This document shows, piece by piece, positions 1 through 64,000 of a stretch of DNA of 64,000 bases; positions within the stretch are counted from its first letter, which is position 1; the number at the start of each line of letters is the position of its first letter. The DNA lies in the NCBI GenBank assembly GCA_050013415.1, contig JBEKFH010000001.1:5936-69935 (forward strand), in the 5' to 3' direction. The notes under the pieces were generated by a model. The model had not been told where the DNA came from. It made no database searches and saw only the letters and a list, made by a program, of their open reading frames with translations. A program made the position numbers and the translations under genes. The stretch comes from Streptosporangiaceae bacterium. GTDB lineage: Bacteria; Actinomycetota; Actinomycetes; Streptosporangiales; Streptosporangiaceae.

Positions 1-985
1 CGGTGTAGGTCACCGGCTGGCCGACCACCGGGGACGCCGGGGAGGAGGAGACGGCGGTCGTCGTCTGCGCGGCCGAGATGGTCTCGTCCTGGGCGGCCGA
101 GGCAGATGCCTGGTAGTTGCCGTCGCTGTTGTAGGCGGCGGTGACCGCGTCGGTGCCCGGCGCGGTGTAGGTGATCTGGCAGGTGGCGGTGTCAGGGGTG
201 GCCTCGTTCAGCGCCGCGGCGCTGCAGGACGATCCGCTGGTCCCGGTGAAGGTCACCGTCCCGGTCGGCGTACCCGAACCGGGGGAACTGGCGGTCACGG
301 TGGCGGTGTAGGTCACCGTCTCGCCGACCACCGGGGCCGGGTCACTGGTGGTGATGGAGGTGCTCGTGGCGTCTTCGCCGACCGGCACCGATGTTGCCGG
401 GCTCGACGTCGAGGCCTGGTCATTGGCGTCTCCGCCGTAGGCGGCGGTGACCGAGTCGGGGCTGGCGGCGCCGTAGGCGTAGCTGCAGGTGGCCTGGTCC
501 GGCACGGCGGAGTCGAGGGTCGCCACGCAGAGGGTCCCGCCGTCGCCGGCGATGGTCACCTGACCGGTCGGGGTGCCGGCGCCGGGCGCGACGGTGGCCA
601 CCGTGGCGGTGTAGGTGACCGGCTGGCCCACTACCGGCGACGCGGGGCTGGCGGCGAGCGACGTGGTGGTCTGGTCCTGGCTGATCGTCTCGCTCACCGG
701 GCCTGACGCGGAGGCGGCGTAGTTGGAGTCACCGCCGTAGGCGGCCGTGACCGAGTCGCTGCCGGGCGCGCTGTAGGTCGCCTGGCAGGTGGCCTGGTCC
801 GGCGAGCTCTCGCTGAGCGCGGCCGTGCAGAGGGTCCCGGCGCTGCCGGTGAAGGTGACCGTGCCGGTCGGCGTGCCGGTGCCGGGTGCCGCCGGTGCCA
901 CCGTGGCGGTGTAGGTCACCTGCTGGCCCACGACCGGCGACGCGGCGCTGGTGGCGAGCGAGGTGGTGGTGGTCACCGGCGACGC
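1..985 (-). repeat. Coding tandem repeat with an exact 300-bp period (Ig-like domain units), at least 3.3 copies, continuing past the window edge
   Basis: The marker ggcggtgtaggt(c/g)acc recurs at positions 1, 301, 601 and 901. Intervening sequence is conserved, and each unit encodes 100 aa. Confidence 0.8.
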
Positions 986-3640
986 GGTCGAGGAGGTGAG
1001 GGTCGTCACCATGATGTTGCGGTACAGGGCTGGATCGGTGGCCCCGATGGTGTACGGGGCCGAGGTGTTAGTGCCCAGCACCGTGCCGGCGTTCTGGATC
1101 GTCTTGGGTATCCGGTAGCCGGCGAAGACCATGGTGAGGGTGCCATTGGGGTTCTGCACGACGCTGGGGCCGTAGGCCCGGCCCGAGTAGTAGGCGCTGA
1201 TGCCGAGCGGGTCGTCCTGGCCCGCGGCCAGTTCGGTGTCCTGGGTGGCGGAGGCGGCGAACGAGTAGTCGGTGCTGATCACCGGCGTCGGCACAGACCA
1301 GTACTCGCCGTTGGCGGACGTCGCGTAGAAGATCTGGTTGAAGGCGTCGCTGTCCCCGTCGGCCGCCCAGGCGCCGGACAGGAACAGGCCGTAGCTGCCG
1401 TCGGGGTTGACGATGATGGATCCGGCCGAGCCGACCCACCGCATCTCGTCGAGGTCCGGGCTGCCGCCCGTGTCGGGGCCGCCGCTGGCGGGCGCAGTGC
1501 CATCGGCGGCATCGTTATTCGCGTAAGCGTTCAGGTTCGCCGGGCTGACGGTCGTCGACGGGTTGCTGATGTCGTCGTAGCTGCCCGTCGAGGTGCAGAT
1601 CGGGTTGCCGCTGGCGCAGTTGTTCTCGCCGCTGATGATGCCGCCGTTCGCCAGGCCGGCACTGGAGAACGTGGTGCCGTTGGTCGTCCAGGCGACCCGC
1701 AGCACGGTCAGGTCCTCGTTGTTCTTGTTCAGCTTGGAGATGTCGGCGGACTTGCCCTCGCCGGTGAGCGCCAGCGTGGCGGCCGGCAGGGTGGTGGCGC
1801 CGGGGGCGGCGATGTAGCTGTTCGACGCCCAGGTCCAGCCGTTGTCGGCGGCCGGGACCGTGCACCCGCTGAACGTCCCTGTCGTCTCGCTGAGGCCGGT
1901 GCAGGTCACCGGGATGATGGCCGTCGCGCCGCCCTGGGCGGACGGCTGGGTCGCGCCGATCTGGACCGTCCACGGGCCGGACGATGGCAGGTCGGCGGAG
2001 ATGTAGGGGCCAGGGGCGGAGGTGATCGACCCGCCCTTGGTGGAGCTGAAGGTTCCGCTGCTGAGCGTCTCGGCGGCGATGTAGTAGTTGAGCTCCTTCT
2101 CCGTGTACATCACGTAGGTGGCCCCGGACGGCACCGCGGCGTTATTGGGGTAGCTGGGCAGGGTGCCCACGATGCCGTCGGGTGCGACCAGGCCGCTGGT
2201 CATGCCGTCGCCGGCTGCCGGGTTGTCGGCGGTGGCCGGGATGATCGGGTCGCCGGTGATCGGCTCCAGGCCGGTGGTGATGGTGTCCGCGCTGTTGCCG
2301 GGGCCGGTCGTGCAGTTCTCGATCTTGGTCGTGGGGTTGGCGTTGGACTGGGCGCAGTAGATCGCGGTCCCGTTGAGGTAGAGCCGGTTGGGCGCGTTGT
2401 TGTTGAACGTGGTCCCGGTGAGCGGGTCGGCAAAGCCGGAGTTACCGGACGTCGAGTCGATCGTGAACGAGGCCAGCCCGCCGTCGCCGTTGGTGGTGTT
2501 CGGGCCGGCCGGGACGACCAGGCCCACGTCCGAGCTGGGCGTGGTAAAGCCAAGCACCTGCTCGATCAGGTCGCCCGCCTGGACGCTGACGCTGCTGCCC
2601 GAGGCGGTGGTGCACCCGGTCAGCGAGCTGGCGCCCAGCCCGGTGCAGGTGATCACGGTGGGCACGCCGGGGGTCTGGGTGAGGTCGACGAAGCTGCCGG
2701 TGACCAGCTGCTCGGGTGAGCCCGCCGTGCCCAGCGAGGTGACCGGGATGCTCACCGCCGGGCCGCTGGTCACGCTGATCGCCGGGGTCCCCGCCGGGAC
2801 GAAGGCATCGGGGTCGATCCCGGTCTGCTCCGTGGCGGGCAGCCCCCTCAGCGGGTTGGCCTGGGTGGGGCTGAACTGGTGGACGATCATGCCCACGCCC
2901 TGCATGTCGCCGGCCGCCCGCGGCAGGGTGTACAGGTAGGTGTTACCGCCGATAGTGAGCACGTTGGCGTGCCCCTCGCCGTCGTCGTTGATGTCCGCCG
3001 ACGGGCAGTACCCCGGGTTCTGCTCCAGCGCCTCCCCGTCGTAGGTCCAGTCCTGGCCGTTGTCCGTCGAGGTCGCGGCGACCAGCGCCTCGTCGGCGTC
3101 CTTGGGCCGGTAGTCGAAGTAGCCGGTCAGCGTGCCGTCGGCATTCCGGATCACGTGCGGGAAGTAGGCGGGGGCGAAAGGCAGCGTCGTGCCGGCCGGC
3201 TGGCGGGCCGGGGATCCGCCGGACGCGGTGACCTGGTTGCCGGTGCCGCAGTAGCCAGCCAGCGGGCCCGGGGTGCCGACCGTGCCGCTCGGGTAGGGCG
3301 CGACCCCGTCGGTGCCGCTCCCGGCGCCGGGATAGACCGCCACGTTGGGCTCGGCGGTGGCCCCGGACCCGGTGGTGGCGCCGCCCGGCGTGTAGGTCGG
3401 CAGCAGCGTTCCCGGCGCCTGGCTGGCGTAGGCCGGCGAGGCGGGGTCGCCCTGGGCCTCGTTCCAGGGCGCGGCGCTGGTCCCGCTGGTAATGGTGGCC
3501 ACGCTGGGCGGGCCCGGGGTGTAGGTGACGACGCTCCCGCCCGCGGCCGCGGGCGATGCGCTGAGCACCGCCAGCGCGGGGATGAAGGTGAATCCGCAGA
3601 TCACGACGGCAGGCAGGCAGAGAGCGCGGGACCGGCGCAT
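1..3640 (-). CDS. Large secreted protein (3' end runs off the window): signal peptide, propeller/glycosidase-like N-terminal region, C-terminal tandem Ig-like domains
   Basis: Absent from the ORF track because no stop lies inside the window. The minus frame starting at ATG 3640-3638 (MRRSRALCLPAVVICGFTFIPALAVLSASPAAAGG, GAAGGGA upstream) stays open to position 1 in my hand translation. No other ORF is listed in that frame over 3.6 kb. The C-terminal part is made of 100-aa units: PVVGQPVTYTATV..GTPTGTVTF.G....C.A.L......A.C...Y...G.D.VTA.Y.GD.N...S. All listed ORFs at 1068-3701 are shadow frames. Confidence 0.75.
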   Translation of the reverse strand, partial: MRRSRALCLPAVVICGFTFIPALAVLSASPAAAGGSVVTYTPGPPSVATITSGTSAAPWNEAQGDPASPAYASQAPGTLLPTYTPGGATTGSGATAEPNVAVYPGAGSGTDGVAPYPSGTVGTPGPLAGYCGTGNQVTASGGSPARQPAGTTLPFAPAYFPHVIRNADGTLTGYFDYRPKDADEALVAATSTDNGQDWTYDGEALEQNPGYCPSADINDDGEGHANVLTIGGNTYLYTLPRAAGDMQGVGMIVHQFSPTQANPLRGLPATEQTGIDPDAFVPAGTPAISVTSGPAVSIPVTSLGTAGSPEQLVTGSFVDLTQTPGVPTVITCTGLGASSLTGCTTASGSSVSVQAGDLIEQVLGFTTPSSDVGLVVPAGPNTTNGDGGLASFTIDSTSGNSGFADPLTGTTFNNNAPNRLYLNGTAIYCAQSNANPTTKIENCTTGPGNSADTITTGLEPITGDPIIPATADNPAAGDGMTSGLVAPDGIVGTLPSYPNNAAVPSGATYVMYTEKELNYYIAAETLSSGTFSSTKGGSITSAPGPYISADLPSSGPWTVQIGATQPSAQGGATAIIPVTCTGLSETTGTFSGCTVPAADNGWTWASNSYIAAPGATTLPAATLALTGEGKSADISKLNKNNEDLTVLRVAWTTNGTTFSSAGLANGGIISGENNCASGNPICTSTGSYDDISNPSTTVSPANLNAYANNDAADGTAPASGGPDTGGSPDLDEMRWVGSAGSIIVNPDGSYGLFLSGAWAADGDSDAFNQIFYATSANGEYWSVPTPVISTDYSFAASATQDTELAAGQDDPLGISAYYSGRAYGPSVVQNPNGTLTMVFAGYRIPKTIQNAGTVLGTNTSAPYTIGATDPALYRNIMVTTLTSSTASPVTTTTSLATSAASPVVGQQVTYTATVAPAAPGTGTPTGTVTFTGSAGTLCTAALSESSPDQATCQATYSAPGSDSVTAAYGGDSNYAASASGPVSETISQDQTTTSLAASPASPVVGQPVTYTATVATVAPGAGTPTGQVTIAGDGGTLCVATLDSAVPDQATCSYAYGAASPDSVTAAYGGDANDQASTSSPATSVPVGEDATSTSITTSDPAPVVGETVTYTATVTASSPGSGTPTGTVTFTGTSGSSCSAAALNEATPDTATCQITYTAPGTDAVTAAYNSDGNYQASASAAQDETISAAQTTTAVSSSPASPVVGQPVTYT

Positions 3641-3829
3641 CCGGGTTTCCCTTCAACGGGGCTTTCCCAGGATTCTGAACAATGAGGTCTAACCCGGGCA
3701 ACGGGGCGGAGCCATTATCCTGAAGCGTTCACCCGACATTCGCGTGCCGTTCTTTCTGTCCCCTGCCGGGCCCGTCGTGCTGTCACCTGCCGGGCACGCC
3801 GGCGCCGGCCACCCCGCTGCGGCTCGGCC

Positions 3830-3930
3830 CCGGACGCCATGCCGGCTCTGCCCTGCACGCCATGCCGGCTCGTCCCCGGACGCCATGCCGGCTCTACCCC
3901 GGACGCCATGCCGGCTCTGCCCCGGACGCC
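3830..3930. repeat. Intergenic tandem repeat, 23-bp unit x 4.4 (ccggacgccatgccggctctgcc)
   Basis: Units at 3830-3852, 3853-3875 (diverged), 3876-3898 and 3899-3921, plus a partial unit at 3922-3930. The unit length is not a multiple of 3. The array lies between the divergent secreted-protein gene and the adenylase operon. Confidence 0.9.
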
Positions 3931-4007
3931 TGTGCAGCGCGTGACGCCAGCGGCGCAATGGCGGCCATCTGCCGGTGCGCCGCAAGGGCGCGGAGTGGCT
4001 GCTGAGT

Positions 4008-4047
4008 CTTGTCAAACCCTTGTCAAACGAGCCCGATCGAGTAAGGT
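4008..4047 (+). promoter_or_regulatory. Candidate activator site plus promoter: two 10-bp direct repeats (cttgtcaaac) 11 bp apart, overlapping a TTGTCA(-35)/16 nt/TAAGGT(-10)-like pair
   Basis: Repeats at 4008-4017 and 4019-4028. TTGTCA at 4020-4025 and TAAGGT at 4042-4047. Located in a locally AT-richer patch ~170-200 nt upstream of GTG 4216. Confidence 0.35.
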
Positions 4048-4215
4048 CAATAGCAGGCAGAACGTCCGTAATCGGCACCTGCATTGGTCGTGACAACGCC
4101 GCTTTGGGCGTTCCGCTAACTTTGCTGTGCCTTTAATGAATTGCCCAACAAGCGCAGCCGGTCGCCGGGACTGGTCAGCACGCTGGCCATGAGCGGGCCA
4201 GGAGGGTGAGGTCGG

Positions 4216-4335
4216 GTGACCGGAGGCGCGTACCCGCAGGTGACCAGAGGCGCTCACCCGCAGGTGACCGGAGGCCCGTACCCGCAGGTGGCCAGAGGCC
4301 CGTACCAGCAGGTGGCCGGAAGCCCTTACCCGCAG
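4216..4335 (+). repeat. In-frame tandem repeat, 24-bp unit x 5, each unit starting with GTG (VTGGAYPQ-type octapeptide)
   Basis: Units at 4216-4239, 4240-4263, 4264-4287, 4288-4311 and 4312-4335. Confidence 0.9.
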
Positions 4336-5757
4336 CTTGAGCCGGAGTGGGTAGACGAGGTGCTGCTGGCGGGCGCCGCGGATGATGCGTGCCTGCACCT
4401 GGCCAGGCCCGTCAGCCGGGCTGAGCTGCGCCGGCTCGTGGCCGAGCGGCACCGCGCGCTGGCTGACGCCGGCCTGCAGCGCGGTGGCTCTGTTGCACTG
4501 TGCCTGCCGCCGTCACTTGCGTTCATCACCAATCTGCTCGCCTCCTGGCAGATCGGCGCGCAGGCGTCCCTGCTGGATCACCGGCTCACCTCCTACGAGG
4601 TGGACGTCGCGCTGCAGCGGCTGCTGCCCCAGATCGTGGTGACGGCCGAGCGCTCCGACGGCGGCCCGCTGCGGGCCTTCGCCGAGGTCACCGAGCGCGT
4701 GCGCCCCTATCCGGGCAGCCCTGCTGCCACCACCCACGCCGTCATCCAGCTCAGCTCCGGCTCGACCGGCCCGTCGAAGATCATCGGCCGGGATGCCGCC
4801 AGCCTCGTCGACGAAGTGCAGCGCTACACGCTGATCGACGGCGTCCCGCGCGGCGGCGAGCGCATCGTCTCGCTCGCATCGATGGTGCACGTGCTCGGGC
4901 TCGTCGGCGGCCTGCTCTACGGCCTGCATGCGGGCGTGAACCTGACGATCCCGGCCCGTCTGACGGCAGATGGCATCCTGTCCGCCGTCGCGGCCGGCTC
5001 GCAGCCGACCACGCTGCTGGGCGTTCCCTTCCACATCGAGCTGCTCGCGTCGGTGCGCCACCCCCCGAGGCTGCCGCAGCTCACCGGCATGACCACCGGC
5101 GGCGAACTGGTCCGCGCCGACGTCCATGACGCATTTGTGGATCGCTACGGCGTGCGCCTCGGCAACATGTACGGGATGACCGAAGTCGGCGTCATCGCGA
5201 CCGACCTGTTCGGCGTGCACCGGCCCGCCGTGATGCCGGCCCCCGGCCTTGCCGTCCGCGAGCAGGACGGGGAACTGCATGTCTCGCTGCCGGCCTCGCC
5301 GTACCTCGGCGACCAGGACCCGGGCCGCTGGTCGGACGGCTGGCTGCACACCAGGGACGCCGGCAGCGTGGACGCCCGGACCGGGCTCGTGCGGGTACTC
5401 GGCCGCCGTGACTCCCAGGTCTCCGTCGGCGGCCTCAAGGTCGACCTGACCGAGGTCGAGCACATGCTCGCCGCGCTGCCCGAGGTCGCCGGGGCCGTAG
5501 TGGTGCACGACCACGCGATCGAGGCGTACCTGGTGCTGGCGGAGGGAGCTGAGGTGTCCGCCGTGGAGCGCGAGATCACGACGCGGCTCGCCGCCTACAA
5601 GCGCCCGCGGCGGCTGCACGTGGTCGGGCAGCTGCCGCGCACCGCCACCGGGAAGCTTGTCCGCGACCGTGCCGTGCTCAGCGACCATGCCGTGCTCCGC
5701 GACCATGCCGTGCCAAGCCAGTCTCCCCCGAAAGGAAGCGCCGACCATGATCGATGA
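4216..5757 (+). CDS. Adenylate-forming enzyme (acyl/aryl-AMP ligase or acyl-carrier-protein ligase type)
   Basis: 513-aa ORF with AMP-binding core motifs SSGSTGPSKII, YGMTEVG, TRDAG, GRRDSQVSVGGLKVDLTEVE and PRTATGKLVR. GTG 4216 is preceded by AGGAGG at 4200-4205. The first 40 aa are five octapeptide repeats. Confidence 0.85.
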   Translation: MTGGAYPQVTRGAHPQVTGGPYPQVARGPYQQVAGSPYPQLEPEWVDEVLLAGAADDACLHLARPVSRAELRRLVAERHRALADAGLQRGGSVALCLPPSLAFITNLLASWQIGAQASLLDHRLTSYEVDVALQRLLPQIVVTAERSDGGPLRAFAEVTERVRPYPGSPAATTHAVIQLSSGSTGPSKIIGRDAASLVDEVQRYTLIDGVPRGGERIVSLASMVHVLGLVGGLLYGLHAGVNLTIPARLTADGILSAVAAGSQPTTLLGVPFHIELLASVRHPPRLPQLTGMTTGGELVRADVHDAFVDRYGVRLGNMYGMTEVGVIATDLFGVHRPAVMPAPGLAVREQDGELHVSLPASPYLGDQDPGRWSDGWLHTRDAGSVDARTGLVRVLGRRDSQVSVGGLKVDLTEVEHMLAALPEVAGAVVVHDHAIEAYLVLAEGAEVSAVEREITTRLAAYKRPRRLHVVGQLPRTATGKLVRDRAVLSDHAVLRDHAVPSQSPPKGSADHDR

Positions 5758-6007
5758 GGTCCGCCAGTTCGTCCTCGACTCGCTGACGGAGATGAACTAC
5801 AGCATCGACGACATCGACGACGACACCGTGCTCGGCCCGGCCGGCGCCGACCTGGAGTCGCTCGCCCTCGCCGAGCTCGCCGTGCGGGCGGAGGACCGTT
5901 TCGGGGTGAAGTTCGACGACGCGGACGGCGAGATGCTCACCGGCATGACCGTCGGTGAGTTCTGCCGCGCCGTGGTGCTGCGGATCCAGCCCGCGTCGGC
6001 GCACTGA
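5747..6007 (+). CDS. Acyl carrier protein (small stand-alone carrier)
   Basis: ATG 5747 is preceded by GAAAGGAAG. The product is 86 aa with the carrier motif GADLESLALAEL. The longer start at 5657 in the ORF track lies inside the upstream gene. Confidence 0.8.
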   Translation: MIDEVRQFVLDSLTEMNYSIDDIDDDTVLGPAGADLESLALAELAVRAEDRFGVKFDDADGEMLTGMTVGEFCRAVVLRIQPASAH

Positions 6008-6009
6008 CC

Positions 6010-6516
6010 ATGCCCGGTGAACCGCCCATGCCCGGTGAACCGCAGCCCGTCCCCGGCCTGCCACAGCCCGTGCGCGGCCTGCCGCTGCGCCAGGACGTGG
6101 TCGCGATGCTCGCCACCTACGGTGACCGCCAGCCGGACCAGGTCCCGGAAGTGATCGACTCCCTGGAACTGGCCTGGCTGCTGCACCAGATCGAGCAGCA
6201 TTACGGCGCGCTCGACATCGATGACGACATGATCGCCCGCATGTCGACAGTCACCGGCGCGGTCGGCGTTCTGGCGGATCTGAGGGTCGGGTCATCGGAT
6301 GACTTATGCACCCGCCGAGGCTCCGGCGGCGACCGCCCGCAGGGGGGCGGGCACGGTGGTCGTGACCGGCGCCGCCGCCGCGTCCGCGTACGGCCGGGGA
6401 ACCGAGGCGCTGCTGTCCGGGGTGCTGTCGGGCCGGCCCGCCTTCGGGCCCGTCCAGCGGTTCGACATCACGCAGCGGCGAGTGCGCGTCGCGGCGGCCA
6501 TGCCGGGGTGCCCTGA
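6010..6516 (+). CDS. Second carrier-protein-like gene; the true 3' end is doubtful
   Basis: ATG 6010 lies 2 nt after the ACP stop. The carrier-like motif EVIDSLELAWLLHQIEQHYG is present and helical carrier-like sequence runs to about 6290. After that the frame reads Arg/Gly-rich junk and overlaps the KS gene by 217 nt until the first stop at 6516. Confidence 0.5.
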   Translation: MPGEPPMPGEPQPVPGLPQPVRGLPLRQDVVAMLATYGDRQPDQVPEVIDSLELAWLLHQIEQHYGALDIDDDMIARMSTVTGAVGVLADLRVGSSDDLCTRRGSGGDRPQGGGHGGRDRRRRRVRVRPGNRGAAVRGAVGPARLRARPAVRHHAAASARRGGHAGVP

Positions 6517-7474
6517 GCTACTCACCGAGGTGACCCGCGCCGCCGCTGAGGCGTGCGATGACGCTGGCCTTTCGCCGTCCGGCCGCGCCTGCAGCCCGCT
6601 GTTCCTCGCCATCCACGGCGACCCGGCGATCGCGCGGGCGCCCGAGGCTGACCAGCCCGGCCTGGGGCCGGGGGCATTCGCCGCCGCGGTGGCCGGCCGC
6701 TGCGGCCTCGCGGAGCAGGACATCCGCTGCTACATGTCGGCATGCGTGGCCGCGAGCACCGCGATCGCCGACGCGGCCGCGATGATCGCCCGGGGCCACG
6801 CCGACCGCGTCGTCGTGGCCGGCGGGTACCTCGTCGACTCCGACCAGTTCGCGCTGTTCGACGCGGGCCGCGCGCTGGCTGACGACGGCCAGGTGCGCCC
6901 GTTCAGCGCCGGGCGGCGCGGGCTGCTGCTGGGCGACGGCGTCGGCGCTGTCGTGATCGAGTCGCGGGAGTCCGCGCGGGCGCGACGGGCGCCGCCGCTG
7001 GCGCGGATCGCGGGCTGGGGCCGCACCGGCGACGCGTACCACCCGTGCCAGCCGCGCCCCGACGGCCTTGGCCTGGCGCGGGCGATCACGGCCGCGCTGC
7101 AGCGGGCCGGCCTGGCAGCGGAGAATCTCGGCTACATCAACGCCCACGGGTCCGGCACCGGCCAGAGCGACCCGGCCGAGGCCAGCGCGCTGCGGCTCGC
7201 GCTCGGCGACGCGGCCCAGGCCGTGCCGGTCAGCTCCACCAAGTCGCTGCATGGCCAGGCCCTGGAGGCGTCCGGCGTGCTGGAGCTGATCGTCACGATG
7301 CTGGCGGCCCGCAAGGGGATGCTGCCGGTCAACGCCGGGTTCCTCGGCGCGGACGACAGCTGCCGCCTGAACCTCGTGCTGGACGAGCCGCTGGCCGCTA
7401 CCCCGGAGTTCGCGATGAGCCTCAACGCCGCCTTTGGCGGCGCGAACACCGCGCTTGTGGTCGGCCTGCCATGA
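6299..7474 (+). CDS. Beta-ketoacyl synthase, FabF/KS-alpha-like
   Basis: 391 aa. Has a GTVVVTG N-terminus, the active-site Cys in MSACVAASTAI, and His motifs INAHGSGT and KSLHGQALEASG. Its stop overlaps the next start (ATGA at 7471-7474). Confidence 0.85.
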   Translation: MTYAPAEAPAATARRGAGTVVVTGAAAASAYGRGTEALLSGVLSGRPAFGPVQRFDITQRRVRVAAAMPGCPELLTEVTRAAAEACDDAGLSPSGRACSPLFLAIHGDPAIARAPEADQPGLGPGAFAAAVAGRCGLAEQDIRCYMSACVAASTAIADAAAMIARGHADRVVVAGGYLVDSDQFALFDAGRALADDGQVRPFSAGRRGLLLGDGVGAVVIESRESARARRAPPLARIAGWGRTGDAYHPCQPRPDGLGLARAITAALQRAGLAAENLGYINAHGSGTGQSDPAEASALRLALGDAAQAVPVSSTKSLHGQALEASGVLELIVTMLAARKGMLPVNAGFLGADDSCRLNLVLDEPLAATPEFAMSLNAAFGGANTALVVGLP

Positions 7475-8175
7475 CTGGCCGGCCTGCCATGACACCGCTG
7501 GCACCGCTACCACCGCTGGCACCCGTGCGGCCGCTCGCGCCACCGGAACCGGTGGCGCCGCTGGCGCCCGTGGCATCCGCCGGCCTCGCCGCGCTGCACG
7601 CGGCGGCGGACACGGCCGGACTGACGGTCTTGTCGTCTGCGTCCTGGCCCGAGACGGACGCCGACAGCGAGGTAACCGCGCTCGCCGGATTCATCGAGTC
7701 CCATTTCAGCCCGCTGCTGGCCGAGGTCGCCGGGCGGGCCCTGCGCCGCCGCGGGCAGCCGCAGGCATCCGGGCCGCAGGCATCCGGGCCGCAGGCATCC
7801 GGGCCGCAGGCATCCGGGCCGCAGGCATCCGGCACGGTCACCGCCGTCGTGCTGGTGACGGCCCTCGGCGACGTGACCAGCGCGACCCGCGTCGCCGCCG
7901 CGGTGGACTCCGGCAGGCGGGTCGCCCCGCTGATGTTCTTCCAGTCCGTGCCGAACGCCGTGGCCGGCTACCTGGCCGCGCGATGGCACCTGACCGGGCC
8001 GGTCGTCTGCGTCAGCCAGGCAACCGCGGCACTGGACATCGCCGCGCTGCTGATCCAGGACGCAGACGCGGACGAGGCACTGGTGGTGTGCGCCGACCTG
8101 GCAGTAAGCAGCGGCGGCGGGGACCACGGCGCCGCCATTCTCGTGACCGGCCCAGCCGACACTGGTCGGCCGTGA
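7471..8175 (+). CDS. KS-like / chain-length-factor-like protein lacking the active-site Cys
   Basis: 234 aa from ATG 7471, the in-frame part of ORF 7045-8175. The KS N-terminal-like segment GPVVCVSQATAALDIAALLIQ aligns to GPxxxVxTACSSSL with the Cys replaced. There is no C-terminal His-His half. The protein contains (PQASG)x5. Confidence 0.6.
   Translation: MTGRPAMTPLAPLPPLAPVRPLAPPEPVAPLAPVASAGLAALHAAADTAGLTVLSSASWPETDADSEVTALAGFIESHFSPLLAEVAGRALRRRGQPQASGPQASGPQASGPQASGPQASGTVTAVVLVTALGDVTSATRVAAAVDSGRRVAPLMFFQSVPNAVAGYLAARWHLTGPVVCVSQATAALDIAALLIQDADADEALVVCADLAVSSGGGDHGAAILVTGPADTGRP
7759..7833 (+). repeat. In-frame tandem repeat, 15-bp unit x 5 (ccgcaggcatccggg; PQASG)
   Basis: Perfect units at 7759, 7774, 7789 and 7804. 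The last unit at 7819 has one change. Confidence 0.95.
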
Positions 8176-8212
8176 ACCGCGTGAACCGCGTGAACCTGAA
8201 AGGGAAGAAGCG

Positions 8213-9307
8213 ATGAACATCCTGGACATCGACCACATCGAGCTCTACGTGGGTGATGCGATTGCGGCGGCACAGTCCCTGTGCACGGCCTACGGCTTCC
8301 GTGTCTACGGCCACGGCGGCCCGGACACGGGCCTGCCGGGGCAGCGCACCGTCCTGCTCGGCCAGGGTGACATCCGGATGCTGCTGACCTCCGGGTTGCA
8401 CAAGGACCATCCCGCCAGCCAGTTCGTGGCCAAGCACGGCGACGGCGTGGCCGTGACCGCGTTCCGCACCGACAGCGCCGCCGCCGCCTACGCCGGCGCG
8501 GTCGCGGCCGGCGGATCCAGCATCCGGCAGCCCCGCACCTGGGAGAACGACGAGGCCCGCGTCGTCACCGCGGAGGTCGGGGGCTTCGGCGACGTGGTCT
8601 ACCGTCTCGTCGAGCGCCATGGCACCGCCGACCAGTTCCAGCCGCGGGCGATCCAGATGGAGCCGGGCGCTGCCGCCGGGGCGGACGAGGACCTGCTGCG
8701 CAGCATCGACCATGCGGCGGTGTGCGTGCCGGCCGGCGAGCTCGACTCCACCGTTGCCTTCCACGAGCAGGTGTTCGGCTTCACGGTCATCTTCCAGGAG
8801 TACATCGAGGTCGGCGACCAGGGCCTGATGTCCAAGGTGGTGCAGAGCCCGTCCGGCGGAGTGACCTTCACGATCCTGCAGCCGGATCTCAGCCGCCAGG
8901 CGGGCCAGATCGACGATTTCCTGGCCTGGCACGACGGCGCCGGGGTGCAGCACATTGCGTTCCTGACCACGGACATCGTGCACGCGGTCCGGACCTTTGC
9001 CGGCCGGGGCGTGGGATTCGCGGTCACGCCGTCGAGTTACTACGACGCGCTGGCCGCGCGGCTGGGCGCGACCGACATCGCACTGGAGGCGCTGCGGCCG
9101 CTCGGCATCCTGGTCGACCGCGACCACTGGGGACAGATGTACCAGATCTTCGCGAAGTCGACGCACATCCGGCGCACGTACTTCCTCGAGCTGATTGACC
9201 GGCACGGAGCACGCACGTTCGGCACGAGCAACATCCCGGCGCTGTACGCGGCCAAGGAGCGCGAGCTCGCCGAGATCCGCGACACGGCGGGCACCAGCAG
9301 TGCCTGA
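8213..9307 (+). CDS. 4-hydroxyphenylpyruvate dioxygenase family enzyme (HPPD or 4-hydroxymandelate synthase)
   Basis: 364 aa with two VOC-type modules. The family-typical C-terminal block is GQMYQIFAKS...YFLELIDRHGARTFGTSNIPALYAAKEREL, and HIAF is present. RBS is GGGAAG. HPPD and HmaS cannot be told apart by eye. Confidence 0.8.
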   Translation: MNILDIDHIELYVGDAIAAAQSLCTAYGFRVYGHGGPDTGLPGQRTVLLGQGDIRMLLTSGLHKDHPASQFVAKHGDGVAVTAFRTDSAAAAYAGAVAAGGSSIRQPRTWENDEARVVTAEVGGFGDVVYRLVERHGTADQFQPRAIQMEPGAAAGADEDLLRSIDHAAVCVPAGELDSTVAFHEQVFGFTVIFQEYIEVGDQGLMSKVVQSPSGGVTFTILQPDLSRQAGQIDDFLAWHDGAGVQHIAFLTTDIVHAVRTFAGRGVGFAVTPSSYYDALAARLGATDIALEALRPLGILVDRDHWGQMYQIFAKSTHIRRTYFLELIDRHGARTFGTSNIPALYAAKERELAEIRDTAGTSSA

Positions 9308-9403
9308 CCCGGCCCGCGCACCGGGCCCGGCCGCGCCGGCCGCCCGCCCGGCCCGCCACCGCCCAGCCCGCCGAGGCCCGGCCCGCCCAGGGAGGAATGA
9401 TCC

Positions 9404-10333
9404 GTGAGCATTTCGGTCACCCCGCCGTTCACGCTGACGGACGAGGAGCGCTCGCTGCTGCCGTCAGACTCTGACGTCGAGTTCTACGCCGAGCACGGCT
9501 GGTATCTCAGCAAAAAGCTCTTCACCGACGACGAGGTGGACGAGCTAGTCGCGGCCAGCGAGCGGTACTACGCCGGCGAGCGCGACCGCACCCTGCCAGT
9601 GCGCCCGCCGCGGCTGGCGTACTGGGATCCGTCCCAGGGCGATGTGCAGCGGCACAACGACTACGTCCACTACGAGCACGACGGCCTGGCGAGGCTGCTG
9701 CGCAAGCCGCTGATCGGCGCCGTCGCCGCCGCCCTGGCCCGCGCGGAGGAGATCCGCGTGTTCCAGTCCACGCTGATCTACAAGCCGCCGATCGCCGCGG
9801 AGCCGACCAACGTGGTGCCGTGGCACTTCGACAAGCACTACTGGTCGCCGTCGACGTCCGACAAGATGCTGACCGCGTTCATCCCGTTCCACGACTGCGA
9901 CGAGGAGATGGGCACGATCACGATGATCGACGGCAGTCACCGGTGGCAGGAGATCCGCCGCGATGACTCGATGACCCGGCACTTCGCGGAGCGGGAGGGC
10001 AGCGACCTGGAGCGGTTGCTGGCGGAGAACGCGGCCTACAACAACGCCAGCGTGGTCAAGGTCCCGATGATCATTCCCAGCGGCCACATGAGCTTCCACC
10101 ACTGCCGGATCTACCACGGCAGCGCGGCCAACCACAGCCCGCGTCCCCGCCGGGCCATCTCGTTCCACCTGCAGGACGGCGAGAACGCCTACCGCCCGTT
10201 CGTGCTGAGCACCGGCGAGGTCCTCACGTACAACCACGACGTGCTGGTCCGGCGCCTGCCCGATGGCCGCCCCGATTATGGCGACCCCGAATTCTGTCCC
10301 GTTTTGTGGCGTAACCCCGATCTGTCCGGCTGA
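9404..10333 (+). CDS. Phytanoyl-CoA dioxygenase (PhyH) family Fe(II)/2-oxoglutarate oxygenase
   Basis: 309 aa. Motifs WHFDKHYW (HxD), DGSHRW and a distal SFHHCRIYHGS / RRAISFHL block. GGGAGG lies before GTG 9404. Confidence 0.75.
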   Translation: MSISVTPPFTLTDEERSLLPSDSDVEFYAEHGWYLSKKLFTDDEVDELVAASERYYAGERDRTLPVRPPRLAYWDPSQGDVQRHNDYVHYEHDGLARLLRKPLIGAVAAALARAEEIRVFQSTLIYKPPIAAEPTNVVPWHFDKHYWSPSTSDKMLTAFIPFHDCDEEMGTITMIDGSHRWQEIRRDDSMTRHFAEREGSDLERLLAENAAYNNASVVKVPMIIPSGHMSFHHCRIYHGSAANHSPRPRRAISFHLQDGENAYRPFVLSTGEVLTYNHDVLVRRLPDGRPDYGDPEFCPVLWRNPDLSG

Positions 10334-10359
10334 CGGACACCGCCTGAGGAGGATGTGAC

Positions 10360-11160
10360 ATGTCGCGCTATGACTGGGGCCAGCGGCACCCGGGAATCGA
10401 CCGCCTTGAGGAGCAGATCAGCGAGGCCAGGGTCGCGGTCGTCGCGCACCCGCTGTACGCCGCGCTGGACAGCCACCAGGCGATCCGGACGTTCCTCGAG
10501 CACCACGTGTTCGCCGTGTGGGACTTCATGTCGCTGCTCAAATCGCTGCAGCGCAACCTCACCTGCGTGGAGCTGCCGTGGGTGCCCACCGGCCCGACCG
10601 GCAGCCGCCGCCTGATCAACGACATCGTGCTCGTCGAGGAGAGCGACGAGCTCCGCGGCGGGTTCATCAGTCACTTCGAGCTCTACCTGGCCGGCATGGA
10701 AGAGGCCGGCGCCGACACGTCGGTCATCAATGCCTTCATCGGCAAGCTCCGCGCCAGGCGGCCGGTGCTCGAAGCGCTTGACGAGACAGGCGTTCCGGCG
10801 CCGGCGGCCGAGTTCGTCCGGCTGACCTGGGGCCTGATCGAGGGCGCGCCCGTGCACGCGCAGGCCGCGGCGTTCGCGTTCGGCCGGGAGGACCTGATCC
10901 CTGACATGTTCCAGCAGGTCGTCGGCGTCAACGAGCGCCTCGGGTCGCTCGACACGTTCGTCGACTACCTGGCTCGTCACATCGAGGTCGACGGGGAGGA
11001 GCACACGCCGATGGCAATGCAGATGCTGGCTGACCTCTGCGGCGAGGACGACGCCAAGTGGGCGGAGTGCGCCGCCACGATCAACCTCGCCCTCGCCGCC
11101 CGCGCCCGCCTCTGGGACGGCATCCTCGCCGCCATCGGCGACCGGGTGCCGGCGGCATAG
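10360..11160 (+). CDS. DUF3050 family protein (heme-oxygenase-like helical fold)
   Basis: 266 aa. Contains HPLYAAL....[24 protein letters not shown] and a later [10 protein letters not shown]. This matches my recollection of DUF3050 / MgoB-like proteins. RBS is GAGGAGG. Confidence 0.6.
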
Positions 11161-11191
11161 CAGCGGCGCAGCGGCCGGGAGAGGCGGTCAT

Positions 11192-12157
11192 ATGACCGAC
11201 TCCGCCGACCTGTACCGGACCGTGCGGCTGATCCGCCGGTTCGAGCAGCGGGCGATCGAGATGGTGCGCAGCGGCGTGATCCCCGGGGGCATCCACCCCT
11301 ACATCGGCGAGGAGGCGATTGCGGCGGGCGTCTGCGCGGCGCTGCGCCCGGACGATCTCATCACCAGCACCCACCGCGGCCACGGGCACGTGCTGGCGAA
11401 GGGCGCCGACCCCCTCCGCATGCTGGCCGAGCTGGCGGGCCGCGAGACCGGGCTCAACAGCGGGCGCGGCGGGTCGATGCACGCCGCGGACGTCAGCGCG
11501 GGCATCTGCGGCGCCAACGCCATCGTCGGCGCGTCGGCCGCGATCGCGGCCGGGGTGGCCTGGTCGCACCGGCGCGCCGGGCACGACCGCGTCGTCGTCA
11601 CCTTCTTCGGCGACGGCGCGGTCAACCAGGGCGTGCTGCTCGAAGCGCTGAACCTGGCGTCGCTGCTCCGGCTGCCGGTCCTGTTCGTCTGCGAGAACAA
11701 CCAGTTCGCGACGTCGACGCGGCTGCGGGACTCGACAGCCGGCACCATCACCGGCCGCGCTGAGGCGTTCGGCATCCCGGCCGAGACCATCGACGGCATG
11801 GATCCGGAGGCAGTGCTGGCGGCGGCATCCGGCGCCGTCGCCCGAGCCAGGGCAGGGGACGGCCCGGCGTTCCTGGAGTGCCTGACCTACCGGTTCGACG
11901 CCCACCACACCTGGGAGCACATCGCCCGCCCCCGCTACCGCAGCGACGAGGAAGTGGCCGCTGGCAGCGCCCGCGACCCGCTGGAGATCCAGGCAGCGCG
12001 AGTGCCGGCGGCGGTGCGCGCGCGGATCGACGGCGAGATCGAGGATCTGCTGGACCAGGCGCAGCGCTTCGTGGACGCCAGCGGTGAGCCCGACCCGGCA
12101 GGGGCGCTGGACCACCTCTACGCGGGCGGGCTGCGCGGGCGGGCGGGGACGGCCTGA
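11192..12157 (+). CDS. TPP-dependent 2-oxoacid dehydrogenase E1 component, alpha subunit
   Basis: 321 aa with the TPP motif FFGDGAVNQGVLLEALNLASLLRLPVLFVCENNQFA, and YIGEEA and HRGHGH upstream. Confidence 0.85.
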   Translation: MTDSADLYRTVRLIRRFEQRAIEMVRSGVIPGGIHPYIGEEAIAAGVCAALRPDDLITSTHRGHGHVLAKGADPLRMLAELAGRETGLNSGRGGSMHAADVSAGICGANAIVGASAAIAAGVAWSHRRAGHDRVVVTFFGDGAVNQGVLLEALNLASLLRLPVLFVCENNQFATSTRLRDSTAGTITGRAEAFGIPAETIDGMDPEAVLAAASGAVARARAGDGPAFLECLTYRFDAHHTWEHIARPRYRSDEEVAAGSARDPLEIQAARVPAAVRARIDGEIEDLLDQAQRFVDASGEPDPAGALDHLYAGGLRGRAGTA

Positions 12158-13128
12158 TGCCCATCCTGTCGTACCTGCGGGCGCTCAACCGGGCGCTGGC
12201 CGCCGAGATGGAACGCGACCCGGCCGTCTGCGTGTTCGGCGAGGACATCGGCATCGCGGTCAGCAACGTCACCACTGGCCTGCTCAAGCGGTTCGGGCCG
12301 GAGCGGGTCATCGACATGCCGATCTCGGAGCAGGCGTTCACCAGCTTCGCCACCGGGGCGGCGATGTCCGGCTCCCGGCCCGTCGTGGAATACCAGATAC
12401 CGGCGCTCCTCTTCCTGGCGTTTGAGCAGATCGCGAACCAGGCGCACAAGTTCTCCCTGATGACCGGCGGACAGGTCAAGGTCCCGGTGACCTACCTGCT
12501 GCCGAGCTCGGGCTCCCGCGTCGGCTGGGCCGGGCAGCACTCGGACCATCCGTACAGCCTGTTCGCGCACGTCGGCGTGAAGACCGTGGTGCCGGCCACG
12601 CCGACCGACGCCTACGGCCTGCTGGTCAGCGCGATCCGTGACGACGACCCGGTGATCCTCTTCGGGCCGGCCGGCGCCGTCGCGCGGCGCGAGAACGTTG
12701 ATTTCGGCGCGCTGGCCCCGGTGCCGCTCGGCGTCGGCCGGGTGCACCGGCCCGGCACCGACGTGACGGTCGTGGCGGTCGGGCATCTCGTGCACGACGC
12801 GCTCGCGGTGGCCGACGAGCTCGCGGGCACGATCTCGGTCGAGGTGTTCGACCCGCGCACGCTGTACCCGTTCGACTGGGCCGGCCTGGCGGCCTCGCTG
12901 CAGCGCACCGGCAGGCTCGTCGTCATCGACGATTCCAACCGGACCTGCGGCATCGGCGGCGAGATCCTGGCCACCGCCGCCGAGGAGATGCACCTGATCG
13001 CCCCGCCGAAGCGGGTCACCCGGCCGGACGGAGCCGTGCTGCCGTTCGCCCGCGAGCTCGATCTCGCGCTGCAGCCGACCCGCAGCCAGCTGCGCACGGC
13101 GATCGAGACCGTGGCGAAAACCCGCTGA
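12157..13128 (+). CDS. 2-oxoacid dehydrogenase E1 component, beta subunit
   Basis: 323 aa with the typical N-terminus LNRALAAEMERDPAVCVFGEDIG...RVIDMPISEQAF. The start overlaps the alpha-subunit stop (TGATG). Confidence 0.85.
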   Translation: MPILSYLRALNRALAAEMERDPAVCVFGEDIGIAVSNVTTGLLKRFGPERVIDMPISEQAFTSFATGAAMSGSRPVVEYQIPALLFLAFEQIANQAHKFSLMTGGQVKVPVTYLLPSSGSRVGWAGQHSDHPYSLFAHVGVKTVVPATPTDAYGLLVSAIRDDDPVILFGPAGAVARRENVDFGALAPVPLGVGRVHRPGTDVTVVAVGHLVHDALAVADELAGTISVEVFDPRTLYPFDWAGLAASLQRTGRLVVIDDSNRTCGIGGEILATAAEEMHLIAPPKRVTRPDGAVLPFARELDLALQPTRSQLRTAIETVAKTR

Positions 13129-13132
13129 GTCT

Positions 13133-13198
13133 GCCCGGCGGGGTCGCTGGGAGTCCGCCCGGCGGGGTCCCTGGGAGTCCGCCCGGCGGGGTCCCTGG
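13133..13198. repeat. Intergenic tandem repeat, 24-bp unit x 2.75 (gcccggcggggtccctgggagtcc)
   Basis: Units at 13133-13156 and 13157-13180, plus a partial unit at 13181-13198. The array lies between the convergent E1-beta and PPTase genes. Confidence 0.9.
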
Positions 13199-13265
13199 CG
13201 CGGGCACCGGCGGTCGGCTGGCGGGCACCGTCCCTCCGGGGGAGCCCCGTCCGCCTTCCGCGCGT

Positions 13266-14036
13266 TCAGCCGCCCGGCATTGAACAGCGTGGCTGGGACT
13301 CCGCTGTAGCTCTTACTGCAGTGAAGTCCCAGCCACGCGTTTCCAGGCCGCCCCGGCCCCAGCCAGCGCCCGGCCAGCCGGCGGTTTCGAGGACGAACGG
13401 GGCCTCGCCGGCCAGTGCCACCGCAGCGCGGAAGCCCGCCGGGGCGCAGATGTCCGCTACCCGGTGCGGGCTGGCCGGCTCGGCGCAGCTGACCACGTCG
13501 CGGTCGTGAACCGCGATCGTCAGGTTGGGCCAGAGGCGGCCGCCGGCGGACTTGACGACCGCCTCCTTGCGGGCCCAGAGGCGGGCGAACCGGTCCGCCC
13601 GCGTGCCCGCGTCGCGGCCCGCCGCGACGTACCCGGCCTCCTCAGGCGGGAAGAACCGGGCGGACAGCCCCACCGTGTCCAGGCCAGGCACCAGGTGCTG
13701 CACATCCACGCCCACCGGGCGGGCGGCGGCGATGGCCGCCGCGATCATGTCGCCGGAGTGCGAGAGGCTGGTCTGCAGCCCGGACCACGGGGCTGCCAGC
13801 ACGGGCTTGCCGTACTGGCCGGGGATCCAGCTGAGCGCCGCGGGCGGCGCTCCCAGCTCGCGGCCGGCCAGGATCCGCAGCGCGCCGTGCGCGATGATGA
13901 ACCGCTGCTGGTCGCGCGGGCTCAGGAACGCCGCCGCACGTGCGCGCTCGCTGTCGTCGAGCACGTCCCGGCAGCTGGCCGCGGTCTCTGCTGGCACGTC
14001 GACGGGAATGATCCAGACCCGGACGAAGTCGGTCAC
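13266..14036 (-). CDS. 4'-phosphopantetheinyl transferase, Sfp type
   Basis: Motifs KPVL, SLSHSGD, PVGVDVQ and WARKEAVVKS. I place the start at GTG 14036 because it forms a GTGA overlap with the upstream aminotransferase stop (14033-14035). The 14171 start in the track would overlap that gene by 139 nt. Confidence 0.8.
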   Translation of the reverse strand: MTDFVRVWIIPVDVPAETAASCRDVLDDSERARAAAFLSPRDQQRFIIAHGALRILAGRELGAPPAALSWIPGQYGKPVLAAPWSGLQTSLSHSGDMIAAAIAAARPVGVDVQHLVPGLDTVGLSARFFPPEEAGYVAAGRDAGTRADRFARLWARKEAVVKSAGGRLWPNLTIAVHDRDVVSCAEPASPHRVADICAPAGFRAAVALAGEAPFVLETAGWPGAGWGRGGLETRGWDFTAVRATAESQPRCSMPGG

Positions 14037-15349
14037 GACCGGACGTCGGCGATCAGCGTGGCCAGGCGGCGGACGCCCGCATCGATCTGCTCGGTCGGCA
14101 GCGCGCTGCACGACAGCCGGATCGCGTGGCTGCCGCCGCCGGCGGCGTAGAAGAAGCTCATCGGCGTCCACAGCACGCCGTAATCCCGCGCCGAGAGCTC
14201 GAGCAGCTTCTCGTCAGCGCGGACGGGCACCTGCAGGACGGCGAAGAAGCCGCCGCTCGGCGAGTTCCAGGTGATCGCCGGGTCGCTGAAGTGCCGCTCG
14301 AGCGCGGCCAGCAGAGCGCGGAGGTTGCGCCGGTAGAACGCGATCTTCTCGCGGTTCGCAGCGCGCAGGCTGCAGTCGCACGAGACGAGCACGCCGCCGA
14401 TGACGGCCTGCGCGATCGGGGAGGTATTGACGGTGACCATGCTCTTGACCGTCGAGAGCTCGTCAGCCAGCAGGCTGCGGTGCCCGGCCGCGCTGACCAC
14501 GGCCTGATCCGCCACGAGGAAGCCCACCCGGGCGCCGGGGAACACCGACTTGGCGAACGAGCCGAGGTACAGCACCCGCTGATCGGCGTCCAGCGACTTC
14601 AGCGCCGGCCGGCGCCTGTCGTCGAGCCCGAACAGCCCGTACGGGTCGTCCTCCAGGATCAGGAGGTCCTCCTCGGCCGCCACCTCGATCAGCCCGCGCC
14701 GCACGCCGGCGCTCAGCGAGACGCCGGACGGGTTGGCGAAGTTCGACACCACGTACAGCGCCCGCGGCCGGCGGCCGCTCGCGCGCACCTCGCGGGCGAC
14801 CCGCGCGACCGTCTCCGGGCGCAGGCCGCGGGCTGTCTCGGGCACCGGCACCACGGTGACGCCGAGCACCCGCGCGGCGCCGGTGAAGCCGACGTAGCAG
14901 GGCTCGGCGGCGAGGACGACGTCCGCCGGGTCCGCGCACAGCCCGCGCAGCGCGATGATCATCGCCTCCTGGCAGCCTGAGGTCACCATGACCGACTCAG
15001 CCGGAACGCGGATGTCCTCGTCAATCTCCAGCATCCGCGCGATCATCGCCCCTAGCTGGCCGTTCGTCCGGCCGTACTGCAGAATGGCCTGCCGGACGCG
15101 CGCCTCGCCCATGCCCTGATCGCGCAGGCACCCGACATAAGCAGCCAGGTAACGCCCGACGTCCTCGACAGCATAGAACTCATCGAATGGCCGGCCCGCT
15201 GCCAGCGAGATCGCGTCAGGGAAACGGCTGGCAACCTCATTGAGGAAGTTCATCGACGCTGACACGGGATCGGTGACCGACGTGTGCAGCGACTCACGCG
15301 CAAGCTCGACCATCAGTGCGGGCGCCCTGCCTCCGTGACGTGACCGCAT
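14033..15349 (-). CDS. PLP-dependent aminotransferase, ARO8/HpgT-like (class I/II fold)
   Basis: 438 aa. Has MNFLNEVASRFPDAISLAAGRP and the PLP-lysine context LGSFAKSVFPGARVGFLV. An alternative start is ATG 15313. Confidence 0.8.
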   Translation of the reverse strand: MRSRHGGRAPALMVELARESLHTSVTDPVSASMNFLNEVASRFPDAISLAAGRPFDEFYAVEDVGRYLAAYVGCLRDQGMGEARVRQAILQYGRTNGQLGAMIARMLEIDEDIRVPAESVMVTSGCQEAMIIALRGLCADPADVVLAAEPCYVGFTGAARVLGVTVVPVPETARGLRPETVARVAREVRASGRRPRALYVVSNFANPSGVSLSAGVRRGLIEVAAEEDLLILEDDPYGLFGLDDRRRPALKSLDADQRVLYLGSFAKSVFPGARVGFLVADQAVVSAAGHRSLLADELSTVKSMVTVNTSPIAQAVIGGVLVSCDCSLRAANREKIAFYRRNLRALLAALERHFSDPAITWNSPSGGFFAVLQVPVRADEKLLELSARDYGVLWTPMSFFYAAGGGSHAIRLSCSALPTEQIDAGVRRLATLIADVRS

Positions 15350-15420
15350 CGCGGCCCACTGCGGTACGCCATTCCCGGAAACGGCATTGTTCCCAGAACG
15401 GGCATTCTCCTGCGAGGTAG

Positions 15421-15475
15421 CCTATCCTCGGCGAGACGGCCCGCACTAGCTGGCGCCAGGCTCGCGGAGGATAGG
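15421..15475. promoter_or_regulatory. 15-bp inverted repeat (14/15 match) with a 25-nt spacer, in a divergent intergenic region
   Basis: cctatcctcggcgag at 15421-15435 pairs with ctcgcggaggatagg at 15461-15475. It lies between the aminotransferase (-) and the hydrolase (+). Confidence 0.3.
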
Positions 15476-15525
15476 CGGCTCACACGGCCGGGGCGGGCCG
15501 ATCAGGGCGACCAGGCCGGCCCCTC

Positions 15526-16653
15526 TTGGCCTACCAAGCCGGCCCGAGACGGGCGGCCCGACACGGGCGGCCCGGCCAGCCCGGTTCAGGCAGCCGACCC
15601 GGCCCGGCGAAGGGAGTGGTGCGAGCCGTGCCGCTCGACCCGCAACTGCAGGTAATGCGCGACCAGCGCGAGCGTGACGGCGTTCGGCCGCTGTACGCGA
15701 TGTCGCTCGCCGAGGCCAGGGCCGCAGATCTCGCCTCGATCCGGGAGAGCGGGGGCGAGCCGGAGCCGGTCCACGAGGTCGTCAACCTGACGATTCCGGG
15801 GCCTGGCGGCGAGCTGCCGCTGCGGCTGTACCGGCCCGCCGGCCAGCGGCTGCTGCCCGCGCTGCTCTACTTCTTCGGAGGCGGCTGGGTACTGGGCACC
15901 ATCGACACGGCCGACGGCGTCAGCCGCAGCCTGGCCAACGCGGCCGGCGCGCTGGTCGTGGTGGTCGGCTACCGGCTGGCACCCGAGCACCGGTTCCCGG
16001 CGGCGGCCGACGACTGCTACGCGGCGCTGCGCTGGGTCGCCGGGCACGCCGGCGAGATCGGCGCCGACCCCGCCCGGCTCGCGGTCGGCGGTGACAGCGC
16101 CGGCGGGAACCTGGCCGCGGGAGTCGCCCTGCGGGCTCGCGGCGCTGGCCTGGCACTGGCCGGCCAGCTCCTCGTTTATCCCAATACCGACCAGCTCGCC
16201 GACGACCAGTCGATGCGTGCCGCGGGCGACCCGTTTCTCTTCAACCGCCGGTCAGTCGCCTGGTACCGGCAGCATTACCTGGCGGATCCTGGTGACGCGG
16301 CCAGCCCGCTGGCCTCGCCGCTGCGCGCCGAGAGCCTCGCCGGGCTGCCGCCGGCGCTCGTCATAACCGCGGAGTACGACCCGCTGCGCGATCAGGGCGA
16401 GGCGTACGCCCGCCGGCTGGCCGCCGAGGGCGTGCAGGTCGAGCTCAGCCGCTACCCGGGCATGGCGCACGGGTTCTTCACCATGGCCGGCACCGTCGAT
16501 GCCAGCCGGTCCGCGATCGCGCAGGCCGCCTCGAGCCTGCGGGCCTGGTTCGGCACCGCGGCGCCCCGGGGCGGGGACGAGCCGCCGGACGGCGCGGCGG
16601 TCGGGGGCGGGGACGAGCGGCCGGACGGCGCGGCGCTCCGGCGCGGGGAGTGA
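15526..16653 (+). CDS. Alpha/beta hydrolase, hormone-sensitive-lipase-type esterase
   Basis: Oxyanion motif FFGGGWVLG, nucleophile elbow GDSAGGN, and DPLRD and GMAHGF. The real start is probably an internal GTG at 15616-15628 (GGAG at 15612-15615). The C-terminus carries a 36-bp duplication at 16570-16641. Confidence 0.8.
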   Translation: MAYQAGPRRAARHGRPGQPGSGSRPGPAKGVVRAVPLDPQLQVMRDQRERDGVRPLYAMSLAEARAADLASIRESGGEPEPVHEVVNLTIPGPGGELPLRLYRPAGQRLLPALLYFFGGGWVLGTIDTADGVSRSLANAAGALVVVVGYRLAPEHRFPAAADDCYAALRWVAGHAGEIGADPARLAVGGDSAGGNLAAGVALRARGAGLALAGQLLVYPNTDQLADDQSMRAAGDPFLFNRRSVAWYRQHYLADPGDAASPLASPLRAESLAGLPPALVITAEYDPLRDQGEAYARRLAAEGVQVELSRYPGMAHGFFTMAGTVDASRSAIAQAASSLRAWFGTAAPRGGDEPPDGAAVGGGDERPDGAALRRGE

Positions 16654-18131
16654 CGGCCGTGGCCGGCCAGCCGCCAGAATCAGGCATGTTCGGGCAGGCC
16701 CGCCATGAGCGGATGGCCGTCTCGTTCACCGGGCCAGAGTCTGGCACCGCGCCACTCAGCTGGGGCCAGCGGGCGATCTGGCAGGACATGCAGGACAGCG
16801 GCAACCAGTTCAACATGGGCGGGATGTTCGAGCTGCCCGGGGGCAGCTCGGTGCAGGACGCGGCAGCCCGCCTGCGCGGCCTGATGAGCCGGCACGCCGC
16901 CCTGCGGGTGCGGCTGGCAGCCGGCCCCGCGGGCGGCATCTGCCAGCAGGTCGCCGGGTCGGGGCCGACCGGCCTGGACATCCTGACGATCCCCGATGAC
17001 GTCAGCCAGGCCGGCCTGGCGCGCTACGCAGCCGATCTCATGGACACCTGGCCGCCACGGCTGCGGCTGGACTTCCATCGCGACTGGCCGCTGCGGATGG
17101 CGGTGCTCCGGCATCGCGGCGCCTGCACGCACCTGGTCTGGGTGCTGTCCCACCTAGTCGCCGACGGCGGCGCGCACCTGCTGCTGCTCGACGACCTGGT
17201 CGCACACGAGACCGCGGGGCCGGGACCCGGCGAGCCACGGCGCCCGGACCTCCTCGACGTTGCCCGCCGCGAGCAGGAGCCGCAGCTCCGGTCGCTCAGT
17301 ACCCGGGCCATACGGTACTGGGAGGCTGCGCTCAGGGACATCCCAGCGCAGACGTTCAGCGGCATCCCGGCGCAGGTGTCCGCCGGGTCCGGCCCGCAGG
17401 GCCAGGGAGAGCCGCAGTACTGGCAGGCCCGGTTCAGCTCGCCCGCGGCCCACCTGGCTATGCAGGCCATCGCCAGCCGCACCCGGACCGACGCCACCCG
17501 GGTGACGCTTGCCGTCATCGCGACGGCCATCGGGCGCATCACCGGGGCGCACCGGCTAACGCTGAAGGTGATGGCGAGCAACCGGTTCCGGCCGGGCATG
17601 GCCGACGTCATCGCCCCGATCGCGCAGAACTCCGTGGTCACCATCGACGTCGCGGACACCTCGGTCGACGAGGTGGTCGCGCGGGCCCGCGGTGCCTCGC
17701 TGACCGCCAGCATGCGCGCCTACTACGATCCGGACGAGCTCGGAGAGGTCATGGCGCGGCTGGACGCCGAGCGCGGCTACCGGGCCAGGGTCACCTGCCG
17801 GGTCAACGACCAGCGGGCGATGATCATGCGCCCGGACGAGGAGGCTGACGTCGGCGAGGTAACCCCGGAGCACGTCCGGCAGCGGCTGGCGGAAACCTCG
17901 CTGACCTCGCTCGGCGTCAGGGAGAACATGCACGAGCAGGCCAACATCCTGGTCGAGAACAAGCCCGGGGTCGTGTCGCTGCACATGATGTGGGACCTGC
18001 GCTGCCTCACCAGGCAGCAAGCCGGGCAGCTGCTGCGCAGCGTCGAGGAGATCGCGGTCGAGGCAGCGTTCGACCCGGCGGCGCCGACCCTGGTTCGCTC
18101 CGCGCGGGCCGAGACCCCGCACGAGGACTGA
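16650..18131 (+). CDS. Free-standing NRPS condensation-domain protein
   Basis: 493 aa. C1-like LSWGQRAIWQDM and C3-like SHLVADGGA (xHxxxDG, catalytic His retained). GTGA overlap with the hydrolase stop. Confidence 0.75.
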   Translation: MTAVAGQPPESGMFGQARHERMAVSFTGPESGTAPLSWGQRAIWQDMQDSGNQFNMGGMFELPGGSSVQDAAARLRGLMSRHAALRVRLAAGPAGGICQQVAGSGPTGLDILTIPDDVSQAGLARYAADLMDTWPPRLRLDFHRDWPLRMAVLRHRGACTHLVWVLSHLVADGGAHLLLLDDLVAHETAGPGPGEPRRPDLLDVARREQEPQLRSLSTRAIRYWEAALRDIPAQTFSGIPAQVSAGSGPQGQGEPQYWQARFSSPAAHLAMQAIASRTRTDATRVTLAVIATAIGRITGAHRLTLKVMASNRFRPGMADVIAPIAQNSVVTIDVADTSVDEVVARARGASLTASMRAYYDPDELGEVMARLDAERGYRARVTCRVNDQRAMIMRPDEEADVGEVTPEHVRQRLAETSLTSLGVRENMHEQANILVENKPGVVSLHMMWDLRCLTRQQAGQLLRSVEEIAVEAAFDPAAPTLVRSARAETPHED

Positions 18132-18323
18132 CGGTAATTCTGCCGGTAATTTTTCGGATCTGGCCCCTATTTCGTGTGGATACGGTTTCGGTCGCTGGCT
18201 AGTTCTGGGCGGTGAGCAGGACGCGCTTGCGGAGTAGCGGGAGCCCGCTGGGTTCGGCCCCACATCCCGATCCGATCGCTCCGGGGGGCGTGGCTGACTC
18301 ATATCCGTTCCGCCGCAGCCGCG

Positions 18324-18893
18324 TCACCGGTCCGCATTGAGTGAGACCCCCGCACGTAGCACGGTGTCCCCAGATTGGGGATCCTGCGGGATTCCGAACA
18401 CGGTGCTGAGACGCGCGAGCATGAAGTAGTAACCCGTCAGGATCACGGTCTCGACTATCTGCTGGTCGCTGTAGTGTCGCTGTACGGCGTCGAACACGGC
18501 GTCGGGGACCGTGGGGCTGGCCTGGACGGCCGCGATGAACGCGACGAGAGCCTGCTGGGATTCGCTGAGCTCCGGCGAATCCCACTGCCCGACCGCGACA
18601 GCTGCCCGCTGCGACGATGTCACTCCGACGGATTGCGAGATCTGCTCGTGCTGGGATGCCTCGTAGGCCGAATGGGTGCATGATGCTGTTGTGAGGATCG
18701 ACAGCTCACGGTCTTCGGGGGGAAGGGAGCCGGATCCGAACTGGGCGGCTCCGAGTTCGACGACGAGCGTGGCGATCTGTGGCGAGCGCAGCATGATCCG
18801 GAATATGTTGACTAGGGCGCCCGTTTTTTCTGCCTCTGCCCACTGGGCAGGGAGTGAGTCAAGGGGCACATCGGGAATGGCGATACGGGACAT
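18324..18893 (-). CDS. Carboxymuconolactone decarboxylase (CMD/AhpD-like) family protein
   Basis: 189 aa from ATG 18893 (MSRIAIPDVPL...). Has the family-like block LTTASCTHSAYEASQHEQI. The longer start at 19241 in the track overlaps the upstream cupin gene. Confidence 0.55.
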   Translation of the reverse strand: MSRIAIPDVPLDSLPAQWAEAEKTGALVNIFRIMLRSPQIATLVVELGAAQFGSGSLPPEDRELSILTTASCTHSAYEASQHEQISQSVGVTSSQRAAVAVGQWDSPELSESQQALVAFIAAVQASPTVPDAVFDAVQRHYSDQQIVETVILTGYYFMLARLSTVFGIPQDPQSGDTVLRAGVSLNADR

Positions 18894-18928
18894 GGGGACT
18901 CGCTTTCTTAGCGTGTGCTCCGGGTTTC

Positions 18929-19687
18929 TTAGCGTGTGCTCAGGGGAGGAGCGAGGCTGGTGTACATTTCGGGCACAGGAACCTGTACGTCCAGGTAGCG
19001 CACGGGTGACGACGATGGGTTCCACATACTGTGCGCGACGCCAGCCGGGATTACGATCAGTGACTGCGCGTCGCCTGCCGTGTCCTGGCCGGCGATCGTC
19101 AGGGTCAGCCGGCCGTCGAGCACGAACATCAGGTGGTCGTCGTCGAGAACCTGGGGATCGCCGGGTGCCTCGCATCGGGCGAGCTCGACAGTGTGGAGCC
19201 GGGCGCTTCGTACTCCGCAGGCCTCGTCGGCTATCGTCCACTGGGTCCTCGGCCCGGCGGAGCTGGCCGGGCCGGCATCGAGGGCGCGTGTGTAGAGCGC
19301 GGCCGGGGGCGCCGGCACGTCGTCGACTGAGGTCACCGCGGTGAGCAGCGGCAGGCCGGGGCGTATCCCTGGGACCATGATCTCCAGGTGATGCTCCTGC
19401 GCACCGCTGTTATTCCAGTTACAGTGCGGCAGGCCTGCTGGAATGAAGATCACGTCGCCGGCGCCGGCCTTCTGAACGTCGTGGCCGATTTGCACGGTCG
19501 TGTGTCCCGCTAGGAAGACATAGAACTGGTCACAGGCGTGCAGGTGCAGTGGCGGCCCGTTCCCGTCTGTCTCGATCCAGCAGCCGAGCACCATCGCGCT
19601 CTCCAGGCTGGCCGCCAGCACGGCGCGGTATTTCGGATACCCGGTGTCCCCCGCCGCGTCGAGACGTACCTGCCGGACGAATGTCAT
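18929..19687 (-). CDS. Bicupin protein
   Basis: 252 aa with two cupin-like modules (HLHACDQFYVFLAGH...IFIPAGLPH and DDHLMFVLDGR...IVIPAGVAH). AGGAGA lies before ATG 19687. Confidence 0.6.
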   Translation of the reverse strand: MTFVRQVRLDAAGDTGYPKYRAVLAASLESAMVLGCWIETDGNGPPLHLHACDQFYVFLAGHTTVQIGHDVQKAGAGDVIFIPAGLPHCNWNNSGAQEHHLEIMVPGIRPGLPLLTAVTSVDDVPAPPAALYTRALDAGPASSAGPRTQWTIADEACGVRSARLHTVELARCEAPGDPQVLDDDHLMFVLDGRLTLTIAGQDTAGDAQSLIVIPAGVAHSMWNPSSSPVRYLDVQVPVPEMYTSLAPPLSTR

Positions 19688-19789
19688 GACTGGTTTCTCC
19701 TGATGATCAAGCGCTGGGTACGGCCGTCGGGTGGGCGGTGATCCGCTTGCACGGTCGCCGGCGCGTGGCGGGCATGACCGCAGACCGGG

Positions 19790-20965
19790 TCAGCAGCCGC
19801 CGACACGTCGGATCGCTCCCTCAGCGCGCAGGTCGGCCAGGGCGGGGTAGCCGTCCACGGCCATGAGCAGGTCGGCCTCGGCGAGCAGCGCGCGGATGAT
19901 GTGCACCACGGCGTCCTCGCCGCCGAGGGCGAGCGCGTAAATATAGGGGCGGCCGATCCCGACTGCGGTGGCGCCCAGGGCCAGGGCCTTGACCACATCG
20001 GCGCCGGTGCGGACACCGGAGTCGAAGAGCACCGGGGTGTCGCCCGCGGCGTCGACCACGTCGGGCAGGGCCTCAAGGGTCGAGAGGCCGCCGTCCGCCT
20101 GCCGGCCGCCGTGGTTGGAGCAGTAAATGCCCTCGACGCCGTAGTCCTTGGCCCGGCGCACGTCGTCGGGGTGGTTGATGCCCTTGAGCACGATCGGCAG
20201 GCTGGTGGCTTCCCGCATCCAGGCCAGATCGTCCCAGCCCACCGAGAGCCCGAAGATCTTCATCCATTCCTCCACCGCGGCGCGCGGGTCATCCTCGGGG
20301 CTCCTGGCCAGGCGCTTGCGGAAAGACGGGTCCGAGAAGTAGTTGGCTAGGGCGTAGCCGCGAAATTCCGGGGTGTTCGCGAGGTTCAGCTCCCCGGGGC
20401 GCCAGCCGAATATCCAGCTGTCGAGGGTGACGATAAGAGCGCGGTATCCGGCGTGCTCGGCCCGCTGGATCAAGCTCGTGGCGACGTCGCGGTCGCTGGG
20501 CGTGTAGAGCTGGAAGAACGCGGGGGTGTCGCCCAGCCGGGCGGCCACCTGCTCCAGGGGGTCTTGGGCCAGGGTCGACACGGCCCACGGCACACCGGTG
20601 CGGGCGGAAGCTCCCGCCAGGGCGAGGTCGCCGTGGAGGTCCTGCGCGCTGATGCCGCTGACCCCGATCGGGGCCAGGAACAGCGGGCTGGGCAGGTCGA
20701 TCCCGAACAGCGACACGGACAGGTCGCGCTTGGTGGCCTGCTGCATCATCCGCGGCACGATCCCCCAGCCGTCGAAAGCCTCGACGTTGGCGCGCTGGGT
20801 ACGGCCCGCGCCGGCGCCCCCCGCCACGAAAGACAGGACCCAGTCCGGAAGGGCCGCCGACCCGTTCCGCTCCAGCGTCTGGTAGTCCATCGGCCAGCGC
20901 GGCAGCCTCCCCTGAACGATGCCTGCCTCGTAGATCTCATTCTGGTAATCGCCGTACTGGGACAT
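19790..20965 (-). CDS. FMN-dependent alpha-hydroxy acid oxidase/dehydrogenase (lactate 2-monooxygenase / mandelate oxidase family)
   Basis: 391 aa. Motifs MSQYGDYQNEIY, FFQLY, LIVTLD, IVLKGI, SNHGGRQ and DSGVRTG.D..KALALGA. RBS is GAGAGGA. Confidence 0.8.
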   Translation of the reverse strand: MSQYGDYQNEIYEAGIVQGRLPRWPMDYQTLERNGSAALPDWVLSFVAGGAGAGRTQRANVEAFDGWGIVPRMMQQATKRDLSVSLFGIDLPSPLFLAPIGVSGISAQDLHGDLALAGASARTGVPWAVSTLAQDPLEQVAARLGDTPAFFQLYTPSDRDVATSLIQRAEHAGYRALIVTLDSWIFGWRPGELNLANTPEFRGYALANYFSDPSFRKRLARSPEDDPRAAVEEWMKIFGLSVGWDDLAWMREATSLPIVLKGINHPDDVRRAKDYGVEGIYCSNHGGRQADGGLSTLEALPDVVDAAGDTPVLFDSGVRTGADVVKALALGATAVGIGRPYIYALALGGEDAVVHIIRALLAEADLLMAVDGYPALADLRAEGAIRRVGGC

Positions 20966-21201
20966 TCCCGGTCCTCTCTGAGGTCAGCGTCTCCATGGGC
21001 AGCCGCCGCAACGGAGGCGTTGAGGCTCCATCGTCTCCGCGGCACGGTGCTCTTCGTATCCGTACAACCCGCAGTCCCGGTACGAGCGCTGGCCCGGGCG
21101 AAGGATCAGATAAACACCGGGCCCCCCGAACGGCCGTCATTTCCGTGGCGCCGCGGACGGTGGCCGGTGATGCGCTTAGACGGTGGCTGCGGCTGTTGGC
21201 G

Positions 21202-24006
21202 TCAGTGCCCGGCGTGCGGGAGCTGGGCGCGGGAGGTGATGTCGAGTTTGGTGAAGATGTTCTGCAGGTGGTACTCGATGGTCCGGGGGCTGACGAACAG
21301 CTGGGCGGCGATCTCCCGGGTGGGGAGCCCAGCGCTGGCGAGCTGGGCGATCTGGGCCTGCTGCGGCGTGAGCTGCGACGTGGTGCCGGGCGACCGTTTG
21401 CGAGGGTGCTCGCCGGTGGCCCGCAGCTCCCGGACGGCGCGGCCGGCGAAGGCTTCGGCCCCCATCGCGGCGAACATGCCGTGGGCAGTGCGCAACTGCT
21501 CGCGGGCGTCACCGCGGCGGCGCTCACGGCGCAGCCACTCCCCGTACACGAGGTGGGCACGGGCCAGATCGGTGGCGATCGACGTCCGGCCGAGACGGCT
21601 GATCGCCTCGGTGTAGAGGTCCTCGGCCTGGCTGGTGTCGCTGGTCATCAGGGCGCGGCACCGGGCGATGACGCCCAGCCCCCACTCATGCCCGCCCGCT
21701 GCGGTGGCTGCCGCAAGGAGCTCAATCGCCTTGGCGGCAACGAGCGGGCTGCTGGTGCGGGCGGCGGCTTCGATCACCTCGGGCAGCACCCACGGGGCAA
21801 CCGCAGACACGCGGGCGTCGGCACACTCGCGCACCGCGTCGAGTGCCACGTCGTAGCGGCCGAGAGCGTTGTACTGCAGGGCGGTGGCGTAGTCCACGAC
21901 AGCGAGTCCCTGGCCCCTTCCATAGGCGACAAGGACCGGCCTGGAGCTTCGGGTCACGGCCAGCGTCTCCTGCTCGCGGCCGCGCCATCCGGCAAGTATC
22001 ACTTTCCCGACGGGCGCTGGTGCGACGCCGATGGCCGCCCGGATCCCGGCCGCTTCCTCGGTCGCCCTGGCGGCAAGGTCGAAGCGCCCGCACAGGGTTT
22101 CCCAGGCCACGAGGTCATGGCAGACGGATAGGAGGCCGACGAGGTTCCCGCTGCGGCGGTCGACCTCGGCGGTGCGCTCCACCAGCAGCCCCCAGGTTTC
22201 GTCATCCCACATCATGAGCGCGGTGAACATCGCCACGGCCGGGATCGGGCTGTCCGCCTGGTCCCGGAAGGCGCCTAGGGCCCTATGGAGAGCGAGGGTC
22301 CCGGCAGCGCCACCGGTGGTGAACCTGGTGACCATGCCGTCAAGGAGCAGGTCGACTGGTCGCGGCGGCTGGGCCGCCCTCGGGGCGGCACGGGCCGCCT
22401 GCGCGGCGTTCCGCGGCCCGTCTTCGGGCCCAAGGCGCCCAGCGCGCATCGCTTCCCCGATGGCTTGGAGGTAGATCTCGCGTGACAGAGCAGGCTCGAA
22501 CGGGGCCAGTTCCCTGGCGGCGTGCAGAAGCCTCTGAGGCGCCCCGCCCCGGCTCTGGGTCAGCAGGAGTGCAGCCCGCGCCTCCAGCAGCTCCAGGCGG
22601 GCGAGATCAGCCGGACTGAGCGGTCCCTGCCGGGCGATCTGCATGAGCTGGCGGGCTTTGCCGGGAGCTCCGGCGGCCAGCTTGGCGGTGGCCGCGGTCA
22701 CCGCCCGTACTGCCCGGCGGCCGCAGTCGGGGGTCAGCGACACCGCACGCTCCCGGAACGCGGCCTCCGCGGCGAGGCCTCCCCGGGCGTGCGCCCGCTC
22801 CGCGGAGCGCTCCAGGTCTGCGGCGATCTCCTCATCAGCCCCGGCGGCCGCCTCGGCGCGGTGCCACGCCCGCCGGTCGGGGTCGGCCTGGAGGTCGGTC
22901 ACCTCCGCCAGCGCCCGGTGAACCAGGCGGCGGTCCTCGCCCGGCGCACCGTGGTAGACCGCCGAGCGGACCAGCGGGTGGCGGAACGCCACCCGGTCGC
23001 CGACGCGGATCAGGCCCTCAGCCTCAGCCTCGTCCATGGCCCGCTCATCCAGGCCCAGCCGGCTGGCCGCCTCCCGCAGCAGGCCCGGATCCCCCAGCGG
23101 CTCCGCGGCCGCCGCCAGCAGCAGCAGGCGCGTCCGCGCCGGCAGGCCGGCGATGCGCAGCCGGAAACTGTCCTCAATCCGGTCCGGGACCAGCCCGGTC
23201 GCCGGTATCTCAAAGCCGCCCCCCAGATCCACGGTGGTGGACGTCCGCGGCAGCTCAAGCAGTGCGAGCGGGTTGCCGTGCGCCTCGGCGAGAATCCGCT
23301 CTGCGACCTGCGCGTCCAGCGGGCCCGGCAGGCTTTCCGCCAGCAGCGCCCGCGCGTCGTCATCACTGAGCCCGGCCACCTCCAGCGCGGGCAGGCCGGC
23401 CAGGGCCGGCAGCGCAGCCCCAGCCCGCTCCGCGAACAGCAGCGCCACCGGGTCGACCTGCAGCCGCCGGGCCACGAAGCCGAGCACCTGAGCCGAGGCC
23501 TGGTCGAGCCACTGGGCGTCATCGACGATCCACAGCACCGGCTGCTCCTCAGCCAGCGCCGACAGCAGGCTAAGCACCGCCAGGCCGACCAGGAACGGGT
23601 CGGCGGCCGGGCCCCGGCGCAGCCCGAAGGCCACCTGCAGGGCGTCCGCCTGCGGACCCGGCAGGTCAGCGATCCGGGCTTCCGCCGGGCCGCACAGCTG
23701 CTGCAAGGCGGCGAAGCTCAGCTCCTTCTCGGCTTCCGCCCCGCACAAGTGCGCTACCCGGAAGCCCGCCGCAGACCGCGCGGCGCAGCCGAGCAGCGCG
23801 GACTTGCCGATCCCGGCCTCGCCGCGGACAACCAGCGCGCCACTGCGACCCTCGAGAGCGTTCCGCAGCAGGCAGTCGACCGCTTCCAGCTCCGCACCCC
23901 GCCCGAGGAACCGCAGCGCCGCAACGGGCTGCTCCGGCGCAACCAGCAGATCCGGGCGTCTCGGTCGGCCAGAGCGCGTCTTCGCGGCGGCGCTGACCAC
24001 GCTCAC
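21202..24006 (-). CDS. LAL-type (large ATP-binding LuxR family) transcriptional regulator
   Basis: Walker A GEAGIGKSALL and a C-terminal LuxR HTH LTPQQAQIAQLASAGLPTREIAAQLFVSPRTIEYHLQNIFTKL. I favour GTG 24006 (GGAGA 6 nt upstream). The ORF track extends to 24105. Confidence 0.8.
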   Translation of the reverse strand: MSVVSAAAKTRSGRPRRPDLLVAPEQPVAALRFLGRGAELEAVDCLLRNALEGRSGALVVRGEAGIGKSALLGCAARSAAGFRVAHLCGAEAEKELSFAALQQLCGPAEARIADLPGPQADALQVAFGLRRGPAADPFLVGLAVLSLLSALAEEQPVLWIVDDAQWLDQASAQVLGFVARRLQVDPVALLFAERAGAALPALAGLPALEVAGLSDDDARALLAESLPGPLDAQVAERILAEAHGNPLALLELPRTSTTVDLGGGFEIPATGLVPDRIEDSFRLRIAGLPARTRLLLLAAAAEPLGDPGLLREAASRLGLDERAMDEAEAEGLIRVGDRVAFRHPLVRSAVYHGAPGEDRRLVHRALAEVTDLQADPDRRAWHRAEAAAGADEEIAADLERSAERAHARGGLAAEAAFRERAVSLTPDCGRRAVRAVTAATAKLAAGAPGKARQLMQIARQGPLSPADLARLELLEARAALLLTQSRGGAPQRLLHAARELAPFEPALSREIYLQAIGEAMRAGRLGPEDGPRNAAQAARAAPRAAQPPRPVDLLLDGMVTRFTTGGAAGTLALHRALGAFRDQADSPIPAVAMFTALMMWDDETWGLLVERTAEVDRRSGNLVGLLSVCHDLVAWETLCGRFDLAARATEEAAGIRAAIGVAPAPVGKVILAGWRGREQETLAVTRSSRPVLVAYGRGQGLAVVDYATALQYNALGRYDVALDAVRECADARVSAVAPWVLPEVIEAAARTSSPLVAAKAIELLAAATAAGGHEWGLGVIARCRALMTSDTSQAEDLYTEAISRLGRTSIATDLARAHLVYGEWLRRERRRGDAREQLRTAHGMFAAMGAEAFAGRAVRELRATGEHPRKRSPGTTSQLTPQQAQIAQLASAGLPTREIAAQLFVSPRTIEYHLQNIFTKLDITSRAQLPHAGH

Positions 24007-24635
24007 CGGCGGTCTCCGGGGGAACTGACACCGGCCGGGAGCCTGTCGCCTGGGCCTGGCAGAATGCCCCTCAACGGGCGTGGCCCCGGCGGGCAGCCAG
24101 CCCAAGCCCGGGCGGCGACGGCCCCGCTGTGTGCCGATCGTATCGAGTACTCCCGCACGGCCGGAACAGCAGACAGCCGACGGAACGGCAGCCGCATCTC
24201 AGACGGAGGGTAATCAACCGGTGGTGCCACGTAATCTCCCGCAGACATGCACGCCAGTACGGGGCGTCACCGGGGTCCGGAGCAACGGGCTGTCTCGCTG
24301 TGGTGACTGGCGATTCCACCACCTAGTTCAGTGTATGCCGGCGGAAACGTCGACTGAGTGCCCTGCGCCTGTCGCGGCCGGGACTGCGGGGTGTACGGAT
24401 ACGAACAGCCCCGCATCCCGTTCACGATGAATCGAAAGCCCGGCAAAGTTGAGCCGCCGTCCGTGGCGCTAAGTTGCGCATCTGCGGCGTCTTCGTGGCT
24501 CCGCCCGCCCAGGCCGGGAGGGATTTTCACGCATCTGCCCCTATCCGCGTCTGTCCTCGGCGGTACGTGGTGATGACCGCCCTCGGGACCTAGACCACGC
24601 CGGGATCAAGCTGAGAGCTTCAAGATCGTACGCCT

Positions 24636-24664
24636 GTCATGATCACAAAAATGATGATCATGAC
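24636..24664. repeat. Perfect 10-bp inverted repeat (gtcatgatca / tgatcatgac) with a 9-nt spacer, in a sharply AT-rich patch
   Basis: Arms at 24636-24645 and 24655-24664. Local GC is about 30% in a ~72% GC background. It sits immediately upstream of the truncated repeat-protein fragment. Confidence 0.7.
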
Positions 24665-24679
24665 GCCACGAGACACGCC

Positions 24680-25006
24680 GGCAACCGTGACCTCGGCCTG
24701 GGCATGGAGGAGTTCAGCAGCCCTTCCATCACCGCCACCTCCAGCGGCAGTCCCGAGATAGCGTTCCAGGCCAACGACATCGACCTGTGGTACTACACGC
24801 CGAGCAACGCCGGCGACCGCGACCTCGGCCTGGGCATGGCCTCCGGCACCGACCCCGCCATCACGGCCACGGCCAGCGGCAGTCCCGAGATAGCGTTCCA
24901 GGCCAACAACAACGACCTGTACTACTACACCCCGGCCAACTCCAGCCGCGACACCGGCCTGGGCATGCACGTCGGCACCAGCCCCGCCATCCAGCCGGGG
25001 ACGTAG
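24680..25006 (+). pseudogene. 5'-truncated fragment (about 2.5 repeats) of the propeller-repeat protein family encoded at 62830-64000
   Basis: The reading frame of ORF 24704-25006 carries SPAITA..SGSPEIAFQAN...L.YYTP.N...RD.GLGM units. The homology (GNRDLGLGM) continues upstream of the listed ATG and stops at the AT-rich palindrome. There is no signal peptide, no N-terminal domain and no convincing start. Confidence 0.5.
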
Positions 25007-25030
25007 GCAGCCGGATCCGGCGGAAGGCGG

Positions 25031-25915
25031 TCAGCCGTCGAAGGCGGTCAGGCTGAGATAGCCCAGCGCTGGATCGTAGTCAGCGGCCACCAGCAGATCC
25101 GGCCGGCCCGCGTCGCTGGCGAGCTCGTCGATGAGCCCCCACCAGACCCCGGTGGACGGCTGGCCGGGCGGCATCACCCGCACCCGCCCGGCAGCGGGCG
25201 CGGCCCATACCGCGGCGAGCGCGTCACTGAGCACCAGCCCCACCTCGCGGTGGCCGGCCGCCAGCTCCTTCAGGCCGGCGGCGGCGAGGCCGGCCACGTC
25301 GCCAGGCGCGACGCCCGGATGCTGGCGCAGGCCGGCCACCCTGGCCTGCGGCATCGCGCAGTCACCGTAGAGCATGGCGACACCCCGGTGCTGCGATGGC
25401 ACCGGTACCGGGCAGTCGTACGGGAGAGCCGCCTGCTCCACGACGATCAGCAGTGCCCGCGCGACTGCGGCCGACGAGGCGTACTCGCGGGCAATCCGCA
25501 GGCCGCTGAAGGCCGCGGCCGAGCCCTGGTCGCAGATGGCGAACGCCATCGGCGCGCCCGGGGTGACGTGAGACAGGTACGCGGCCGTCTGGCGGCCAGG
25601 CCACAGGTCGTGGATGGAGAACGCCAGCACCAGCAGGTCGACCGGCTCGCCGGCCGGGACGGCCAGCCCGATCAGCGTCTCGGCCATCTCCCCGTACGAG
25701 TGGCCGAGTGCTGGCGAGGGCGGCTCGCCGAGCGCGGCGGCCGGCACCTCGAGCGCGTAGGGCCTGGTCATGTCCGCCAGGTACCCGGCCACCCGGGCAC
25801 GGTTTCCCGGATCGGCGAGGAACCCGGCGGGCCCGGTGAAGCTGCGCCGCACGGCCCGTGCCAGCTGGAGTTCAGCGCGCCGCGGCGGTCCCGTCGGCGG
25901 GCGCGCGACGAACAC
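25031..25915 (-). CDS. Hypothetical protein, possibly a thiolase/KS-like partner of the adjacent KASIII
   Basis: 294 aa. GTG 25915 lies 5 nt after the ACP stop, so it is co-oriented and tightly packed. There is weak KS-like context at FAICDQGSAAAFSGLRIA. I recognise no other motif. Confidence 0.5.
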   Translation of the reverse strand: MFVARPPTGPPRRAELQLARAVRRSFTGPAGFLADPGNRARVAGYLADMTRPYALEVPAAALGEPPSPALGHSYGEMAETLIGLAVPAGEPVDLLVLAFSIHDLWPGRQTAAYLSHVTPGAPMAFAICDQGSAAAFSGLRIAREYASSAAVARALLIVVEQAALPYDCPVPVPSQHRGVAMLYGDCAMPQARVAGLRQHPGVAPGDVAGLAAAGLKELAAGHREVGLVLSDALAAVWAAPAAGRVRVMPPGQPSTGVWWGLIDELASDAGRPDLLVAADYDPALGYLSLTAFDG

Positions 25916-25920
25916 GGCGG

Positions 25921-26202
25921 CTACGACGGCCGGGAGTGGCCGGCGACGAACGTCGCCAGGTCCCCGACCGTCCGCATCTGGTCCTGGTCCATCAGCTCGA
26001 CGTCGATAAGGATCATGAGCTGGTCTTCCAGCTCGAGCAGTAGCTCGAGCCCGAACGTGGAGCTGAGCCCGAGTTCCTCCATCAGGCGCATGTCCTCGGT
26101 GACCGGCTCGGCGCGATCCAGCAGCCGGGCCAGCACCGCGGTCATCGCGCTGACCACCTGCCGCCGGAACTCAGCGTCCAGGCCGGTGTCCTGTGCTGCC
26201 AT
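25921..26202 (-). CDS. Acyl carrier protein
   Basis: 93 aa with the carrier motif EELGLSSTFGLELL. AAGGAGG lies before ATG 26202. Confidence 0.8.
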   Translation of the reverse strand: MAAQDTGLDAEFRRQVVSAMTAVLARLLDRAEPVTEDMRLMEELGLSSTFGLELLLELEDQLMILIDVELMDQDQMRTVGDLATFVAGHSRPS

Positions 26203-26226
26203 ATCGCGCCTCCTTGGCTTGCCCGG

Positions 26227-27195
26227 TCAGTGCTCGAACACCATCGCCGCGAACGTCGCCCCGCCGCCGGCGCCGACCGCGGCGGCGAGGTAGCGGTCGC
26301 CCGGCCGCAGCAGGCCACGCTCGCATGCGGTCGCGTAATTGGCGAACACATCCGCGCAGAAAACGTGGCCGCTGGCAGGAATATTGTCCAGCACCACCCG
26401 GTCGAGCGGGAACTTGAGCAGCAGGCACATGCGCTGCCAGGTGACCATGTTGACGTTGTGCGGCAGCACGACGCGGATGTCATCGAGAGTCAGGCCCGCC
26501 TCGTCCAGGGCCCGCAGCATCACCTCAGCCAGCGAGGGCCGGTACTCGCGCTGCAGCCGCGCGTCATTCTCGCCCGTGGCGCTGTCGAACTCGCCCCGCA
26601 CGTTGCACGCGTACGCCAGCAGCCGGTCGCGCGCGCCGAACGCGCTGACCAGGCACGCGGACGCGCCCTCGCCGAAGACGGTCGTGTCAGCGAACACCTC
26701 GGCATCGCGGGTGAACGCCTTCTCGCCGGCCAGGATGAGCGCGAGCGGCCCAGCATGGCCGTCCGGCCGTCCCGCGGGGCCGGCGTCGGCGGCCAGTGCG
26801 TCGGCGGCGAGCAGCCGGCCGGCGATGTCGATCGCCAGCAGGCCGCCGGCGCACGACTGGTGCGTGACGGTGAACGCGAGCGCGTGGTCAAGCCCGAGCG
26901 CGCCGCAGACCTCGTGCAAGGGGTTGACCGGGTACGGCGCGACCACGGGCATCGTCCGCGCCCACAGGACGTACCGGACGCGGTGCTCCTGGCCGCGGAG
27001 CGCATCCAGCCCGGCGGCGGCCTTCAGCAGCAGGCCGGACAGGGACACGTCCGGGTCGCGGCCGACTTCGCTCAGCCCGTGGAACCGCCGGAAGAGCTTG
27101 ACCTGCATGCCGGTCAGGCCAAGCGGGCCGGCCAGGCTCTCGATGGATATCCGGGCCGGCGGCAGGTACACCGATACCGCCTCCAGCGCGGTCAT
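26227..27195 (-). CDS. KASIII (FabH-like) 3-oxoacyl-ACP synthase / acyltransferase
   Basis: 322 aa. Active-site Cys in HQSCAGGLLAI, a His/Asn region at VLPHNVNMV, and the C-terminal GGGATFAAMVFEH. Confidence 0.8.
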   Translation of the reverse strand: MTALEAVSVYLPPARISIESLAGPLGLTGMQVKLFRRFHGLSEVGRDPDVSLSGLLLKAAAGLDALRGQEHRVRYVLWARTMPVVAPYPVNPLHEVCGALGLDHALAFTVTHQSCAGGLLAIDIAGRLLAADALAADAGPAGRPDGHAGPLALILAGEKAFTRDAEVFADTTVFGEGASACLVSAFGARDRLLAYACNVRGEFDSATGENDARLQREYRPSLAEVMLRALDEAGLTLDDIRVVLPHNVNMVTWQRMCLLLKFPLDRVVLDNIPASGHVFCADVFANYATACERGLLRPGDRYLAAAVGAGGGATFAAMVFEH

Positions 27196-27249
27196 GCTGC
27201 CACCGCATCAGGGCCCGTCGGGAATGTCAATGTATGCCACGATAATGGC

Positions 27250-28395
27250 GTGGCACGGTTCCTTTTCGTCATCGTCCCTGTGGTGGCCCGCGTCTGGCCG
27301 GCCGTGGCCATCGGCGAGGCGCTGGCCGCCGCCGGCCACGACGTGGCCTGGTGCGGGCCCGAGAGTGACCTGCGGCCGCTGGTCGGACCGGACGTGACGA
27401 TCTACCCGACTGGCAAGCGCTCCTACCGCGAGATCGCCCCTGCGGGAATGGCCGCGGTGCGGGAATTGTGGGACGAGTACGTGCTGCCGCTCAACCGGTT
27501 CATCCGGGGCCCGGTGGACCGCGCCGTCGCGGAGTACCAGCCCGACGTCGTGCTCGCTGACCAGTACGCGCTGGCCGGCGCCCTGGCGGCGCACAAGAAC
27601 AAGGTGGCCTGGGCGACCCTGTGCGCCGGCATCCTCGAGCTCACTCCGCCGGCCGGGGATCCCGGCCTGCAGGACTGGGTCCGCTCAAAGCTCGCGCAGG
27701 CGTGGCAGGACGCCGGCCTGCCCGCCGACGACAGCATCGACCTGCGCTTCTCGCCCTACCTGGTGATCGCGACAACTACCCGGGCGCTGACCGGCACGGC
27801 GCCCATGCCGCAGCACTGCGTGCTGATCGGGGCCGCGCTGGGCCCGCGGCGCACCGACCCCGGCTTCCGCTGGGACTGGTGGGATCCCGGCCAGCGGCAT
27901 GTGCTGGTCACGGCCGGCACCTTGTCCGCGCACCTAGTGAACGGCTTCATTGCGCGGATGATGGCGGCGCTGGAGCCGATGGGCGGCCGGGTGCAGGTGG
28001 TGCTCAATGCCGCCGCGGATACGATGCCCGATCCGCCGCCGCACGTGCTGGTCGCGCCGCGGGTCCCGATGCTGGATCTGATGCCGCGCCTTGACGCGGT
28101 GATCTGCCAGGCCGGGCAAAGCACGGTCAACGAGGCCCTCCTGAACGGCGTGCCGCTGGTCGTCGCGCCGATCCGGCTGCACGAGCGGACCGTGGCTGAG
28201 CAGGTGACGCGAGCGGGGGCTGGCATCGCGGTCTCCTTCACCGGCGCGACCCCGGCACAGCTCGCCGCTGCCGTGACGGCCGTCCTGGACGAGCCGGGCT
28301 ACCGCGAGAGCGCGCGCCGGATCGGCGCGGAGTTCGCCGCTGCCGGGGGCACTGGCGCCGCAGCCGCGCAGCTGATCGCGCTGGCCGCCGGCTGA
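27250..28395 (+). CDS. Family 1 glycosyltransferase (MGT/UDP-glycosyltransferase type)
   Basis: 381 aa from GTG 27250 (VARFLFVIVPVVARVWPAVAIGEALAAAGHDV). C-terminal donor-binding block: VICQAGQSTVNEALLNGVPLVVAP...ER. The upstream 340 aa of ORF 26230-28395 are antisense to KASIII. Confidence 0.8.
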   Translation: MARFLFVIVPVVARVWPAVAIGEALAAAGHDVAWCGPESDLRPLVGPDVTIYPTGKRSYREIAPAGMAAVRELWDEYVLPLNRFIRGPVDRAVAEYQPDVVLADQYALAGALAAHKNKVAWATLCAGILELTPPAGDPGLQDWVRSKLAQAWQDAGLPADDSIDLRFSPYLVIATTTRALTGTAPMPQHCVLIGAALGPRRTDPGFRWDWWDPGQRHVLVTAGTLSAHLVNGFIARMMAALEPMGGRVQVVLNAAADTMPDPPPHVLVAPRVPMLDLMPRLDAVICQAGQSTVNEALLNGVPLVVAPIRLHERTVAEQVTRAGAGIAVSFTGATPAQLAAAVTAVLDEPGYRESARRIGAEFAAAGGTGAAAAQLIALAAG

Positions 28396-28418
28396 TCCGG
28401 GCGATGGGCCAGTTGTAC

Positions 28419-28473
28419 CGGTAGCAGGCCTCTTTTAGCGGTAGCAGGCCTCTTTTAGCGGTAGCAGGCCTCG
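28419..28473. repeat. Intergenic tandem repeat, 20-bp unit x 2.75 (cggtagcaggcctcttttag)
   Basis: Units at 28419-28438 and 28439-28458, plus a partial unit at 28459-28473. The array lies between the GT stop (28395) and the SARP start (28578). Confidence 0.9.
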
Positions 28474-28577
28474 ATCGCGACCCGCACGGTGAACAGGGCG
28501 ACGACGGGCAGCAGCATGGCCCGGGCCGGCCGGCTGGTCGAGCGGAGCGGGCGGCTGCGCGCTCCTAGACTGGGCAG

Positions 28578-31500
28578 GTGAGCATCGCCCTGACCCTGCT
28601 TGCGGATGTGTGCTGGCGGGGGCGACCGGTCGCGGGCGATCGCCCGCAGGCGCTGCTTGCTGCGCTGGCGGCGCGCGATTGCCGACCAGTGCGGCCGGAA
28701 GAGCTGATCGGGCTCGTCTGGGGAGACGACGCGCCGACCAATGGCCTGAAGAGCCTGCAGGTGCTGGTGTCGCGGGCCAGGAACGCTTGCGGTGCTGATG
28801 CCATCGTCCGGGCAGGCGCCGGGTACCGGCTGGGCGCCGCGCCGGGAGAGGTCGACAGCGGCAGGCTTGCGGAGCTCGTTCGCGCCGCCGCGGCCGAGCT
28901 TGACCGGGACGCGGCGGCCGCCGAAGGGCTGGCGAGGGAGGCCCTGGCGCTGACGGCCGGCCTGTCCGGGACCGCTGACGGGGACGACGGGCCGCTGGCG
29001 GAGGTCCGGCGGGCCGCGGCCGCGGATGCAGCCACCGCGCGGGTGGTCCTGGCCCGGGCGTTGAGCCGGGCGGGTGCGCACGCGGCCGCTCTGCCGCTGC
29101 TCGAGGCAGCGCACGCGCAGTCGTCCCATGACGAGGCGGTGCTGGCGGATCTGCTGCGCAGCGAGGCCGCTGTCAGCGGCCCGGCAGTAGCGCTCGAGCG
29201 TTTCGAGCGGTATCGCCGGGATCTGCGCGACCGGCTCGGCGCGGATCCCGGTGAGCTGCTGCAGCGCACGTACCGGAGACTGCTGGCACTCGACCGCCCG
29301 GTCCGCCGCGGGGTGCGCTATGACGCGACCGAGCTGATCGGCCGGGAGCGCGACCTGTCACAGCTGCGTGCGCTGATGGCCAGTGCGCGGGTGGTGTCCA
29401 TCGTCGGCGCAGGCGGCCTGGGCAAGACGCGGCTGGCGCACGCGCTCGCCCGGGACGCGGCGCAGCCGGTGGTGCACTTCGTCGAGCTGGCCGGCGTCAC
29501 CGCGGCCGAGGATGTCGCGGTCGAAGTCGGTTCCGTCCTCGCCGTCCGCGACTCGGTCAGCGGCCGCCGTGCCCTGACGGCCGAGCAGCGGGCCGATATC
29601 AGGGCGCGGATCGCACAGCGGCTTGCGCAGTCCCCGAGCCTGCTGGTGCTCGACAACTGCGAGCACCTGATCGAGGCGGCCGCGGAGCTCACCGCCTTCC
29701 TGGTCTGGGCTGCACCCGATCTGCAGGTGCTTACTACCAGCCGCGCTCCGCTGGCGATCGCCGCCGAGCGCGTCTACCCGCTCGGTGAACTGCGGACAGG
29801 CGACGCGGCGCAGCTGTTCCGCGAGCGGGCGGTCGCTGCGCGGCCGAGCGTCCGTCTCGCCGAGCAGGCCGTGGCCAGTATCGTCAGCCGGCTGGACGGC
29901 CTGCCGCTGGCGATCGAGCTCGCTGCTGCGCGGGTACGCGCCATGTCGGTCGAGGAGATCGACCGCCGCCTCGGGGACCGGTTCGCGTTGCTGCGCGGCG
30001 GCGACCGAAGTGCTCCCGACCGGCACCAGACCCTGCTCGCGGTTATCGAGTGGTCCTGGAACCTGCTGGACGCTGGCCAGCAGCGCGCGCTGCGGCGGCT
30101 GGCGCTGTTCCATGACGGTTTCACGCTTGAGGCGGCGGAGACCGTGCTCGGCGCCAGTGCATTCGACGCGGTCCGCGGCCTCGTCAGCCAGTCGCTGCTA
30201 AACGTCAGGGAAACCCCGGCCGGGATCCGCTACCGGATGCTGGAAACGGTGCGCGAGTTCGGCCGGCTGCAGCTCGCGGCGGCCGGGGAGGAGTCCAGTG
30301 CCCGCGCCGCCCAGCGCAGCTGGGCCGTCGGCTACGCGTCCGCCCATCAGGCGGGCATAACAAGCGCCGGCCAGTTCGCGGCGATCGACGCGCTCAGCGC
30401 CGAGGAGACCAACCTGGCCGACGAACTGCGCGGCGCGATCGCCGACGAGGACCGCGACTCTCTCGTGCGGCTGCTCGCCGCGCTCGGGCTGTTCTGGATG
30501 ATGCGCGGCGAGCACCTCCGGCTGATCGTCCTGGCCGGGGCGGTCGCCGAGGCGGTCCGTGGCTGGGTGCCGCCGCCCGATCTGGCGAACGCCGCCCGGG
30601 CAGCGGCTGCGATCACCCTCAACAACGCGATGATGATGGGGGCCAGCGAGGCTGACGGGCCGCTGATGGTCCTGCTGCGCAAGGTGGGCCCCGATCCGGG
30701 CGGCGATGGGCACCTCTCGGGCCTGGTCCGGGTGCTGCTCGCCTGCGACTCGGCCGGGACCGGCAGTTTTCCGCGCCGGCTCGCGGAGCTCGCCGCCGAC
30801 GCCGACCGGCGCACGGCGGCCGCTGCCAGCCAGTGGCTTGGTCACGAGCGCGAGAACGCCGGCGATCCGGCAGGCGCGATCGAGGCCGCCCAGCGCGTGC
30901 TGGCCCTGGTCCGCGACGAGGACGGCCCGTGGTCTCGCGCTATGCCGCACGGCCTGCTGGCCGAGCTGACCATGCAGGTCGGTGACTACGCGGCGGCGGT
31001 CGAGCATGCCCTGACAGCGCTGCCGGTGATGCAGCGGATCGGCGCGAGTGATGACGAGCGGCAGCTGCGCACTCTGATGGTGTTCTGCGCGATCGGCGAG
31101 GGGCGTCTCGCGGACGCGGCGGAGGAACTCGGCCGGATGGAGCAGATCGATTCGAGCGCCACGGCCTTCGGCTGGGCCGCCTTCCGGCTGGTAGGCCGGG
31201 CCGAACTGGCGCTCGCCTCAGGTGACCCAGGTGCGGGCCTGAAGCTGTACCGGGAGGGCTCGGCCTGGATGCGCGAGGTGCAGCTGCCAGGAGTCGGCCG
31301 CACCGGCACGGAGCCGTGGGCACTGTTCGGTGAAGCGCTGGAGCTGAGCGCACTGGCCCGCTACGCGGCAGGCGATGATGTCGCGCACGGGGAAGCTCTG
31401 TTCCGCGTCTGCCGGACGGGCGCGCTGCGGGTGATGACCTCCGATAACCCGCACCTTGACTATCCCGCATCGGGACTGGTGCTGTTCGCTCTGGGGGCGT

Positions 31501-31733
31501 GGAGCCTGCTGCGCCGGGCCGCGCCGGCCGAGGACGCGCTGCGGCTGCTCGCCCTCGCCGACCTGTTCGCCTATAACCGCATGGTGCCCACGATGCGGTG
31601 GGAGCGGATCACGCCCGAGGCCGAGGCAGCGGCGCCTGGCCTGCTCGCCCGGCTGCAGGCCGAGTACCGTGACTGCCCGCAACCGGGCCTGCTGGCACAG
31701 GCCCGGCTCGCGGTCGAGCGGCTTCCCGGCTGA
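28578..31733 (+). CDS. SARP/AfsR-type regulator (winged-helix DNA-binding + BTAD + NB-ARC ATPase + TPR-like C-terminus)
   Basis: 1051 aa. N-terminal ELIGLVWGDDAPTNGLKSLQVLVSRAR, the BTAD-like block ALERFERYRRDLRDRLGADPG, and the P-loop GAGGLGKTRLA. Confidence 0.8.
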   Translation: MSIALTLLADVCWRGRPVAGDRPQALLAALAARDCRPVRPEELIGLVWGDDAPTNGLKSLQVLVSRARNACGADAIVRAGAGYRLGAAPGEVDSGRLAELVRAAAAELDRDAAAAEGLAREALALTAGLSGTADGDDGPLAEVRRAAAADAATARVVLARALSRAGAHAAALPLLEAAHAQSSHDEAVLADLLRSEAAVSGPAVALERFERYRRDLRDRLGADPGELLQRTYRRLLALDRPVRRGVRYDATELIGRERDLSQLRALMASARVVSIVGAGGLGKTRLAHALARDAAQPVVHFVELAGVTAAEDVAVEVGSVLAVRDSVSGRRALTAEQRADIRARIAQRLAQSPSLLVLDNCEHLIEAAAELTAFLVWAAPDLQVLTTSRAPLAIAAERVYPLGELRTGDAAQLFRERAVAARPSVRLAEQAVASIVSRLDGLPLAIELAAARVRAMSVEEIDRRLGDRFALLRGGDRSAPDRHQTLLAVIEWSWNLLDAGQQRALRRLALFHDGFTLEAAETVLGASAFDAVRGLVSQSLLNVRETPAGIRYRMLETVREFGRLQLAAAGEESSARAAQRSWAVGYASAHQAGITSAGQFAAIDALSAEETNLADELRGAIADEDRDSLVRLLAALGLFWMMRGEHLRLIVLAGAVAEAVRGWVPPPDLANAARAAAAITLNNAMMMGASEADGPLMVLLRKVGPDPGGDGHLSGLVRVLLACDSAGTGSFPRRLAELAADADRRTAAAASQWLGHERENAGDPAGAIEAAQRVLALVRDEDGPWSRAMPHGLLAELTMQVGDYAAAVEHALTALPVMQRIGASDDERQLRTLMVFCAIGEGRLADAAEELGRMEQIDSSATAFGWAAFRLVGRAELALASGDPGAGLKLYREGSAWMREVQLPGVGRTGTEPWALFGEALELSALARYAAGDDVAHGEALFRVCRTGALRVMTSDNPHLDYPASGLVLFALGAWSLLRRAAPAEDALRLLALADLFAYNRMVPTMRWERITPEAEAAAPGLLARLQAEYRDCPQPGLLAQARLAVERLPG

Positions 31734-31799
31734 TGGCGGCGGCCCCGCCGGGATCGGCAGGCCCGATGAGATGCGCGGGCCCGCCGAGGTCAGGGGGCG

Positions 31800-32657
31800 C
31801 TACATGCGCCGCCGGTAGCTCCGCACCGACAGCGGCGCGAAGACCGCGATCACCGCCAGGCATGCGAGCAGCGTCCAGCCCGCCTCGCCGGTGACGACGC
31901 CGTGGTCAGCCAGGGCGCGGGTGGCGGACACCAGGTGCGAGACCGGATTGATCTTGACGAACCCCTGCAGCCAGCCCGGCAGGGTGGTCACCGGCACGAA
32001 CGCGTTGGACAGGAACGTGAGCGGGAACAGGAACAGGAACGAGATGCCCTGCACACTCCGGGCGCTCTTGGCGATGGTACCGATGAAGGTGAAGATCCAG
32101 GCCAGCGCCCAGCCGGTGAAGATCGCCAGCACGATCGCGCCGAGCACGCCGAGGACGCCCCCGCCCGGACGATAACCGATGATCACGCCCATCACGAACG
32201 TCAGGCCGGCCGCGATCAGGTAACGCACCAGGTCCGCGACCATCGGGCCGGCCAGCGGGGCGATCCGGGCCATCGGCAGCGCCTTGAACCGGTCGAAGAC
32301 CCCTTTCTCCATGTCCTCGCGCAGCTGCACGCCGGTGGACATGCAGGTGGTCAGCACGGTCTGGGCGACGATGCCGGGGATCAGCAGCGGCAGGTAGCTG
32401 TGCACGTTGCCGGAGATCGCGCCGCCGAAGATATAGGCGAACATCGCGGTGAACAGCAGTGGCTGCAGTGTGACGTCGAAGAACTGCTCCGGGTTGCGCC
32501 GCATCTTCTTCAGCGCGCGCCAGGCCATGATCAGCGTCTGGCTGATCGTCTCGGCACCGGTGGTGCGCGGGCGAGTGCGGGCAACGGCGGCGGCCGGGTC
32601 GACGGTGCGAAGCTGCGCGTTACCGGCGGGCGGCAAGCCCGCGGTCATGGTAGTCAC
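31800..32657 (-). CDS. ABC-2 type transporter permease (DrrB-like)
   Basis: 285 aa, multi-pass hydrophobic. GTGA overlap with the upstream ATPase stop. Confidence 0.75.
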   Translation of the reverse strand: MTTMTAGLPPAGNAQLRTVDPAAAVARTRPRTTGAETISQTLIMAWRALKKMRRNPEQFFDVTLQPLLFTAMFAYIFGGAISGNVHSYLPLLIPGIVAQTVLTTCMSTGVQLREDMEKGVFDRFKALPMARIAPLAGPMVADLVRYLIAAGLTFVMGVIIGYRPGGGVLGVLGAIVLAIFTGWALAWIFTFIGTIAKSARSVQGISFLFLFPLTFLSNAFVPVTTLPGWLQGFVKINPVSHLVSATRALADHGVVTGEAGWTLLACLAVIAVFAPLSVRSYRRRM

Positions 32658-33718
32658 TGGACCTCCAGAACGGTCTCGTGGCCGGCGTCGGCCTCGGACG
32701 TACCTGTTCCGGCCGGGTGCGGATCGTCTCCGTCTCCGGCGCCGGTGATGGCGCCGCGGCCGGTGATGGCGAAGAAGACCTCGTCGAGGGTCGGCTTGTC
32801 CACATTCACCGAGGTGATTGCCACTCCCGCCTGCCGGAACCCGATCAGCACGTCGGCAGCCCGGTCGGCGGTGTCAAGCGGCACGTTCATCCGCCCCGAC
32901 TCGGGCGTCAGGACGGGCTCGGCGCCTGCGATCTTCCGGACGACCTGCACGGCGAGTTCCTGATCGGCGCCCTCAGCCAGCTGCACCTGCAGCGTCGAGT
33001 TGCCGACCGACGCCTTCAGCTCGTCGGGTGTGCCCTCGGCCACCTTGCGGCCCCGGTCGATCACCGCGATCCGCCCGGCGAGCTGGTCCGCCTCGTCGAG
33101 GTACTGGGTGGTGAGCAGGACCGTGCAGCCCTCGGCCACCAGGCCGCGGATCGTGTCCCACATCTGCCCGCGGGTGCGCGGGTCAAGACCAGTGGTTGGC
33201 TCGTCCAGGAAAATCAGCGGCGGCCGGGTGATGAGGCTTGCCGCGAGGTCGAGCCGGCGGCGCATCCCGCCGGAGAACTGCGCGATCGGCTTGTCGGCCG
33301 CTTCCTCCAGGTCGAACTGTGCCAGCAGCCGCCGGGCGGCTGCGCGCGCGTCGGCCGACCGCAGGCCCTGGAGACGGCCGAACATCCACAGGTTCTCGGT
33401 GGCGGTCAGGTCCTCGTCCACCGAGGCGAACTGGCCGGTGACGCCGATCAGCTGGCGGACGCGGTGCGGTTCGCGGGCCACGTCCACGCCGAATATGCGG
33501 GCCTGCCCGGCATCGATGGGCAGTAGCGTGGCGAGCATCTGCAGGGCTGTCGTCTTCCCCGCGCCATTGGGCCCGAGGACCCCGAAGATCTCGCCCTGCT
33601 GTACCTGAAGGTCGATTCCGTCGACCGCGCGGAGCCGGCCGAAGGCCTTGACCAGGCCGACCGCGTCAACGGCTGTTATATCTGTCATACCGAGCACGCT
33701 AAGCGGCCACGGTTTCAC
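32654..33718 (-). CDS. ABC transporter ATP-binding protein (DrrA-like)
   Basis: Walker A GPNGAGKTT, signature FSGGMRRRLDLA and Walker B LIFLDEPTTGLD. An alternative start is ATG 33688. Confidence 0.85.
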   Translation of the reverse strand: MKPWPLSVLGMTDITAVDAVGLVKAFGRLRAVDGIDLQVQQGEIFGVLGPNGAGKTTALQMLATLLPIDAGQARIFGVDVAREPHRVRQLIGVTGQFASVDEDLTATENLWMFGRLQGLRSADARAAARRLLAQFDLEEAADKPIAQFSGGMRRRLDLAASLITRPPLIFLDEPTTGLDPRTRGQMWDTIRGLVAEGCTVLLTTQYLDEADQLAGRIAVIDRGRKVAEGTPDELKASVGNSTLQVQLAEGADQELAVQVVRKIAGAEPVLTPESGRMNVPLDTADRAADVLIGFRQAGVAITSVNVDKPTLDEVFFAITGRGAITGAGDGDDPHPAGTGTSEADAGHETVLEVQ

Positions 33719-33897
33719 CGCGGCTACACGGCGGTATCACCGGCTGTCATGGCCGCCGTTCGGTCGGTGACCCCTGATGAAGCGCGTGATCGCCTCGTCG
33801 ACGAGGGCGTCGCCCTGAAGCCTCCGACGTTCGAGGTGGCGCCGAGCCGGCCGACTGTAGCGTCCCAGACCTTGAATGCGCCCGTCTGCGCCCTCGG

Positions 33898-34272
33898 CAC
33901 CTCATCGCCCAGCGGATTCTCGGAGAGCTCTGGGACAGCCGTGACGGCAGCCTGAGTACCCAGGTCCTACACGAGTTCTACGCGGTCGCCACCCGCACGC
34001 TCACCCCCGCCATGCCCCGGCGCGTGGCCCGCGGGCTGGTCGCCGCCTACGGCGAGTGGTGCGACGTCGCGACCGAACCCCAGCTGATCGTGGCGGCCAG
34101 CCGCCTTGAAGAATCCCGCACCCTGGCCTTCCGGGATGCCCTCGTCGTGGCGGCTGCATTGCGTGCGGGCGCCGGCCTTTTCCTCTCGGAGGATCTGCAG
34201 GACGGCCGCCAATTCGGGCCGCTCTCGGTGGCGAACCCGTTCACCAGGGCTAGCGACCCGAATGGTCGCTAG
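33898..34272 (+). pseudogene. PIN-domain (VapC-like) toxin remnant lacking its N-terminus
   Basis: The frame of ORF 34012-34272 extended upstream reads ...LSTQVLHEFYAVATRT...FRDALVVAAALRAGAGLFLSEDLQDG, which is the middle and C-terminal part of a PIN domain. Further upstream the same frame is junk back to a stop at 33787. I see no DTxVL-type N-terminus, no RBS and no antitoxin gene. Confidence 0.4.
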
Positions 34273-34314
34273 GCGGGCCGGCCGGCCTAGGCTAGCATCG
34301 GAATATCCCGAATT

Positions 34315-35970
34315 ATGACCCACCAGCCTTGCGGGAGCGCGCCGATGGACGATGACGTGTCCCGCCTGCTGTGCGGCACGCCCCAGCTCGCGCCCCGCAG
34401 CGTGGCGCTGACCTTCGACGACGGCCCCGGCCCCCGGTCTGCCGAGCTGTCCCAGCTACTGCGCGACGAGGGCGTGCCCGGGACGTTCTTCGTGCTGGGC
34501 GAGAGCCTTGCACGGCATGGCGACGTGCTGGACAGCTACCGGGACTGCGGGCACGCGATCGGGCTGCACGGCGACCGGCATCGCCCGTTCAGGTCGGCCG
34601 GGCACGCGGCCGGCGAGCTCAGCCGGTGCGCGGAGCGGCTCAGCGGCTACCTGGGCGCCGCGGCGTGGTTCCGACCGCCGTACGGCATGGGCGACTGGCC
34701 GGTTCCCGGCTTCGCCGGCCCGGTCGGCTGGCATGCGCACGGACGGGACTGGGATATCACCTACCGCCGCGGGCATACGGTGCACGCCTGCGTGGATGCC
34801 ATCGCGCAGCGGCTCATCCAGCGCGACGGCGGCATCGTGCTGCTGCACGATTTCGCGCCGGCCTCGGAGTTCACCCCGGCCGGGCTGACCGAGGCAGATC
34901 TGGACCTGCGGATCCTCGAGATCACGGCGTTGCTGATCGAGCGGCTGCGCGGCGCGGGATTCTCCTTCACCGGGCTGCCGGAGCCCGCGCAGGCTGCCGA
35001 GCCGGAGCCGCCAGCGCGGGTCACCACGCCAGCGCGGGTCACCGCCCCCGCGGGGATGAGCACGCCAGCGGGGATGAGCACGCCAGCGGGCATGCCCGCG
35101 GCCGAGGACCTGCAGTCCCTGAGGCTGCACCGCGCGACGGCCAGGGCCGCGGGCGGCATCCTCGACCTGGTCGTGCCGATGCGAGTCGGCGACGGCCCGG
35201 CGCTTTTCTGCGCGCATCCGGTGGTGGGCCTGAGCTGGTGCTATCTGGCCCTGCTCCCGCACGTCGATGCCAGCTACCCGCTGTATGGCCTGCAGGCCCG
35301 CGGCCTGCGACGGCCCGAGCCGCTGCCATCGAGCATGCAGGAGATGGCGCGGGACTACGCCGACCAGATCCGGATGACGCAGCCGTCCGGTCCCTACCAC
35401 CTGCTCGGCTGGTCCCTGGGCGGGAACGTCGCCTTCGCGATCGCGGAGGAACTCGAACGCCGCGGCGAGCAGGTCGGGCTGCTCGTCATCCTGGACTCAC
35501 GCCTGGACGACCCCGAGACGATGGCGCTGAGCAACGAGCCGTGGATGGTCTACAACCTCATCCTGGCGCAGTTCGGGTACGTGCCCGCACTGACCCCGGC
35601 CGAGCAGGCGCCCGAGGCCCGGATGCTGGAACTGGTGCGCCGCCGGCCGGGCCTGGGGCTTGACGAATGGCCGGACCAGCGGGTGCGCGCGCTGCAGCGC
35701 GTGATCAAGAACAACGTGGCGGTGGCGCAAGCCCACCAGCCCGGCCGCGTGCACTGCCGCCTGCTGTTCTTCTCCGCCACCCGCAACCCGCCCGGGCTGG
35801 CCGAGAAGCTAGAAAGCTGGCGGTCGTTCGTGGACGGCCCGATCGAGGCGGTCGAGCTGGACTGCGACCACCGGTACATGCTGCTGCCCGATCCGATCGC
35901 ACGGATCGGGCCCGCGCTCACCGGCCAGCTGGCGCGCGCTGCCGCGGCCAGCGCAGCGGTCACCGGGTAA
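34315..35970 (+). CDS. Fusion protein: NodB-type polysaccharide/carbohydrate deacetylase + thioesterase (alpha/beta hydrolase) domain
   Basis: 551 aa. N-terminal half: LTFDDGP, GLHGDRH and VLLHD. A repeat linker follows (PARVTTPARVTAPAGMSTPAGMSTPAGMP). C-terminal half: LFCAHPVVGLSWCY, GWSLGG (GxSxG) and CDHRYML (His). Confidence 0.8.
   Translation: MTHQPCGSAPMDDDVSRLLCGTPQLAPRSVALTFDDGPGPRSAELSQLLRDEGVPGTFFVLGESLARHGDVLDSYRDCGHAIGLHGDRHRPFRSAGHAAGELSRCAERLSGYLGAAAWFRPPYGMGDWPVPGFAGPVGWHAHGRDWDITYRRGHTVHACVDAIAQRLIQRDGGIVLLHDFAPASEFTPAGLTEADLDLRILEITALLIERLRGAGFSFTGLPEPAQAAEPEPPARVTTPARVTAPAGMSTPAGMSTPAGMPAAEDLQSLRLHRATARAAGGILDLVVPMRVGDGPALFCAHPVVGLSWCYLALLPHVDASYPLYGLQARGLRRPEPLPSSMQEMARDYADQIRMTQPSGPYHLLGWSLGGNVAFAIAEELERRGEQVGLLVILDSRLDDPETMALSNEPWMVYNLILAQFGYVPALTPAEQAPEARMLELVRRRPGLGLDEWPDQRVRALQRVIKNNVAVAQAHQPGRVHCRLLFFSATRNPPGLAEKLESWRSFVDGPIEAVELDCDHRYMLLPDPIARIGPALTGQLARAAAASAAVTG
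35011..35100 (+). repeat. In-frame tandem repeat, 18-bp unit x 5 (diverging), forming the interdomain linker
   Basis: Units at 35011, 35029, 35047, 35065 and 35083. Confidence 0.85.
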
Positions 35971-36000
35971 CCAGGCTGCTCGCGGTCACCGGCCTGCCCG

Positions 36001-36756
36001 TCATGCGATATCCCGGGTGAACAGCCGTGACGACAACCCCACGGCCACCGCGGCCAGCCCGGCCAGGATGACGCCCGCCTCCCAGACGACCTGGGCGCCG
36101 ACGTGGCCCAGGAAGAGCGTCCGCATGCCATTGGCAGCCCAGGCGAACGGGTTCCACAAGGCGACGTCCCGCACCCACAGCGGTGCGACCGAGAGCGGGA
36201 TCAGCACCCCGGCCAGCAGCGAGAGCGGCTGGGCCACTCCGTTGGTCAGGTTGGCGAGCGCGTTCTCGTTGGGCACGAAGATCGCCAGCGCGTACGAGAT
36301 CGAGACGCCCAGCAGGATCATCATCGCCAGCAGGATCAGCGACAGCAGGAAGTTGGCCGGCGCCATCCGCAGACCGAGCACCAGGGCCACCACGGTGATG
36401 ACGACAGCCTGGAAGCCGATCAGCGCGACGTACATGAGCTCCCGGCCGAGCAGCAGGCCGACCCGGCTGAGCGGGGTGACCCGGAACCGGGTGATGACTC
36501 CCTCGCTCATTGCGCCGAGCAGGGTGAATCCGGAGAAAAGGCCGCCGAACAGGCCCATGGAGCAGAACAGCAGAGGCACGTAAATCCGAAAGGCAGCGCC
36601 GTAGCTGGAGACGTGCAGGACGGACTTAAGGAACGGGGTGAAGAAGAGCAGGTAGGTGACAGGCTGCAGCAGGGTGGCCGCGACGCCGACCGGGTTGTGA
36701 ATCAGCTGCCCGGTTTCATACTGAAAGGTCAGCCACGTGTCGCGGGCGAGCTTCAT
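36001..36756 (-). CDS. ABC-2 type transporter permease (copy B of a tandem pair)
   Basis: 251 aa from ATG 36756 (GGAAGGAAAGG upstream), MKLARDTWLTFQYETGQLIHNP. About 75% identical to the upstream copy. Confidence 0.8.
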   Translation of the reverse strand: MKLARDTWLTFQYETGQLIHNPVGVAATLLQPVTYLLFFTPFLKSVLHVSSYGAAFRIYVPLLFCSMGLFGGLFSGFTLLGAMSEGVITRFRVTPLSRVGLLLGRELMYVALIGFQAVVITVVALVLGLRMAPANFLLSLILLAMMILLGVSISYALAIFVPNENALANLTNGVAQPLSLLAGVLIPLSVAPLWVRDVALWNPFAWAANGMRTLFLGHVGAQVVWEAGVILAGLAAVAVGLSSRLFTRDIA

Positions 36757-36838
36757 GGCTGCCTTTCCTTCCTGATGTCTCCCGGACCCCGGTGCGCCGG
36801 CCTTTCCTGTCCCGGGTGCGCCGGACAGCATGCGCGGT

Positions 36839-37594
36839 TCATGCGATCTCGCGGGTGAACAGCCGTGACGACGCCAGGACGGCCACCGCGGCCAGCCCGG
36901 CCAGGATGGCGCCCGACTCCCAGACGACCTGGGCGCCGAGGTGGCCCAGGAAGATCGCCCGCATGCCATTGGCACCCCAGGCGAACGGGTTCCCCAAGGC
37001 GACGTCCCGCACCCACAGCGGTGCGACCGAGAGCGGGATCAGCACCCCGGCCAGCAGCGCGATCGGCTCTGTCACCCCGTTGGTCACGTTGATGAGCACG
37101 TTCACGTTGGGCACGAAGATCGCCAGGACGTAGGAGATCGAGACGCCGATGAGCACCATCATCGACAGCAGGACCAGGGTCAGCAGGATGTTGACCAGCG
37201 GTACCCGCAGCCCGAAGATGAGGGCCACCACGGTGATGACGACCGCCTGGAAGCCGACCAGCGCGACGTACATGAGCTCCCGGCCGAGCAGCAGCCCGAC
37301 GCGGCTGAGCGGGCTGACCCGGAACCGGGCGACGACTCCCTGGCGGATCGCGGCGATCAGCGCGAATCCGGCGAAAAGACCGCTGAACAGGCCCATGGCG
37401 CAGAACAGTGACGGCACGTAGATGCGGTACGCATCGCCATAGCTGGAAGCGTGCATGACCGGCTTGAGGAACGGGGTGAACAGCAGCAGGAAGGTAATGG
37501 GCTGCAGCAGCGAGATCGCGATGCTGACCGGGTTGTGAATCAGCTGCCCGGTTTCATACTGAAAGGTCAGCCAGGTATCGCGGGCGAGCTTCAT
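36839..37594 (-). CDS. ABC-2 type transporter permease (copy A of a tandem pair)
   Basis: 251-aa ORF with the same length and the same first 23 aa as the 36001-36756 product. Confidence 0.8.
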   Translation of the reverse strand: MKLARDTWLTFQYETGQLIHNPVSIAISLLQPITFLLLFTPFLKPVMHASSYGDAYRIYVPSLFCAMGLFSGLFAGFALIAAIRQGVVARFRVSPLSRVGLLLGRELMYVALVGFQAVVITVVALIFGLRVPLVNILLTLVLLSMMVLIGVSISYVLAIFVPNVNVLINVTNGVTEPIALLAGVLIPLSVAPLWVRDVALGNPFAWGANGMRAIFLGHLGAQVVWESGAILAGLAAVAVLASSRLFTREIA

Positions 37595-37645
37595 GCCTGT
37601 TACCTTTCCGCCCTTTCCGGTCGCCGGCCGGTCAGCAGTCGCCGG

Positions 37646-38629
37646 TCAGTCGGCAAGAGTGCGGCCCGTCTTGGCCAGGAACACGTCATCGAGGCTCGGC
37701 CGCCGGAACTCGATCGCCCCGGGCTCGATCCCCTTGCTGCTCAGCGCCCTCATCACCTGCGGGGCGGCCGTGGCGGCGCTGCCGGTGTAGAGGCGCAGGG
37801 TGTGGTCGATGATCTCGCAGGAGTGCACATACGGCTGCTCGGTCAGGATCTTGGACGCCTCGAGCAGGACGGCCTGCTCCGGCGCCCCGGCCGTGTCCGG
37901 GGCGGCCAGATCCACGATGATGACGTCGCCGGAGATCTCCCGCTTGAGATCGGACGGGGTGCCCTCGGCCACGATCAGCCCGGCGTCGATGATCGAGATC
38001 CGGTCACAGAGCGCGTCGGCCTCGTCCAGGTAGTGCGTGGTCAGGAAGATCGTCATGCCGTTGTCCCGGAGCCTGCGCACCTCCTGCCACATGCGGGCCC
38101 GGCTCTGCGGGTCAAGCCCCGCGGTCGGCTCGTCCAGGAAGATGACCTGGGGCGCGTGGATGACGCCGAGCGCGACATCGAGGCGCCGCCGTTGCCCGCC
38201 GGAGTAGGTGCTGATCCGGCGGTCCGCGAACTCGTCGAGCTGGAAGGTCGTGATGGCGTCCGCAGCGAGGCTCTTCGCGGTGGATTTGGGCGAGCCGTAC
38301 ATGCGCGCCTGGTGGACGAGGTCACGCCGGGCGGTGGACTGGCCGTAGGTGCCGCTGGCCTGCGCCACGAAGCCAATGCGCTCGCGCACCTGGGCGGGAC
38401 CGCGCCGGAGGTCGACTCCGGCGATCGTGCCCTCGCCGCCGTCCGGCCGGATGAGCGTGGCCAGCATCCGCAGGGTAGTGGTCTTCCCGGCTCCGTTGGG
38501 ACCGAGGAAGCCGAAGATCTCGCCGCGCTGCACGGCAAAGTCCACGCCGCGAACCGCGTCAACGCTGGTGACCTTGCGTTTGCGCCGGGACTGGTACGAC
38601 TTGCGCAGACCGCTGACCTCTATGATCAT
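37646..38629 (-). CDS. ABC transporter ATP-binding protein
   Basis: Walker A GPNGAGKTT, signature YSGGQRRRLDVA and Walker B VIFLDEPTAGLD. ATG 38629 is preceded by AGGAAG. The track start at 38674 is less likely. Confidence 0.85.
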   Translation of the reverse strand: MIIEVSGLRKSYQSRRKRKVTSVDAVRGVDFAVQRGEIFGFLGPNGAGKTTTLRMLATLIRPDGGEGTIAGVDLRRGPAQVRERIGFVAQASGTYGQSTARRDLVHQARMYGSPKSTAKSLAADAITTFQLDEFADRRISTYSGGQRRRLDVALGVIHAPQVIFLDEPTAGLDPQSRARMWQEVRRLRDNGMTIFLTTHYLDEADALCDRISIIDAGLIVAEGTPSDLKREISGDVIIVDLAAPDTAGAPEQAVLLEASKILTEQPYVHSCEIIDHTLRLYTGSAATAAPQVMRALSSKGIEPGAIEFRRPSLDDVFLAKTGRTLAD

Positions 38630-38776
38630 CGACTCTTCCTGGTGCGCGAGCAGGCCGGGTCCGGCCGAAGGCACGGCTCAAGCCCGCGCCGGGGACGTAA
38701 CGTAGCATTACCAGGCTAATCGGGCCAGCAGGGGTTACACAATGGGCGCCGGAATGGCGCGGCCGCCCGCGCGCTT

Positions 38777-38859
38777 CGCGCCGTGATGGCAGATCCCATT
38801 ACGCGCCGTGGTGGCAGATGCCGTGGTGGCAGATAAGGCTACGCGCCGTGATGGTAGAT
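38777..38859. repeat. Three to four dispersed copies of the last ~18 nt of the VOC gene, downstream of and overlapping its stop
   Basis: cgcgccgtgatggcagat at 38777-38794, cgcgccgtggtggcagat at 38802-38819, gccgtggtggcagat at 38820-38834 and cgcgccgtgatggtagat at 38842-38859. The last copy is the real 3' end, encoding YHHGA-stop on the minus strand. Confidence 0.8.
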
Positions 38860-39618
38860 GCCGAAGACGTTTCCGGCCGGGTCGCGGAACGCGCCGGTCG
38901 CCATGTCATCGACGAGCCCGTAGCGGGCGGCGCGCGCGGCGCTCTTCAGCTCGGGCACCCCTGAACCGGTGATGCGCGATCCGCCGAGCTTCTCGGCGCG
39001 GCGCAGGGTGTGGTCCACGTCGGCCACGCCCGCGTAGACGGTTGCCCAGCGGGCTTCCCCGCCGCCGCCGAGACCGCCCTGGATGCCCCGGCCGGTGCCG
39101 GTGTCCACCACCGCGTAGCCAGCGAGGCCCGAGTCGTCGACCGTCCAGCCGAACAGGTCCGCGTAGAACTGCTGGGTTCGCGCCGCGTCCGACCCCATGA
39201 CCTCAAACCAGTCAACCGGCTCGCCCGCACCAGCCGACGGGGCAGGCTCGGCCCGCCGGGAAGGCCCGGCAGGTGCCCGCACCAGGCCGACCAGCAGGCC
39301 ATCCGGGTCACTGAGCATGGCGATGGTCACCGCCCCGCCCACGTCAGTGACCGGCATGACCGTCGTGCCGCCGAGCGAACTCGCGGCGTCGAGCACCGCC
39401 TGCAGGTCGCCCGTCTCGACGTAGAACGCCGACCACTCCTTGCCGTTCTGGCTCTTGGCGATGCCGCCATTGATGCCGCGGCCGCCGCGGGTGTCAATCA
39501 TCGTGTAACCGCCGCCGGAGAAGCCCTGCAGTCTCCAGCCGAACAGCTCCCCGTAGAACGCCACCAGCGGCCCGTCATCCGCGGCGCCGACCTCGAAATG
39601 CACGACAGCGTTGCCCAT
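38839..39618 (-). CDS. Two-domain VOC (glyoxalase/bleomycin-resistance/dioxygenase superfamily) protein
   Basis: 259 aa with duplicated modules (VVHFEVGA...FYGELFGW and VDWFEVMG...FYADLFGW). AAGGAG lies before the ATG. Confidence 0.75.
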   Translation of the reverse strand: MGNAVVHFEVGAADDGPLVAFYGELFGWRLQGFSGGGYTMIDTRGGRGINGGIAKSQNGKEWSAFYVETGDLQAVLDAASSLGGTTVMPVTDVGGAVTIAMLSDPDGLLVGLVRAPAGPSRRAEPAPSAGAGEPVDWFEVMGSDAARTQQFYADLFGWTVDDSGLAGYAVVDTGTGRGIQGGLGGGGEARWATVYAGVADVDHTLRRAEKLGGSRITGSGVPELKSAARAARYGLVDDMATGAFRDPAGNVFGIYHHGA

Positions 39619-39762
39619 CGGGCGGCTCCTTCGTCGGAAAGTACTCGCGTCACCCTATGATTTCATCCGATCTTGCCTGGTATAGCCATTGTTTGTGCAT
39701 CGCTGTCGTTCTAGCCTGTTCTGGGGTCCTGGAGAGATCAATGGCGGCACGAGCCGCGCGCA

Positions 39763-39798
39763 CCGGCCCGGGCCGGGCCTGACACCGGCCCGGGCCGG
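39763..39798. promoter_or_regulatory. Two copies of a perfect 14-bp palindrome (ccggcccgggccgg), 22 bp centre to centre, just upstream of the NRPS operon
   Basis: Copies at 39763-39776 and 39785-39798, each preceded by ca. The RBS AGGAGG is at 39815-39820 and the GTG at 39828. Confidence 0.4.
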
Positions 39799-39827
39799 CG
39801 CGCGCGGCAAGGGCAGGAGGCAGATCG

Positions 39828-41471
39828 GTGACTGCGAGCAACCTTCGGGCGGTCCTGGCCGCGGACCCCGAACTCGGCGCCGGCAACGTGCTGCTCAGGC
39901 TGGCCGAGCACGGCGCCGACATGGACCTGCCGCGGGTGACCTTCGACACCGAGGTCGACGCGATCGCGGCGTGGACGCCGCTGTCGCTGCGCACGCTGAC
40001 GGAGCGGGTGGCCGCGCGGGCCGAATGGTTCCACCGCCGTGGCATCGGGCGGCGGGACCCGGTCGCGGTCTACGTGACGTCAGCGGCCGACGTCACCCTC
40101 AACTTCCTGGCGCTGACCTGGCTCGGGGCGATACCCGCGCTGATGAACGGGAGCATGCCGCCCGAGATCGCGGTCGAGTACATCAGGCGGCTGCGGGCCG
40201 CCGGGGTGCTCATCGACGCCGCCCACGCCGACATGGCCAGCCTCGACCTCGGGGCGCCGGTCATCGGCGACGCGGCCGAGACCGGCACGGGTGACCCGTC
40301 CGGCGGGCCGGCGCATTTCCGGCACGACCCCGGCGATCCGGTGGTCATCACGCACTCGTCGGGCACGACGCGCATGCCCGCCGCCGTGGTGCATTCCCAC
40401 CACGGCCTGTTCGCCGCCGTGCGGGCGGTCCGGCTGACCGAGCCCCGCCAGCACGGCCCGGTGCGGGAGATGTCCGCGTTCCCGCCGGCCCACACCGCCG
40501 GGATCATCATCCTCAACGAGGCCCTGTGCAACGGGTACGAGCTGCTGTGCCTCTCGGAGCAGGGCGGCGCGTTCGCAGGGAGCGGCGAGGTGATCATCGA
40601 CGCCATCGAGCGCTGGCGCCCGACCGCGGTCTACGGCTTCGCCGTCACCTGGTCCGAGCTGGCCCGCTACGACCTGGCAACCCGTGACGTCAGCTCGGTG
40701 CGATTCTGGTCCAACAGCGGCGACTGCGCGCACGAAGCGCACATCCGCCGCCTGATCGCCGTCGGCAGCCACCACGCGTACGGCAAGGACGGCGTCGTCA
40801 GCCTGCCCGGCTCCCGGTTCAACGACACGCTCGGCTCCACCGAGATGGGCTACGGCGGGTTCATGATGAGCCACCGCCCCGGCAGCGAGCGCTACAACCG
40901 CTGCGTGGGCAAGCCCGTCCCGTTCGCCGAGATCCTCCTGGTGAACCCGCAGACCGGCGAGGAGGTCCCGGCCGGCCAGGTGGGGATGGTCGCCATGAAG
41001 TCGCCGACGCTGGCCCTCGGATACTGGAACGACTCGGTCAGCACCTACCGCACCCGGCTGAACGGCTACTACCTGACCGGCGACCTGATGTACCGCGACG
41101 AGGACGGCTACTTCTACCACCTGGACCGGGTCAGCGACGCGCTCGACCTCGGCGACGGGAACTGGCTCTATACCGCGATGTCCGAGGAGCGCATCCTGCG
41201 CCGGTGCCCGGACGTCCGCGACTGCACCGTGCTGGCGGCCCGCGGGGACGACGGCACGCTCGTCATCGACGTCCTGCTGCTGCTGGCGCCGGACGCCGAT
41301 CCCGCGCTCGACCGCGACAGCGAGGTCCGCGCCGCACTCGGCGAGGTGGCGGCGGCCGTGCCGCGGCGGATCGTGACCGTCCCCGACGACGAGATCGTGG
41401 TGGGACCGACCGGCAAGGTCCGCAAGTTCCTCATGCGCGAACGGCTGCTGGCCGCCGCGGGCGCGTCCTGA
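39828..41471 (+). CDS. Adenylate-forming enzyme (acyl/aryl-CoA ligase-like), first gene of the NRPS operon
   Basis: 547 aa with motifs HSSGTTRMPAAVVHSH, GSTEMG, YYLTGDLMYRDEDGYFYHLDRVSD and PTGKVRKF. A strong RBS is present. Confidence 0.85.
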   Translation: MTASNLRAVLAADPELGAGNVLLRLAEHGADMDLPRVTFDTEVDAIAAWTPLSLRTLTERVAARAEWFHRRGIGRRDPVAVYVTSAADVTLNFLALTWLGAIPALMNGSMPPEIAVEYIRRLRAAGVLIDAAHADMASLDLGAPVIGDAAETGTGDPSGGPAHFRHDPGDPVVITHSSGTTRMPAAVVHSHHGLFAAVRAVRLTEPRQHGPVREMSAFPPAHTAGIIILNEALCNGYELLCLSEQGGAFAGSGEVIIDAIERWRPTAVYGFAVTWSELARYDLATRDVSSVRFWSNSGDCAHEAHIRRLIAVGSHHAYGKDGVVSLPGSRFNDTLGSTEMGYGGFMMSHRPGSERYNRCVGKPVPFAEILLVNPQTGEEVPAGQVGMVAMKSPTLALGYWNDSVSTYRTRLNGYYLTGDLMYRDEDGYFYHLDRVSDALDLGDGNWLYTAMSEERILRRCPDVRDCTVLAARGDDGTLVIDVLLLLAPDADPALDRDSEVRAALGEVAAAVPRRIVTVPDDEIVVGPTGKVRKFLMRERLLAAAGAS

Positions 41472-41617
41472 CGCCGAGCGCCTGGACGCCGAGCGCCCTG
41501 ATGCCGAACGCCTCGATGCCCAACGCCTCGGTGCCGAGCGCCCTGATGCCGAGCGCCCTGATGCCGAGCGCCCTGATGCCGAAATCCTGGATGCCGAACG
41601 CTTCGATGCCGAACGGA
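41468..41617. repeat. Tandem repeat, 15-bp unit x 10 (ctgatgccgagcgcc consensus), filling the gap between the adenylase stop and the mbtH-like start
   Basis: Ten consecutive units from 41468 to 41617. Unit 1 contains the TGA stop (41469-41471), and the ATG of the next gene is at 41625. Confidence 0.95.
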
Positions 41618-41624
41618 GTAGCTG

Positions 41625-41849
41625 ATGGCTGATGCGCAGGAAACCCGGCCGCACGCGGTCGTGATCAATGACGAGGAGCAGTACTCGATCTGGCCAGCGG
41701 AACGGGACCTGCCGGCGGGCTGGCGCCGGGACGGCTTCACCGGTACCGAGGACGAGTGCCTGGCTTACATCGACGAGGTCTGGACCGACATGCGGCCGGC
41801 GTCGCTGCGTCGCTGGATGCGCGACCACGAGCAGGCGGGCGCCGGGTGA
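41625..41849 (+). CDS. MbtH-like protein
   Basis: 74 aa: [47 protein letters not shown] (N.E.QYS.WP...P.GW signature). Confidence 0.9.
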
Positions 41850-41954
41850 CTCCGCGGCCGGCCGGAGCTGACGGCTTCGCTGCGTCGGGCACCGCAACGG
41901 CAGCAGCCGCATCGCCGGAGCGGAAGCCGCCCGGGGCGGCCTGACCACGGTGCC

Positions 41955-44900
41955 ATGGACCGGCCCGCCACTAGCGAAGCGGCCACGAGCAAGGCGGCCA
42001 CTAGCAAAGGACAGTGCGTGATGGTGCTCGATGACTTCCGGTCCCGCGTCGCGCAAGCGCCGGACGCGATCGCCGTGCGGGACGGCGGCACGTGCCTGAC
42101 CTATGGTGAACTGGCCAGGCACGCCTCGGATCTGGCGGCCAGGCTGGCCCGGCGCGGGGCCGGGCCTGATGACGTGGTGGCCGTCTATGCCGACAGGTCC
42201 GCCGAGCTTGTCGTCGCCGAGCTTGCCGTGCTGCTGGCCGGCGCTGCCTACCTGCCGCTCGATCCGGCCCACCCGGCCGCCCGGACAGCCGAGCTGCTCG
42301 CGCTGTCGGGGGCAGTAGCCGTGGTCAGCACCGGGCCGCTGCTGTCCGCTGGCGCGCCGCTCGGCGACAATCCTGAAATCGTCGACCTGGCGCAGGTACC
42401 CGCGGAGCCCGCAGAGCCCCCGGAGCCCGCAGCGCCCGCGGCGTCGCCGGGCCGGCCGGACGACGCCGCGCTGGCCTACGTGATTTTCACCTCGGGCTCG
42501 ACGGGCCGACCCAAGGCGGTCGGGGTCAGCCACGGCAGCCTCGCGAACCTGATGCGCTGGCGCACAGAGGCCTACCGGCTGGGCCCGCGCGACCGGACGA
42601 CGCTGCTGTGCAGCCCCGGGTTCGACGTGGCGGTCTGGGACACCTGGCCCACACTGGCCGCCGGGGGGACACTGGTGGTGCCGCCCGTGCAGGTGCGCAC
42701 GTCGCCCGCTGACCTGGTCGGCTGGCTGGCGGACGAGCAGATCACTGCGACGTTCCTGCCGACGCCGCTGGCCGAGGCGGTGCTCGACGAGCGGTGGCCG
42801 GCCCACACGGTGCTCAGGATGATGCACACCGGCGGCTCGGCGCTGCTGCGCGGAGTGCCGCCCGGGCTTCCGTTCATCCTGGTCAACCTCTACGGGCCGG
42901 CCGAGTGCACGGTGGGCGTGACCACCACCCCGGTGCTGCCGGGCGGCCCCGTGCCGCCGCCGATCGGGGTTCCGATCGACGGCGTTCGGTGCTACGTGCT
43001 CGACGGCCTGGAGCCGGTGCCCGATGGCGAGCCGGGCGAGATGTGCCTGGCCGGCGCATGCGTGGCGCGCGGCTACCTGGGCGACCCGGCGGCCACGGCC
43101 AGGTCCTTCGTGCCGGACATCACGGGCGGCGGGCAGCGGATGTACCGGACCGGCGACAAGGTCCGCCGCCGGGCCGACGGGTCGTTCGAGTACCTCGGCA
43201 GACTCGACGATCAGGTCAAGATCCGCGGGTTCCGGATCGAGCCGGGCGAGGTGGCCGCGGCGCTGCGGCAGCATCCGGCGGTCCGCGAGTGCTTCGTGGC
43301 CGCCGAGCGGTCCGGTCCCGCTGACCCGCGCCTGATTGGCTACGTTGCCGCCGACGCCACCCCCGCCGAGCTGCTTCAGTTCGCCGCGGCGCGGCTGCCC
43401 GGCTACATGGTGCCCGCTGCGATCGTCGTGCTGCCGGCGCTACCGATGACGCCCAACGGCAAGGTGGACCGCGCCGCGCTGCCCGCGCCCGGCCGGGCGG
43501 CGGCCGGCCTGGCCGAGGTGGCCGCGGCCGAGCGCACGCCCACGGAGGGCGTGCTGGCGCGGATCGTGGCCCGGCTGCTCGGGGGCCCCGCGGCCGGCGA
43601 TGCAGCAGCCGGCGATGCAGCGGCCGGCGCAACCGTGGTCGGCGCCGAAGACGACTTCTTTGCCCTCGGCGGCACCTCGCTGCTGGTCGGGCGGCTGGCT
43701 GCCCAGATCGCCGCCGAGCTGCACGTCACGGTCAGCATGGCCGACCTGCTCCGGGCCCGCACGGTGGCCGCGATCGGTGCCATGGTCGACGAGCGGGCCG
43801 GCCAGCACGCCGCGGTGGCCAGCCCGGGGCCAGGCTCCTGGCCGGTCCCGCCAGCCAGGCCGCCGATCCGCCCGGGCCGCCGGGACCGGCCGATACCGCT
43901 GTCGCTGGAACAGCAGCGGGTGTGGTTCTTCGAGCAGCTGTCACCGGGGAACCTGGCCTACAACTTCCAGGCCACGGTGTCCCTGCACGGCGAGGTGCGC
44001 ACCGAGGCGCTGCGCGCGGCGCTCGACGAGATCGTGCGCAGGCACGAGATCCTGCGGACTGCGTTCGTCACGGTCGACGGGGTCGCCATGCAGCGGCCGG
44101 CCGCGTTCGCGAGAGCGCCGCTGCGGGTGCTCGACGTCCCCGCCGAGCACGCCGACGAGGTCATCGCCGCGGAACTGCGCCGGGGGTTCGACCTGACCAG
44201 GCCGCCGCTGGCGCGCTGGATGCTGCTGCGCCATGCAGGCGGCGAGAACACGTTCGTGCACATGGAGCACCATTTCGTGCACGACGGATGGTCGCTGGCC
44301 GTGCTGCTGTCCGAGCTGCGGGCGCTCTACCAGGCCTTCGCGGCCGGCCAGCCATCGCCGCTGCCCGATCTCGCCGTCCAGTACGCGGACTACGCGCTCT
44401 GGCAGCGGGAGTGGATGCGGGGCAAGGTGCTGCGGGCCCACGTGGACCACTGGACCGCCCTGCTGGCCGGCGCACCCGACATCCTGGAGCTGCCGGCCGA
44501 CCGCCCCCGGCCGCCGGTCATGACCCTCCGCGGCGCGGCCCCGCGGATCAAGGTTCCGGCCGAGTTGTCCCGCGCGCTGCGCTCGTTCAGCCGGCAGCAT
44601 CGGGTGTCGCTGTTCTCCACCATGTACGCCGGCTTCGCGGCACTGCTGTACCGCTACACCGGGCAGCAGGATCTGCTCGTGGGCACCGGCGCGGCGAACC
44701 GCAGCCTGCCCGAGCTCGAGCCGCTGGTCGGCATGATCGTCAACACCCTGGTGCTGCGGACTCAGGTGGCGGGCCAGATGTCGTTCACCGACCTGCTCGA
44801 CCAGGTGCAGCGGACCGTCGTCGATGCGCTGGCCTGGTCAGAAACCCCCGTTGACGCCATCATCGACGCGATCGGCCCGGAGCGTGACCCGTCCCGCACC

Positions 44901-47900
44901 CCGCTGTTCCAGATCATGTTCAGCTTCCACGACTCCGCCGTGCCCGACCTGGACTTCGGCGGGCTCACCGGCGCTGTCACCGAGCGCGCGAACGGCTCGG
45001 CCAAGTCCGACCTCAACGTGATCGTGGTGCCGCGGGCCGCGCAGCGGCTTGGCCGCGAGGCCCGGCCCGAGGACGACGACCTGAGCCTAATCTGGGAGCA
45101 TTCGACCGACCTATTCGACGAGGCCACCATGTCGCGGATGGTCACGCACTACCGGAACCTGCTCACCGATGCCGTGGCCAGGCCGACTGCCGGGATTGAC
45201 GAGCTGCAGATGCTCACCGGCGCCGAGTCGCGGCTGATCGGCTCCTGGAGCCGGGGGCCGGGGGCTACCGATGCCGGGTCGGCCACCGATGCCGCCTACC
45301 CCGCGGACGCGACCATCCCCGCGTTGTTTGCTGCCCAGGTCGCCAGGGACCCGGACGCGACCGCACTCGTCACCGGCACCATCACAGGCACCGGCTCCGG
45401 CACAGTGACCTACGCCGAGCTGGACCGGCACAGCAACGCGCTGGCCTGGCTGCTGCGCCGCCGCGGCGTGGGCGCGGACATGCCGGTCGGGGTGGCGATC
45501 GAGCGCGGCGCGGACTGCGTCGCCGCGCTGCTGGCCGTGCTGAAGGCCGGCGGCGCCTACCTGCCGATCGACACCGGCAGCCCGGCGCCCCGGGTCGCCG
45601 CCATGATCGCGACCGCGGGCGCCCGGCTCGTACTGGTCACGGCCGGGACCGCGGCCGCCATGCCCCAGCTGGCGGGCGTGGATCTGATCCGCGTCGACTC
45701 CGCGCCCGTCCTGGCCGCCGATGAGCGGGCGGCACCGCCGGACATCGCGCATCCGCTGAGCCTGGCCTACATCAGCTTCACCTCCGGCTCGACCGGCGTG
45801 CCGAAGGGCGTCGCCGTGCCGCAGCGTGCCGTCATCCGGCTGATCAGCGACCCGACGTTTGCCTCACTCGGCCCCGGCGAGCGGCTGCTGCACCTGTCCC
45901 CGGTCGCGTTCGATGCCTCCACGCTCGAAATCTGGGGCGCGCTGCTGACCGGCGCCGCGATCGTGGTCGCGCCGCCCGGGCCTCTCGGGCTGCCGGATGT
46001 CGCGGCGCTGCTGCGCGACGCCGGCGTGACGGTGGCCTGGCTCACCGCCGGGTTGTTCCACCAGCTGGCCGAGGCGGACATCGACGCGATCGCCGACGTC
46101 CCCGTCGTCCTGGCGGGCGGCGACGTGCTTAATCCCGACACGGTGCGCGCCGTGCTGACAGCGCGCCGCGGCCGTCCGCTGGTCAACGGGTACGGCCCGA
46201 CCGAGAACACCACCTTCACCGCCTGCCATGTGATGACCGACCCGAGCCAGGTGGGGCCGACGGTGCCGATCGGCCGGCCGATCCAGCACACCACCGCGGC
46301 TGTCCTGGACCAGCGCGGGCAGCCCGCGCCGATCGGCGTGACCGGCGAGCTGTATGCCGGCGGGGACGGGCTGGCCCGCGGCTACGCCGGGAACGCCGCG
46401 GCGACGGCGCGGGCGTTCGTGCCCGATCCCTCCGGGCACGGCACGCGGCTGTACCGGACCGGGGACCTGGCTCGCTGGCGCGCGGACGGGGCGCTCGAAT
46501 TCGTCGGCCGCGTGGACGATCAGATCAAGATCCGCGGGTTCCGGGTCGAGCCCGGCGAGGTCGAGGCGGTCCTCCGCGCGCATCCGGGAGTGCGGGAGGC
46601 GATCGTCCTGGCAGCGGGCGAGGGCGCGGAGCGGCACCTCGTCGGCTACGTGACGCCGAAGGACGGCGTGGATCCCGCTGCGCTGCGGCCGTCGCTGCTG
46701 CGTGAGTTCGTCGCGGGCCGGCTGCCGGATTACCTGGTGCCCACGGGGTTCAGGACCATCGCCCGGCTCCCGCTGAACGCCAACGGCAAGGTCGACCGTG
46801 CCGCGCTGCCCGCGCCCGAGCGGGAGGCCCGCAGGCAGGCCACCCCGCCGCGCGGCGCCACCGAGGAGCGGCTCGCCGACATCTGGCGGCTGCTGCTGCC
46901 GGCCGACAGTCCCCGCGGCGGCGATGTCGGCCGGGAGGACAGCTTCTTCGCGCTTGGCGGCAACTCGCTGTCCGCGGCGCGGCTGATGTTCCGGATCCGC
47001 GAGGTGTTCGACGTCGAGCTGCGGATGGCCGTGTTCTACGAGGCACCCACTCTCGCCGCCTGCGCCGCCGCGATCGACGCGGCCCGGCCGGCTGGGCGGG
47101 CCGCGGTTCATCCGCCGCTGCCGGCGGTGGCGCCGCCCGGCATCGGCCGCAGGGACCGGAGCGCCTACCGCGTGGCCGCCCGGCGCCCGGCGCCCGACCA
47201 GCGGCCGGCGCCCGACCAGCGGCCGGCGCCCGACCAGCGCTTCGCGCCGGACCAGCCGTCCGCGCAGGACCAGCCGTCCGCGCCAGCGCAGCATCTCGTG
47301 CCGCTGGCCGGCGACTGGGCACTGTGGCGAACGGTGTGCCTGCGCGGGGCGGGTTTCCCTATCCACTTGCTCGGCGCGCTGGGAGACGCCGGCCTTGCGC
47401 GCGCCGCGGACGCCGTCCTCGCCGCGGACACCGCCACCCCCGCGAACGGGCCCGCTCTCGGGGAGGCCGCTGCTCCCGGGGGAGCCGCCGCGGATCCGGC
47501 GGCGCGGGACCGGGCGGCCGCCGCCTACGCGGCCGAGTTCACCGCCGCGGTCCGGCGCCTGTCCGCCGCCCTGCACGAGGCGGCCGGCCTGCCGGCGCTG
47601 CGGGAGGCGGTCGCCTGGCAGAACCGGCACGCGCTGACGACCGGCATCGACGTGCTGGTCCGCCGCGGGCCTGAGCCAGGCACCCGCAACGCTCAGCGCA
47701 AGCAGCACCAGGCGCTGGTCGCGAGCTATCTGCAGCGGTACTGCGCGAAGAACGACACCATCGGCTTCTTCGGGCCGGTGGGCTGGTCGCAGATCGATGA
47801 CGGCGCCGGCATCCGGATCACCCGCGCCGCACCGGGAGGCTCGCTGGCTGCCCGCGTCACCTACCTGGAGGGCTGGGCCGTGCGCGCGATCATGGCCGAT

Positions 47901-49676
47901 CACGTCAGCTCGCTGCGTCCCTGGCTCGTGCCGCGGCGGATGCCGTTCGTGGATGTCGACGGCACGCTGCTGCGCCTGCCGCTGGCGCCGGTGGTGCCGC
48001 TGACGCCGGCCGAGGCGGCGGTCCTGCGGGCGGTCGACGGCAGCCGTGACGCCCGCGGCGTCGCGGCCGCCGTGCTGGCCGATCCCCGGGCCGGCGTCCG
48101 CGATGCCGCGGAGGTCTTCGCGCTGCTGGAGCGGCTCGCCGACAGCCACCGGCTGGCCTGGCAGGTCGACGTGGCCCCGCAGGACATCCGGCCCGAGCGC
48201 TCCCTGCGGGCGGTGCTGTCGCGGGTCACCGACGACGCCGTCCGCCGGCCGGCCGAAACAGCCCTCGACGAGCTGACCGCCGCCCGGGACGAACTGGCCG
48301 CCGCCGGCGGCGACGCGGAGCGGGTGGCCGGCGCCATGGCCGGCCTGGAGGCGACGTTCACCCGGCTGGCCGGCGTCCCGCCCACCCGGCGGGCGGGCGA
48401 GCTCTACGCCGGCCGGACGCTGGCCTATGAGGAATGCCTGCGCGGCGACACCGTGCGGCTCGGCGCGGACACCCTGGACGGCCTCCGCGAGCCGCTGGCG
48501 CTGGTGCTCGACAGCGCACGGTGGTTCATCACTACCGGCGGGGCGCTGTACGCGCAGTACTTCGAGGAGGCTTACCGGCAGCGAGCGGCGGCGCTCGGCA
48601 CCGATGTCGTGCCGTTCGCCGATATCTGGCTGATCGTTAACGACGCGCTGTTCAGCCAGCCGCCGCCGCTCATCGAGCCTGCGGTGCGCGCGCTGCGGCA
48701 GCGCTGGTCGTCGATCCTGGATCTGCCGCCCGGCGCCCGGCGGGTCCAGCTCCGGGCCGCCGACCTGCGAGAGCGGGTGACATCGCAGTTCCCGGCCCAG
48801 CCGCTGCCCTGGCCGATGGCGGTGCACCACAGCCCCGACCTGATGATCGCGGGCGCGGACGCGGCCGCCGGCGGCCGGCTCACCTGGGTGCTCGGCGAGG
48901 TCCACCCCAGCGTCATCACCTCGCGTTACGCCACGTGGCTGGAGTTCCATGACGCGCAGGATGCCGTGCACGACGCCATCCGCCGTGACCTGCGCGGCGC
49001 CGCCGTGTGGCTCGCCGAGACCGCCGAGAAAGGCGGCACCTGCACGCGGCAGTCGAATGTGCTGCCGTCGCCCGGCGATCTCCGGCTCGTCTTCGCGCAC
49101 GATTCCTGCGGCTATGACCCCGCTGCCACCCTGCCGGTCGGCGAGTGCGACCTGATCGGCTCCCCGGCCGGGCTGCGGGTGCGGCGCCGCGACGGGACCT
49201 TCGAGCGCGGCCTGCTGGAGGTCGTCGGAGACCTGATCAGCACTACCATCACCAACCGCTTCGACCTGGTGCCCCCGGGCGCGCACACGCCGCGGGTGAC
49301 CATCGACGACCTGGTGGTGAGCCGCGAGCGGTGGACGCTCCCCGCCACCGAGCCCGCCTTCGCCGACACCGCCGAGGAGAGCGCCCGCTACCTGCAGGCC
49401 AGGGCGTGGGCGGCGCGGCACGGGCTGCCACGGCACGTGTTCCTGCGGTTCACCGGCGAGCGAAAGCCGATCTACGCGGACCTGACCAGCCTCGCGTCGA
49501 TCGACCTGATCTCCCGGTCGCTGCGCCGTGCCCGCCGGCAGGCCAGCGCCGACGCGACGGTGACCGTCGTGGAGATGCTGCCCGCCCCGGACCAGGCGTG
49601 GCTGACCGACGCCCAGGGCCAGCGCTACACCGCGGAACTCCGCATGGTGGCGGTCGACCAGAGGCAGGAAGGCTGA
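41955..49676 (+). CDS. NRPS 1: A-T-C-A-T followed by a LanB-type (lantibiotic dehydratase N-terminal-like) domain
   Basis: 2573 aa. A1 ~42030-43480 (YVIFTSGSTGRPKAV, NLYGPAE, YRTGD, GRLDDQVKIRGFRIEPGE, PNGKVDRAAL). T1 ~43530-43790 (FFALGGTSLL). C ~43890-45200 (MEHHFVHDGWS). A2 ~45300-46810 (YISFTSGSTGVPKGV, NGYGPTE, YRTGD, NANGKVDRAAL). T2 ~46850-47070 (FFALGGNSLS). A repeat linker follows, then ~794 aa without NRPS motifs. Confidence 0.9.
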   Translation: MDRPATSEAATSKAATSKGQCVMVLDDFRSRVAQAPDAIAVRDGGTCLTYGELARHASDLAARLARRGAGPDDVVAVYADRSAELVVAELAVLLAGAAYLPLDPAHPAARTAELLALSGAVAVVSTGPLLSAGAPLGDNPEIVDLAQVPAEPAEPPEPAAPAASPGRPDDAALAYVIFTSGSTGRPKAVGVSHGSLANLMRWRTEAYRLGPRDRTTLLCSPGFDVAVWDTWPTLAAGGTLVVPPVQVRTSPADLVGWLADEQITATFLPTPLAEAVLDERWPAHTVLRMMHTGGSALLRGVPPGLPFILVNLYGPAECTVGVTTTPVLPGGPVPPPIGVPIDGVRCYVLDGLEPVPDGEPGEMCLAGACVARGYLGDPAATARSFVPDITGGGQRMYRTGDKVRRRADGSFEYLGRLDDQVKIRGFRIEPGEVAAALRQHPAVRECFVAAERSGPADPRLIGYVAADATPAELLQFAAARLPGYMVPAAIVVLPALPMTPNGKVDRAALPAPGRAAAGLAEVAAAERTPTEGVLARIVARLLGGPAAGDAAAGDAAAGATVVGAEDDFFALGGTSLLVGRLAAQIAAELHVTVSMADLLRARTVAAIGAMVDERAGQHAAVASPGPGSWPVPPARPPIRPGRRDRPIPLSLEQQRVWFFEQLSPGNLAYNFQATVSLHGEVRTEALRAALDEIVRRHEILRTAFVTVDGVAMQRPAAFARAPLRVLDVPAEHADEVIAAELRRGFDLTRPPLARWMLLRHAGGENTFVHMEHHFVHDGWSLAVLLSELRALYQAFAAGQPSPLPDLAVQYADYALWQREWMRGKVLRAHVDHWTALLAGAPDILELPADRPRPPVMTLRGAAPRIKVPAELSRALRSFSRQHRVSLFSTMYAGFAALLYRYTGQQDLLVGTGAANRSLPELEPLVGMIVNTLVLRTQVAGQMSFTDLLDQVQRTVVDALAWSETPVDAIIDAIGPERDPSRTPLFQIMFSFHDSAVPDLDFGGLTGAVTERANGSAKSDLNVIVVPRAAQRLGREARPEDDDLSLIWEHSTDLFDEATMSRMVTHYRNLLTDAVARPTAGIDELQMLTGAESRLIGSWSRGPGATDAGSATDAAYPADATIPALFAAQVARDPDATALVTGTITGTGSGTVTYAELDRHSNALAWLLRRRGVGADMPVGVAIERGADCVAALLAVLKAGGAYLPIDTGSPAPRVAAMIATAGARLVLVTAGTAAAMPQLAGVDLIRVDSAPVLAADERAAPPDIAHPLSLAYISFTSGSTGVPKGVAVPQRAVIRLISDPTFASLGPGERLLHLSPVAFDASTLEIWGALLTGAAIVVAPPGPLGLPDVAALLRDAGVTVAWLTAGLFHQLAEADIDAIADVPVVLAGGDVLNPDTVRAVLTARRGRPLVNGYGPTENTTFTACHVMTDPSQVGPTVPIGRPIQHTTAAVLDQRGQPAPIGVTGELYAGGDGLARGYAGNAAATARAFVPDPSGHGTRLYRTGDLARWRADGALEFVGRVDDQIKIRGFRVEPGEVEAVLRAHPGVREAIVLAAGEGAERHLVGYVTPKDGVDPAALRPSLLREFVAGRLPDYLVPTGFRTIARLPLNANGKVDRAALPAPEREARRQATPPRGATEERLADIWRLLLPADSPRGGDVGREDSFFALGGNSLSAARLMFRIREVFDVELRMAVFYEAPTLAACAAAIDAARPAGRAAVHPPLPAVAPPGIGRRDRSAYRVAARRPAPDQRPAPDQRPAPDQRFAPDQPSAQDQPSAPAQHLVPLAGDWALWRTVCLRGAGFPIHLLGALGDAGLARAADAVLAADTATPANGPALGEAAAPGGAAADPAARDRAAAAYAAEFTAAVRRLSAALHEAAGLPALREAVAWQNRHALTTGIDVLVRRGPEPGTRNAQRKQHQALVASYLQRYCAKNDTIGFFGPVGWSQIDDGAGIRITRAAPGGSLAARVTYLEGWAVRAIMADHVSSLRPWLVPRRMPFVDVDGTLLRLPLAPVVPLTPAEAAVLRAVDGSRDARGVAAAVLADPRAGVRDAAEVFALLERLADSHRLAWQVDVAPQDIRPERSLRAVLSRVTDDAVRRPAETALDELTAARDELAAAGGDAERVAGAMAGLEATFTRLAGVPPTRRAGELYAGRTLAYEECLRGDTVRLGADTLDGLREPLALVLDSARWFITTGGALYAQYFEEAYRQRAAALGTDVVPFADIWLIVNDALFSQPPPLIEPAVRALRQRWSSILDLPPGARRVQLRAADLRERVTSQFPAQPLPWPMAVHHSPDLMIAGADAAAGGRLTWVLGEVHPSVITSRYATWLEFHDAQDAVHDAIRRDLRGAAVWLAETAEKGGTCTRQSNVLPSPGDLRLVFAHDSCGYDPAATLPVGECDLIGSPAGLRVRRRDGTFERGLLEVVGDLISTTITNRFDLVPPGAHTPRVTIDDLVVSRERWTLPATEPAFADTAEESARYLQARAWAARHGLPRHVFLRFTGERKPIYADLTSLASIDLISRSLRRARRQASADATVTVVEMLPAPDQAWLTDAQGQRYTAELRMVAVDQRQEG
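47187..47276 (+). repeat. In-frame tandem repeat, 18-bp unit x 5 (ccggcgcccgaccagcgg; PAPDQR), linking T2 to the LanB-like domain
   Basis: Units at 47187, 47205 and 47223 are near-perfect. Units at 47241 and 47259 are diverged. Confidence 0.85.
47292..49673 (+). other. LanB-type domain (Lant_dehydr_N-like, glutamylation/aminoacyl-tRNA-dependent family) fused to the NRPS; no elimination domain
   Basis: aa ~1780-2573 of NRPS 1. Sequence blocks: HLVPLAGDWALWRTVCLRGAGFP, YLQRYCAKNDTIGFFGPVGW, VVSRERWTLP, ARAWAARHGLPRHVFLRFTGERKPIYADLTSLASIDL. The assignment rests on my recollection of the family and no HMM was run. Confidence 0.6.
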
Positions 49677-49678
49677 TC

Positions 49679-52600
49679 GTGGCCGTCTACGAGTTCCCCA
49701 CCTCCTTCGGCCAGCGGCGGATGTGGCTGCTGGCCGAGATGGACCCCGGTGAGCCCACCTACAACATCACCTGGGCGCTGTGGCTGGACGGTCCGCTCGA
49801 CGTCAGCGCGCTGCAGCGGGCCTGGGACGCCGCGCTGGTCAGGCACGAGGCGCTGCGCACGATCTTTAGGAACGAGGCCGGGGTGCCGGTGCAGGTCATC
49901 GAGGACGAGCCGTCCGCGCGGCCGCTGCACGTCAGCTCCGTCGAGCAGCTCGGCGCGGCCGAGCGGGAGCCCGCCGCGCTGGACCTGATCCGCAGCCTGG
50001 CCGGCATACCCTTCGACCTGGCCACCGGACCGCTCGCTCGCGCCGCCCTGGTGCGGCTGTCGCCGGACGCTCACGTGCTCGCGGTGGTGATGCACCACAT
50101 CGTCGCCGACGGCTGGTCGTTCCGGATCCTGTTCGACGAGCTGTCCGCGGATTACGAGGCGATCAGCCGGGGCGGCGACCCGGTTGCCGCGGAACCGCCT
50201 ATTCAGTACGCCGACTACGCCATCTGGCAGATCGAGCACTCCGAGGACGGCGGGTACGCGCCGGCCGGCCGGTTCTGGCGGGCCGAGCTGGCCGATGTCC
50301 CGCCGGCGCTTCCGCTGCCGGCCGATGCGCCCTACCCGGCGCGCCAGACGTTCGCCGCCCGCAGCATCGACTCCGCGATCAGCGCCAGCCTGGCCGGCGC
50401 GCTCAGGGAACTCGCGGCCCGGCACGAGACCACGCCGTTCGCCGTCTTCCTGGCCGCGTACGCCGTCGTGCTGGCCCGGCTGACCGGCAGCGACGACCTG
50501 GTGATCGCGGTGCCGATGGCCGCCCGCACCCGGCCGGAGACCGAGTCGGTCGTCGGGCTGTTCATGAACACCGTCCCGATCCGGATCCGGATCGACGCCG
50601 GCGGGAAGCTCAGCGACCTGGTGCGAGCCGTGCACGCCGCGACCGCGCGGGCGCTGGCGCACCAGGAGCTGCCGTTCGCCCGGGTGGTGGAGCTCGTCAG
50701 GCCCGACCGCGACCCGGCGCGGCTGCCGCTGGCCCAGGTGATGTTCGCGATGGAGGAGTCGTGGGCCGTCCCGGACCGCGGCGGGCTGCGCTGGCGCCCG
50801 GAGCTGGTGGAGAACGGCACCGCCAAGTTCGAGATCGAGCTGACGGTCACCGACGCGCCGGGCGGGCCGCGGATGCGGGTCAACTACAACAGCGACCTCT
50901 TCCGCCCGGCCGCCGGCCAGCTCGTGGCCGACGGCTTCCTGGCGATCCTGCACCGCCTTTGCGACAATCCCGACCAGCTCGTCGCCGACGCGGACATCAT
51001 GCCGCCTGACGCGCTCGCCCTCGTCACGAGCGTGTGGCCGGACGGCGGCCCGGTCGCTGACCCCGGCGCTACCGCCGTGTCCCAGCTATGGGCAGCATGT
51101 GCCGGCGACTCCGTCGTCGCCGCCGGCGCCGGCGGCGAGCTCACCGGCGACGGCGTGCGCGACCTGGCGCGGCGGATCACCGCCGCCGTCCGCGGGCACG
51201 GCGCCGGCATCGGCGACCGGGTCGCGATCCTGCTGCCCCGCGGCACCCGGCTGCTGCCGGCGATCCTGGGCATCTGGTCGGCCGGCGCGTCCTACCTGCC
51301 GCTGGACCCGATCTATCCCGCCCAGCGGCTCGCCACGATGCTCGGCGACGCGGGCGCGGCCGCGATCGTGGTCGACAGCAGCGTGCCCGGCGCGCCGGGC
51401 CTGCCGCCCGGCGCCGCGCCGATCCCGGTGGTGGACCTGGCGACGCTCGCCGCCGCCGGGGATGCCAGGGACACCGGGCCGGTGGCGGGCCTGCCGCCGT
51501 CAGCCGCCGCCGTGACGATCTTCACCTCGGGATCGACCGGCCGGCCGAAGGCGGTCAGCGTGACCCAGGGCGGCATCGCCGCGCTGCTGAACGCGGTGGC
51601 GCCGCTGCTCGCGCTCGGCCCGCGGGACAGATTCGTTGCGACGACGACCTTCGCCTTCGACATCGCGCTGGTCGAGCTGCTCGCGCCGGTGCTGGCCGGC
51701 GGATGCGTCGTGGTCGCCGACGCGGAGCAGGCACGCGACGCGGCCCGGCTGCGGGAACTGCTGACCGGCAGCGGCGCGACAGCTCTGCAGGCGACGCCGG
51801 CCGGCTGGCGGATGCTCGTCGACGCCGACGGGATCCCCGACGGGGTGAAGCTGCGGATGACCGCCGGGGAGCCGCTGCCCCGGGACCTCGCCGACGCGAT
51901 GTGCGCCGGGCCGGACGTGCGCGTGTGGAACCTGTACGGCCCGACCGAGACCACGATCTACTCAGGCGGCGACGCCGTCAGCCCCTCGCCGGCCCCGATC
52001 GAGATCGGGCCGGTCATCGCCGGGACCCAGCTGTACGTGCTCGACGCCGGGCTGCGGCCAGTCCCGCCCGGCGTCATGGGCGAGGTCTACATCGGCGGCG
52101 CCGGGGTCGCCCGCGGCTATCACGGCGCGCCCGGCATGACCGCTGGCCGGTTCATCCCCGACCCGTTCAGCGGGCGGCCCGGCGCTCGCCTGTACCGGAC
52201 CGGCGACGTCGGCCGGTGGCGCGAATCCGGGCGGATCGAGCTGGCCGGCCGCGCGGACCGGCAGATCAAGATCCGCGGCTTCCGGATCGAGAGCGGCGAG
52301 GTCGAGGCAGCCCTGCGGAGCCACGACGACATCGCCCAGGCGGTGGTGTCAGTCCGCGGCGGGGGGCACGACGTCCGGCTCGTCGGCTACCTCGTCACCC
52401 GTTCCGGTGCCACCCGCCCGCCCGCCGGCCTGCGCGAGTTCCTGCGCGAGGTGCTCCCTGACTACATGGTGCCCGCCGCCTTCGTGGTGCTGCCCGCGCT
52501 GCCGCTCACCGGCAGCGGGAAGATCGACTACCGCGCGCTGCCCGAGCCGGACTGGGGCGCGGCCCCCGGCCAGGTCCCGGCCGCGCCGCGGACGCCGGTC

Positions 52601-52867
52601 GAGGCTCGGCTCGCGGCGATCGTTGCCGAGCTGCTCGGCCTGCCGGCGCCGGCCGGGGTGAGCGACAACTTCTTCGCGCTCGGCGGCCACTCGCTGACCG
52701 CGACCCGGCTGATGGCCCGGATCCGGGCCGTCTACGGCGTCGACCTGCCCATCCGCGCGCTCTTCTCCGACCCCACGGTGGCCGGCCTGGCCGCCGCGCT
52801 GGCCGCCGCCGGCGGTGCGCAGGCTGGCGACGGGCTGCGGACGCTCCGGCCCGGCGACGGGAGGTAG
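49679..52867 (+). CDS. NRPS 2: C-A-T
   Basis: 1062 aa from GTG 49679 (GGAAGG upstream, 2 nt after the NRPS 1 stop). Motifs: YEFPTSFGQRRMWLL, MHHIVADGWS, TIFTSGSTGRPKAV, NLYGPTETT, YRTGD, GSGKIDYRAL, FFALGGHSLT. The part of ORF 49145-52867 upstream of 49679 is out-of-context junk overlapping NRPS 1. Confidence 0.9.
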   Translation: MAVYEFPTSFGQRRMWLLAEMDPGEPTYNITWALWLDGPLDVSALQRAWDAALVRHEALRTIFRNEAGVPVQVIEDEPSARPLHVSSVEQLGAAEREPAALDLIRSLAGIPFDLATGPLARAALVRLSPDAHVLAVVMHHIVADGWSFRILFDELSADYEAISRGGDPVAAEPPIQYADYAIWQIEHSEDGGYAPAGRFWRAELADVPPALPLPADAPYPARQTFAARSIDSAISASLAGALRELAARHETTPFAVFLAAYAVVLARLTGSDDLVIAVPMAARTRPETESVVGLFMNTVPIRIRIDAGGKLSDLVRAVHAATARALAHQELPFARVVELVRPDRDPARLPLAQVMFAMEESWAVPDRGGLRWRPELVENGTAKFEIELTVTDAPGGPRMRVNYNSDLFRPAAGQLVADGFLAILHRLCDNPDQLVADADIMPPDALALVTSVWPDGGPVADPGATAVSQLWAACAGDSVVAAGAGGELTGDGVRDLARRITAAVRGHGAGIGDRVAILLPRGTRLLPAILGIWSAGASYLPLDPIYPAQRLATMLGDAGAAAIVVDSSVPGAPGLPPGAAPIPVVDLATLAAAGDARDTGPVAGLPPSAAAVTIFTSGSTGRPKAVSVTQGGIAALLNAVAPLLALGPRDRFVATTTFAFDIALVELLAPVLAGGCVVVADAEQARDAARLRELLTGSGATALQATPAGWRMLVDADGIPDGVKLRMTAGEPLPRDLADAMCAGPDVRVWNLYGPTETTIYSGGDAVSPSPAPIEIGPVIAGTQLYVLDAGLRPVPPGVMGEVYIGGAGVARGYHGAPGMTAGRFIPDPFSGRPGARLYRTGDVGRWRESGRIELAGRADRQIKIRGFRIESGEVEAALRSHDDIAQAVVSVRGGGHDVRLVGYLVTRSGATRPPAGLREFLREVLPDYMVPAAFVVLPALPLTGSGKIDYRALPEPDWGAAPGQVPAAPRTPVEARLAAIVAELLGLPAPAGVSDNFFALGGHSLTATRLMARIRAVYGVDLPIRALFSDPTVAGLAAALAAAGGAQAGDGLRTLRPGDGR

Positions 52868-52875
52868 GGTCTCCC

Positions 52876-55800
52876 ATGCGCTTCCCCGTGTCGTCCTCGC
52901 AGCGGCGGCTGTGGTTCCTCGATCAGCTCGATCCCGGCGAGCCGACGTACAACATGGCGTACGCGATCTGGCTCGACGGCCCGCTCGACGCCGGGGCGCT
53001 GCAGCGGGCGATGGACGCCGTGGTCGCGCGGCAGGCCGTGCTGCGGACGAGCATCGTCGCCTTCGACGGCGTGCCCGAGCAGATCGTCGCCGACACCGCC
53101 ACGGTGCCAATCGAGCGGATCGAGCTGCCGCCCGCGCCCGGCGACGGCGCGCCCGGCGGCGGCGCGCCCGGCGACGGCGCGCTCGATGACGCCGAGTTCG
53201 CCCGGCAGGCCAGGTCGATCGCGGCTGCCCGCGCGCGCCAGCCGTTCGACCTGGCCGCCGGGCCGCTGATCCGGGCCGCGCTGGTCGGCGCCGGGCCCGG
53301 CCGGCACCTGCTCGTGCTGGTCATGCACCACAGCATCAGCGACGGCGCGTCCATGGAGATCCTGATCGGCGAGCTGTCCGCCGCGTACCGGGCCGAGACG
53401 ACCGGCACGCCCGCGTCCCTGCCGCCGCTCTGGATGGAGTACGGCGACTACGCCGTGTGGCAGCAGGACCGGATGCGCGGCGAGGAACTTGACCGGCTGC
53501 TGGCCTACTGGCGCGAGCAACTCCGCGGCGCACCACAGGTCCTCGCCCTGCCGACGGACCGGCCCAGGCCCGCCCGCCAGTCCGTGCGCGGCGCGGCGGC
53601 GACGGTCACCATGGACGCCGCGACGACGCGCCGCCTGGCCGCGGTGGCGCGCGGCGCCGACGTGACCATGTTCATGCTGTTCCTGGCCGGCTTCGCCGCG
53701 GTGCTGTCGCGCTACGCGCGGCAGCACGACATCGTGATCGACACCCAGGTGGCCGGCCGCACCCATGCCGAGCTGGACCCGATCATCGGCATGTTCACGA
53801 ACACGGTCGCGCTGCGGATACCGCTGGCCGGCGATCCGGCGTTCAGCGCGCTGCTCGGCCGGGTCCGGGACACGACCCTGGACGCGCTGCTGTATCAGGA
53901 GCTCCCGTTCGAGAAGCTCGTCGAGGATCTCGCGCCGGACCGCACGCTCTCGCACGCGGCGCTCACCCAGGTCCAGTTCCTCTACGGGTCGCTCACGCCG
54001 CCCGTGCCGGATCTGCCCGGCATCACCGCGCGCGCCGAGGCGGTGCTCACCGGCACCGCGAAACTCGACCTCACCATGTATGTGGACACTCTCGACGGCC
54101 AGTCCACGACACTGACCCTGGAATACAGCACGGATCTGTTCGGCCCGGCGTGGGCCGGGCAGTTCCTGCGCTGCATGGCGAACCTGCTGGAGCACGCGGC
54201 GGACGCCCCCGGGACCCTGGTAGCCGACCTGCCGCTGCTGCCGGCCGCGGAGCGCGACGCGCTGATCATCGGGCGCAACCGCCCGGCGCTGCCGCCCGGC
54301 GACGACATCACGGACGTCCGGCGCCTGCTGCAGGCCTCGGCTTCCCGCGTCACCAGCGGCGGCGAGACGGTGGCAATGAGCCAGGTGTGCGACCGCGCTG
54401 CCCGGATCGCCCGGGCTCTCGCCGACCGCGGCGTGGGCCCGGAAACGCTGGTCGGGCTGTGCGCCGGGCGCGGCACCGGGATGCTGGCGGCGCTGCTCGG
54501 CGTGTGGTGGGCCGGCGGCGCCTACGTGCCGCTGGACCCGGCCTTCCCGCCGGCCCGGCTGGCCGCGATGGCACGCGGCGCCGGCCTGCGGATTATCATC
54601 TCCGACGCCGCCAACCGCGATCTGGCCCGGTCAGTGGCCGATGGCGCGACGGTGCTCTGCCTGGACGACCCGGCCGCGACGGCCGCGTTCCCGCTCGATC
54701 CGGTGCCCCTGCCCGACGCCGCGCTCGCCTACGTCATCTTCACCTCGGGCTCGACCGGGCAGCCCAAGGGCGTCGGCATCTCCCGCCGGGCCGTCGCGAA
54801 CCTGCTCGCGTCGTTCCGGCGCGCCTTCGGGCTCGGCAGCGGCGACCGCTTCGTCGCCGTCACCACGCTGTCGTTCGACATCGCCCTGCTCGAGCTGCTG
54901 CTGCCCGCGGCCTGCGGCGCGGACCTGGTGATCGCGACCGCCGAGGAGGCCCGTGAGCCCGACCGGCTGCGGGCGCTGATCGAGCAGACGGGCGCGACCG
55001 CGATGCAGGCGACGCCGCAGACCTGGCGCATGCTGGAATCGGCCGGCGGCGTGCCGGCCGGCCTTCGGCTGCGGCTCTGCGGCGGCGAGCCCCTCCCGGC
55101 CGACCTGGCGGGCCAGCTGATGGCGCCCGGCGTCACCCTGTGGAACCTCTACGGCCCTACCGAGACCACGGTCTGGTCGGCGGCCGGCGTGGTCACCAGC
55201 GCGGCGAGGGCGGCCGAGATCGGGCCGCCCATCGACCACACCCGGGTGTACGTGCTGGATGAGCGGCTGATGCCGGTGCCGGCCGGGGTCGTGGGCGAGG
55301 TCTGCCTGGCCGGCCGGGGCGTCGCGCGCGGCTATCACGGCCGGCCCCTGCTCACCGCGCGGTCGTTCCGGCCGGATCCGTGGAGCGACGAGCCAGGGGC
55401 CCGCCTGTACCGGACCGGCGACCTCGGCCGGTGGCGCGACGGCGCGGGCCTGGAGCTGATCGGCCGGAACGACCACCAGGTGAAGATCCGCGGCTTCCGG
55501 ATCGAGCTCGGCGAGATCGAGGCCGTGCTGCGCGCGCACCGTGACGTGCGGCAGGCGGCCGTCGTCACCGCCGCCCGGGCCGGCGAGCCCGCGCTGGCCG
55601 GGTACGTCGTGCCGCGCCGGGGCAGCGCCCTGGCCGCGCCCGGCGCCGACGTGCTGGCGGAGCTGCGGCCGCACCTGCGCGCCGCGCTGCCCGACTACAT
55701 GATCCCGGCGCTGATGATCACGCTGCCCGCGCTGCCGCTGACGCCGAACGCGAAGGTGAACCGGGCCGCGCTGCCCGCCCCGCAGTGGGATGCCCCGCCG

Positions 55801-56187
55801 TCCGCGGCCGGCCACGCGGCGCCCCGGAACCCGGTCGAGGCGACCCTCGCCCGGATCTGGGCCGACCTCCTCGCCACCGGGGCGGCGGTCGGCGTGCACG
55901 ACAACCTGTTCGCCCTCGGCGGTCACTCGCTGACTGCGACCAGGTTCGTCGCCCGCGTGTCCGACACGTACGGCGTGAGCCTGCCGGTGCATCACGTCTT
56001 CGCCAGCCCGACGATCGCGGAGCTAGCCGAGGTGGTCGCCGCCGACCCGGATTTCGGGGCCACCGCGGGCCCGGCCCGGCACGCCGAGCTGGACGCGCTC
56101 AGTGACGAGGACCTGGACGAGCTGCTGCGCGCGGCACTCGCCCAGCGCAACCGGCGGCAGGCGATCGCGGGCGACCAGGATTCGTAA
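52876..56187 (+). CDS. NRPS 3: C-A-T with a short C-terminal tail (no TE, R or terminal C domain)
   Basis: 1103 aa. Motifs: SSSQRRLWFL, MHHSISDGAS, YVIFTSGSTGQPKGV, NLYGPTETT, YRTGD, PNAKVNRAAL, LFALGGHSLT. About 49 aa follow the T domain with no GxSxG. Confidence 0.9.
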   Translation: MRFPVSSSQRRLWFLDQLDPGEPTYNMAYAIWLDGPLDAGALQRAMDAVVARQAVLRTSIVAFDGVPEQIVADTATVPIERIELPPAPGDGAPGGGAPGDGALDDAEFARQARSIAAARARQPFDLAAGPLIRAALVGAGPGRHLLVLVMHHSISDGASMEILIGELSAAYRAETTGTPASLPPLWMEYGDYAVWQQDRMRGEELDRLLAYWREQLRGAPQVLALPTDRPRPARQSVRGAAATVTMDAATTRRLAAVARGADVTMFMLFLAGFAAVLSRYARQHDIVIDTQVAGRTHAELDPIIGMFTNTVALRIPLAGDPAFSALLGRVRDTTLDALLYQELPFEKLVEDLAPDRTLSHAALTQVQFLYGSLTPPVPDLPGITARAEAVLTGTAKLDLTMYVDTLDGQSTTLTLEYSTDLFGPAWAGQFLRCMANLLEHAADAPGTLVADLPLLPAAERDALIIGRNRPALPPGDDITDVRRLLQASASRVTSGGETVAMSQVCDRAARIARALADRGVGPETLVGLCAGRGTGMLAALLGVWWAGGAYVPLDPAFPPARLAAMARGAGLRIIISDAANRDLARSVADGATVLCLDDPAATAAFPLDPVPLPDAALAYVIFTSGSTGQPKGVGISRRAVANLLASFRRAFGLGSGDRFVAVTTLSFDIALLELLLPAACGADLVIATAEEAREPDRLRALIEQTGATAMQATPQTWRMLESAGGVPAGLRLRLCGGEPLPADLAGQLMAPGVTLWNLYGPTETTVWSAAGVVTSAARAAEIGPPIDHTRVYVLDERLMPVPAGVVGEVCLAGRGVARGYHGRPLLTARSFRPDPWSDEPGARLYRTGDLGRWRDGAGLELIGRNDHQVKIRGFRIELGEIEAVLRAHRDVRQAAVVTAARAGEPALAGYVVPRRGSALAAPGADVLAELRPHLRAALPDYMIPALMITLPALPLTPNAKVNRAALPAPQWDAPPSAAGHAAPRNPVEATLARIWADLLATGAAVGVHDNLFALGGHSLTATRFVARVSDTYGVSLPVHHVFASPTIAELAEVVAADPDFGATAGPARHAELDALSDEDLDELLRAALAQRNRRQAIAGDQDS

Positions 56188-56437
56188 CGCTGCCCGCGGG
56201 GCCGGCGCCGCAGGCAGCGGCATCCGGTTCCGGGGCGGGTTACCGGGCGCGTTCCCGGGGCGGATTCCCGGGGCCGTGAGCACATCTGGTCCCAGCGCCT
56301 CCAAAATTGGCTCAATAGCCCCCGAATCTGGTCCAACCAGCGGGGCGGCTGGGGCGTCCATAGGTACAGGCACGGCGGAGTCCCGGCACGGCGGAGTCCC
56401 GCCGTGCGACGCAGCGAGGTTAAGGCGGTACGCGGCG

Positions 56438-57586
56438 ATGAAGATGCCGGCGATGAAGAAGTCACTGGGCCGGGTGGCGGCGCTGGCCGGCCTCCCCGTG
56501 CTGCTGCTGGCGCTCGGGGCGGGCCTTGGCGCGGGCAGCGCCGCAGCGCAGCCAGCGAGCGGGAACCCGCCGCCTCCGAAGGGGTTCGAGGCGGACTCGG
56601 CCAGCTTCGTGTCGGCGCAGACCGGGTTCGTGCTGGGCGCCCGCGGCTGCAGCAGGCTGCCGTGCCGGGCGCTGCTGGAGAAGACCGTCAACGGCGGCAG
56701 GACCTGGGCCAAGGTGCCCGCGCCCGCGGTCCAGCTCGTCCCGACGTACACCACCAGTCCGGCATCCGCGGTGAGCACGGTCCGGTTCGAGAACGCCAGC
56801 GACGGCTGGCTGCTGGGTCCCGCGCTGTGGGCCACCACCGACGGCGGCGCGACGTGGCACCGGATGTCGCTTCCGGGCGAGGTCATCGCGCTGGCCGCGT
56901 CCGACGGCGAGGTCTTCGCGGTGGCGCAGCCGGCCGACGGCGGCCTCTATCAGGCCAGGCTGTATGACAGCGGTGTCGGCACTACCACGTGGAACCTCGT
57001 TCCCGGCATCGCCCCGCAGAACGCGCTGACCGTGTTCGGTCATTCTGTCTGGGCCGGCGTTGCGTCCGGTGCGGACGGGGGCCTGTGGACATCCGCCGAC
57101 AGCGGCAAGCACTGGTCCGGCCTGCCGTTCCGCTGCCCCTCCGGCGTCATCTCCGCCAGCGCGGTGGCGGCCGCGTCGGCGGCCAGGGTCGCGATCGGGT
57201 GCTCCGACCAGGGATACCCGCAGCCCGGCCAGAGCATCAAGAAGGTCTACACGTCCGCCAACGGCGGGCGCACCTTCCACCTGGCGGGCTCGCCCCCGAT
57301 AGCTGGCCAGGTCGGCACCCTGGCCATGCCGCCGGGACGCCCGCAGGTGATCACGATGTCGGCCGCCAGCGGCGCCACCTACCTGTACCGGTCCGCCGAT
57401 GGCGGCGGGACCTGGGCGGCCACGGTGTACCTCGACGGCGGCCTGGACACCCGTGACCTGGCCTATGTCTCCCCCGCCACCGGTTACGTGATCCACTTCA
57501 GCGGCGGCCCGGTGATCGCCTACACCGATGGCCTGCTGAAGACCTCGGACGCCGGGGCGACCTGGACGGCCGTGCCCATCCCCTGA
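56438..57586 (+). CDS. Secreted BNR/Asp-box repeat (sialidase-like or Ycf48-like) beta-propeller protein
   Basis: 382 aa from ATG 56438. Signal peptide MKMPAMKKSLGRVAALAGLPVLLLALGAGLGAGSAAA. Repeated S/T.DGG.TW boxes (TVNGGRTW, TTDGGATW, SADSGKHW, SANGGRTF, SADGGGTW, TSDAGATW). Confidence 0.75.
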   Translation: MKMPAMKKSLGRVAALAGLPVLLLALGAGLGAGSAAAQPASGNPPPPKGFEADSASFVSAQTGFVLGARGCSRLPCRALLEKTVNGGRTWAKVPAPAVQLVPTYTTSPASAVSTVRFENASDGWLLGPALWATTDGGATWHRMSLPGEVIALAASDGEVFAVAQPADGGLYQARLYDSGVGTTTWNLVPGIAPQNALTVFGHSVWAGVASGADGGLWTSADSGKHWSGLPFRCPSGVISASAVAAASAARVAIGCSDQGYPQPGQSIKKVYTSANGGRTFHLAGSPPIAGQVGTLAMPPGRPQVITMSAASGATYLYRSADGGGTWAATVYLDGGLDTRDLAYVSPATGYVIHFSGGPVIAYTDGLLKTSDAGATWTAVPIP

Positions 57587-57692
57587 CCCGGTCCGAGCCC
57601 CGGGCCGGCGGCTGCCGCGGTGCGCGGAACGATCGACCACTGGGGATCGTTCATCGGGGACGGCAGCACCGAAAGCAGCGAGAGCCCGGCGC

Positions 57693-59069
57693 TCAATCTG
57701 GTGGTGAGTAGGCGTAGAGGGTGCCGCCCGAGGCGAAGTAGAGCGTCCCGACTGCCACGGCTGATGAGTCCTGGATCTCCCCGGTGGTAGCGGCGGAGAA
57801 GATCTGGGCCCCGCTTGCCAGGCTGTACCCGTATTCATGGTCAGTGAGGTCGCCGACGAACAGCACCTGGTTGCCGGGGCCGCCGGAGACCGCAGGGGAG
57901 GCCTGGATCGTCCCGCCCGGCTTGGCGTGCCAGATAACGGCGCCGGTCGTGGCGTTGAACGCGAACACCGACCCGGCGAAGCCCACCACAAGGGTGTTAC
58001 CGCTCAGCGCCGCCTCAGAGACGGCGAGGGAGTTCGTGCTGCCGGCGCCCAGGGTGTAGGACCAGATTTGCGTGCCGGTGAGCAGGTTGAGCGCGTATTC
58101 GACGCCGTCCTTGCCGTCGATGTACACGACGCCGTCGGCGAAGCCGTTGCCGCCGGGCGCACTGATGGTGGGGCCGGCTCCGACGTCCTGGTCCGTGCCG
58201 GTCTGCACCGTCTGGAAACGCCAGAGCCGGGCGCCGGTGACGGCGTTGAGAGCGTAAACGGCGCCGTCGGGGTTGCTGGTGCCGAACACGACGGCCCAGG
58301 TGCCGCTGCTGTCCTGGGCGAGCGCGGGCTCGTCCCAGACGCCGGTCATCGTGCCGTTCGTCCCTTTGTTCGCCCAGTTGTCGTACGCCCATCGTTCCTT
58401 GCAGTTTCCGGCGGTGTTGCCAACGCCGGTGATAGCCCACATGTGGCCGGCGTTTTGCGCTTCGGTCGGCGAGGAGACCCCGGCGTCGCCGAAGAACACG
58501 GTCGGGCCCGTCCCGTCGACGCTGCCGACCACGGGCGAGGAGAAGATGCGGCCAGGTTTCTTGGCCGGCGGCATGACGGGCACGGTGAAGGTGCACTGCA
58601 CGGCCCCGGTGGCCGCGTCAAGCGCCTCAAGGTTTCCGTCGTTGTTTCCGAAGTACACGGTGTTGCCGTACACGGCGGGCGATGAGAACACGTCGGGAGT
58701 CACCGACCGCCGCCAGACCAGCGTCCCGGTCGAGGCGTTGAACGCCGACACGACCCCCGTGTAGGTCACGTAATAGACGATCGTCTCTTTCAGCGCAGCG
58801 TTATAAGCGACGGCCGGCGACGGCTGATCGGATGCGGTGCCCAGCGGCTGTGACCACCGCTTGGCCAGGCCTGGCGCCGTCGATGCCCCGATGGCGGTGT
58901 CAGACGACACCCCGGAATGCAGCGGATCATGACCGAACATCGGCCAGTAGTCGCTGGCGGCAACCGCGCGAGAAGCCGCCCCTGCCGTGCTGACCGGCCC
59001 CAGCATCGCAGCGCTGACAAGGACCGCCACCACAAATAAGGCCGGTGAGTACCTGAGCCGACGATGCAT
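57693..59069 (-). CDS. Secreted PQQ-like / BamB-like beta-propeller repeat protein
   Basis: About 458 aa with a signal peptide (...LFVVAVLVSAAMLGPVSTAGAAS). WPMFGHDPLHSG is followed by repeated G.V.A.NA.TG...W blades. ATG 59069 is preferred over TTG 59075. Confidence 0.75.
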   Translation of the reverse strand: MHRRLRYSPALFVVAVLVSAAMLGPVSTAGAASRAVAASDYWPMFGHDPLHSGVSSDTAIGASTAPGLAKRWSQPLGTASDQPSPAVAYNAALKETIVYYVTYTGVVSAFNASTGTLVWRRSVTPDVFSSPAVYGNTVYFGNNDGNLEALDAATGAVQCTFTVPVMPPAKKPGRIFSSPVVGSVDGTGPTVFFGDAGVSSPTEAQNAGHMWAITGVGNTAGNCKERWAYDNWANKGTNGTMTGVWDEPALAQDSSGTWAVVFGTSNPDGAVYALNAVTGARLWRFQTVQTGTDQDVGAGPTISAPGGNGFADGVVYIDGKDGVEYALNLLTGTQIWSYTLGAGSTNSLAVSEAALSGNTLVVGFAGSVFAFNATTGAVIWHAKPGGTIQASPAVSGGPGNQVLFVGDLTDHEYGYSLASGAQIFSAATTGEIQDSSAVAVGTLYFASGGTLYAYSPPD

Positions 59070-59208
59070 ATCCAAGCCCCCGATCCGTATCGGCTATTTC
59101 AGATTTCTTCGCACCATAGCTCCCTGGATGCCGGGGGTCCACCCTCGCGGGATTGCCGTTGGCGGGACGGTGGGCCGGGAACTGCGACAGCGAGGCATCA
59201 CCTGCTAG

Positions 59209-59228
59209 TCTTCTAGAACACTAGAAGA
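59209..59228. promoter_or_regulatory. 8-bp perfect inverted repeat (tcttctag aaca ctagaaga) abutting the trpB ribosome-binding site
   Basis: Arms at 59209-59216 and 59221-59228. GAGGAGAAA follows immediately and the ATG is at 59243. The patch is locally AT-rich. Confidence 0.4.
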
Positions 59229-59242
59229 GGAGAAACGGAGCG

Positions 59243-60511
59243 ATGATGGCCGGACGATTTCAGAACGCCGCAGTCGCCGCGGTACCGGATGTCACGCCCG
59301 CCAGCGCGCCGGACGCCGCGGTGACGAGCCAGCCGTGGGCGATGGGCGATCCGGGGCCACGCGGCCGGTTCGGGTCATTCGGCGGGCGTTTCGTCCCCGA
59401 GGCGCTCGTGCCGGCGTGCGAGCAGCTCGAGGCGGCTTTCCGGGCGGCCTGGGCCGATGCGGGCTTCCGGGCCGGGCTGGCGGGCATGCTGCGCTCCTAC
59501 GCTGGCCGGCCGACCCCGGTCACCGAGGCGGCCCGCCTGTCCGAGGCGCTGGGCGTGCGGGTGCTGCTCAAGCGCGAGGATCTCGCCCACACCGGCAGCC
59601 ACAAGATCAACAACGCGCTGGGCCAGGGGCTGCTGGCCCAGCGGATCGGCAAGGCCGCGCTAGTCGCGGAGACGGGCGCGGGCCAGCACGGGGTCGCAAC
59701 GGCGACAGTAGCCGCGCACCTGGGCCTGGGCTGCACGGTGTACATGGGGGCGAAGGACATCGCGCGGCAGGAACTCAACGTGTTCCGGATGGAACTGCTC
59801 GGGGCGGCCGTGGTGCCCGTTACCTCGGGGGCGCGCACGCTCAAGGACGCGACCAGCGAGGCGCTGCGGCACTGGGTCACCACGGTGGATTCCACGCACT
59901 ACTGCATCGGGTCGGTGCTGGGCCCGCACCCGTACCCCTGGCTGGTGCGGGAGTTCCAGCGGGTGATCGGGGACGAGGCGCGCGCCCAGTGCGCGGAACT
60001 TCTCTCCGGGGCCGGGCCGGACGTCGTCGTCGCATGCGTGGGCGGCGGGTCGAACGCGGCCGGGACATTCGCCGGCTTCGTCGCCACCCCGGCCCGGCTG
60101 GTCGGCGTCGAGGCCGCGGGCGGGGCGGCGGTGACGAACGGCCGCCCTGGCGTGCTGCACGGCTCCCTGTCGTCCTTCCTGCAGGACGAGGACGGCCAGA
60201 TCGCCGAGGCGCGCTCCGTTTCCGCCGGGCTCGACTACCCCGGCGTCGGCCCGGAGCATGCCTGGCTGGCCGAGTCCGGGCGCGCCGAGTACCACACCGC
60301 GACCGACGAGGAGGCCGTGGCCGCGGCCGGGTTGTGCGCCAGGACCGAGGGCATCCTGCCCGCGCTCGAGTCAGCTCACGCCCTGGCCTGGGTGCACCGC
60401 GCCGCCCGCGCCGGGGACGTGGCCGGCGGCGCGACAGTGCTGATCACCATGTCCGGCCGCGGCGACAAGGACGCCGCCTGCCTGAAGGAGCTCGTCCGTG
60501 GCCGCCGTTGA
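59243..60511 (+). CDS. trpB: Tryptophan synthase beta chain
   Basis: 422 aa. Motifs: [30 protein letters not shown] (PLP Lys), [14 protein letters not shown] and the SGRGDKD tail. Confidence 0.9.
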
Positions 60512-61283
60512 GACCGCGCTGCGCCGCGCCCGCGCCGCCGGCCGGCCCAGCCTCGTCACCTACGTCACCGGCGGGATCCGCGAGGACTGGACGGACCTGC
60601 TGGCCGCCATGATCGAGGCCGGCGCCGACGCGGTCGAGATCGGCCTGCCGTTCTCCGACCCCATGCTGGACGGCCGCACCATCCAGCAGGCCTCGGCCGC
60701 CGCCATCAGCCGCGGAGCGACCACGGCCAGCATCCTCGGCCAGCTCAGCGCGGCCGCCGGCGGCGTCCCGCTGATCGCGATGACCTACGCAAACCACGCC
60801 TACTCCCGCGGCCTGCCCGCGTTCTGCCGCCAGCTCGCGGACGCGGGGCTCGGCGGGGTGATCATCCCCGACCTGCCCGCGGCCGAGGCCGACGACTACC
60901 TTGAGGCCGCCGGACAGGCAGGCCTGGACGCCACCTTGATGGTGGCCCCCGTCACCGGGCAGGAGCAGGTCAAGGCCATCGCCGTGCGCACGCGCGGTTT
61001 CCTGTATGTCATGAGCGTCATGGCCACCACGGGAAACTCCCGCGTGAGCGGCGACACCGCCGGCTGGGCGGTCGCCGCCCGCGCCCGCCGCCACAGCCCC
61101 CGGCCGGTGCTGATCGGCTTCGGCATTGACACCCCCGGCCGGGCCGCCGCCGCGGCCCGGCACGCCGACGGCGTCATCGTCGCCTCCGCGCTGATGCGCC
61201 GCGTCCTGGACGGCGCCAGCAGCGGCTGCATCGGCCGCGACGTGGCCGCGCTGCGCACCGCGCTCGACCAGGCCCGCCCGTGA
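60498..61283 (+). CDS. trpA: Tryptophan synthase alpha chain
   Basis: 261 aa with [22 protein letters not shown] and GFGI. It overlaps the trpB end by 14 nt. Confidence 0.85.
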
Positions 61284-62041
61284 GCACGGCCCGCCGGACG
61301 GCTGATGACCGGCAGCCCAAGTACCTGCGCATCCACGGCGCCCTGCGGGACCGGATCACCAGCGGCCGTTGGCCCGCTGGCAGTCCGCTGCCCTCCCAGC
61401 GCGAGCTGGCCGGCGAGTTCGGCGTCAGCATCATGACCCTTCGGCAGGCACTCCAGCTGCTCGCCGACGACGGGCTCATCGACGCCCGCCACGGCAGCGG
61501 CACCTACGTGGCCTCCCGGTACGCCTACGGCCTCGGTCACCTGCGCAGCTTCGCCGCCGACCTCGCCGCCCAGGGCGCGCGGATCACCACCCGGCTGCTC
61601 GCCGCGGACACCGTCGCGGCGCCGGACGATGTCGGCGCCCGCCTCGCCGCGGCCGGCCGGGTCCTCCGGCTGCGCCGCCTGCGGCTGGCCGACGGCCGGC
61701 CGGTCATCGTCCAGACGTCCTATCTCCCGGCGCGGCTGGCCGCGGCCCTGGATCCCGCCGACCTCTGCCGCCGGGGGCTGTACACCGTCCTGGCCGAGCA
61801 TGGCCGCGCGATCGGCCGGACCAGCGAGACCATCACCCCCGCGGCCCTGAGCGCCCGCGACGCTCATGACCTCGACCGGGCCGAGGCCAGCCCGGCGCTG
61901 CTCAGCCACCAGGTCAGCTTCACCACGGCCGGCCTCCCCGTCGTCGACGACCACGCGCTGCTGGCCGGCGACAGCGTGGCCATCACCGCGAACCGCGCCG
62001 CCGGCCACCTCGACGTCCGCTACACGCTCGCCACCCGCTGA
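61280..62041 (+). CDS. GntR-family (HutC/UTRA subfamily) transcriptional regulator
   Basis: 253 aa with the HTH block LPSQRELAGEFGVSIMTLRQALQLLADDGLIDARHGSGTYV and a UTRA-like C-terminal half. GTGA overlap with the trpA stop. Confidence 0.8.
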   Translation: MSTARRTADDRQPKYLRIHGALRDRITSGRWPAGSPLPSQRELAGEFGVSIMTLRQALQLLADDGLIDARHGSGTYVASRYAYGLGHLRSFAADLAAQGARITTRLLAADTVAAPDDVGARLAAAGRVLRLRRLRLADGRPVIVQTSYLPARLAAALDPADLCRRGLYTVLAEHGRAIGRTSETITPAALSARDAHDLDRAEASPALLSHQVSFTTAGLPVVDDHALLAGDSVAITANRAAGHLDVRYTLATR

Positions 62042-62050
62042 GGCCGCGCG

Positions 62051-62725
62051 TCATGGCGTCAGCCCGAAGGGCGGGTACCGATCCGTGACCAGGGTGAACG
62101 CGTAGGCGACGACGCGGTTGTTCCAGCGGAAGACGCCTTCGACGAAGGTGAAGATGCCGCGCGGGTACCGGCCGGTGAACAAGATGGCAAACCAGGCCAC
62201 GATCACTGCGAGGAACGCGGCGATATCCAGGAAGAGCAGCACGATGTAATGCGGGATGGCCAGCAGCCATTTGACCAGCGGCAGCCACCGGTTGAGGTCG
62301 GCAGCTGCGTCCGGATAGGCGTAGTCCAGCTCGACCCACTGGTGCTCGTCAGTGGACGGGTAGCTGTCATTCATCAGGGCCAGGTAGGTTCCGACCCGGT
62401 TGCCGAACCGCTGCAGCTCGATATTCCAGTCGAACCACCACCGGGGATACTTCTGCCTGAACAAGATCATCAGCAGCGGGGCGAGGAACAGCAGTCCGCC
62501 CGCGGTCACGCCCCCGTGGATCATGGTGCTCTCGTGGATCATGCTGGAGTGGCGGCTTCCCGTCGCCTGCCCGGTTCCGCCCCACAGGGTATCGAGCACG
62601 ATCAGGATCGGGATGCTCACGAAGATACGGAAGAACGACGTCAGCCGGTTAAGCGGCCTGTCCGGGTAATCGACGGCGAAGTGAACCGGATACTCAGCTG
62701 GATTCGGACTCTGATCCGCGGTCAT
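62051..62725 (-). CDS. DUF4389 family membrane protein
   Basis: 224 aa. Contains FAVDYPDRPLNRLTSFFRIF..IP, hydrophobic segments, SYPSTDE, and a C-terminal RYPPF. GGAGGAGAA lies before the ATG. Confidence 0.6.
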   Translation of the reverse strand: MTADQSPNPAEYPVHFAVDYPDRPLNRLTSFFRIFVSIPILIVLDTLWGGTGQATGSRHSSMIHESTMIHGGVTAGGLLFLAPLLMILFRQKYPRWWFDWNIELQRFGNRVGTYLALMNDSYPSTDEHQWVELDYAYPDAAADLNRWLPLVKWLLAIPHYIVLLFLDIAAFLAVIVAWFAILFTGRYPRGIFTFVEGVFRWNNRVVAYAFTLVTDRYPPFGLTP

Positions 62726-62829
62726 GTTGTTCTCCTCCTGGCCAGTTCCGGTACGTCAAGCATGTCGCTCCAGACGTTAGCGTCTTCCTGCTGGCCAGGA
62801 GGATTGCGACGCTGGTGAATGGTCGCCAG

Positions 62830-64000
62830 TTAAGGCGCGGGAAGGGCGGGGCTGCTGTCAGCTGCCATGCCCAGGCCGGTGTCGCGGCTGCCGGAATTCG
62901 TCGGGGTGTAGTACCACAGGTCGTTGTTGTTGGCCTGGAACGCTGCCTCGGGGCTGCCGCTGGCGGACGCCGTGATGGCGGGGCTGCTGGCGGCGTCCAT
63001 GCCCAGGCCGGTGTCACGGCTGCCGGAGTTCGTCGGGGTATAGAGCCACAGGTGGAAGTTGGTGGCCTGGAACGCTATCTCGTAGCCGCCGCCGGGCAGG
63101 GACACGATGGCGGGGCTGCTTTCGATATCCATGCCCAGGCCGGTGTCACGGCTGCCGGAGTTCGTCGGGGTGTAGTACCACAGGTGGTTGTTGTTGGCCT
63201 GGAACGCTATCTCGGGACTCCCGCTGGAGGTGGCCGTGATGGCGGGACTGGTGTCGGCGTCCATGCCCAGGCCGGTGTCACGGTTGCCGGAATTCGTCGG
63301 GGTGTAGTACCACAGGTGGTTGTTGTTGGCCTGGAACGCCACCTCGTAGCTGCCGCCGGATATGGCCGTGATGGCCGGGCTGGTTTCGGGGTCCATCCCC
63401 AGGCCGGTGTTGCTGCTGCTGCCGGTGCTGGGGTTGTACAGCCACAGGATGCGGGTATTGGCCTGGAACGCTATCTCGTAGCCGCCGCCGGACAGGGACA
63501 CGATGGCCGGGCTGGTGCCGGCTTCCATGCCCAGGCCGGTGTCCCGGCTGGCGCCGGTGCCGGGGTCATAGAGCCACAAGTGATTGTTCGTGCCCTGGAA
63601 CGCCACCTCGCCGCTGGCCGCGATGGAGGGGCCGGTGTCGCCGGCCATGCCCAGGCCGGTGTCACGGTTGCCGGAGTTGGCCGGGGTGTCGTACCACAGG
63701 TGATCGTTGTTGGCCTGGAACGCTATCTGGTAGCCGCCGCCGGGCGACACGTAAATATAGTGCTCCCCGCTGCCCCAGATACTCGCCGCCCAGGATGCGG
63801 GCGAGATGTTGTTGACCTGCTGGACGGAGATGTTCGTCGTCCCCGCGAAGTCGCCGTTGACCAGGTCCAGCGTTCCGTTCGCATTGACTCCGACAACGAT
63901 CCCGACGTGATCCGCGTACGTCGAGTTCGGTACCGTGTCGGACGCGGGGTAGAGGACGATGGCGTCCCCGACCTGGGGTGTGCCCGAGTCGAACGAGGGA
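62830..64000 (-). CDS. CHAP/NlpC-P60-like amidase domain (partial, 5' end off window) fused to seven ~42-aa repeats (probable beta-propeller, lectin-like)
   Basis: The frame of ORF 62830-63750 stays open to the window edge. The upstream part reads FDSGTPQVGDAIVLYP...DHVGIVVGVNANGTLDLVNGDF (CHAP-like). The downstream part has 7 units of SPAI....GG.EIAFQANNNHLWYYTP.NSG.RDTGLGM with a 126-bp period. Confidence 0.65.
   Translation of the reverse strand, partial: PSFDSGTPQVGDAIVLYPASDTVPNSTYADHVGIVVGVNANGTLDLVNGDFAGTTNISVQQVNNISPASWAASIWGSGEHYIYVSPGGGYQIAFQANNDHLWYDTPANSGNRDTGLGMAGDTGPSIAASGEVAFQGTNNHLWLYDPGTGASRDTGLGMEAGTSPAIVSLSGGGYEIAFQANTRILWLYNPSTGSSSNTGLGMDPETSPAITAISGGSYEVAFQANNNHLWYYTPTNSGNRDTGLGMDADTSPAITATSSGSPEIAFQANNNHLWYYTPTNSGSRDTGLGMDIESSPAIVSLPGGGYEIAFQATNFHLWLYTPTNSGSRDTGLGMDAASSPAITASASGSPEAAFQANNNDLWYYTPTNSGSRDTGLGMAADSSPALPAP

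Follow-up and report, generated by a model that had tools for sequence, protein, structure and literature searches.

Results

Five adjoining genes near the start of the window (the whole 64,000-nt stretch of DNA analysed here) make up the conserved 3′ half of an uncharacterised operon of 10–13 genes that is widespread in actinomycetes. They encode a hydroxymandelate synthase (HmaS)-type dioxygenase, a PhyH-family oxygenase, a HamA-family (DUF3050) oxygenase and a ThDP-dependent E1 alpha/beta pair. Our tentative reading is that this cassette provides building blocks and nitrogen oxidation to a carrier-protein pathway that depends on nitrite to form N–N bonds and probably yields a natural product that is new, reactive and N–N-bonded.

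GC3-based gene calls place five open reading frames on the forward strand, at 8213–9307 (dioxygenase), 9404–10333 (PhyH), 10360–11160 (HamA family), 11192–12157 (E1 alpha) and 12157–13128 (E1 beta), with intergenic gaps of 96, 26, 31 and −1 bp. Together with Pfam and TIGRFAM matches, these calls confirm the genes, boundaries and domains proposed in an earlier sequence-only reading of this DNA. Its claim that the genes are co-transcribed is supported only indirectly: the gaps are short or overlapping, and peat metatranscriptome contigs of at least 99% identity, in which DNA carry-over is possible, tile the operon, one of them spanning the CLF/HmaS junction.

The first two genes encode putative Fe(II) oxygenases. 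The dioxygenase matches the HPPD/HmaS family model TIGR01263 at 321 bits, and its top PDB match is Amycolatopsis orientalis HmaS (2R5V, 293 bits) versus 210 bits for HPPD (1T47). The Fe ligands are in place and all four positions that separate HmaS from HPPD are HmaS-type in the window protein and 16 orthologues, with the signature T214/I216/I335/Y339 kept in all orthologues compared. These residues predict an HmaS, not an HPPD, a choice that the sequence-only reading had left to the active site. The PhyH gene, a predicted Fe(II)/2-oxoglutarate oxygenase (PF05721, 86 bits), adjoins the HmaS gene in all 31 complete loci; its closest structures in a PDB search, SnoK, SnoN and PhyH, score no higher than 52 bits.

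The third gene may link the block to nitrogen oxidation. Its product matches PF11251 at 314 bits, a family renamed HamA_HO-like in a newer Pfam release, and the HamA structure 9VWB at 186 bits. Residues H40, E84, H96, R167, H199, D203 and R240 are conserved among orthologues, consistent with a HamA-family haem-oxygenase-like iron oxygenase and with the MgoB/Pvf association made in the earlier reading. A single paper reports, from preliminary biochemistry, that HamA works on valine tethered to a carrier during diazeniumdiolate biosynthesis. HamA-like genes 65–70% identical to the window's also occur in a second nitrite-dependent N–N context, kinamycin-type hydrazino cassettes, at loci that carry no HmaS, PhyH or E1 genes. 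A third architecture, locus L038, combines a HamA-like gene with an A-T didomain, an aminotransferase and an E1 pair.

The E1 pair stands without partners. E1 alpha (PF00676, 220 bits) has an intact GDG...NN ThDP motif, PDB matches to PDH/BCKDH E1 alpha subunits and a subfamily-specific loop, YRF(D/E)AHHT, presumably standing where the canonical motif is YRxxGHS. E1 beta, whose start overlaps the E1 alpha stop, carries Transket_pyr and Transketolase_C domains, matches E1 beta subunits in the PDB and is the block's most conserved gene (69–95% identity). As the sequence-only reading had noted, the window encodes no E2 or E3. Motif scans extended this to relatives: no gene in 38 sequences (the window plus 37 related cassette loci) carries an E2 catalytic or lipoyl signature. 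One locus, L036, retains the cassette without the E1 pair.

Conservation across genera confirms that the block is real and its arrangement far beyond chance. Among 80 species-representative genomes retrieved via the HamA-like gene, 31 carry HmaS-PhyH-HamA-E1α-E1β contiguous (4.3–6.0 kb) and co-oriented; hosts include Micromonospora, Kribbella, Dactylosporangium, Kitasatospora, Catellatospora, Catenulispora and Streptosporangiaceae MAGs. The block is almost always preceded by acyl-ACP ligase-ACP-ACP-KS-CLF genes and an ATP-dependent diazotase homologue, with a FabF-like KS2 often next. Ligase, ACP, KS and CLF genes are present in 25 of the 31 complete loci, and 28 have a diazotase homologue (>45% identity) no more than 10 kb away. 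In three loci a phenol-type O-methyltransferase gene is inserted between HamA and E1 alpha, suggesting that a phenolic aromatic intermediate is retained.

Genes for Hmo, aminotransferase and NRPS are not conserved alongside the block. Micromonospora, Kribbella, Catellatospora and Kitasatospora have it without NRPS genes, and L036 combines it with a type I PKS. The label "unassigned NRPS tailoring cassette" therefore stands in part: in the literature we found no cluster of this gene content that has been characterised, in keeping with the earlier view that the combination maps to no known pathway, but a block kept with ligase, ACPs, KS-CLF and diazotase in genera without NRPS, Hmo or aminotransferase does not support the idea of an NRPS tailoring set.

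The upstream half of the operon encodes carrier-protein machinery, all on the forward strand, and includes the two ACPs that the earlier reading had placed upstream of the block in the same operon. The acyl-ACP ligase of the ANL family (4216–5757; AMP-binding and AMP-binding_C), in the AvaA1/CmaA1-like position, opens the operon in other genera (56–87% identity) and probably starts downstream of its repetitive N-terminus. Its A4 motif is His-type, not Asp-type, and suggests an aryl- or alkyl-acid rather than an amino-acid substrate; its PDB matches, to oxalate-CoA ligases, benzoate-CoA ligases and Cfl, are weak. ACP1 (5747–6007) has a PP-binding domain and weak AcpM/ACP NCBIfam matches, and an 86-aa gene is called there in related contigs. 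ACP2 (6010–6300, start uncertain) has no Pfam match, but it shows a DSLE serine motif, is conserved across genera, and relatives have 66–78-aa genes called at the same place. The ketosynthase (6299–7474; Pfam KS N- and C-terminal domains) has an intact Cys149/His248/His283 triad and is FabF-like in a PDB search, with no particular closeness to the HR type II KS 6KXD; it aligns full-length with cispentacin AmcF at 170 bits, below the 325-bit cutoff. A short CLF-like partner (7489–8175; weak Ketoacyl-synt_2 match, weak AmcG match below cutoff) always follows the KS, and its (PQASG)5 repeat varies in copy number among strains.

A homologue of ATP/nitrite-dependent diazotases places the cassette in N–N bond chemistry. 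In other genera its orthologues sit inside the operon, between CLF and KS2. In the window lineage the gene (39828–41471, forward strand) is displaced from the operon and lies upstream of MbtH and NRPS genes. Its product matches the AvaA6 model NF058622 over its full length at 437 bits (runner-up model, 128 bits). Its best PDB match is 8ZTZ/9IJF, which we take to be CmaA6 (365 bits), followed by Tri17 (9BQ0/8TF7, 329 bits), with other ANL enzymes at 91 bits or less; the protein is thus a putative ATP-dependent diazotase or N-nitrosylase of the CmaA6/AvaA6/Tri17 clade. Equivalents of the nitrous-acid residues His224, Phe267 and Lys533 are kept in the window and 13 orthologues. The sequence-only reading had missed this gene, which explains the block's context. 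The characterised type I diazotases considered here act mostly on aromatic o-aminophenol-type amines, while Tri17, described as a promiscuous N-nitrosylase, has a hydrazone substrate. No CreD-type lyase signature turned up in any cassette locus, whereas the hydrazino-type loci L043 and L055 have a lyase.

In the window lineage the module is rearranged, with the diazotase moved and KS2 lost, and joined to Hmo, aminotransferase, PPTase, C-like protein, KASIII, GT and NRPS genes. On the reverse strand lie a phosphopantetheinyl transferase (13266–14036; ACPS domain), a lineage-specific accessory also found in close relatives and Dactylosporangium; a class I/II aminotransferase (14033–15112; Aminotran_1_2), a candidate arylglyoxylate aminotransferase present beside the block in 6 of the 31 complete loci; an FMN-dependent alpha-hydroxyacid oxidase of the Hmo/mandelate-dehydrogenase family (19790–20965; FMN_dh, 352 bits), found in one of the 31 and in L007; and a conserved accessory trio of a 294-aa protein with no Pfam match, ACP3 (93 aa) and KASIII (25031–27195) that accompanies the block in Dactylosporangium, Catenulispora and close MAGs. 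The window also holds NRPS, MbtH and stand-alone C domain genes; by approximate extraction against a reference sequence, none of four NRPS A-domain codes is Hpg-like. SMR/MFS exporters and SARP/LuxR regulators lie near the block.

Discussion

From gene content, conservation, active-site signatures and family memberships we infer substrates and a step order. The HmaS-type dioxygenase would convert 4-hydroxyphenylpyruvate to 4-hydroxymandelate, and the PhyH-type oxygenase would oxidise this to 4-hydroxyphenylglyoxylate, a step that the extra Hmo-like oxidase may share in the window lineage. Following mandelate-pathway logic, the orphan E1 pair with ThDP would decarboxylate the glyoxylate to a C7 4-hydroxybenzoyl-level unit, which agrees with an alternative raised in the sequence-only reading. 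The ligase would put this unit on an ACP for extension by KS-CLF. The HamA-family oxygenase would then act on a carrier-bound intermediate to give an oxidised or nucleophilic nitrogen function, and the diazotase homologue could join that nitrogen to AMP-activated nitrite, yielding a diazo or diazeniumdiolate group.

Several observations favour this route: the diazotase in 28 of 31 loci, the HmaS signature, the HamA ligands, the ligase motif, the O-methyltransferase insertion, metatranscriptome detection and HamA-like genes in the second nitrite-dependent context. Published precedents add to these: bacterial routes from Tyr through 4-HPP, 4-hydroxymandelate and 4-hydroxybenzaldehyde to 4-HB, PglB/C as an orphan E1 pair within an arylglycine operon, and the absence of ANS nitrite genes from 72 of 134 ava-like clusters too. 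Against it, the minimal operon has no obvious amine-introducing enzyme (aminotransferase in 6 of 31 loci only), nothing known to make the o-aminophenol-type amine favoured by characterised diazotases and no CreD-type lyase as nitrite source. Lacking E2 and lipoate, the E1 pair has no evident acceptor for electrons or an acyl group, L036 dispenses with the pair, the KS is FabF-like with AmcF/AmcG matches below cutoff, and HamA biochemistry is preliminary.

Other readings share parts of this evidence. HmaS, PhyH or Hmo and an aminotransferase, from the cluster or housekeeping, might instead yield 4-hydroxyphenylglycine, which would be ligase-loaded on an ACP, N-hydroxylated by the HamA-type enzyme and converted by the diazotase homologue to a C-diazeniumdiolate (hydroxylamine nitrosated) or, after KS extension, an alpha-diazo thioester or ketone (amine diazotised), the E1 pair acting separately, Pgl-like, for example from arylpyruvate to an arylacetyl unit. 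HamA/HamC activity reported on Val-S-T, Tri17 promiscuity, Hmo and aminotransferase genes in the window and some relatives, the L038 architecture and PglB/C all fit, but 25 of 31 complete loci lack the aminotransferase and 30 the Hmo, the loading ligase has no Asp-type motif of amino-acid adenylating enzymes, and the strictly conserved E1 pair would have no necessary role; we consider this unlikely. Distinctly unlikely is that nitrite or another nitrosating agent comes, independently of ANS, from the HamA-like oxygenase, perhaps aided by PhyH and E1: exhaustive amino-acid N-oxygenation, with E1 disposing of the 2-oxoacid, would feed the diazotase homologue in this operon and KinJ-type enzymes in other systems. 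HamA-like genes do occur in both nitrite-dependent N–N systems and beside an E1 pair in the third architecture, no CreD-type lyase signature turned up in the cassette loci, and according to published work CreD/E are missing from many ava-like and KinJ clusters, which need nitrite from another source. Yet such a source has no biochemical precedent, hydrazino-cassette loci do without HmaS, PhyH and E1, and strict conservation of HmaS with an O-methyltransferase inside the cassette argues that the aromatic skeleton is kept, not discarded.

The NRPS frame of the sequence-only reading is very improbable. In such a frame, HmaS, Hmo and aminotransferase would give Hpg to an A domain, PhyH would beta-hydroxylate a tethered residue, and E1 would charge the orphan ACPs with a C2 unit (glycolyl or hydroxyethyl), on the pattern of quinocarcin, naphthyridinomycin and scleric acid. 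The window does hold NRPS, MbtH, C domain, Hmo and aminotransferase genes, with ACPs upstream of the block, and Qnc-type systems do employ ThDP subunits with an ACP; but four genera keep the block without NRPS and L036 keeps it with a type I PKS, no A-domain code of the four extracted approximately looks Hpg-like against the reference, and the E1 pair is of another type. The C2-unit analogy is unsupported, with the lipoyl and acyltransferase module absent from all 38 sequences scanned. Hardly credible is a catabolic or primary-metabolic operon for mandelate-like breakdown of aromatic 2-oxoacids, set beside secondary-metabolite genes by chance: HmaS, an alpha-hydroxyacid oxidase and a ThDP decarboxylase resemble mandelate-pathway logic, but benzaldehyde dehydrogenase and ring-cleavage genes are not seen, and the block is strictly linked to ACPs, KS-CLF, the diazotase homologue and the HamA-type oxygenase, with exporters and regulators near.

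Comparison with known systems sets the proposed N–N-forming module apart from Qnc-type assembly and close to ava and cma. Quinocarcin/naphthyridinomycin systems join ThDP subunits and an ACP to a defining lipoyl and acyltransferase module that none of the 38 scanned sequences contains, and their ThDP enzyme is a transketolase-like split, unlike the PDH/BCKDH-type pair here. The operon's 5′ half, in contrast, has the gene order and family content of avaA1-A6/cmaA1-A6, given in Table 1 of the cma/ava paper as A1 ligase, A2 ACP, A3 ACP, A4 KS, A5 CLF and A6 diazotase. With a FabF-like KS and sub-cutoff AmcF/AmcG matches, the parallel rests on synteny and the diazotase rather than on orthology of every part. 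The ava and cma pathways load an aromatic amino acid onto an ACP as starter; a type II PKS then extends it, and nitrite serves to form the N–N bond. The ava starter genes AvaH/AvaI are absent from the operon and the HmaS-PhyH-HamA-E1αβ cassette stands in their place, which is why we read the cassette as a candidate for the building-block and nitrogen-oxidation module.

Gene content of the operon

The five genes form one compact, co-oriented block. Gene calling from third-position GC in this actinomycete DNA (~72% G+C across the window) placed five same-strand genes at 8213-13128 (+), exactly where the sequence-only reading had drawn them, and Pfam and NCBIfam searches returned the domain families it had named. 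They encode an HPPD/HmaS-family dioxygenase (8213-9307; TIGR01263, 321 bits), a PhyH oxygenase (9404-10333; Pfam, 86 bits), a DUF3050 protein (10360-11160; 314 bits against a 22-bit cutoff, the family being named "HamA_HO-like" in a newer Pfam release), E1 alpha (11192-12157; ThDP motif GDG...NN intact) and E1 beta (12157-13128; Pfam/NCBIfam). The intergenic gaps are 96, 26, 31 and -1 bp. Directly 5' of the block lie genes for an ANL ligase, two small carrier proteins (the two ACPs already noticed there), a KS that keeps its Cys/His/His triad intact and, last, a short CLF-like protein.

The block is followed by a PPTase gene, by genes for a class I/II aminotransferase and an alpha/beta-hydrolase, and by others for a stand-alone C-like protein and an Hmo-type FMN oxidase. 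Farther 3' are regulators of the LuxR and SARP types, the KASIII/ACP/unknown trio, a glycosyltransferase and ABC transporters, and behind a stand-alone "A domain" (39828-41471) come an MbtH gene and then a four-module NRPS. The first NRPS protein (41955-49676) is an unusual fusion in which A-T-C-A-T domains are continued by two stretches of LanB-type Lant_dehydr_N from residues ~1880-2141 onward, which suggests tRNA-dependent glutamylation/dehydration or aminoacyl addition on the NRPS-bound peptide; two C-A-T modules complete the NRPS. A polysaccharide-deacetylase domain is fused to a type II thioesterase domain at 34315-35970. Just past the NRPS, at 59243-62041, a second-copy-like TrpB/TrpA pair precedes a GntR/UTRA regulator and may supply tryptophan for the cluster.

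Short repeats mark two of the upstream genes. The CLF-like gene (7489-8175) contains a tandem pentapeptide repeat, (PQASG)n, at window 7759-7833, with five copies in the window and related locus L005, three in L004 and two in L001, a length polymorphism among strains that are otherwise 99-100% identical. A similar PQV-type repeat lies at the N-terminus of the ligase (4216 to ~4330), whose start is probably mis-called.

Conservation across genomes

The block travels with its upstream genes, and only rarely with an NRPS. A scan of species-representative genomes, using an alignment built on the HamA-like (DUF3050) protein, yielded 80 loci, against which all window proteins were searched by tblastn. 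HmaS, PhyH, HamA, E1 alpha and E1 beta genes were contiguous (4.3-6.0 kb) and co-oriented in 31 of the 80, with hosts spanning Dactylosporangium, more than ten Micromonospora species, Catellatospora, Luedemannella, Kribbella, Kitasatospora, Catenulispora and several MAGs. The same ligase-ACP-ACP-KS-CLF set precedes the block in 25 of these 31 complete loci, and a homologue of the 39828-41471 protein, a putative diazotase (51-64% identical to the window's), is encoded within 10 kb in 28. Its usual place is within the operon, directly 3' of CLF and ahead of an extra FabF-like KS2. The canonical order of ligase, two ACPs, KS, CLF and diazotase recurs in Micromonospora, Kribbella, Catellatospora, Kitasatospora and two Micromonosporaceae/Actinomycetota MAG loci (L014 and L016). 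In Dactylosporangium and Catenulispora the diazotase gene instead lies 3' of E1 beta, and in the window it has moved away to 39828-41471 (+).

Other partners are seldom shared. An Hmo gene sits alongside the block in one of the 31 complete loci and an aminotransferase gene in six, an NRPS is essentially confined to the window lineage, and an SDR gene occurs in some loci only. The cassette is coupled to a type I PKS in one MAG (L036) and stands alone with exporters in Micromonospora, Kribbella and Catellatospora. Because the block is conserved with ligase, ACP, KS, CLF and diazotase genes and rarely with Hmo, aminotransferase or NRPS genes, the five genes are half of an autonomous, mobile biosynthetic unit, not tailoring genes of the window NRPS. 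The idea of an NRPS tailoring cassette, from which the follow-up started, finds no support in this comparison, as the block is kept in genera without NRPS, Hmo or aminotransferase.

Individual lineages decorate the unit differently. In L014, L016 and L028 (for example L028 10881-11873) an inserted phenol-type O-methyltransferase gene (PF00891 plus dimerisation domain) separates HamA from E1 alpha. Directly 3' of E1 beta, Micromonospora and Kribbella encode a 442-452-aa protein without a Pfam or NCBIfam match (L026 12737-14095, L031 12705-14033; 41-80% identity among members), whereas a divergent stand-alone C-like protein takes its place in the window lineage and in Dactylosporangium. Divergently transcribed AMP-ligase, MFS and GDSL-lipase genes are also conserved in Micromonospora, Catellatospora and Kribbella. 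Four loci (L001, L002, L003 and L006) carry a ~1.6-kb insertion 3' of E1 beta (L001 12770-14740; window equivalent ~13129-13265) with four small ORFs, one of which has matches to DUF6036/AbiEii-like nucleotidyltransferases and looks toxin-antitoxin-like. The PPTase gene comes after the insertion in L001 and L002, and the L003 and L006 contigs end earlier.

A diazotase homologue

The stand-alone "A domain" at 39828-41471 is no amino-acid adenylating enzyme. It matched NF058622 (AvaA6, 3-aminoavenalumate diazotase) over its full length at 437 bits, below the equivalog cutoff of 975 bits, and the next model scored 128 bits. Among PDB entries it scored 365 bits with 8ZTZ/9IJF, 329 with Tri17 (9BQ0/8TF7) and 265 with 9XB8, and ordinary ANL ligases reached at most 91. 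We take 8ZTZ/9IJF, titled only "Putative AMP-binding enzyme" in the PDB, to be CmaA6. These scores place the protein within the AvaA6/CmaA6 clade, short of orthology to AvaA6 itself. Mutagenesis of CmaA6 identified His224, Phe267 and Lys533 as required for nitrous-acid capture; if the PDB chain is offset by a 16-residue tag, as assumed here, the equivalents of all three are kept in the window protein and 13 orthologues. Tri17 is a promiscuous N-nitrosylase whose substrate is a hydrazone. The cassette probably belongs to an ava-like, nitrite-dependent N-N pathway.

Active sites of the cassette enzymes

The DUF3050 protein belongs to the HamA family. It matched the 2025 crystal structure of HamA (9VWB) at 186 bits over residues 14-261, with ~45% identity, and the metal and proposed 2OG-binding residues H40, E84, H96, R167, H199 and R240 are kept in the window and 17 orthologues. 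D203 is also conserved, R240 is invariant and the E206 position varies among E, Q and F. HamA, PvfA and MgoB are one family, so the structural match and conserved ligands uphold the earlier association of DUF3050 with MgoB/Pvf clusters. HamA has been reported as a haem-oxygenase-like enzyme, which has a mononuclear iron, binds 2OG and oxidises N-hydroxy-valine attached to the carrier domain of HamD as the diazeniumdiolate fragin is made, and a 2024 genetic study described the N-N-forming step of the diazeniumdiolate pathway as still elusive. The diazo-forming metalloenzyme Dob3 (2026 Nature paper) is not relevant here, because it belongs with the AurF-type ferritin-like enzymes rather than the HDOs.

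HamA-like genes also occur in two other settings. In L048 (6953-13040), L050, L043, L055 and L024 they are 65-70% identical to the window's and sit in kinamycin/fluostatin-type hydrazino cassettes, ordered amidase, glutamine-synthetase-like, HamA-like, 4Fe-4S ferredoxin and a ~645-aa KinJ-like ORF without a Pfam match, and flanked by aromatase/cyclase, ring hydroxylase and ABM genes. The kinamycin and fosfazinomycin papers give no role to any HamA-like gene. In Dactylosporangium sp. NPDC051484 (L038 8100-20726), an aminotransferase-like gene and a HamA-like gene (69% identical) accompany an A-T didomain, an NRPS and an E1 alpha/beta-like pair (36-38% identical), so that HamA-like and E1 genes co-occur independently here. 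No KinJ likeness was seen in the unannotated ORFs beside the cassette (the 782-aa ORF of L036, the 452/442-aa ORFs of Micromonospora/Kribbella, and window 25031, 56023 and 62830).

The dioxygenase is of the HmaS type. It scored 293 bits with Amycolatopsis orientalis HmaS (2R5V) and 210 bits with Streptomyces avermitilis HPPD (1T47), and the His/His/Glu Fe ligands are intact in the window protein and its orthologues. The positions that discriminate the two enzymes are T214, I216, I335 and Y339 in HmaS, occupied by P, N, F and F in HPPD. Aligned there, the window protein has T, L, I and Y, and 16 of 16 orthologues are HmaS-type (T/V, I/L, I/V, Y), which favours HmaS in the choice that had been left between it and HPPD. 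For the PhyH protein, SnoK, SnoN and PhyH are distant relatives only.

The E1 pair is an orphan of the PDH/BCKDH heterotetramer type, as judged by its PDB matches. In E1 alpha, the loop YRF(D/E)AHHT(W/F/M)E at residues ~231-251, common to the window and orthologues in 16 loci, replaces YRxxGHSxxD, the canonical active-site loop of lipoamide-dependent E1s; the variant may reflect a different acceptor. No gene in the window or in 37 related cassette loci contained an E2 catalytic motif (DHRxxDG) or a lipoyl-lysine motif, and the scan's one match was a chance, out-of-gene hit on the minus strand at window 19743. The gene 3' of E1 beta varies between genera. Since no E2 or lipoyl motif turned up anywhere scanned and the gene after E1 beta is not constant, the window and these 37 loci encode no complete dehydrogenase complex, in agreement with the earlier view that E2 and E3 are absent from the window.

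A proposed route and its alternatives

Three of the five cassette enzymes would make up a coherent chain-shortening route that follows mandelate-pathway logic. HmaS would convert 4-hydroxyphenylpyruvate to 4-hydroxymandelate, a PhyH-type oxidation would give 4-hydroxyphenylglyoxylate (the Hmo-type oxidase being an extra in the window lineage), and ThDP-dependent decarboxylation by E1 alpha/beta would yield a C7 4-hydroxybenzoyl-level unit. Bacterial routes from tyrosine through 4-hydroxymandelate and 4-hydroxybenzaldehyde to 4-HB have been reported. The HamA-type enzyme would work on an intermediate bound to a carrier protein, and the second nitrogen would come from AMP-activated nitrite through the diazotase homologue. 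Loading of an aryl acid is supported because the ligase carries an aryl/alkyl-acid-type motif, not an amino-acid-type one, with PDB matches too weak to name its substrate. The O-methyltransferase inserted in three loci implies that the product keeps a phenolic aromatic intermediate, and the PglB/PglC precedent, itself a proposed role, supports an E1 function in an aryl-2-oxoacid route. We advance the composite model tentatively and rate it somewhat short of probable, because the origin of the nucleophilic nitrogen is its weak point: the minimal operon encodes no aminotransferase, and the characterised type I diazotases considered here mostly use aromatic amines. A specific form of the N-N chemistry, which would be an enzymatic logic not recognised before, strikes us as unlikely, namely that the HamA oxygenase makes a carrier-bound hydroxylamine or an ANS-independent nitrosating nitrogen and the CmaA6/Tri17-type ligase couples it with AMP-activated nitrite, so that an aryl ketide derived from tyrosine receives a C-diazeniumdiolate or diazo group. 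Were it true, it would supply the long-elusive function of the HamA/PvfA/MgoB family and explain how oxidised nitrogen is supplied or handled in many diazotase and KinJ clusters without CreD/E.

Other readings account for parts of the operon. An arylglycine could be the substrate, with Hpg loaded, N-hydroxylated by HamA and then nitrosated to a diazeniumdiolate or diazotised by the ligase. Such a route fits HamA biochemistry, the promiscuous N-nitrosylase activity of Tri17 and the accessory Hmo and aminotransferase genes, but it gives the strictly conserved E1 pair nothing essential to do and clashes with the rarity of aminotransferase genes (6/31), and we think it improbable. HamA might alternatively serve as a supplier of nitrite or NOx. 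Its relatives within hydrazino cassettes, the third architecture joining a HamA-like gene to an A-T didomain, E1 pair and aminotransferase, and the unexplained nitrite source that both the ava and KinJ literatures note all suit this idea, yet the conserved HmaS and the inserted O-methyltransferase speak against an aromatic skeleton that is a throw-away by-product; we consider it quite unlikely.

Two further readings were weighed. NRPS tailoring with a Qnc-like C2 unit, as originally suggested, is disfavoured: the conservation pattern runs contrary to it, and the lipoyl/acyltransferase module that defines Qnc/Scl is absent. A weaker point is that no Hpg-like code was recognised in the four window A domains, by approximate extraction. 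A catabolic operon is very unlikely given the linkage to ACP, KS and diazotase genes.

Expression and significance

Probable transcripts of the operon are detectable in peat, where the host is an abundant Streptosporangiaceae lineage. This lineage is uncultured and repeatedly met in peat and moss metagenomes, its nearest named relatives being Streptosporangiaceae MAGs. Peat metatranscriptome contigs at ≥99% identity cover the ligase, ACP, KS, HmaS, PhyH, HamA and both E1 genes, and some bridge the ACP1/ACP2, ACP2/KS and CLF/HmaS junctions. These contigs are consistent with transcription in situ as one unit, at low depth and with possible DNA carry-over. Co-transcription of the five genes, as first proposed, has indirect support in the short gaps and junction-spanning contigs.

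N-N natural products (diazo, diazeniumdiolate, hydrazide) are rare and reactive and have potent pharmacological effects, and the operon has a realistic chance of revealing new N-N chemistry in which the HamA family takes part. It joins a HamA-type oxygenase and a nitrite-activating ligase in one conserved unit, and so bears on the role of HamA/PvfA/MgoB in diazeniumdiolate signals and on the nitrite source of the many diazotase and KinJ clusters without CreD/E. Both questions are directly testable, because the operon is compact, occurs in cultured, tractable strains and has detectable peat transcripts; carriers in culture include Micromonospora halophytica DSM 43171, whose minimal operon spans ~876-14095 of L026, as well as Dactylosporangium aurantiacum NRRL B-8018 and several Kribbella and Kitasatospora. 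The operon suggests that N-N metabolites derived from tyrosine form an unexplored family, produced on their own or grafted onto NRPS/PKS lines.

Comparison with known systems

Systems that share the aryl or ThDP enzymes differ in their partners. The Hpg set HmaS/Hmo/HpgT of glycopeptide and CDA clusters has an HmaS-type dioxygenase, and the window also has Hmo-like and aminotransferase genes; here, however, those two are not co-conserved, and HmaS is locked to PhyH, HamA and E1 alpha/beta. PglB/PglC of the pristinamycin L-phenylglycine operon are likewise an orphan E1 pair without E2/E3 in an aryl-2-oxoacid pathway, where conversion of phenylpyruvate to phenylacetyl-CoA is only their proposed role. 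Their neighbors are a dioxygenase, a hydrolase and an aminotransferase, and the Pgl operon lacks the HmaS, HamA, ACPs, KS and diazotase present here. QncN/QncL/QncM of quinocarcin, NapB/D and SclQ1-4 resemble the cassette in pairing a split ThDP enzyme with an ACP. The Qnc/Scl glycolicacyl-ACP systems need a lipoyl-attachment and acyltransferase module (the QncL C-terminus or SclQ4), which is missing from the window and the 37 cassette loci, and this family uses ketose phosphates, whereas the E1 here is PDH/BCKDH-like. The C2-unit analogy drawn earlier to Qnc/Nap therefore lacks its defining module.

The ham/pvf/mgo systems (fragin, valdiazen and leudiazen-type diazeniumdiolates) share the HamA family with its metal/2OG residues, and both their carrier-protein-based chemistry and their N-N type of end product would be expected here too. 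Neither a HamC/PvfB AurF-like N-oxygenase nor a HamD/PvfC A-T-R NRPS lies by the cassette in the window or annotated relatives, and the cupin HamB and SnoaL-like HamE are also absent. A ligase with free-standing ACPs, a KS-CLF pair and a nitrite-activating ligase are found instead. Cispentacin AmcB/F/G/H, a "minimal type" type II PKS-like group, offers a similar set of adenylate-forming ACP ligase, ACP, KS and short motif-less partner, and the window KS aligns full-length to the AmcF model. Scores fall below the curated NCBIfam cutoffs for membership (AmcF 170 against 325 bits, AmcG 26 against 80), and there is no sign here of 2-oxoglutarate loading or ring formation.

A close likeness is to the ava (avenalumic acid, Streptomyces sp. 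RI-77) and cma (p-coumaric acid, Kutzneria albida) clusters. Their core operon comprises A1 acyl-ACP ligase, A2 ACP, A3 ACP, A4 KS, A5 CLF and A6 diazotase (Table 1, PMC10777205), the exact gene order and families of the front half of the canonical operon. Orthology of the KS to ava/cma is not claimed, because FabF structures outscore Iga11 (6KXD), which gives no support for an HR type II KS. In ava/cma the 3-amino-4-hydroxybenzoate starter comes from AvaH/AvaI and nitrite from CreE/CreD homologues. No aldolase- or DHQS-like gene that could represent the AvaH/AvaI 3,4-AHBA synthases occurs in the annotated window or fully annotated related loci, and the five-gene cassette, which has no ava/cma counterpart, stands where AvaH/AvaI would be. 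A Lyase_1 signature of ANS nitrite genes or a CreD-type lyase is likewise absent from the window and every cassette locus, appearing only in two hydrazino-cassette loci (L043 and L055). This absence is not disqualifying, because 72 of 134 surveyed ava-like clusters also lack ANS genes and the survey counts them as optional (PMC10777205). Neither AvaB nor an evident AvaA7-type NAD(P)H-dependent denitrification enzyme is recognised and KR/DH genes are not conserved here, and most genera have the extra FabF-like KS2.

Literature searches on DUF3050, HamA, HmaS with PhyH and E1, diazotases, and hydroxymandelate with N-N bonds returned no characterised cluster with this gene set, although subscription journals were thinly covered and an example could be missed; the first impression that the cassette maps to no known pathway therefore stands. 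The component families are each known, and the joining of an ava-like ligase/ACP/KS-CLF/diazotase module to HmaS, PhyH, HamA and an orphan E1 pair is a new combination.

Follow-up and report, generated by a model that had tools for sequence, protein, structure and literature searches.

A predicted ureido-forming NRPS protein with a fused C-terminal PEARL-type domain in a Streptosporangiaceae bacterium

In our study, a stretch of 64,000 nucleotides from a Streptosporangiaceae bacterium (the window) was found to encode an NRPS protein, NRPS1, which probably unites the parts of the SnaA/SnaE system in one polypeptide. By its motifs and by analogy with that system, a ureido dipeptide carried on the second carrier domain would be extended by the PEARL (ATP- and aminoacyl-tRNA-dependent peptide ligase) fused behind it. 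NRPS1 is one open reading frame of 2573 amino acids (41955–49676, + strand; ORF list with translation, and Pfam), and Pfam and motifs gave the domain order A1-T1-Curea-A2-T2-linker-PEARL, where Curea is the ureido-forming condensation domain. The presence of PEARL motifs and of a Curea domain in the same protein points to a fused version of the SnaA/SnaE system published in 2024.

Architecture of NRPS1 and fold of its C-terminal domain

Two AMP-binding, two PP-binding and one Condensation match were found in NRPS1 by Pfam; all features described below lie on the + strand. The A1 adenylation domain (Pfam AMP-binding) spans approximately 42030–43590, followed by the T1 carrier motif LGGTSLL with Ser575 (43665–43685), the condensation domain of Curea type (43893–45233; PF00668 at aa 647–1093 and the signature motif), the A2 adenylation domain (45327–46790) and the T2 carrier domain (46869–47075; Pfam and motif). 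The T2 motif LGGNSLS was found at 46953–46973, with Ser1671 at 46965–46967. The specificity code of A1, extracted by alignment to GrsA, was DVWFHGLVGK and was kept by orthologues as DVWFHG[LV]V[GSA]K; the 10-residue codes of the adenylation domains A1 and A3 gave no amino-acid assignment. The code of A2 was DALWLGGTFK, which is Val-like by published codes. The linker between T2 and the PEARL (47076–47291) contained a conserved IGRRDRSAYRV segment followed by (PAPDQR)n, the latter coded by an 18-bp tandem repeat of 5.5 copies (47185–47284). The IGRRDRSAYRV segment was also present ahead of the domain in the homologues P0001, P0003, P0006, and P0032. The C-terminal domain, of PEARL type and LanB glutamylation fold, comprises 794 amino acids (47292–49673), and its start (HLVPLAGDWALWR) falls where the chains of homologues that stand alone begin.

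The only C domain of NRPS1 contained the active-site motif EHHFVHDG (44265–44288) followed by WS (EHHFVHDGWS, 44265–44294). The signature EHHXXHDG is reported for every known ureido-forming C domain in MIBiG and for no other C domain, and the C domain of SnaA contains EHHLVHDGWS, a motif found important by mutation (PMC11212132). Ordinary C motifs were found downstream, MHHIVADG in NRPS2 and MHHSISDG in NRPS3. A Curea domain would supply the free carboxylate that a PEARL needs. The EHHFVHDG signature had been missed in an earlier note on this DNA.

Over aa 1780–2573, the sole Pfam match was PF04738 (Lant_dehydr_N; 67 bits, cutoff 28, E 1.3e-18); no NRPS family and no PF14028 were matched by Pfam in this region, and no NCBIfam model matched the C-terminal domain. 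The AlphaFold2 model of the domain had a pLDDT of 89.6 and a pTM of 0.90. The best Foldseek match of this model was TbtB (E 4e-24, TM 0.65), and the matches were the glutamylation domains of TbtB, MibB, GodF, MadB, and NisB (E 4e-24 to 1e-14; TM 0.57–0.65); no fold other than the LanB glutamylation domain was found by Foldseek. Against PDB sequences, a diverse profile (profile A2) matched TbtB with an E of 7e-15; a single-sequence phmmer search and the first profile (profile A1, from close homologues) returned nothing relevant. The earlier note had proposed a LanB-like domain fused after T2, in a tail of ~794 amino acids containing no NRPS core motif, and both the HMM and the structure searches bear this out. 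The sequence blocks that it had quoted were present, and VVSRERW and GLPRHVF...KPIYADL aligned by profile near R743 and F783 of TbtB.

PEARL residues and dehydratase residues

By its catalytic motifs, the C-terminal domain is most likely of PEARL type and not a dehydratase. The diagnostic blocks were the two blocks of Fig. S12 in PMC11212132, with about 96 residues compared. The C-terminal domain contained VASYLQRYCAKNDTIGFF and YTAELRMVAVD in these blocks. SnaE was closest in both (28/58 and 15/29 identical), followed by TglB, BhaB, and AmmB2; NisB, MibB, SpaB, EpiB, and TbtB were far. The PEARL E-x-R motif was found as E2561-L-R2563 (49635–49643), which was invariant and aligned, in the published block, with the E-x-R of TglB (E801, R803), BhaB, AmmB2, and SnaE; TbtB contains E-F-L at this position. 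The Glu is common to dehydratases, whereas the Arg is found only in PEARLs (Leu in split LanBs) and is required in TglB for phosphorylation of the carboxylate. This comparison was taken from the published alignment because, with a profile of the C-terminal region (profile A3), the TbtB alignment stopped at residue 827, short of the E-x-R/E-x-L position.

The helix and loop YLQRYCAKNDTIGFF (47727–47771; alignment-based), in its PEARL version with Y1925, R1928, and K1932-N-D-T, is the predicted binding element for the 3'-end of the aminoacyl-tRNA. Y1925 and R1928 were invariant in the homologue alignments A1 and A2, and the role given to this helix comes from Y205/R208 of BhaBC-Trp. The R-x-T-P-F-G-L-F loop of dehydratases is replaced here by KNDTIGFF. 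R2457 and F2496 (49323–49442), the putative adenine-stacking pair, aligned with R743 and F783 of TbtB in a profile alignment to 6ec7; the role of the TbtB residues is described in PMC11117183. The set of aminoacyl-adenosine contacts (R743, F783, and E851 of TbtB, with the Y/R helix) was thus matched by R2457, F2496, E2561, and Y1925/R1928. A candidate ATP/Mg2+ site, recognised by invariance and spacing, is formed by D2295 (SPDLM) and E2315-V-H2317 (GEVHP; 48837–48905), both on beta-strands in the AlphaFold2 model. The spacing of D2295 and E2315 is comparable to that of D542 and E564 in TglB, and also to BhaBC-Trp, the equivalence being one of spacing and invariance only. D542 of TglB is a PEARL-specific Asp, with Tyr in split LanBs. 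D2295, E2315-x-H2317, E2561, and R2563 were invariant in 34–37 homologues with identity down to 35%.

The absence of RiPP-type substrates would fit a degenerate, non-catalytic remnant, kept for example for docking or as a scaffold. The homologues, 35–83% identical, share about 58 invariant columns that include all the proposed catalytic residues, and the AlphaFold2 model is compact and confident, which makes a remnant extremely improbable.

The first option of the earlier note was a true small or split LanB, in which Glu would be transferred from Glu-tRNA(Glu) to a carrier-bound Ser/Thr and eliminated to give a dehydroamino acid. The fold is indeed shared with the glutamylation domains of TbtB, NisB, and MibB, and the A1 code begins with DVW, as do published Ser codes. 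Of the Ser-clade-like pocket described earlier for A1, this beginning stands; the remaining positions are unlike Ser, and A2 is presumably Val-like. The Arg of E-L-R, where TbtB has E-F-L, and KNDTIGFF in place of the TPFGLF loop also speak against a dehydratase. Neither a PF14028 elimination domain nor a LanC turned up in NRPS1 or in ~50 other ORFs of the window, and no precursor peptide was evident among the window ORFs covered; these results agree with the earlier account. We consider glutamylation of this kind very unlikely, and the residues indicate the second option of that account, a PEARL-like transfer of an amino acid.

Proposed mechanism and recurrence of the fusion

From the motifs and the SnaA precedent, A1 and A2 would load two amino acids onto T1 and T2, and the Curea domain would join both amino groups through a carbonyl to form a ureido dipeptide ("chain reversal"). 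The dipeptide would be held on T2 as a thioester through its second, Val-like residue, and the free alpha-carboxylate of its first residue would be exposed. Judging by residue conservation and PEARL enzymology, the PEARL would bind ATP/Mg2+ (D2295, E2315, H2317, E2561, R2563) and phosphorylate this carboxylate. An aminoacyl-tRNA, held by Y1925/R1928/K1932 and by R2457/F2496, would attack the acyl phosphate with its amino group, and the tRNA ester would be hydrolysed after ligation. The chain would therefore be lengthened by one residue, against the direction of the assembly line.

The modules that may extend the thioester end follow directly. NRPS2 (C-A-T; 49679–52867, +; code DIVQMALIYK) was found to begin with GTG 2 nt past the stop of NRPS1, with GGAAGG upstream, and its orthologue was present immediately downstream in two related loci, L009 (Micromonospora sp. 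NPDC000089) and L012 (M. mangrovi). NRPS3 (C-A-T; 52876–56187, +) contained the code DILQLGLVWK, which is Gly-like by published codes. A NodB-type deacetylase fused to a thioesterase (34291–35970, +) is a candidate release enzyme because there is no thioesterase in cis. The translationally coupled NRPS2 and NRPS3 would extend the thioester end, and the separate thioesterase would free the product.

The same fused reading frame was found in L009, L012, L001, and L005. The repeat linker could have caused a misassembly or an apparent frameshift, but this was rejected because the fusion is kept with different linkers in independent genomes. In these four loci, the whole arrangement of A-T-Curea-A-T-PEARL followed by C-A-T genes recurred. 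In Actinomycetota, PEARLs fused to a T domain are common, mostly without a recognisable Curea domain. In the genome scan, most T-fused relatives were C-A-T-PEARL proteins with the ordinary C motif FHHAILDG, and EHHxxHDG was absent within 10 kb of most of them; Curea and PEARL are therefore not coupled as a rule, and the carboxylate to be extended could arise in some other way. An acidic side chain from the upstream A domain was rejected as the acceptor, since essentially all fused relatives contained Val/Leu-like codes. In some relatives, a single NRPS region appears to contain two or three PEARL domains (contig CAVXMG010000017.1, L010 and L003).

The PEARL is joined covalently right behind T2, and this fusion by itself suggests that it may act in cis on the T2-tethered intermediate. 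We tentatively propose, at somewhat less than even chances, a bidirectional line with thiotemplate chemistry at one end and a cis-acting PEARL on the T2-tethered ureido dipeptide at the other. If so, each PEARL in the multi-PEARL relatives on CAVXMG010000017.1 would contribute one residue, and several would be added in reverse in step with forward elongation, and the C-A-T-PEARL proteins without Curea would imply a second way of presenting a carboxylate. A point against the proposed mechanism is that a domain of ~800 amino acids between T2 and the next C domain is an unusual site for a hand-off in trans.

Alternatively, an active PEARL could take as its substrate the free peptide after release, or a carrier-bound intermediate formed later, with the fusion serving for co-expression or co-localisation only. 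The majority of homologues stand alone, and the SnaE paper could not tell carrier-bound from free substrates, both of which are compatible with this reading. In many independent genomes, however, the fusions recur specifically behind a T domain, and the protein concerned is the first NRPS of its line; we regard action on a free or later peptide as rather doubtful.

A further reading is tRNA-dependent off-loading, in which the amine of the aminoacyl-tRNA would attack the T2 thioester directly. The ureido dipeptide would be released with an added residue at its thioester end, and NRPS2 and NRPS3 would then belong to another line or work on a substrate loaded afresh. In the fused relatives, the PEARL was always the terminal domain of the protein and always followed a T domain; most of these relatives are without Curea, and one related contig (L003) appears to carry such a domain past the final module. 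The PEARL residues for ATP binding and phosphorylation would be needless for aminolysis of a thioester, yet they are invariant. In addition, NRPS2 is translationally coupled, its first C domain needs T2 as donor, the gene order is conserved, and a separate thioesterase exists. Release by this route is accordingly judged unlikely, and extension of the ureido carboxylate by the fused PEARL is preferred.

Comparison with known systems

SnaA and SnaE belong to the threopeptin (sna) cluster of Stackebrandtia nassauensis (Yu and van der Donk, ACS Cent Sci 2024; PMC11212132), where Thr was no longer attached to the ureido carboxylate once snaE had been deleted. That work indicated that "lantibiotic dehydratases" associated with NRPSs can act as tRNA-dependent amide ligases and extend the carboxylate left by a Curea domain; the ATP and tRNA dependence of SnaE was inferred there from homology and was not reconstituted, and the choice between carrier-bound and free intermediates was left open (PMC11212132). 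About 2000 NRPS/PKS clusters contain such enzymes, with SnaE as the one characterised member, and their fusion to a thiolation or thioesterase domain has already been noted in print (PMC11212132). The novelty claimed in the earlier note was therefore overstated as regards the clusters, the fusions and SnaE, but it holds in that no characterised fused example was found in the literature searched; a 2026 review of aminoacyl-tRNA-dependent enzymes (PMC12945691) does not mention SnaE, NRPSs or fusions. With acceptor, carrier, and ligase in one polypeptide, NRPS1 is a convenient object for studying in vitro the carrier-bound or free state of the substrate and the dependence on ATP and tRNA. The A-T-Curea-A-T-PEARL fusion predicts a ureido peptide extended on both sides. 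For annotation, a Lant_dehydr_N match within an NRPS is best interpreted in the light of two kinds of motif, EHHxxHDG in the C domain and the E-x-R and KNDT motifs.

NRPS1 and SnaA are both A-T-C-A-T NRPSs with EHHxxHDGWS in the C domain, and both clusters encode a PF04738 protein that has no elimination domain, along with an ABC transporter and a separate thioesterase. The KNDTIGFF block is nearly identical to that of SnaE, and the YT[AS]ELR[MF]VAV block is close. The PEARL is fused behind T2 in NRPS1, whereas SnaE stands alone; the line is continued by NRPS modules in the window and by a PKS module in sna, and the A-domain codes of the window are not Arg-like. The PEARLs of RiPP type (TglB, BhaB1/5/7, BhaBC-Trp/Ala, AmmB1-4) share the fold, the Q-R-x3-K-N-[DE]-T motif and the C-terminal E-x-R, also contain no elimination domain, and presumably use the same chemistry, in which the carboxylate is phosphorylated with ATP and then attacked by the aminoacyl-tRNA. 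Their acceptor is the C-terminus of a ribosomally made scaffold peptide (5–10 kDa), whereas no scaffold peptide was evident in the window and the acceptor is presumably a small ureido dipeptide bound to a carrier domain as a thioester. TbtB, NisB, MibB, MadB, and GodF were the best structural matches, and the contacts to the tRNA 3'-adenosine are shared (equivalents of R743, F783, and E851). In contrast to TbtB and the full-length LanBs, with which identity was 8–18%, the domain contains neither an elimination domain nor a partner for one, Arg instead of Leu follows the conserved Glu, and KNDT is present in place of the TPFGLF loop. The systems with ureido-forming C domains (SylC and those of anabaenopeptin, pacidamycin, antipain, and muraymycin) share EHHxxHDG and the order of a loading A-T followed by Curea-A-T; their terminal carboxylate stays free, whereas the window, like sna, contains a ligase to extend it.

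Layout of NRPS1 and fold of its C-terminal domain

The GC content was high throughout the window (65-76%). A single ORF on the plus strand (41955-49676) encoded NRPS1, a nonribosomal peptide synthetase of 2573 aa, in which Pfam detected two AMP-binding domains, two PP-binding domains and one Condensation domain (aa 647-1093) in the order A-T-C-A-T. The last 794 residues (47292-49673) matched only PF04738 (Lant_dehydr_N; 67 bits, E 1.3e-18, gathering cutoff 28 bits). PF14028 was not found in NRPS1 by the Pfam scan, and no NCBIfam model matched the C-terminal domain. The carrier serines were Ser575 (T1) and Ser1671 (T2; LGGNSLS at 46953-46973). T2 was followed by a Pro-rich linker of 72 aa with IGRRDRSAYRV as a conserved segment followed by (PAPDQR)n, the latter encoded by 5.5 copies of an 18-bp repeat (47185-47284). 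The C-terminal domain started at 47292 (HLVPLAGDWALWR), the same point as the N-termini of stand-alone homologues, and NRPS1 ended only 10 residues past the last conserved motif. ORF, translation and Pfam data agreed with the coordinates and sequence blocks of the fused domain in the earlier note. The codes of A1 and A3 were DVWFHGLVGK and DIVQMALIYK, respectively; A2 and A4 look Val-like and Gly-like, respectively, against published codes.

An alignment of 37 homologues was built, and the AlphaFold2 model of the C-terminal domain had a mean pLDDT of 89.6 and a pTM of 0.90. Its significant Foldseek matches in the PDB were only LanB-type glutamylation domains: TbtB (6ec7/6ec8; E 4e-24, TM 0.65, 794 vs 796 residues), MibB (E 1.5e-19, TM 0.61), GodF (E 1.7e-19, TM 0.58), MadB (E ~1e-17, TM 0.64-0.65) and NisB (E ~1e-15, TM 0.57-0.59), the TM values being query-normalised. 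The predicted structure thus shows the LanB-type fold that the earlier note had proposed, as does the PF04738 match. Sequence kinship to these structures is remote; nothing was found among PDB sequences with phmmer or with a profile of close homologues, and TbtB was matched (E 7e-15) once a profile of 34 more diverse sequences was used. The profile alignment paired VVSR(2457)ERW and PRHVF(2496) with R743 and F783 of TbtB, which stack on the adenine of an aminoacyl-adenosine analogue (PMC11117183). A PqqD/RRE-like segment was present at ~47960-48170 (domain residues ~225-290; LTPAEAAVLRAVDGSRDARGVAAAV...), with a weak profile match to PqqD (5sxy, E 0.025; positions 257-328 of the diverse profile) and a Pfam PF05402 match in the homologue P0120. 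It resembles a leader-peptide recognition element kept in an enzyme without a leader peptide.

Ligase and dehydratase motifs

The tRNA-binding residues are common to LanBs and peptide aminoacyl-tRNA ligases (PEARLs), and PEARLs add residues for ATP-dependent carboxylate phosphorylation, D542, E801 and R803 in TglB; dehydratases keep only the Glu, split LanBs contain Tyr for Asp and Leu for Arg, and PEARLs do not co-occur with PF14028 (PMC11117183; PMC11212132). The two diagnostic blocks were taken from Figure S12 of PMC11212132 (sequences of five dehydratases and of six PEARLs, SnaE among them). In block 1 the NRPS1 domain contained ...REAVAWQN...VASYLQRYCAKNDTIGFF, compared with ...REAVAWQN...VASYAQRYFTKNDTIGFF in SnaE and R-x-x-T-R-x-T-P-F-G-L-F in dehydratases (PMC11212132). 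In block 2 it contained PAPDQAWLTDAQGQRYTAELRMVAVD, compared with PDLHQAWLPGPDGEMYTSELRFVAVN in SnaE, ...CCEIRTTF in TglB and ...RVIEFLVELGE in TbtB (PMC11212132). SnaE was nearest by pairwise scoring, with 28/58 identities in block 1 and 15/29 in block 2, followed by the other PEARLs, and all dehydratases were far away. E2561 and R2563 were invariant in homologues down to ~35% identity, as were D2295 (SPDLM) and E2315-V-H2317. The spacing of D2295, E2315 and H2317 was as expected for D542 and E564 of TglB and for the 'conserved His', a tentative mapping by spacing only; this His replaces Asn283 of glutathione synthetase (PMC11117183).

The motifs are therefore PEARL-type, and the C-terminal domain of NRPS1 is probably a PEARL ligase. 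Glutamylation followed by dehydration, the route to a dehydroamino acid that the earlier note had offered as one option, is disfavoured, since the motifs are not dehydratase-type and an elimination domain is absent; in agreement with that note, no PF14028 or LanC domain was found in the ~50 window ORFs scanned. A dead domain is contradicted by the ~58 invariant columns among the homologues.

Relatives of the fused domain

The scan of species-representative genomes returned at least 572 relatives of the PEARL domain, and 79 loci (L001-L079) were kept. The survey for T-domain::LanB fusions suggested in the earlier note yielded A-T-Curea-A-T-PEARL (Curea, ureido-forming C domain) followed by C-A-T genes in the MAGs L001 and L005 and the Micromonospora isolates L009 and L012, so the fusion is real and conserved, with a variable linker. 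The same arrangement was frameshifted or partial in L010 and L027. The closest proteins were 79-83% identical, and the exact gene is thus absent from the collections searched.

The commonest fused architecture was C-A-T-PEARL rather than A-T-Curea-A-T-PEARL (L013 6767-12295, L039 6623-12493, L002, L004, L006, L011, L014-L018, L022, L024 of Salinispora pacifica, L026, L028 and L030-L042). These relatives contained an ordinary C motif (FHHAILDG and similar) and a Val/Leu-type A domain; in L013 and L039 the fusion led the NRPS genes of its operon, with C-A-T modules after it. No EHHxxHDG was found within 10 kb of them, a caveat to a simple account of Curea followed by PEARL.

The contig CAVXMG010000017.1 (L010 4760-20261 and L003 1-12352) contained three PEARL-type domains in one NRPS region, in frames that are provisional as the contig carries frameshifts: one after an A-T-Curea-A-T unit, one ending a C-A-T-PEARL protein, and one directly after the last A-T with a single in-frame stop between. 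In P0001 (1257 aa) and ~13 similar clusters, an ordinary C domain (FHHALLDG) was joined straight to the IGRRDRSAYRV linker and PEARL without A or T. A Parvularcula (Alphaproteobacteria) MAG contained a stand-alone relative (L066 10001-12502) with an EHHxxHDG motif ~4.7 kb downstream, a SnaA/SnaE-like arrangement outside Actinomycetota. About 40 stand-alone relatives (L041-L079; 34-40% identity) from Pyrinomonadaceae, Terriglobia, Ktedonobacteraceae and other MAGs kept all PEARL motifs; many had no condensation-domain motif within 10 kb, and they may belong to non-NRPS pathways.

Neighbouring genes, predicted ureido formation and comparison with the sna system

NRPS2 (C-A-T) is coupled to NRPS1: its GTG start (49679) lies two bases past the NRPS1 stop, with GGAAGG upstream. 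NRPS3 (C-A-T) follows from 52876. Direct aminolytic release from T2 conflicts with these coupled C-A-T genes, and would leave the invariant phosphorylation residues without a use. No thioesterase was found in cis on the NRPS proteins; the only one seen near them, type II-like, was fused to a NodB-type polysaccharide deacetylase domain (34291-35970, plus strand), with ABC transporters nearby.

The free-standing 'adenylation' enzyme just upstream of NRPS1 (39828-41471, plus strand) was something other than an amino-acid A domain. Over its full length it scored best in NCBIfam against NF058622, the family of the 3-aminoavenalumate diazotase AvaA6 (436 bits, short of the equivalog cutoff, 975), and its orthologues (82-88% identity) adjoined A-T-Curea-A-T-PEARL genes in L001, L005 and L010. 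Farther upstream, a second biosynthetic gene set (4210-27207) contained a 4HPPD/HmaS-type dioxygenase (8147-9304), an FMN-dependent dehydrogenase (19793-20983) and an aminotransferase (14036-15421), a predicted combination typical of hydroxyphenylglycine supply, along with a stand-alone C domain (16296-18128), PhyH dioxygenase, DUF3050, E1 alpha/beta, KS, KAS III, ACP, acyl ligase, PPTase, and LuxR and SARP regulators. At the window edge ARAGORN called a 96-nt tRNA-Arg(CCT) (54-149, plus strand), which is doubtful because of its length and its location inside a long minus-strand ORF (2-3652) encoding Ig-like domains.

The C domain of NRPS1 contained EHHFVHDG (44265-44288) followed by WS, whereas those of NRPS2 and NRPS3 contained the ordinary motifs MHHIVADG and MHHSISDG, respectively. 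EHHXXHDG is the signature of ureido-forming C domains: within MIBiG, every known one has it and all other C domains lack it (Yu and van der Donk, PMC11212132). In SnaA (EHHLVHDGWS), which has the same A-T-C-A-T layout as NRPS1, E744 and H749 were important for ureido formation in vitro, and the stand-alone PF04738 protein SnaE was needed to add Thr to the ureido-side carboxylate (PMC11212132). By motif and domain order, the C domain of NRPS1 is a predicted Curea. By analogy with characterised relatives, it would leave T2 carrying a ureido dipeptide whose A1-loaded residue 1 has a free carboxylate, beyond the reach of thiotemplate extension. The PEARL domain would phosphorylate this carboxylate with ATP, and aminoacyl-tRNA would then attack, with the tRNA being hydrolysed off. 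The fusion suggests that the domain may act in cis on the T2-bound intermediate; if it is a PEARL ligase, on-line and post-release action are about equally probable.

As a natural construct, the fusion lends itself to this question of timing, and it predicts a doubly extended ureido peptide; the relatives raise new questions on multi-PEARL lines and Curea-less T-PEARL fusions. The novelty claimed earlier was borne out in part: no characterised fused example was found in the literature searched, but about two thousand NRPS/PKS clusters encoding such enzymes are already in print (PMC11212132). Given the published SnaE work, NRPS1 would be a fused variant, in an uncharacterised cluster, of a recently characterised kind of system. 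From its Curea motif, its A-T-C-A-T layout and the SnaE precedent, NRPS1 would correspond to SnaA and SnaE in one polypeptide.
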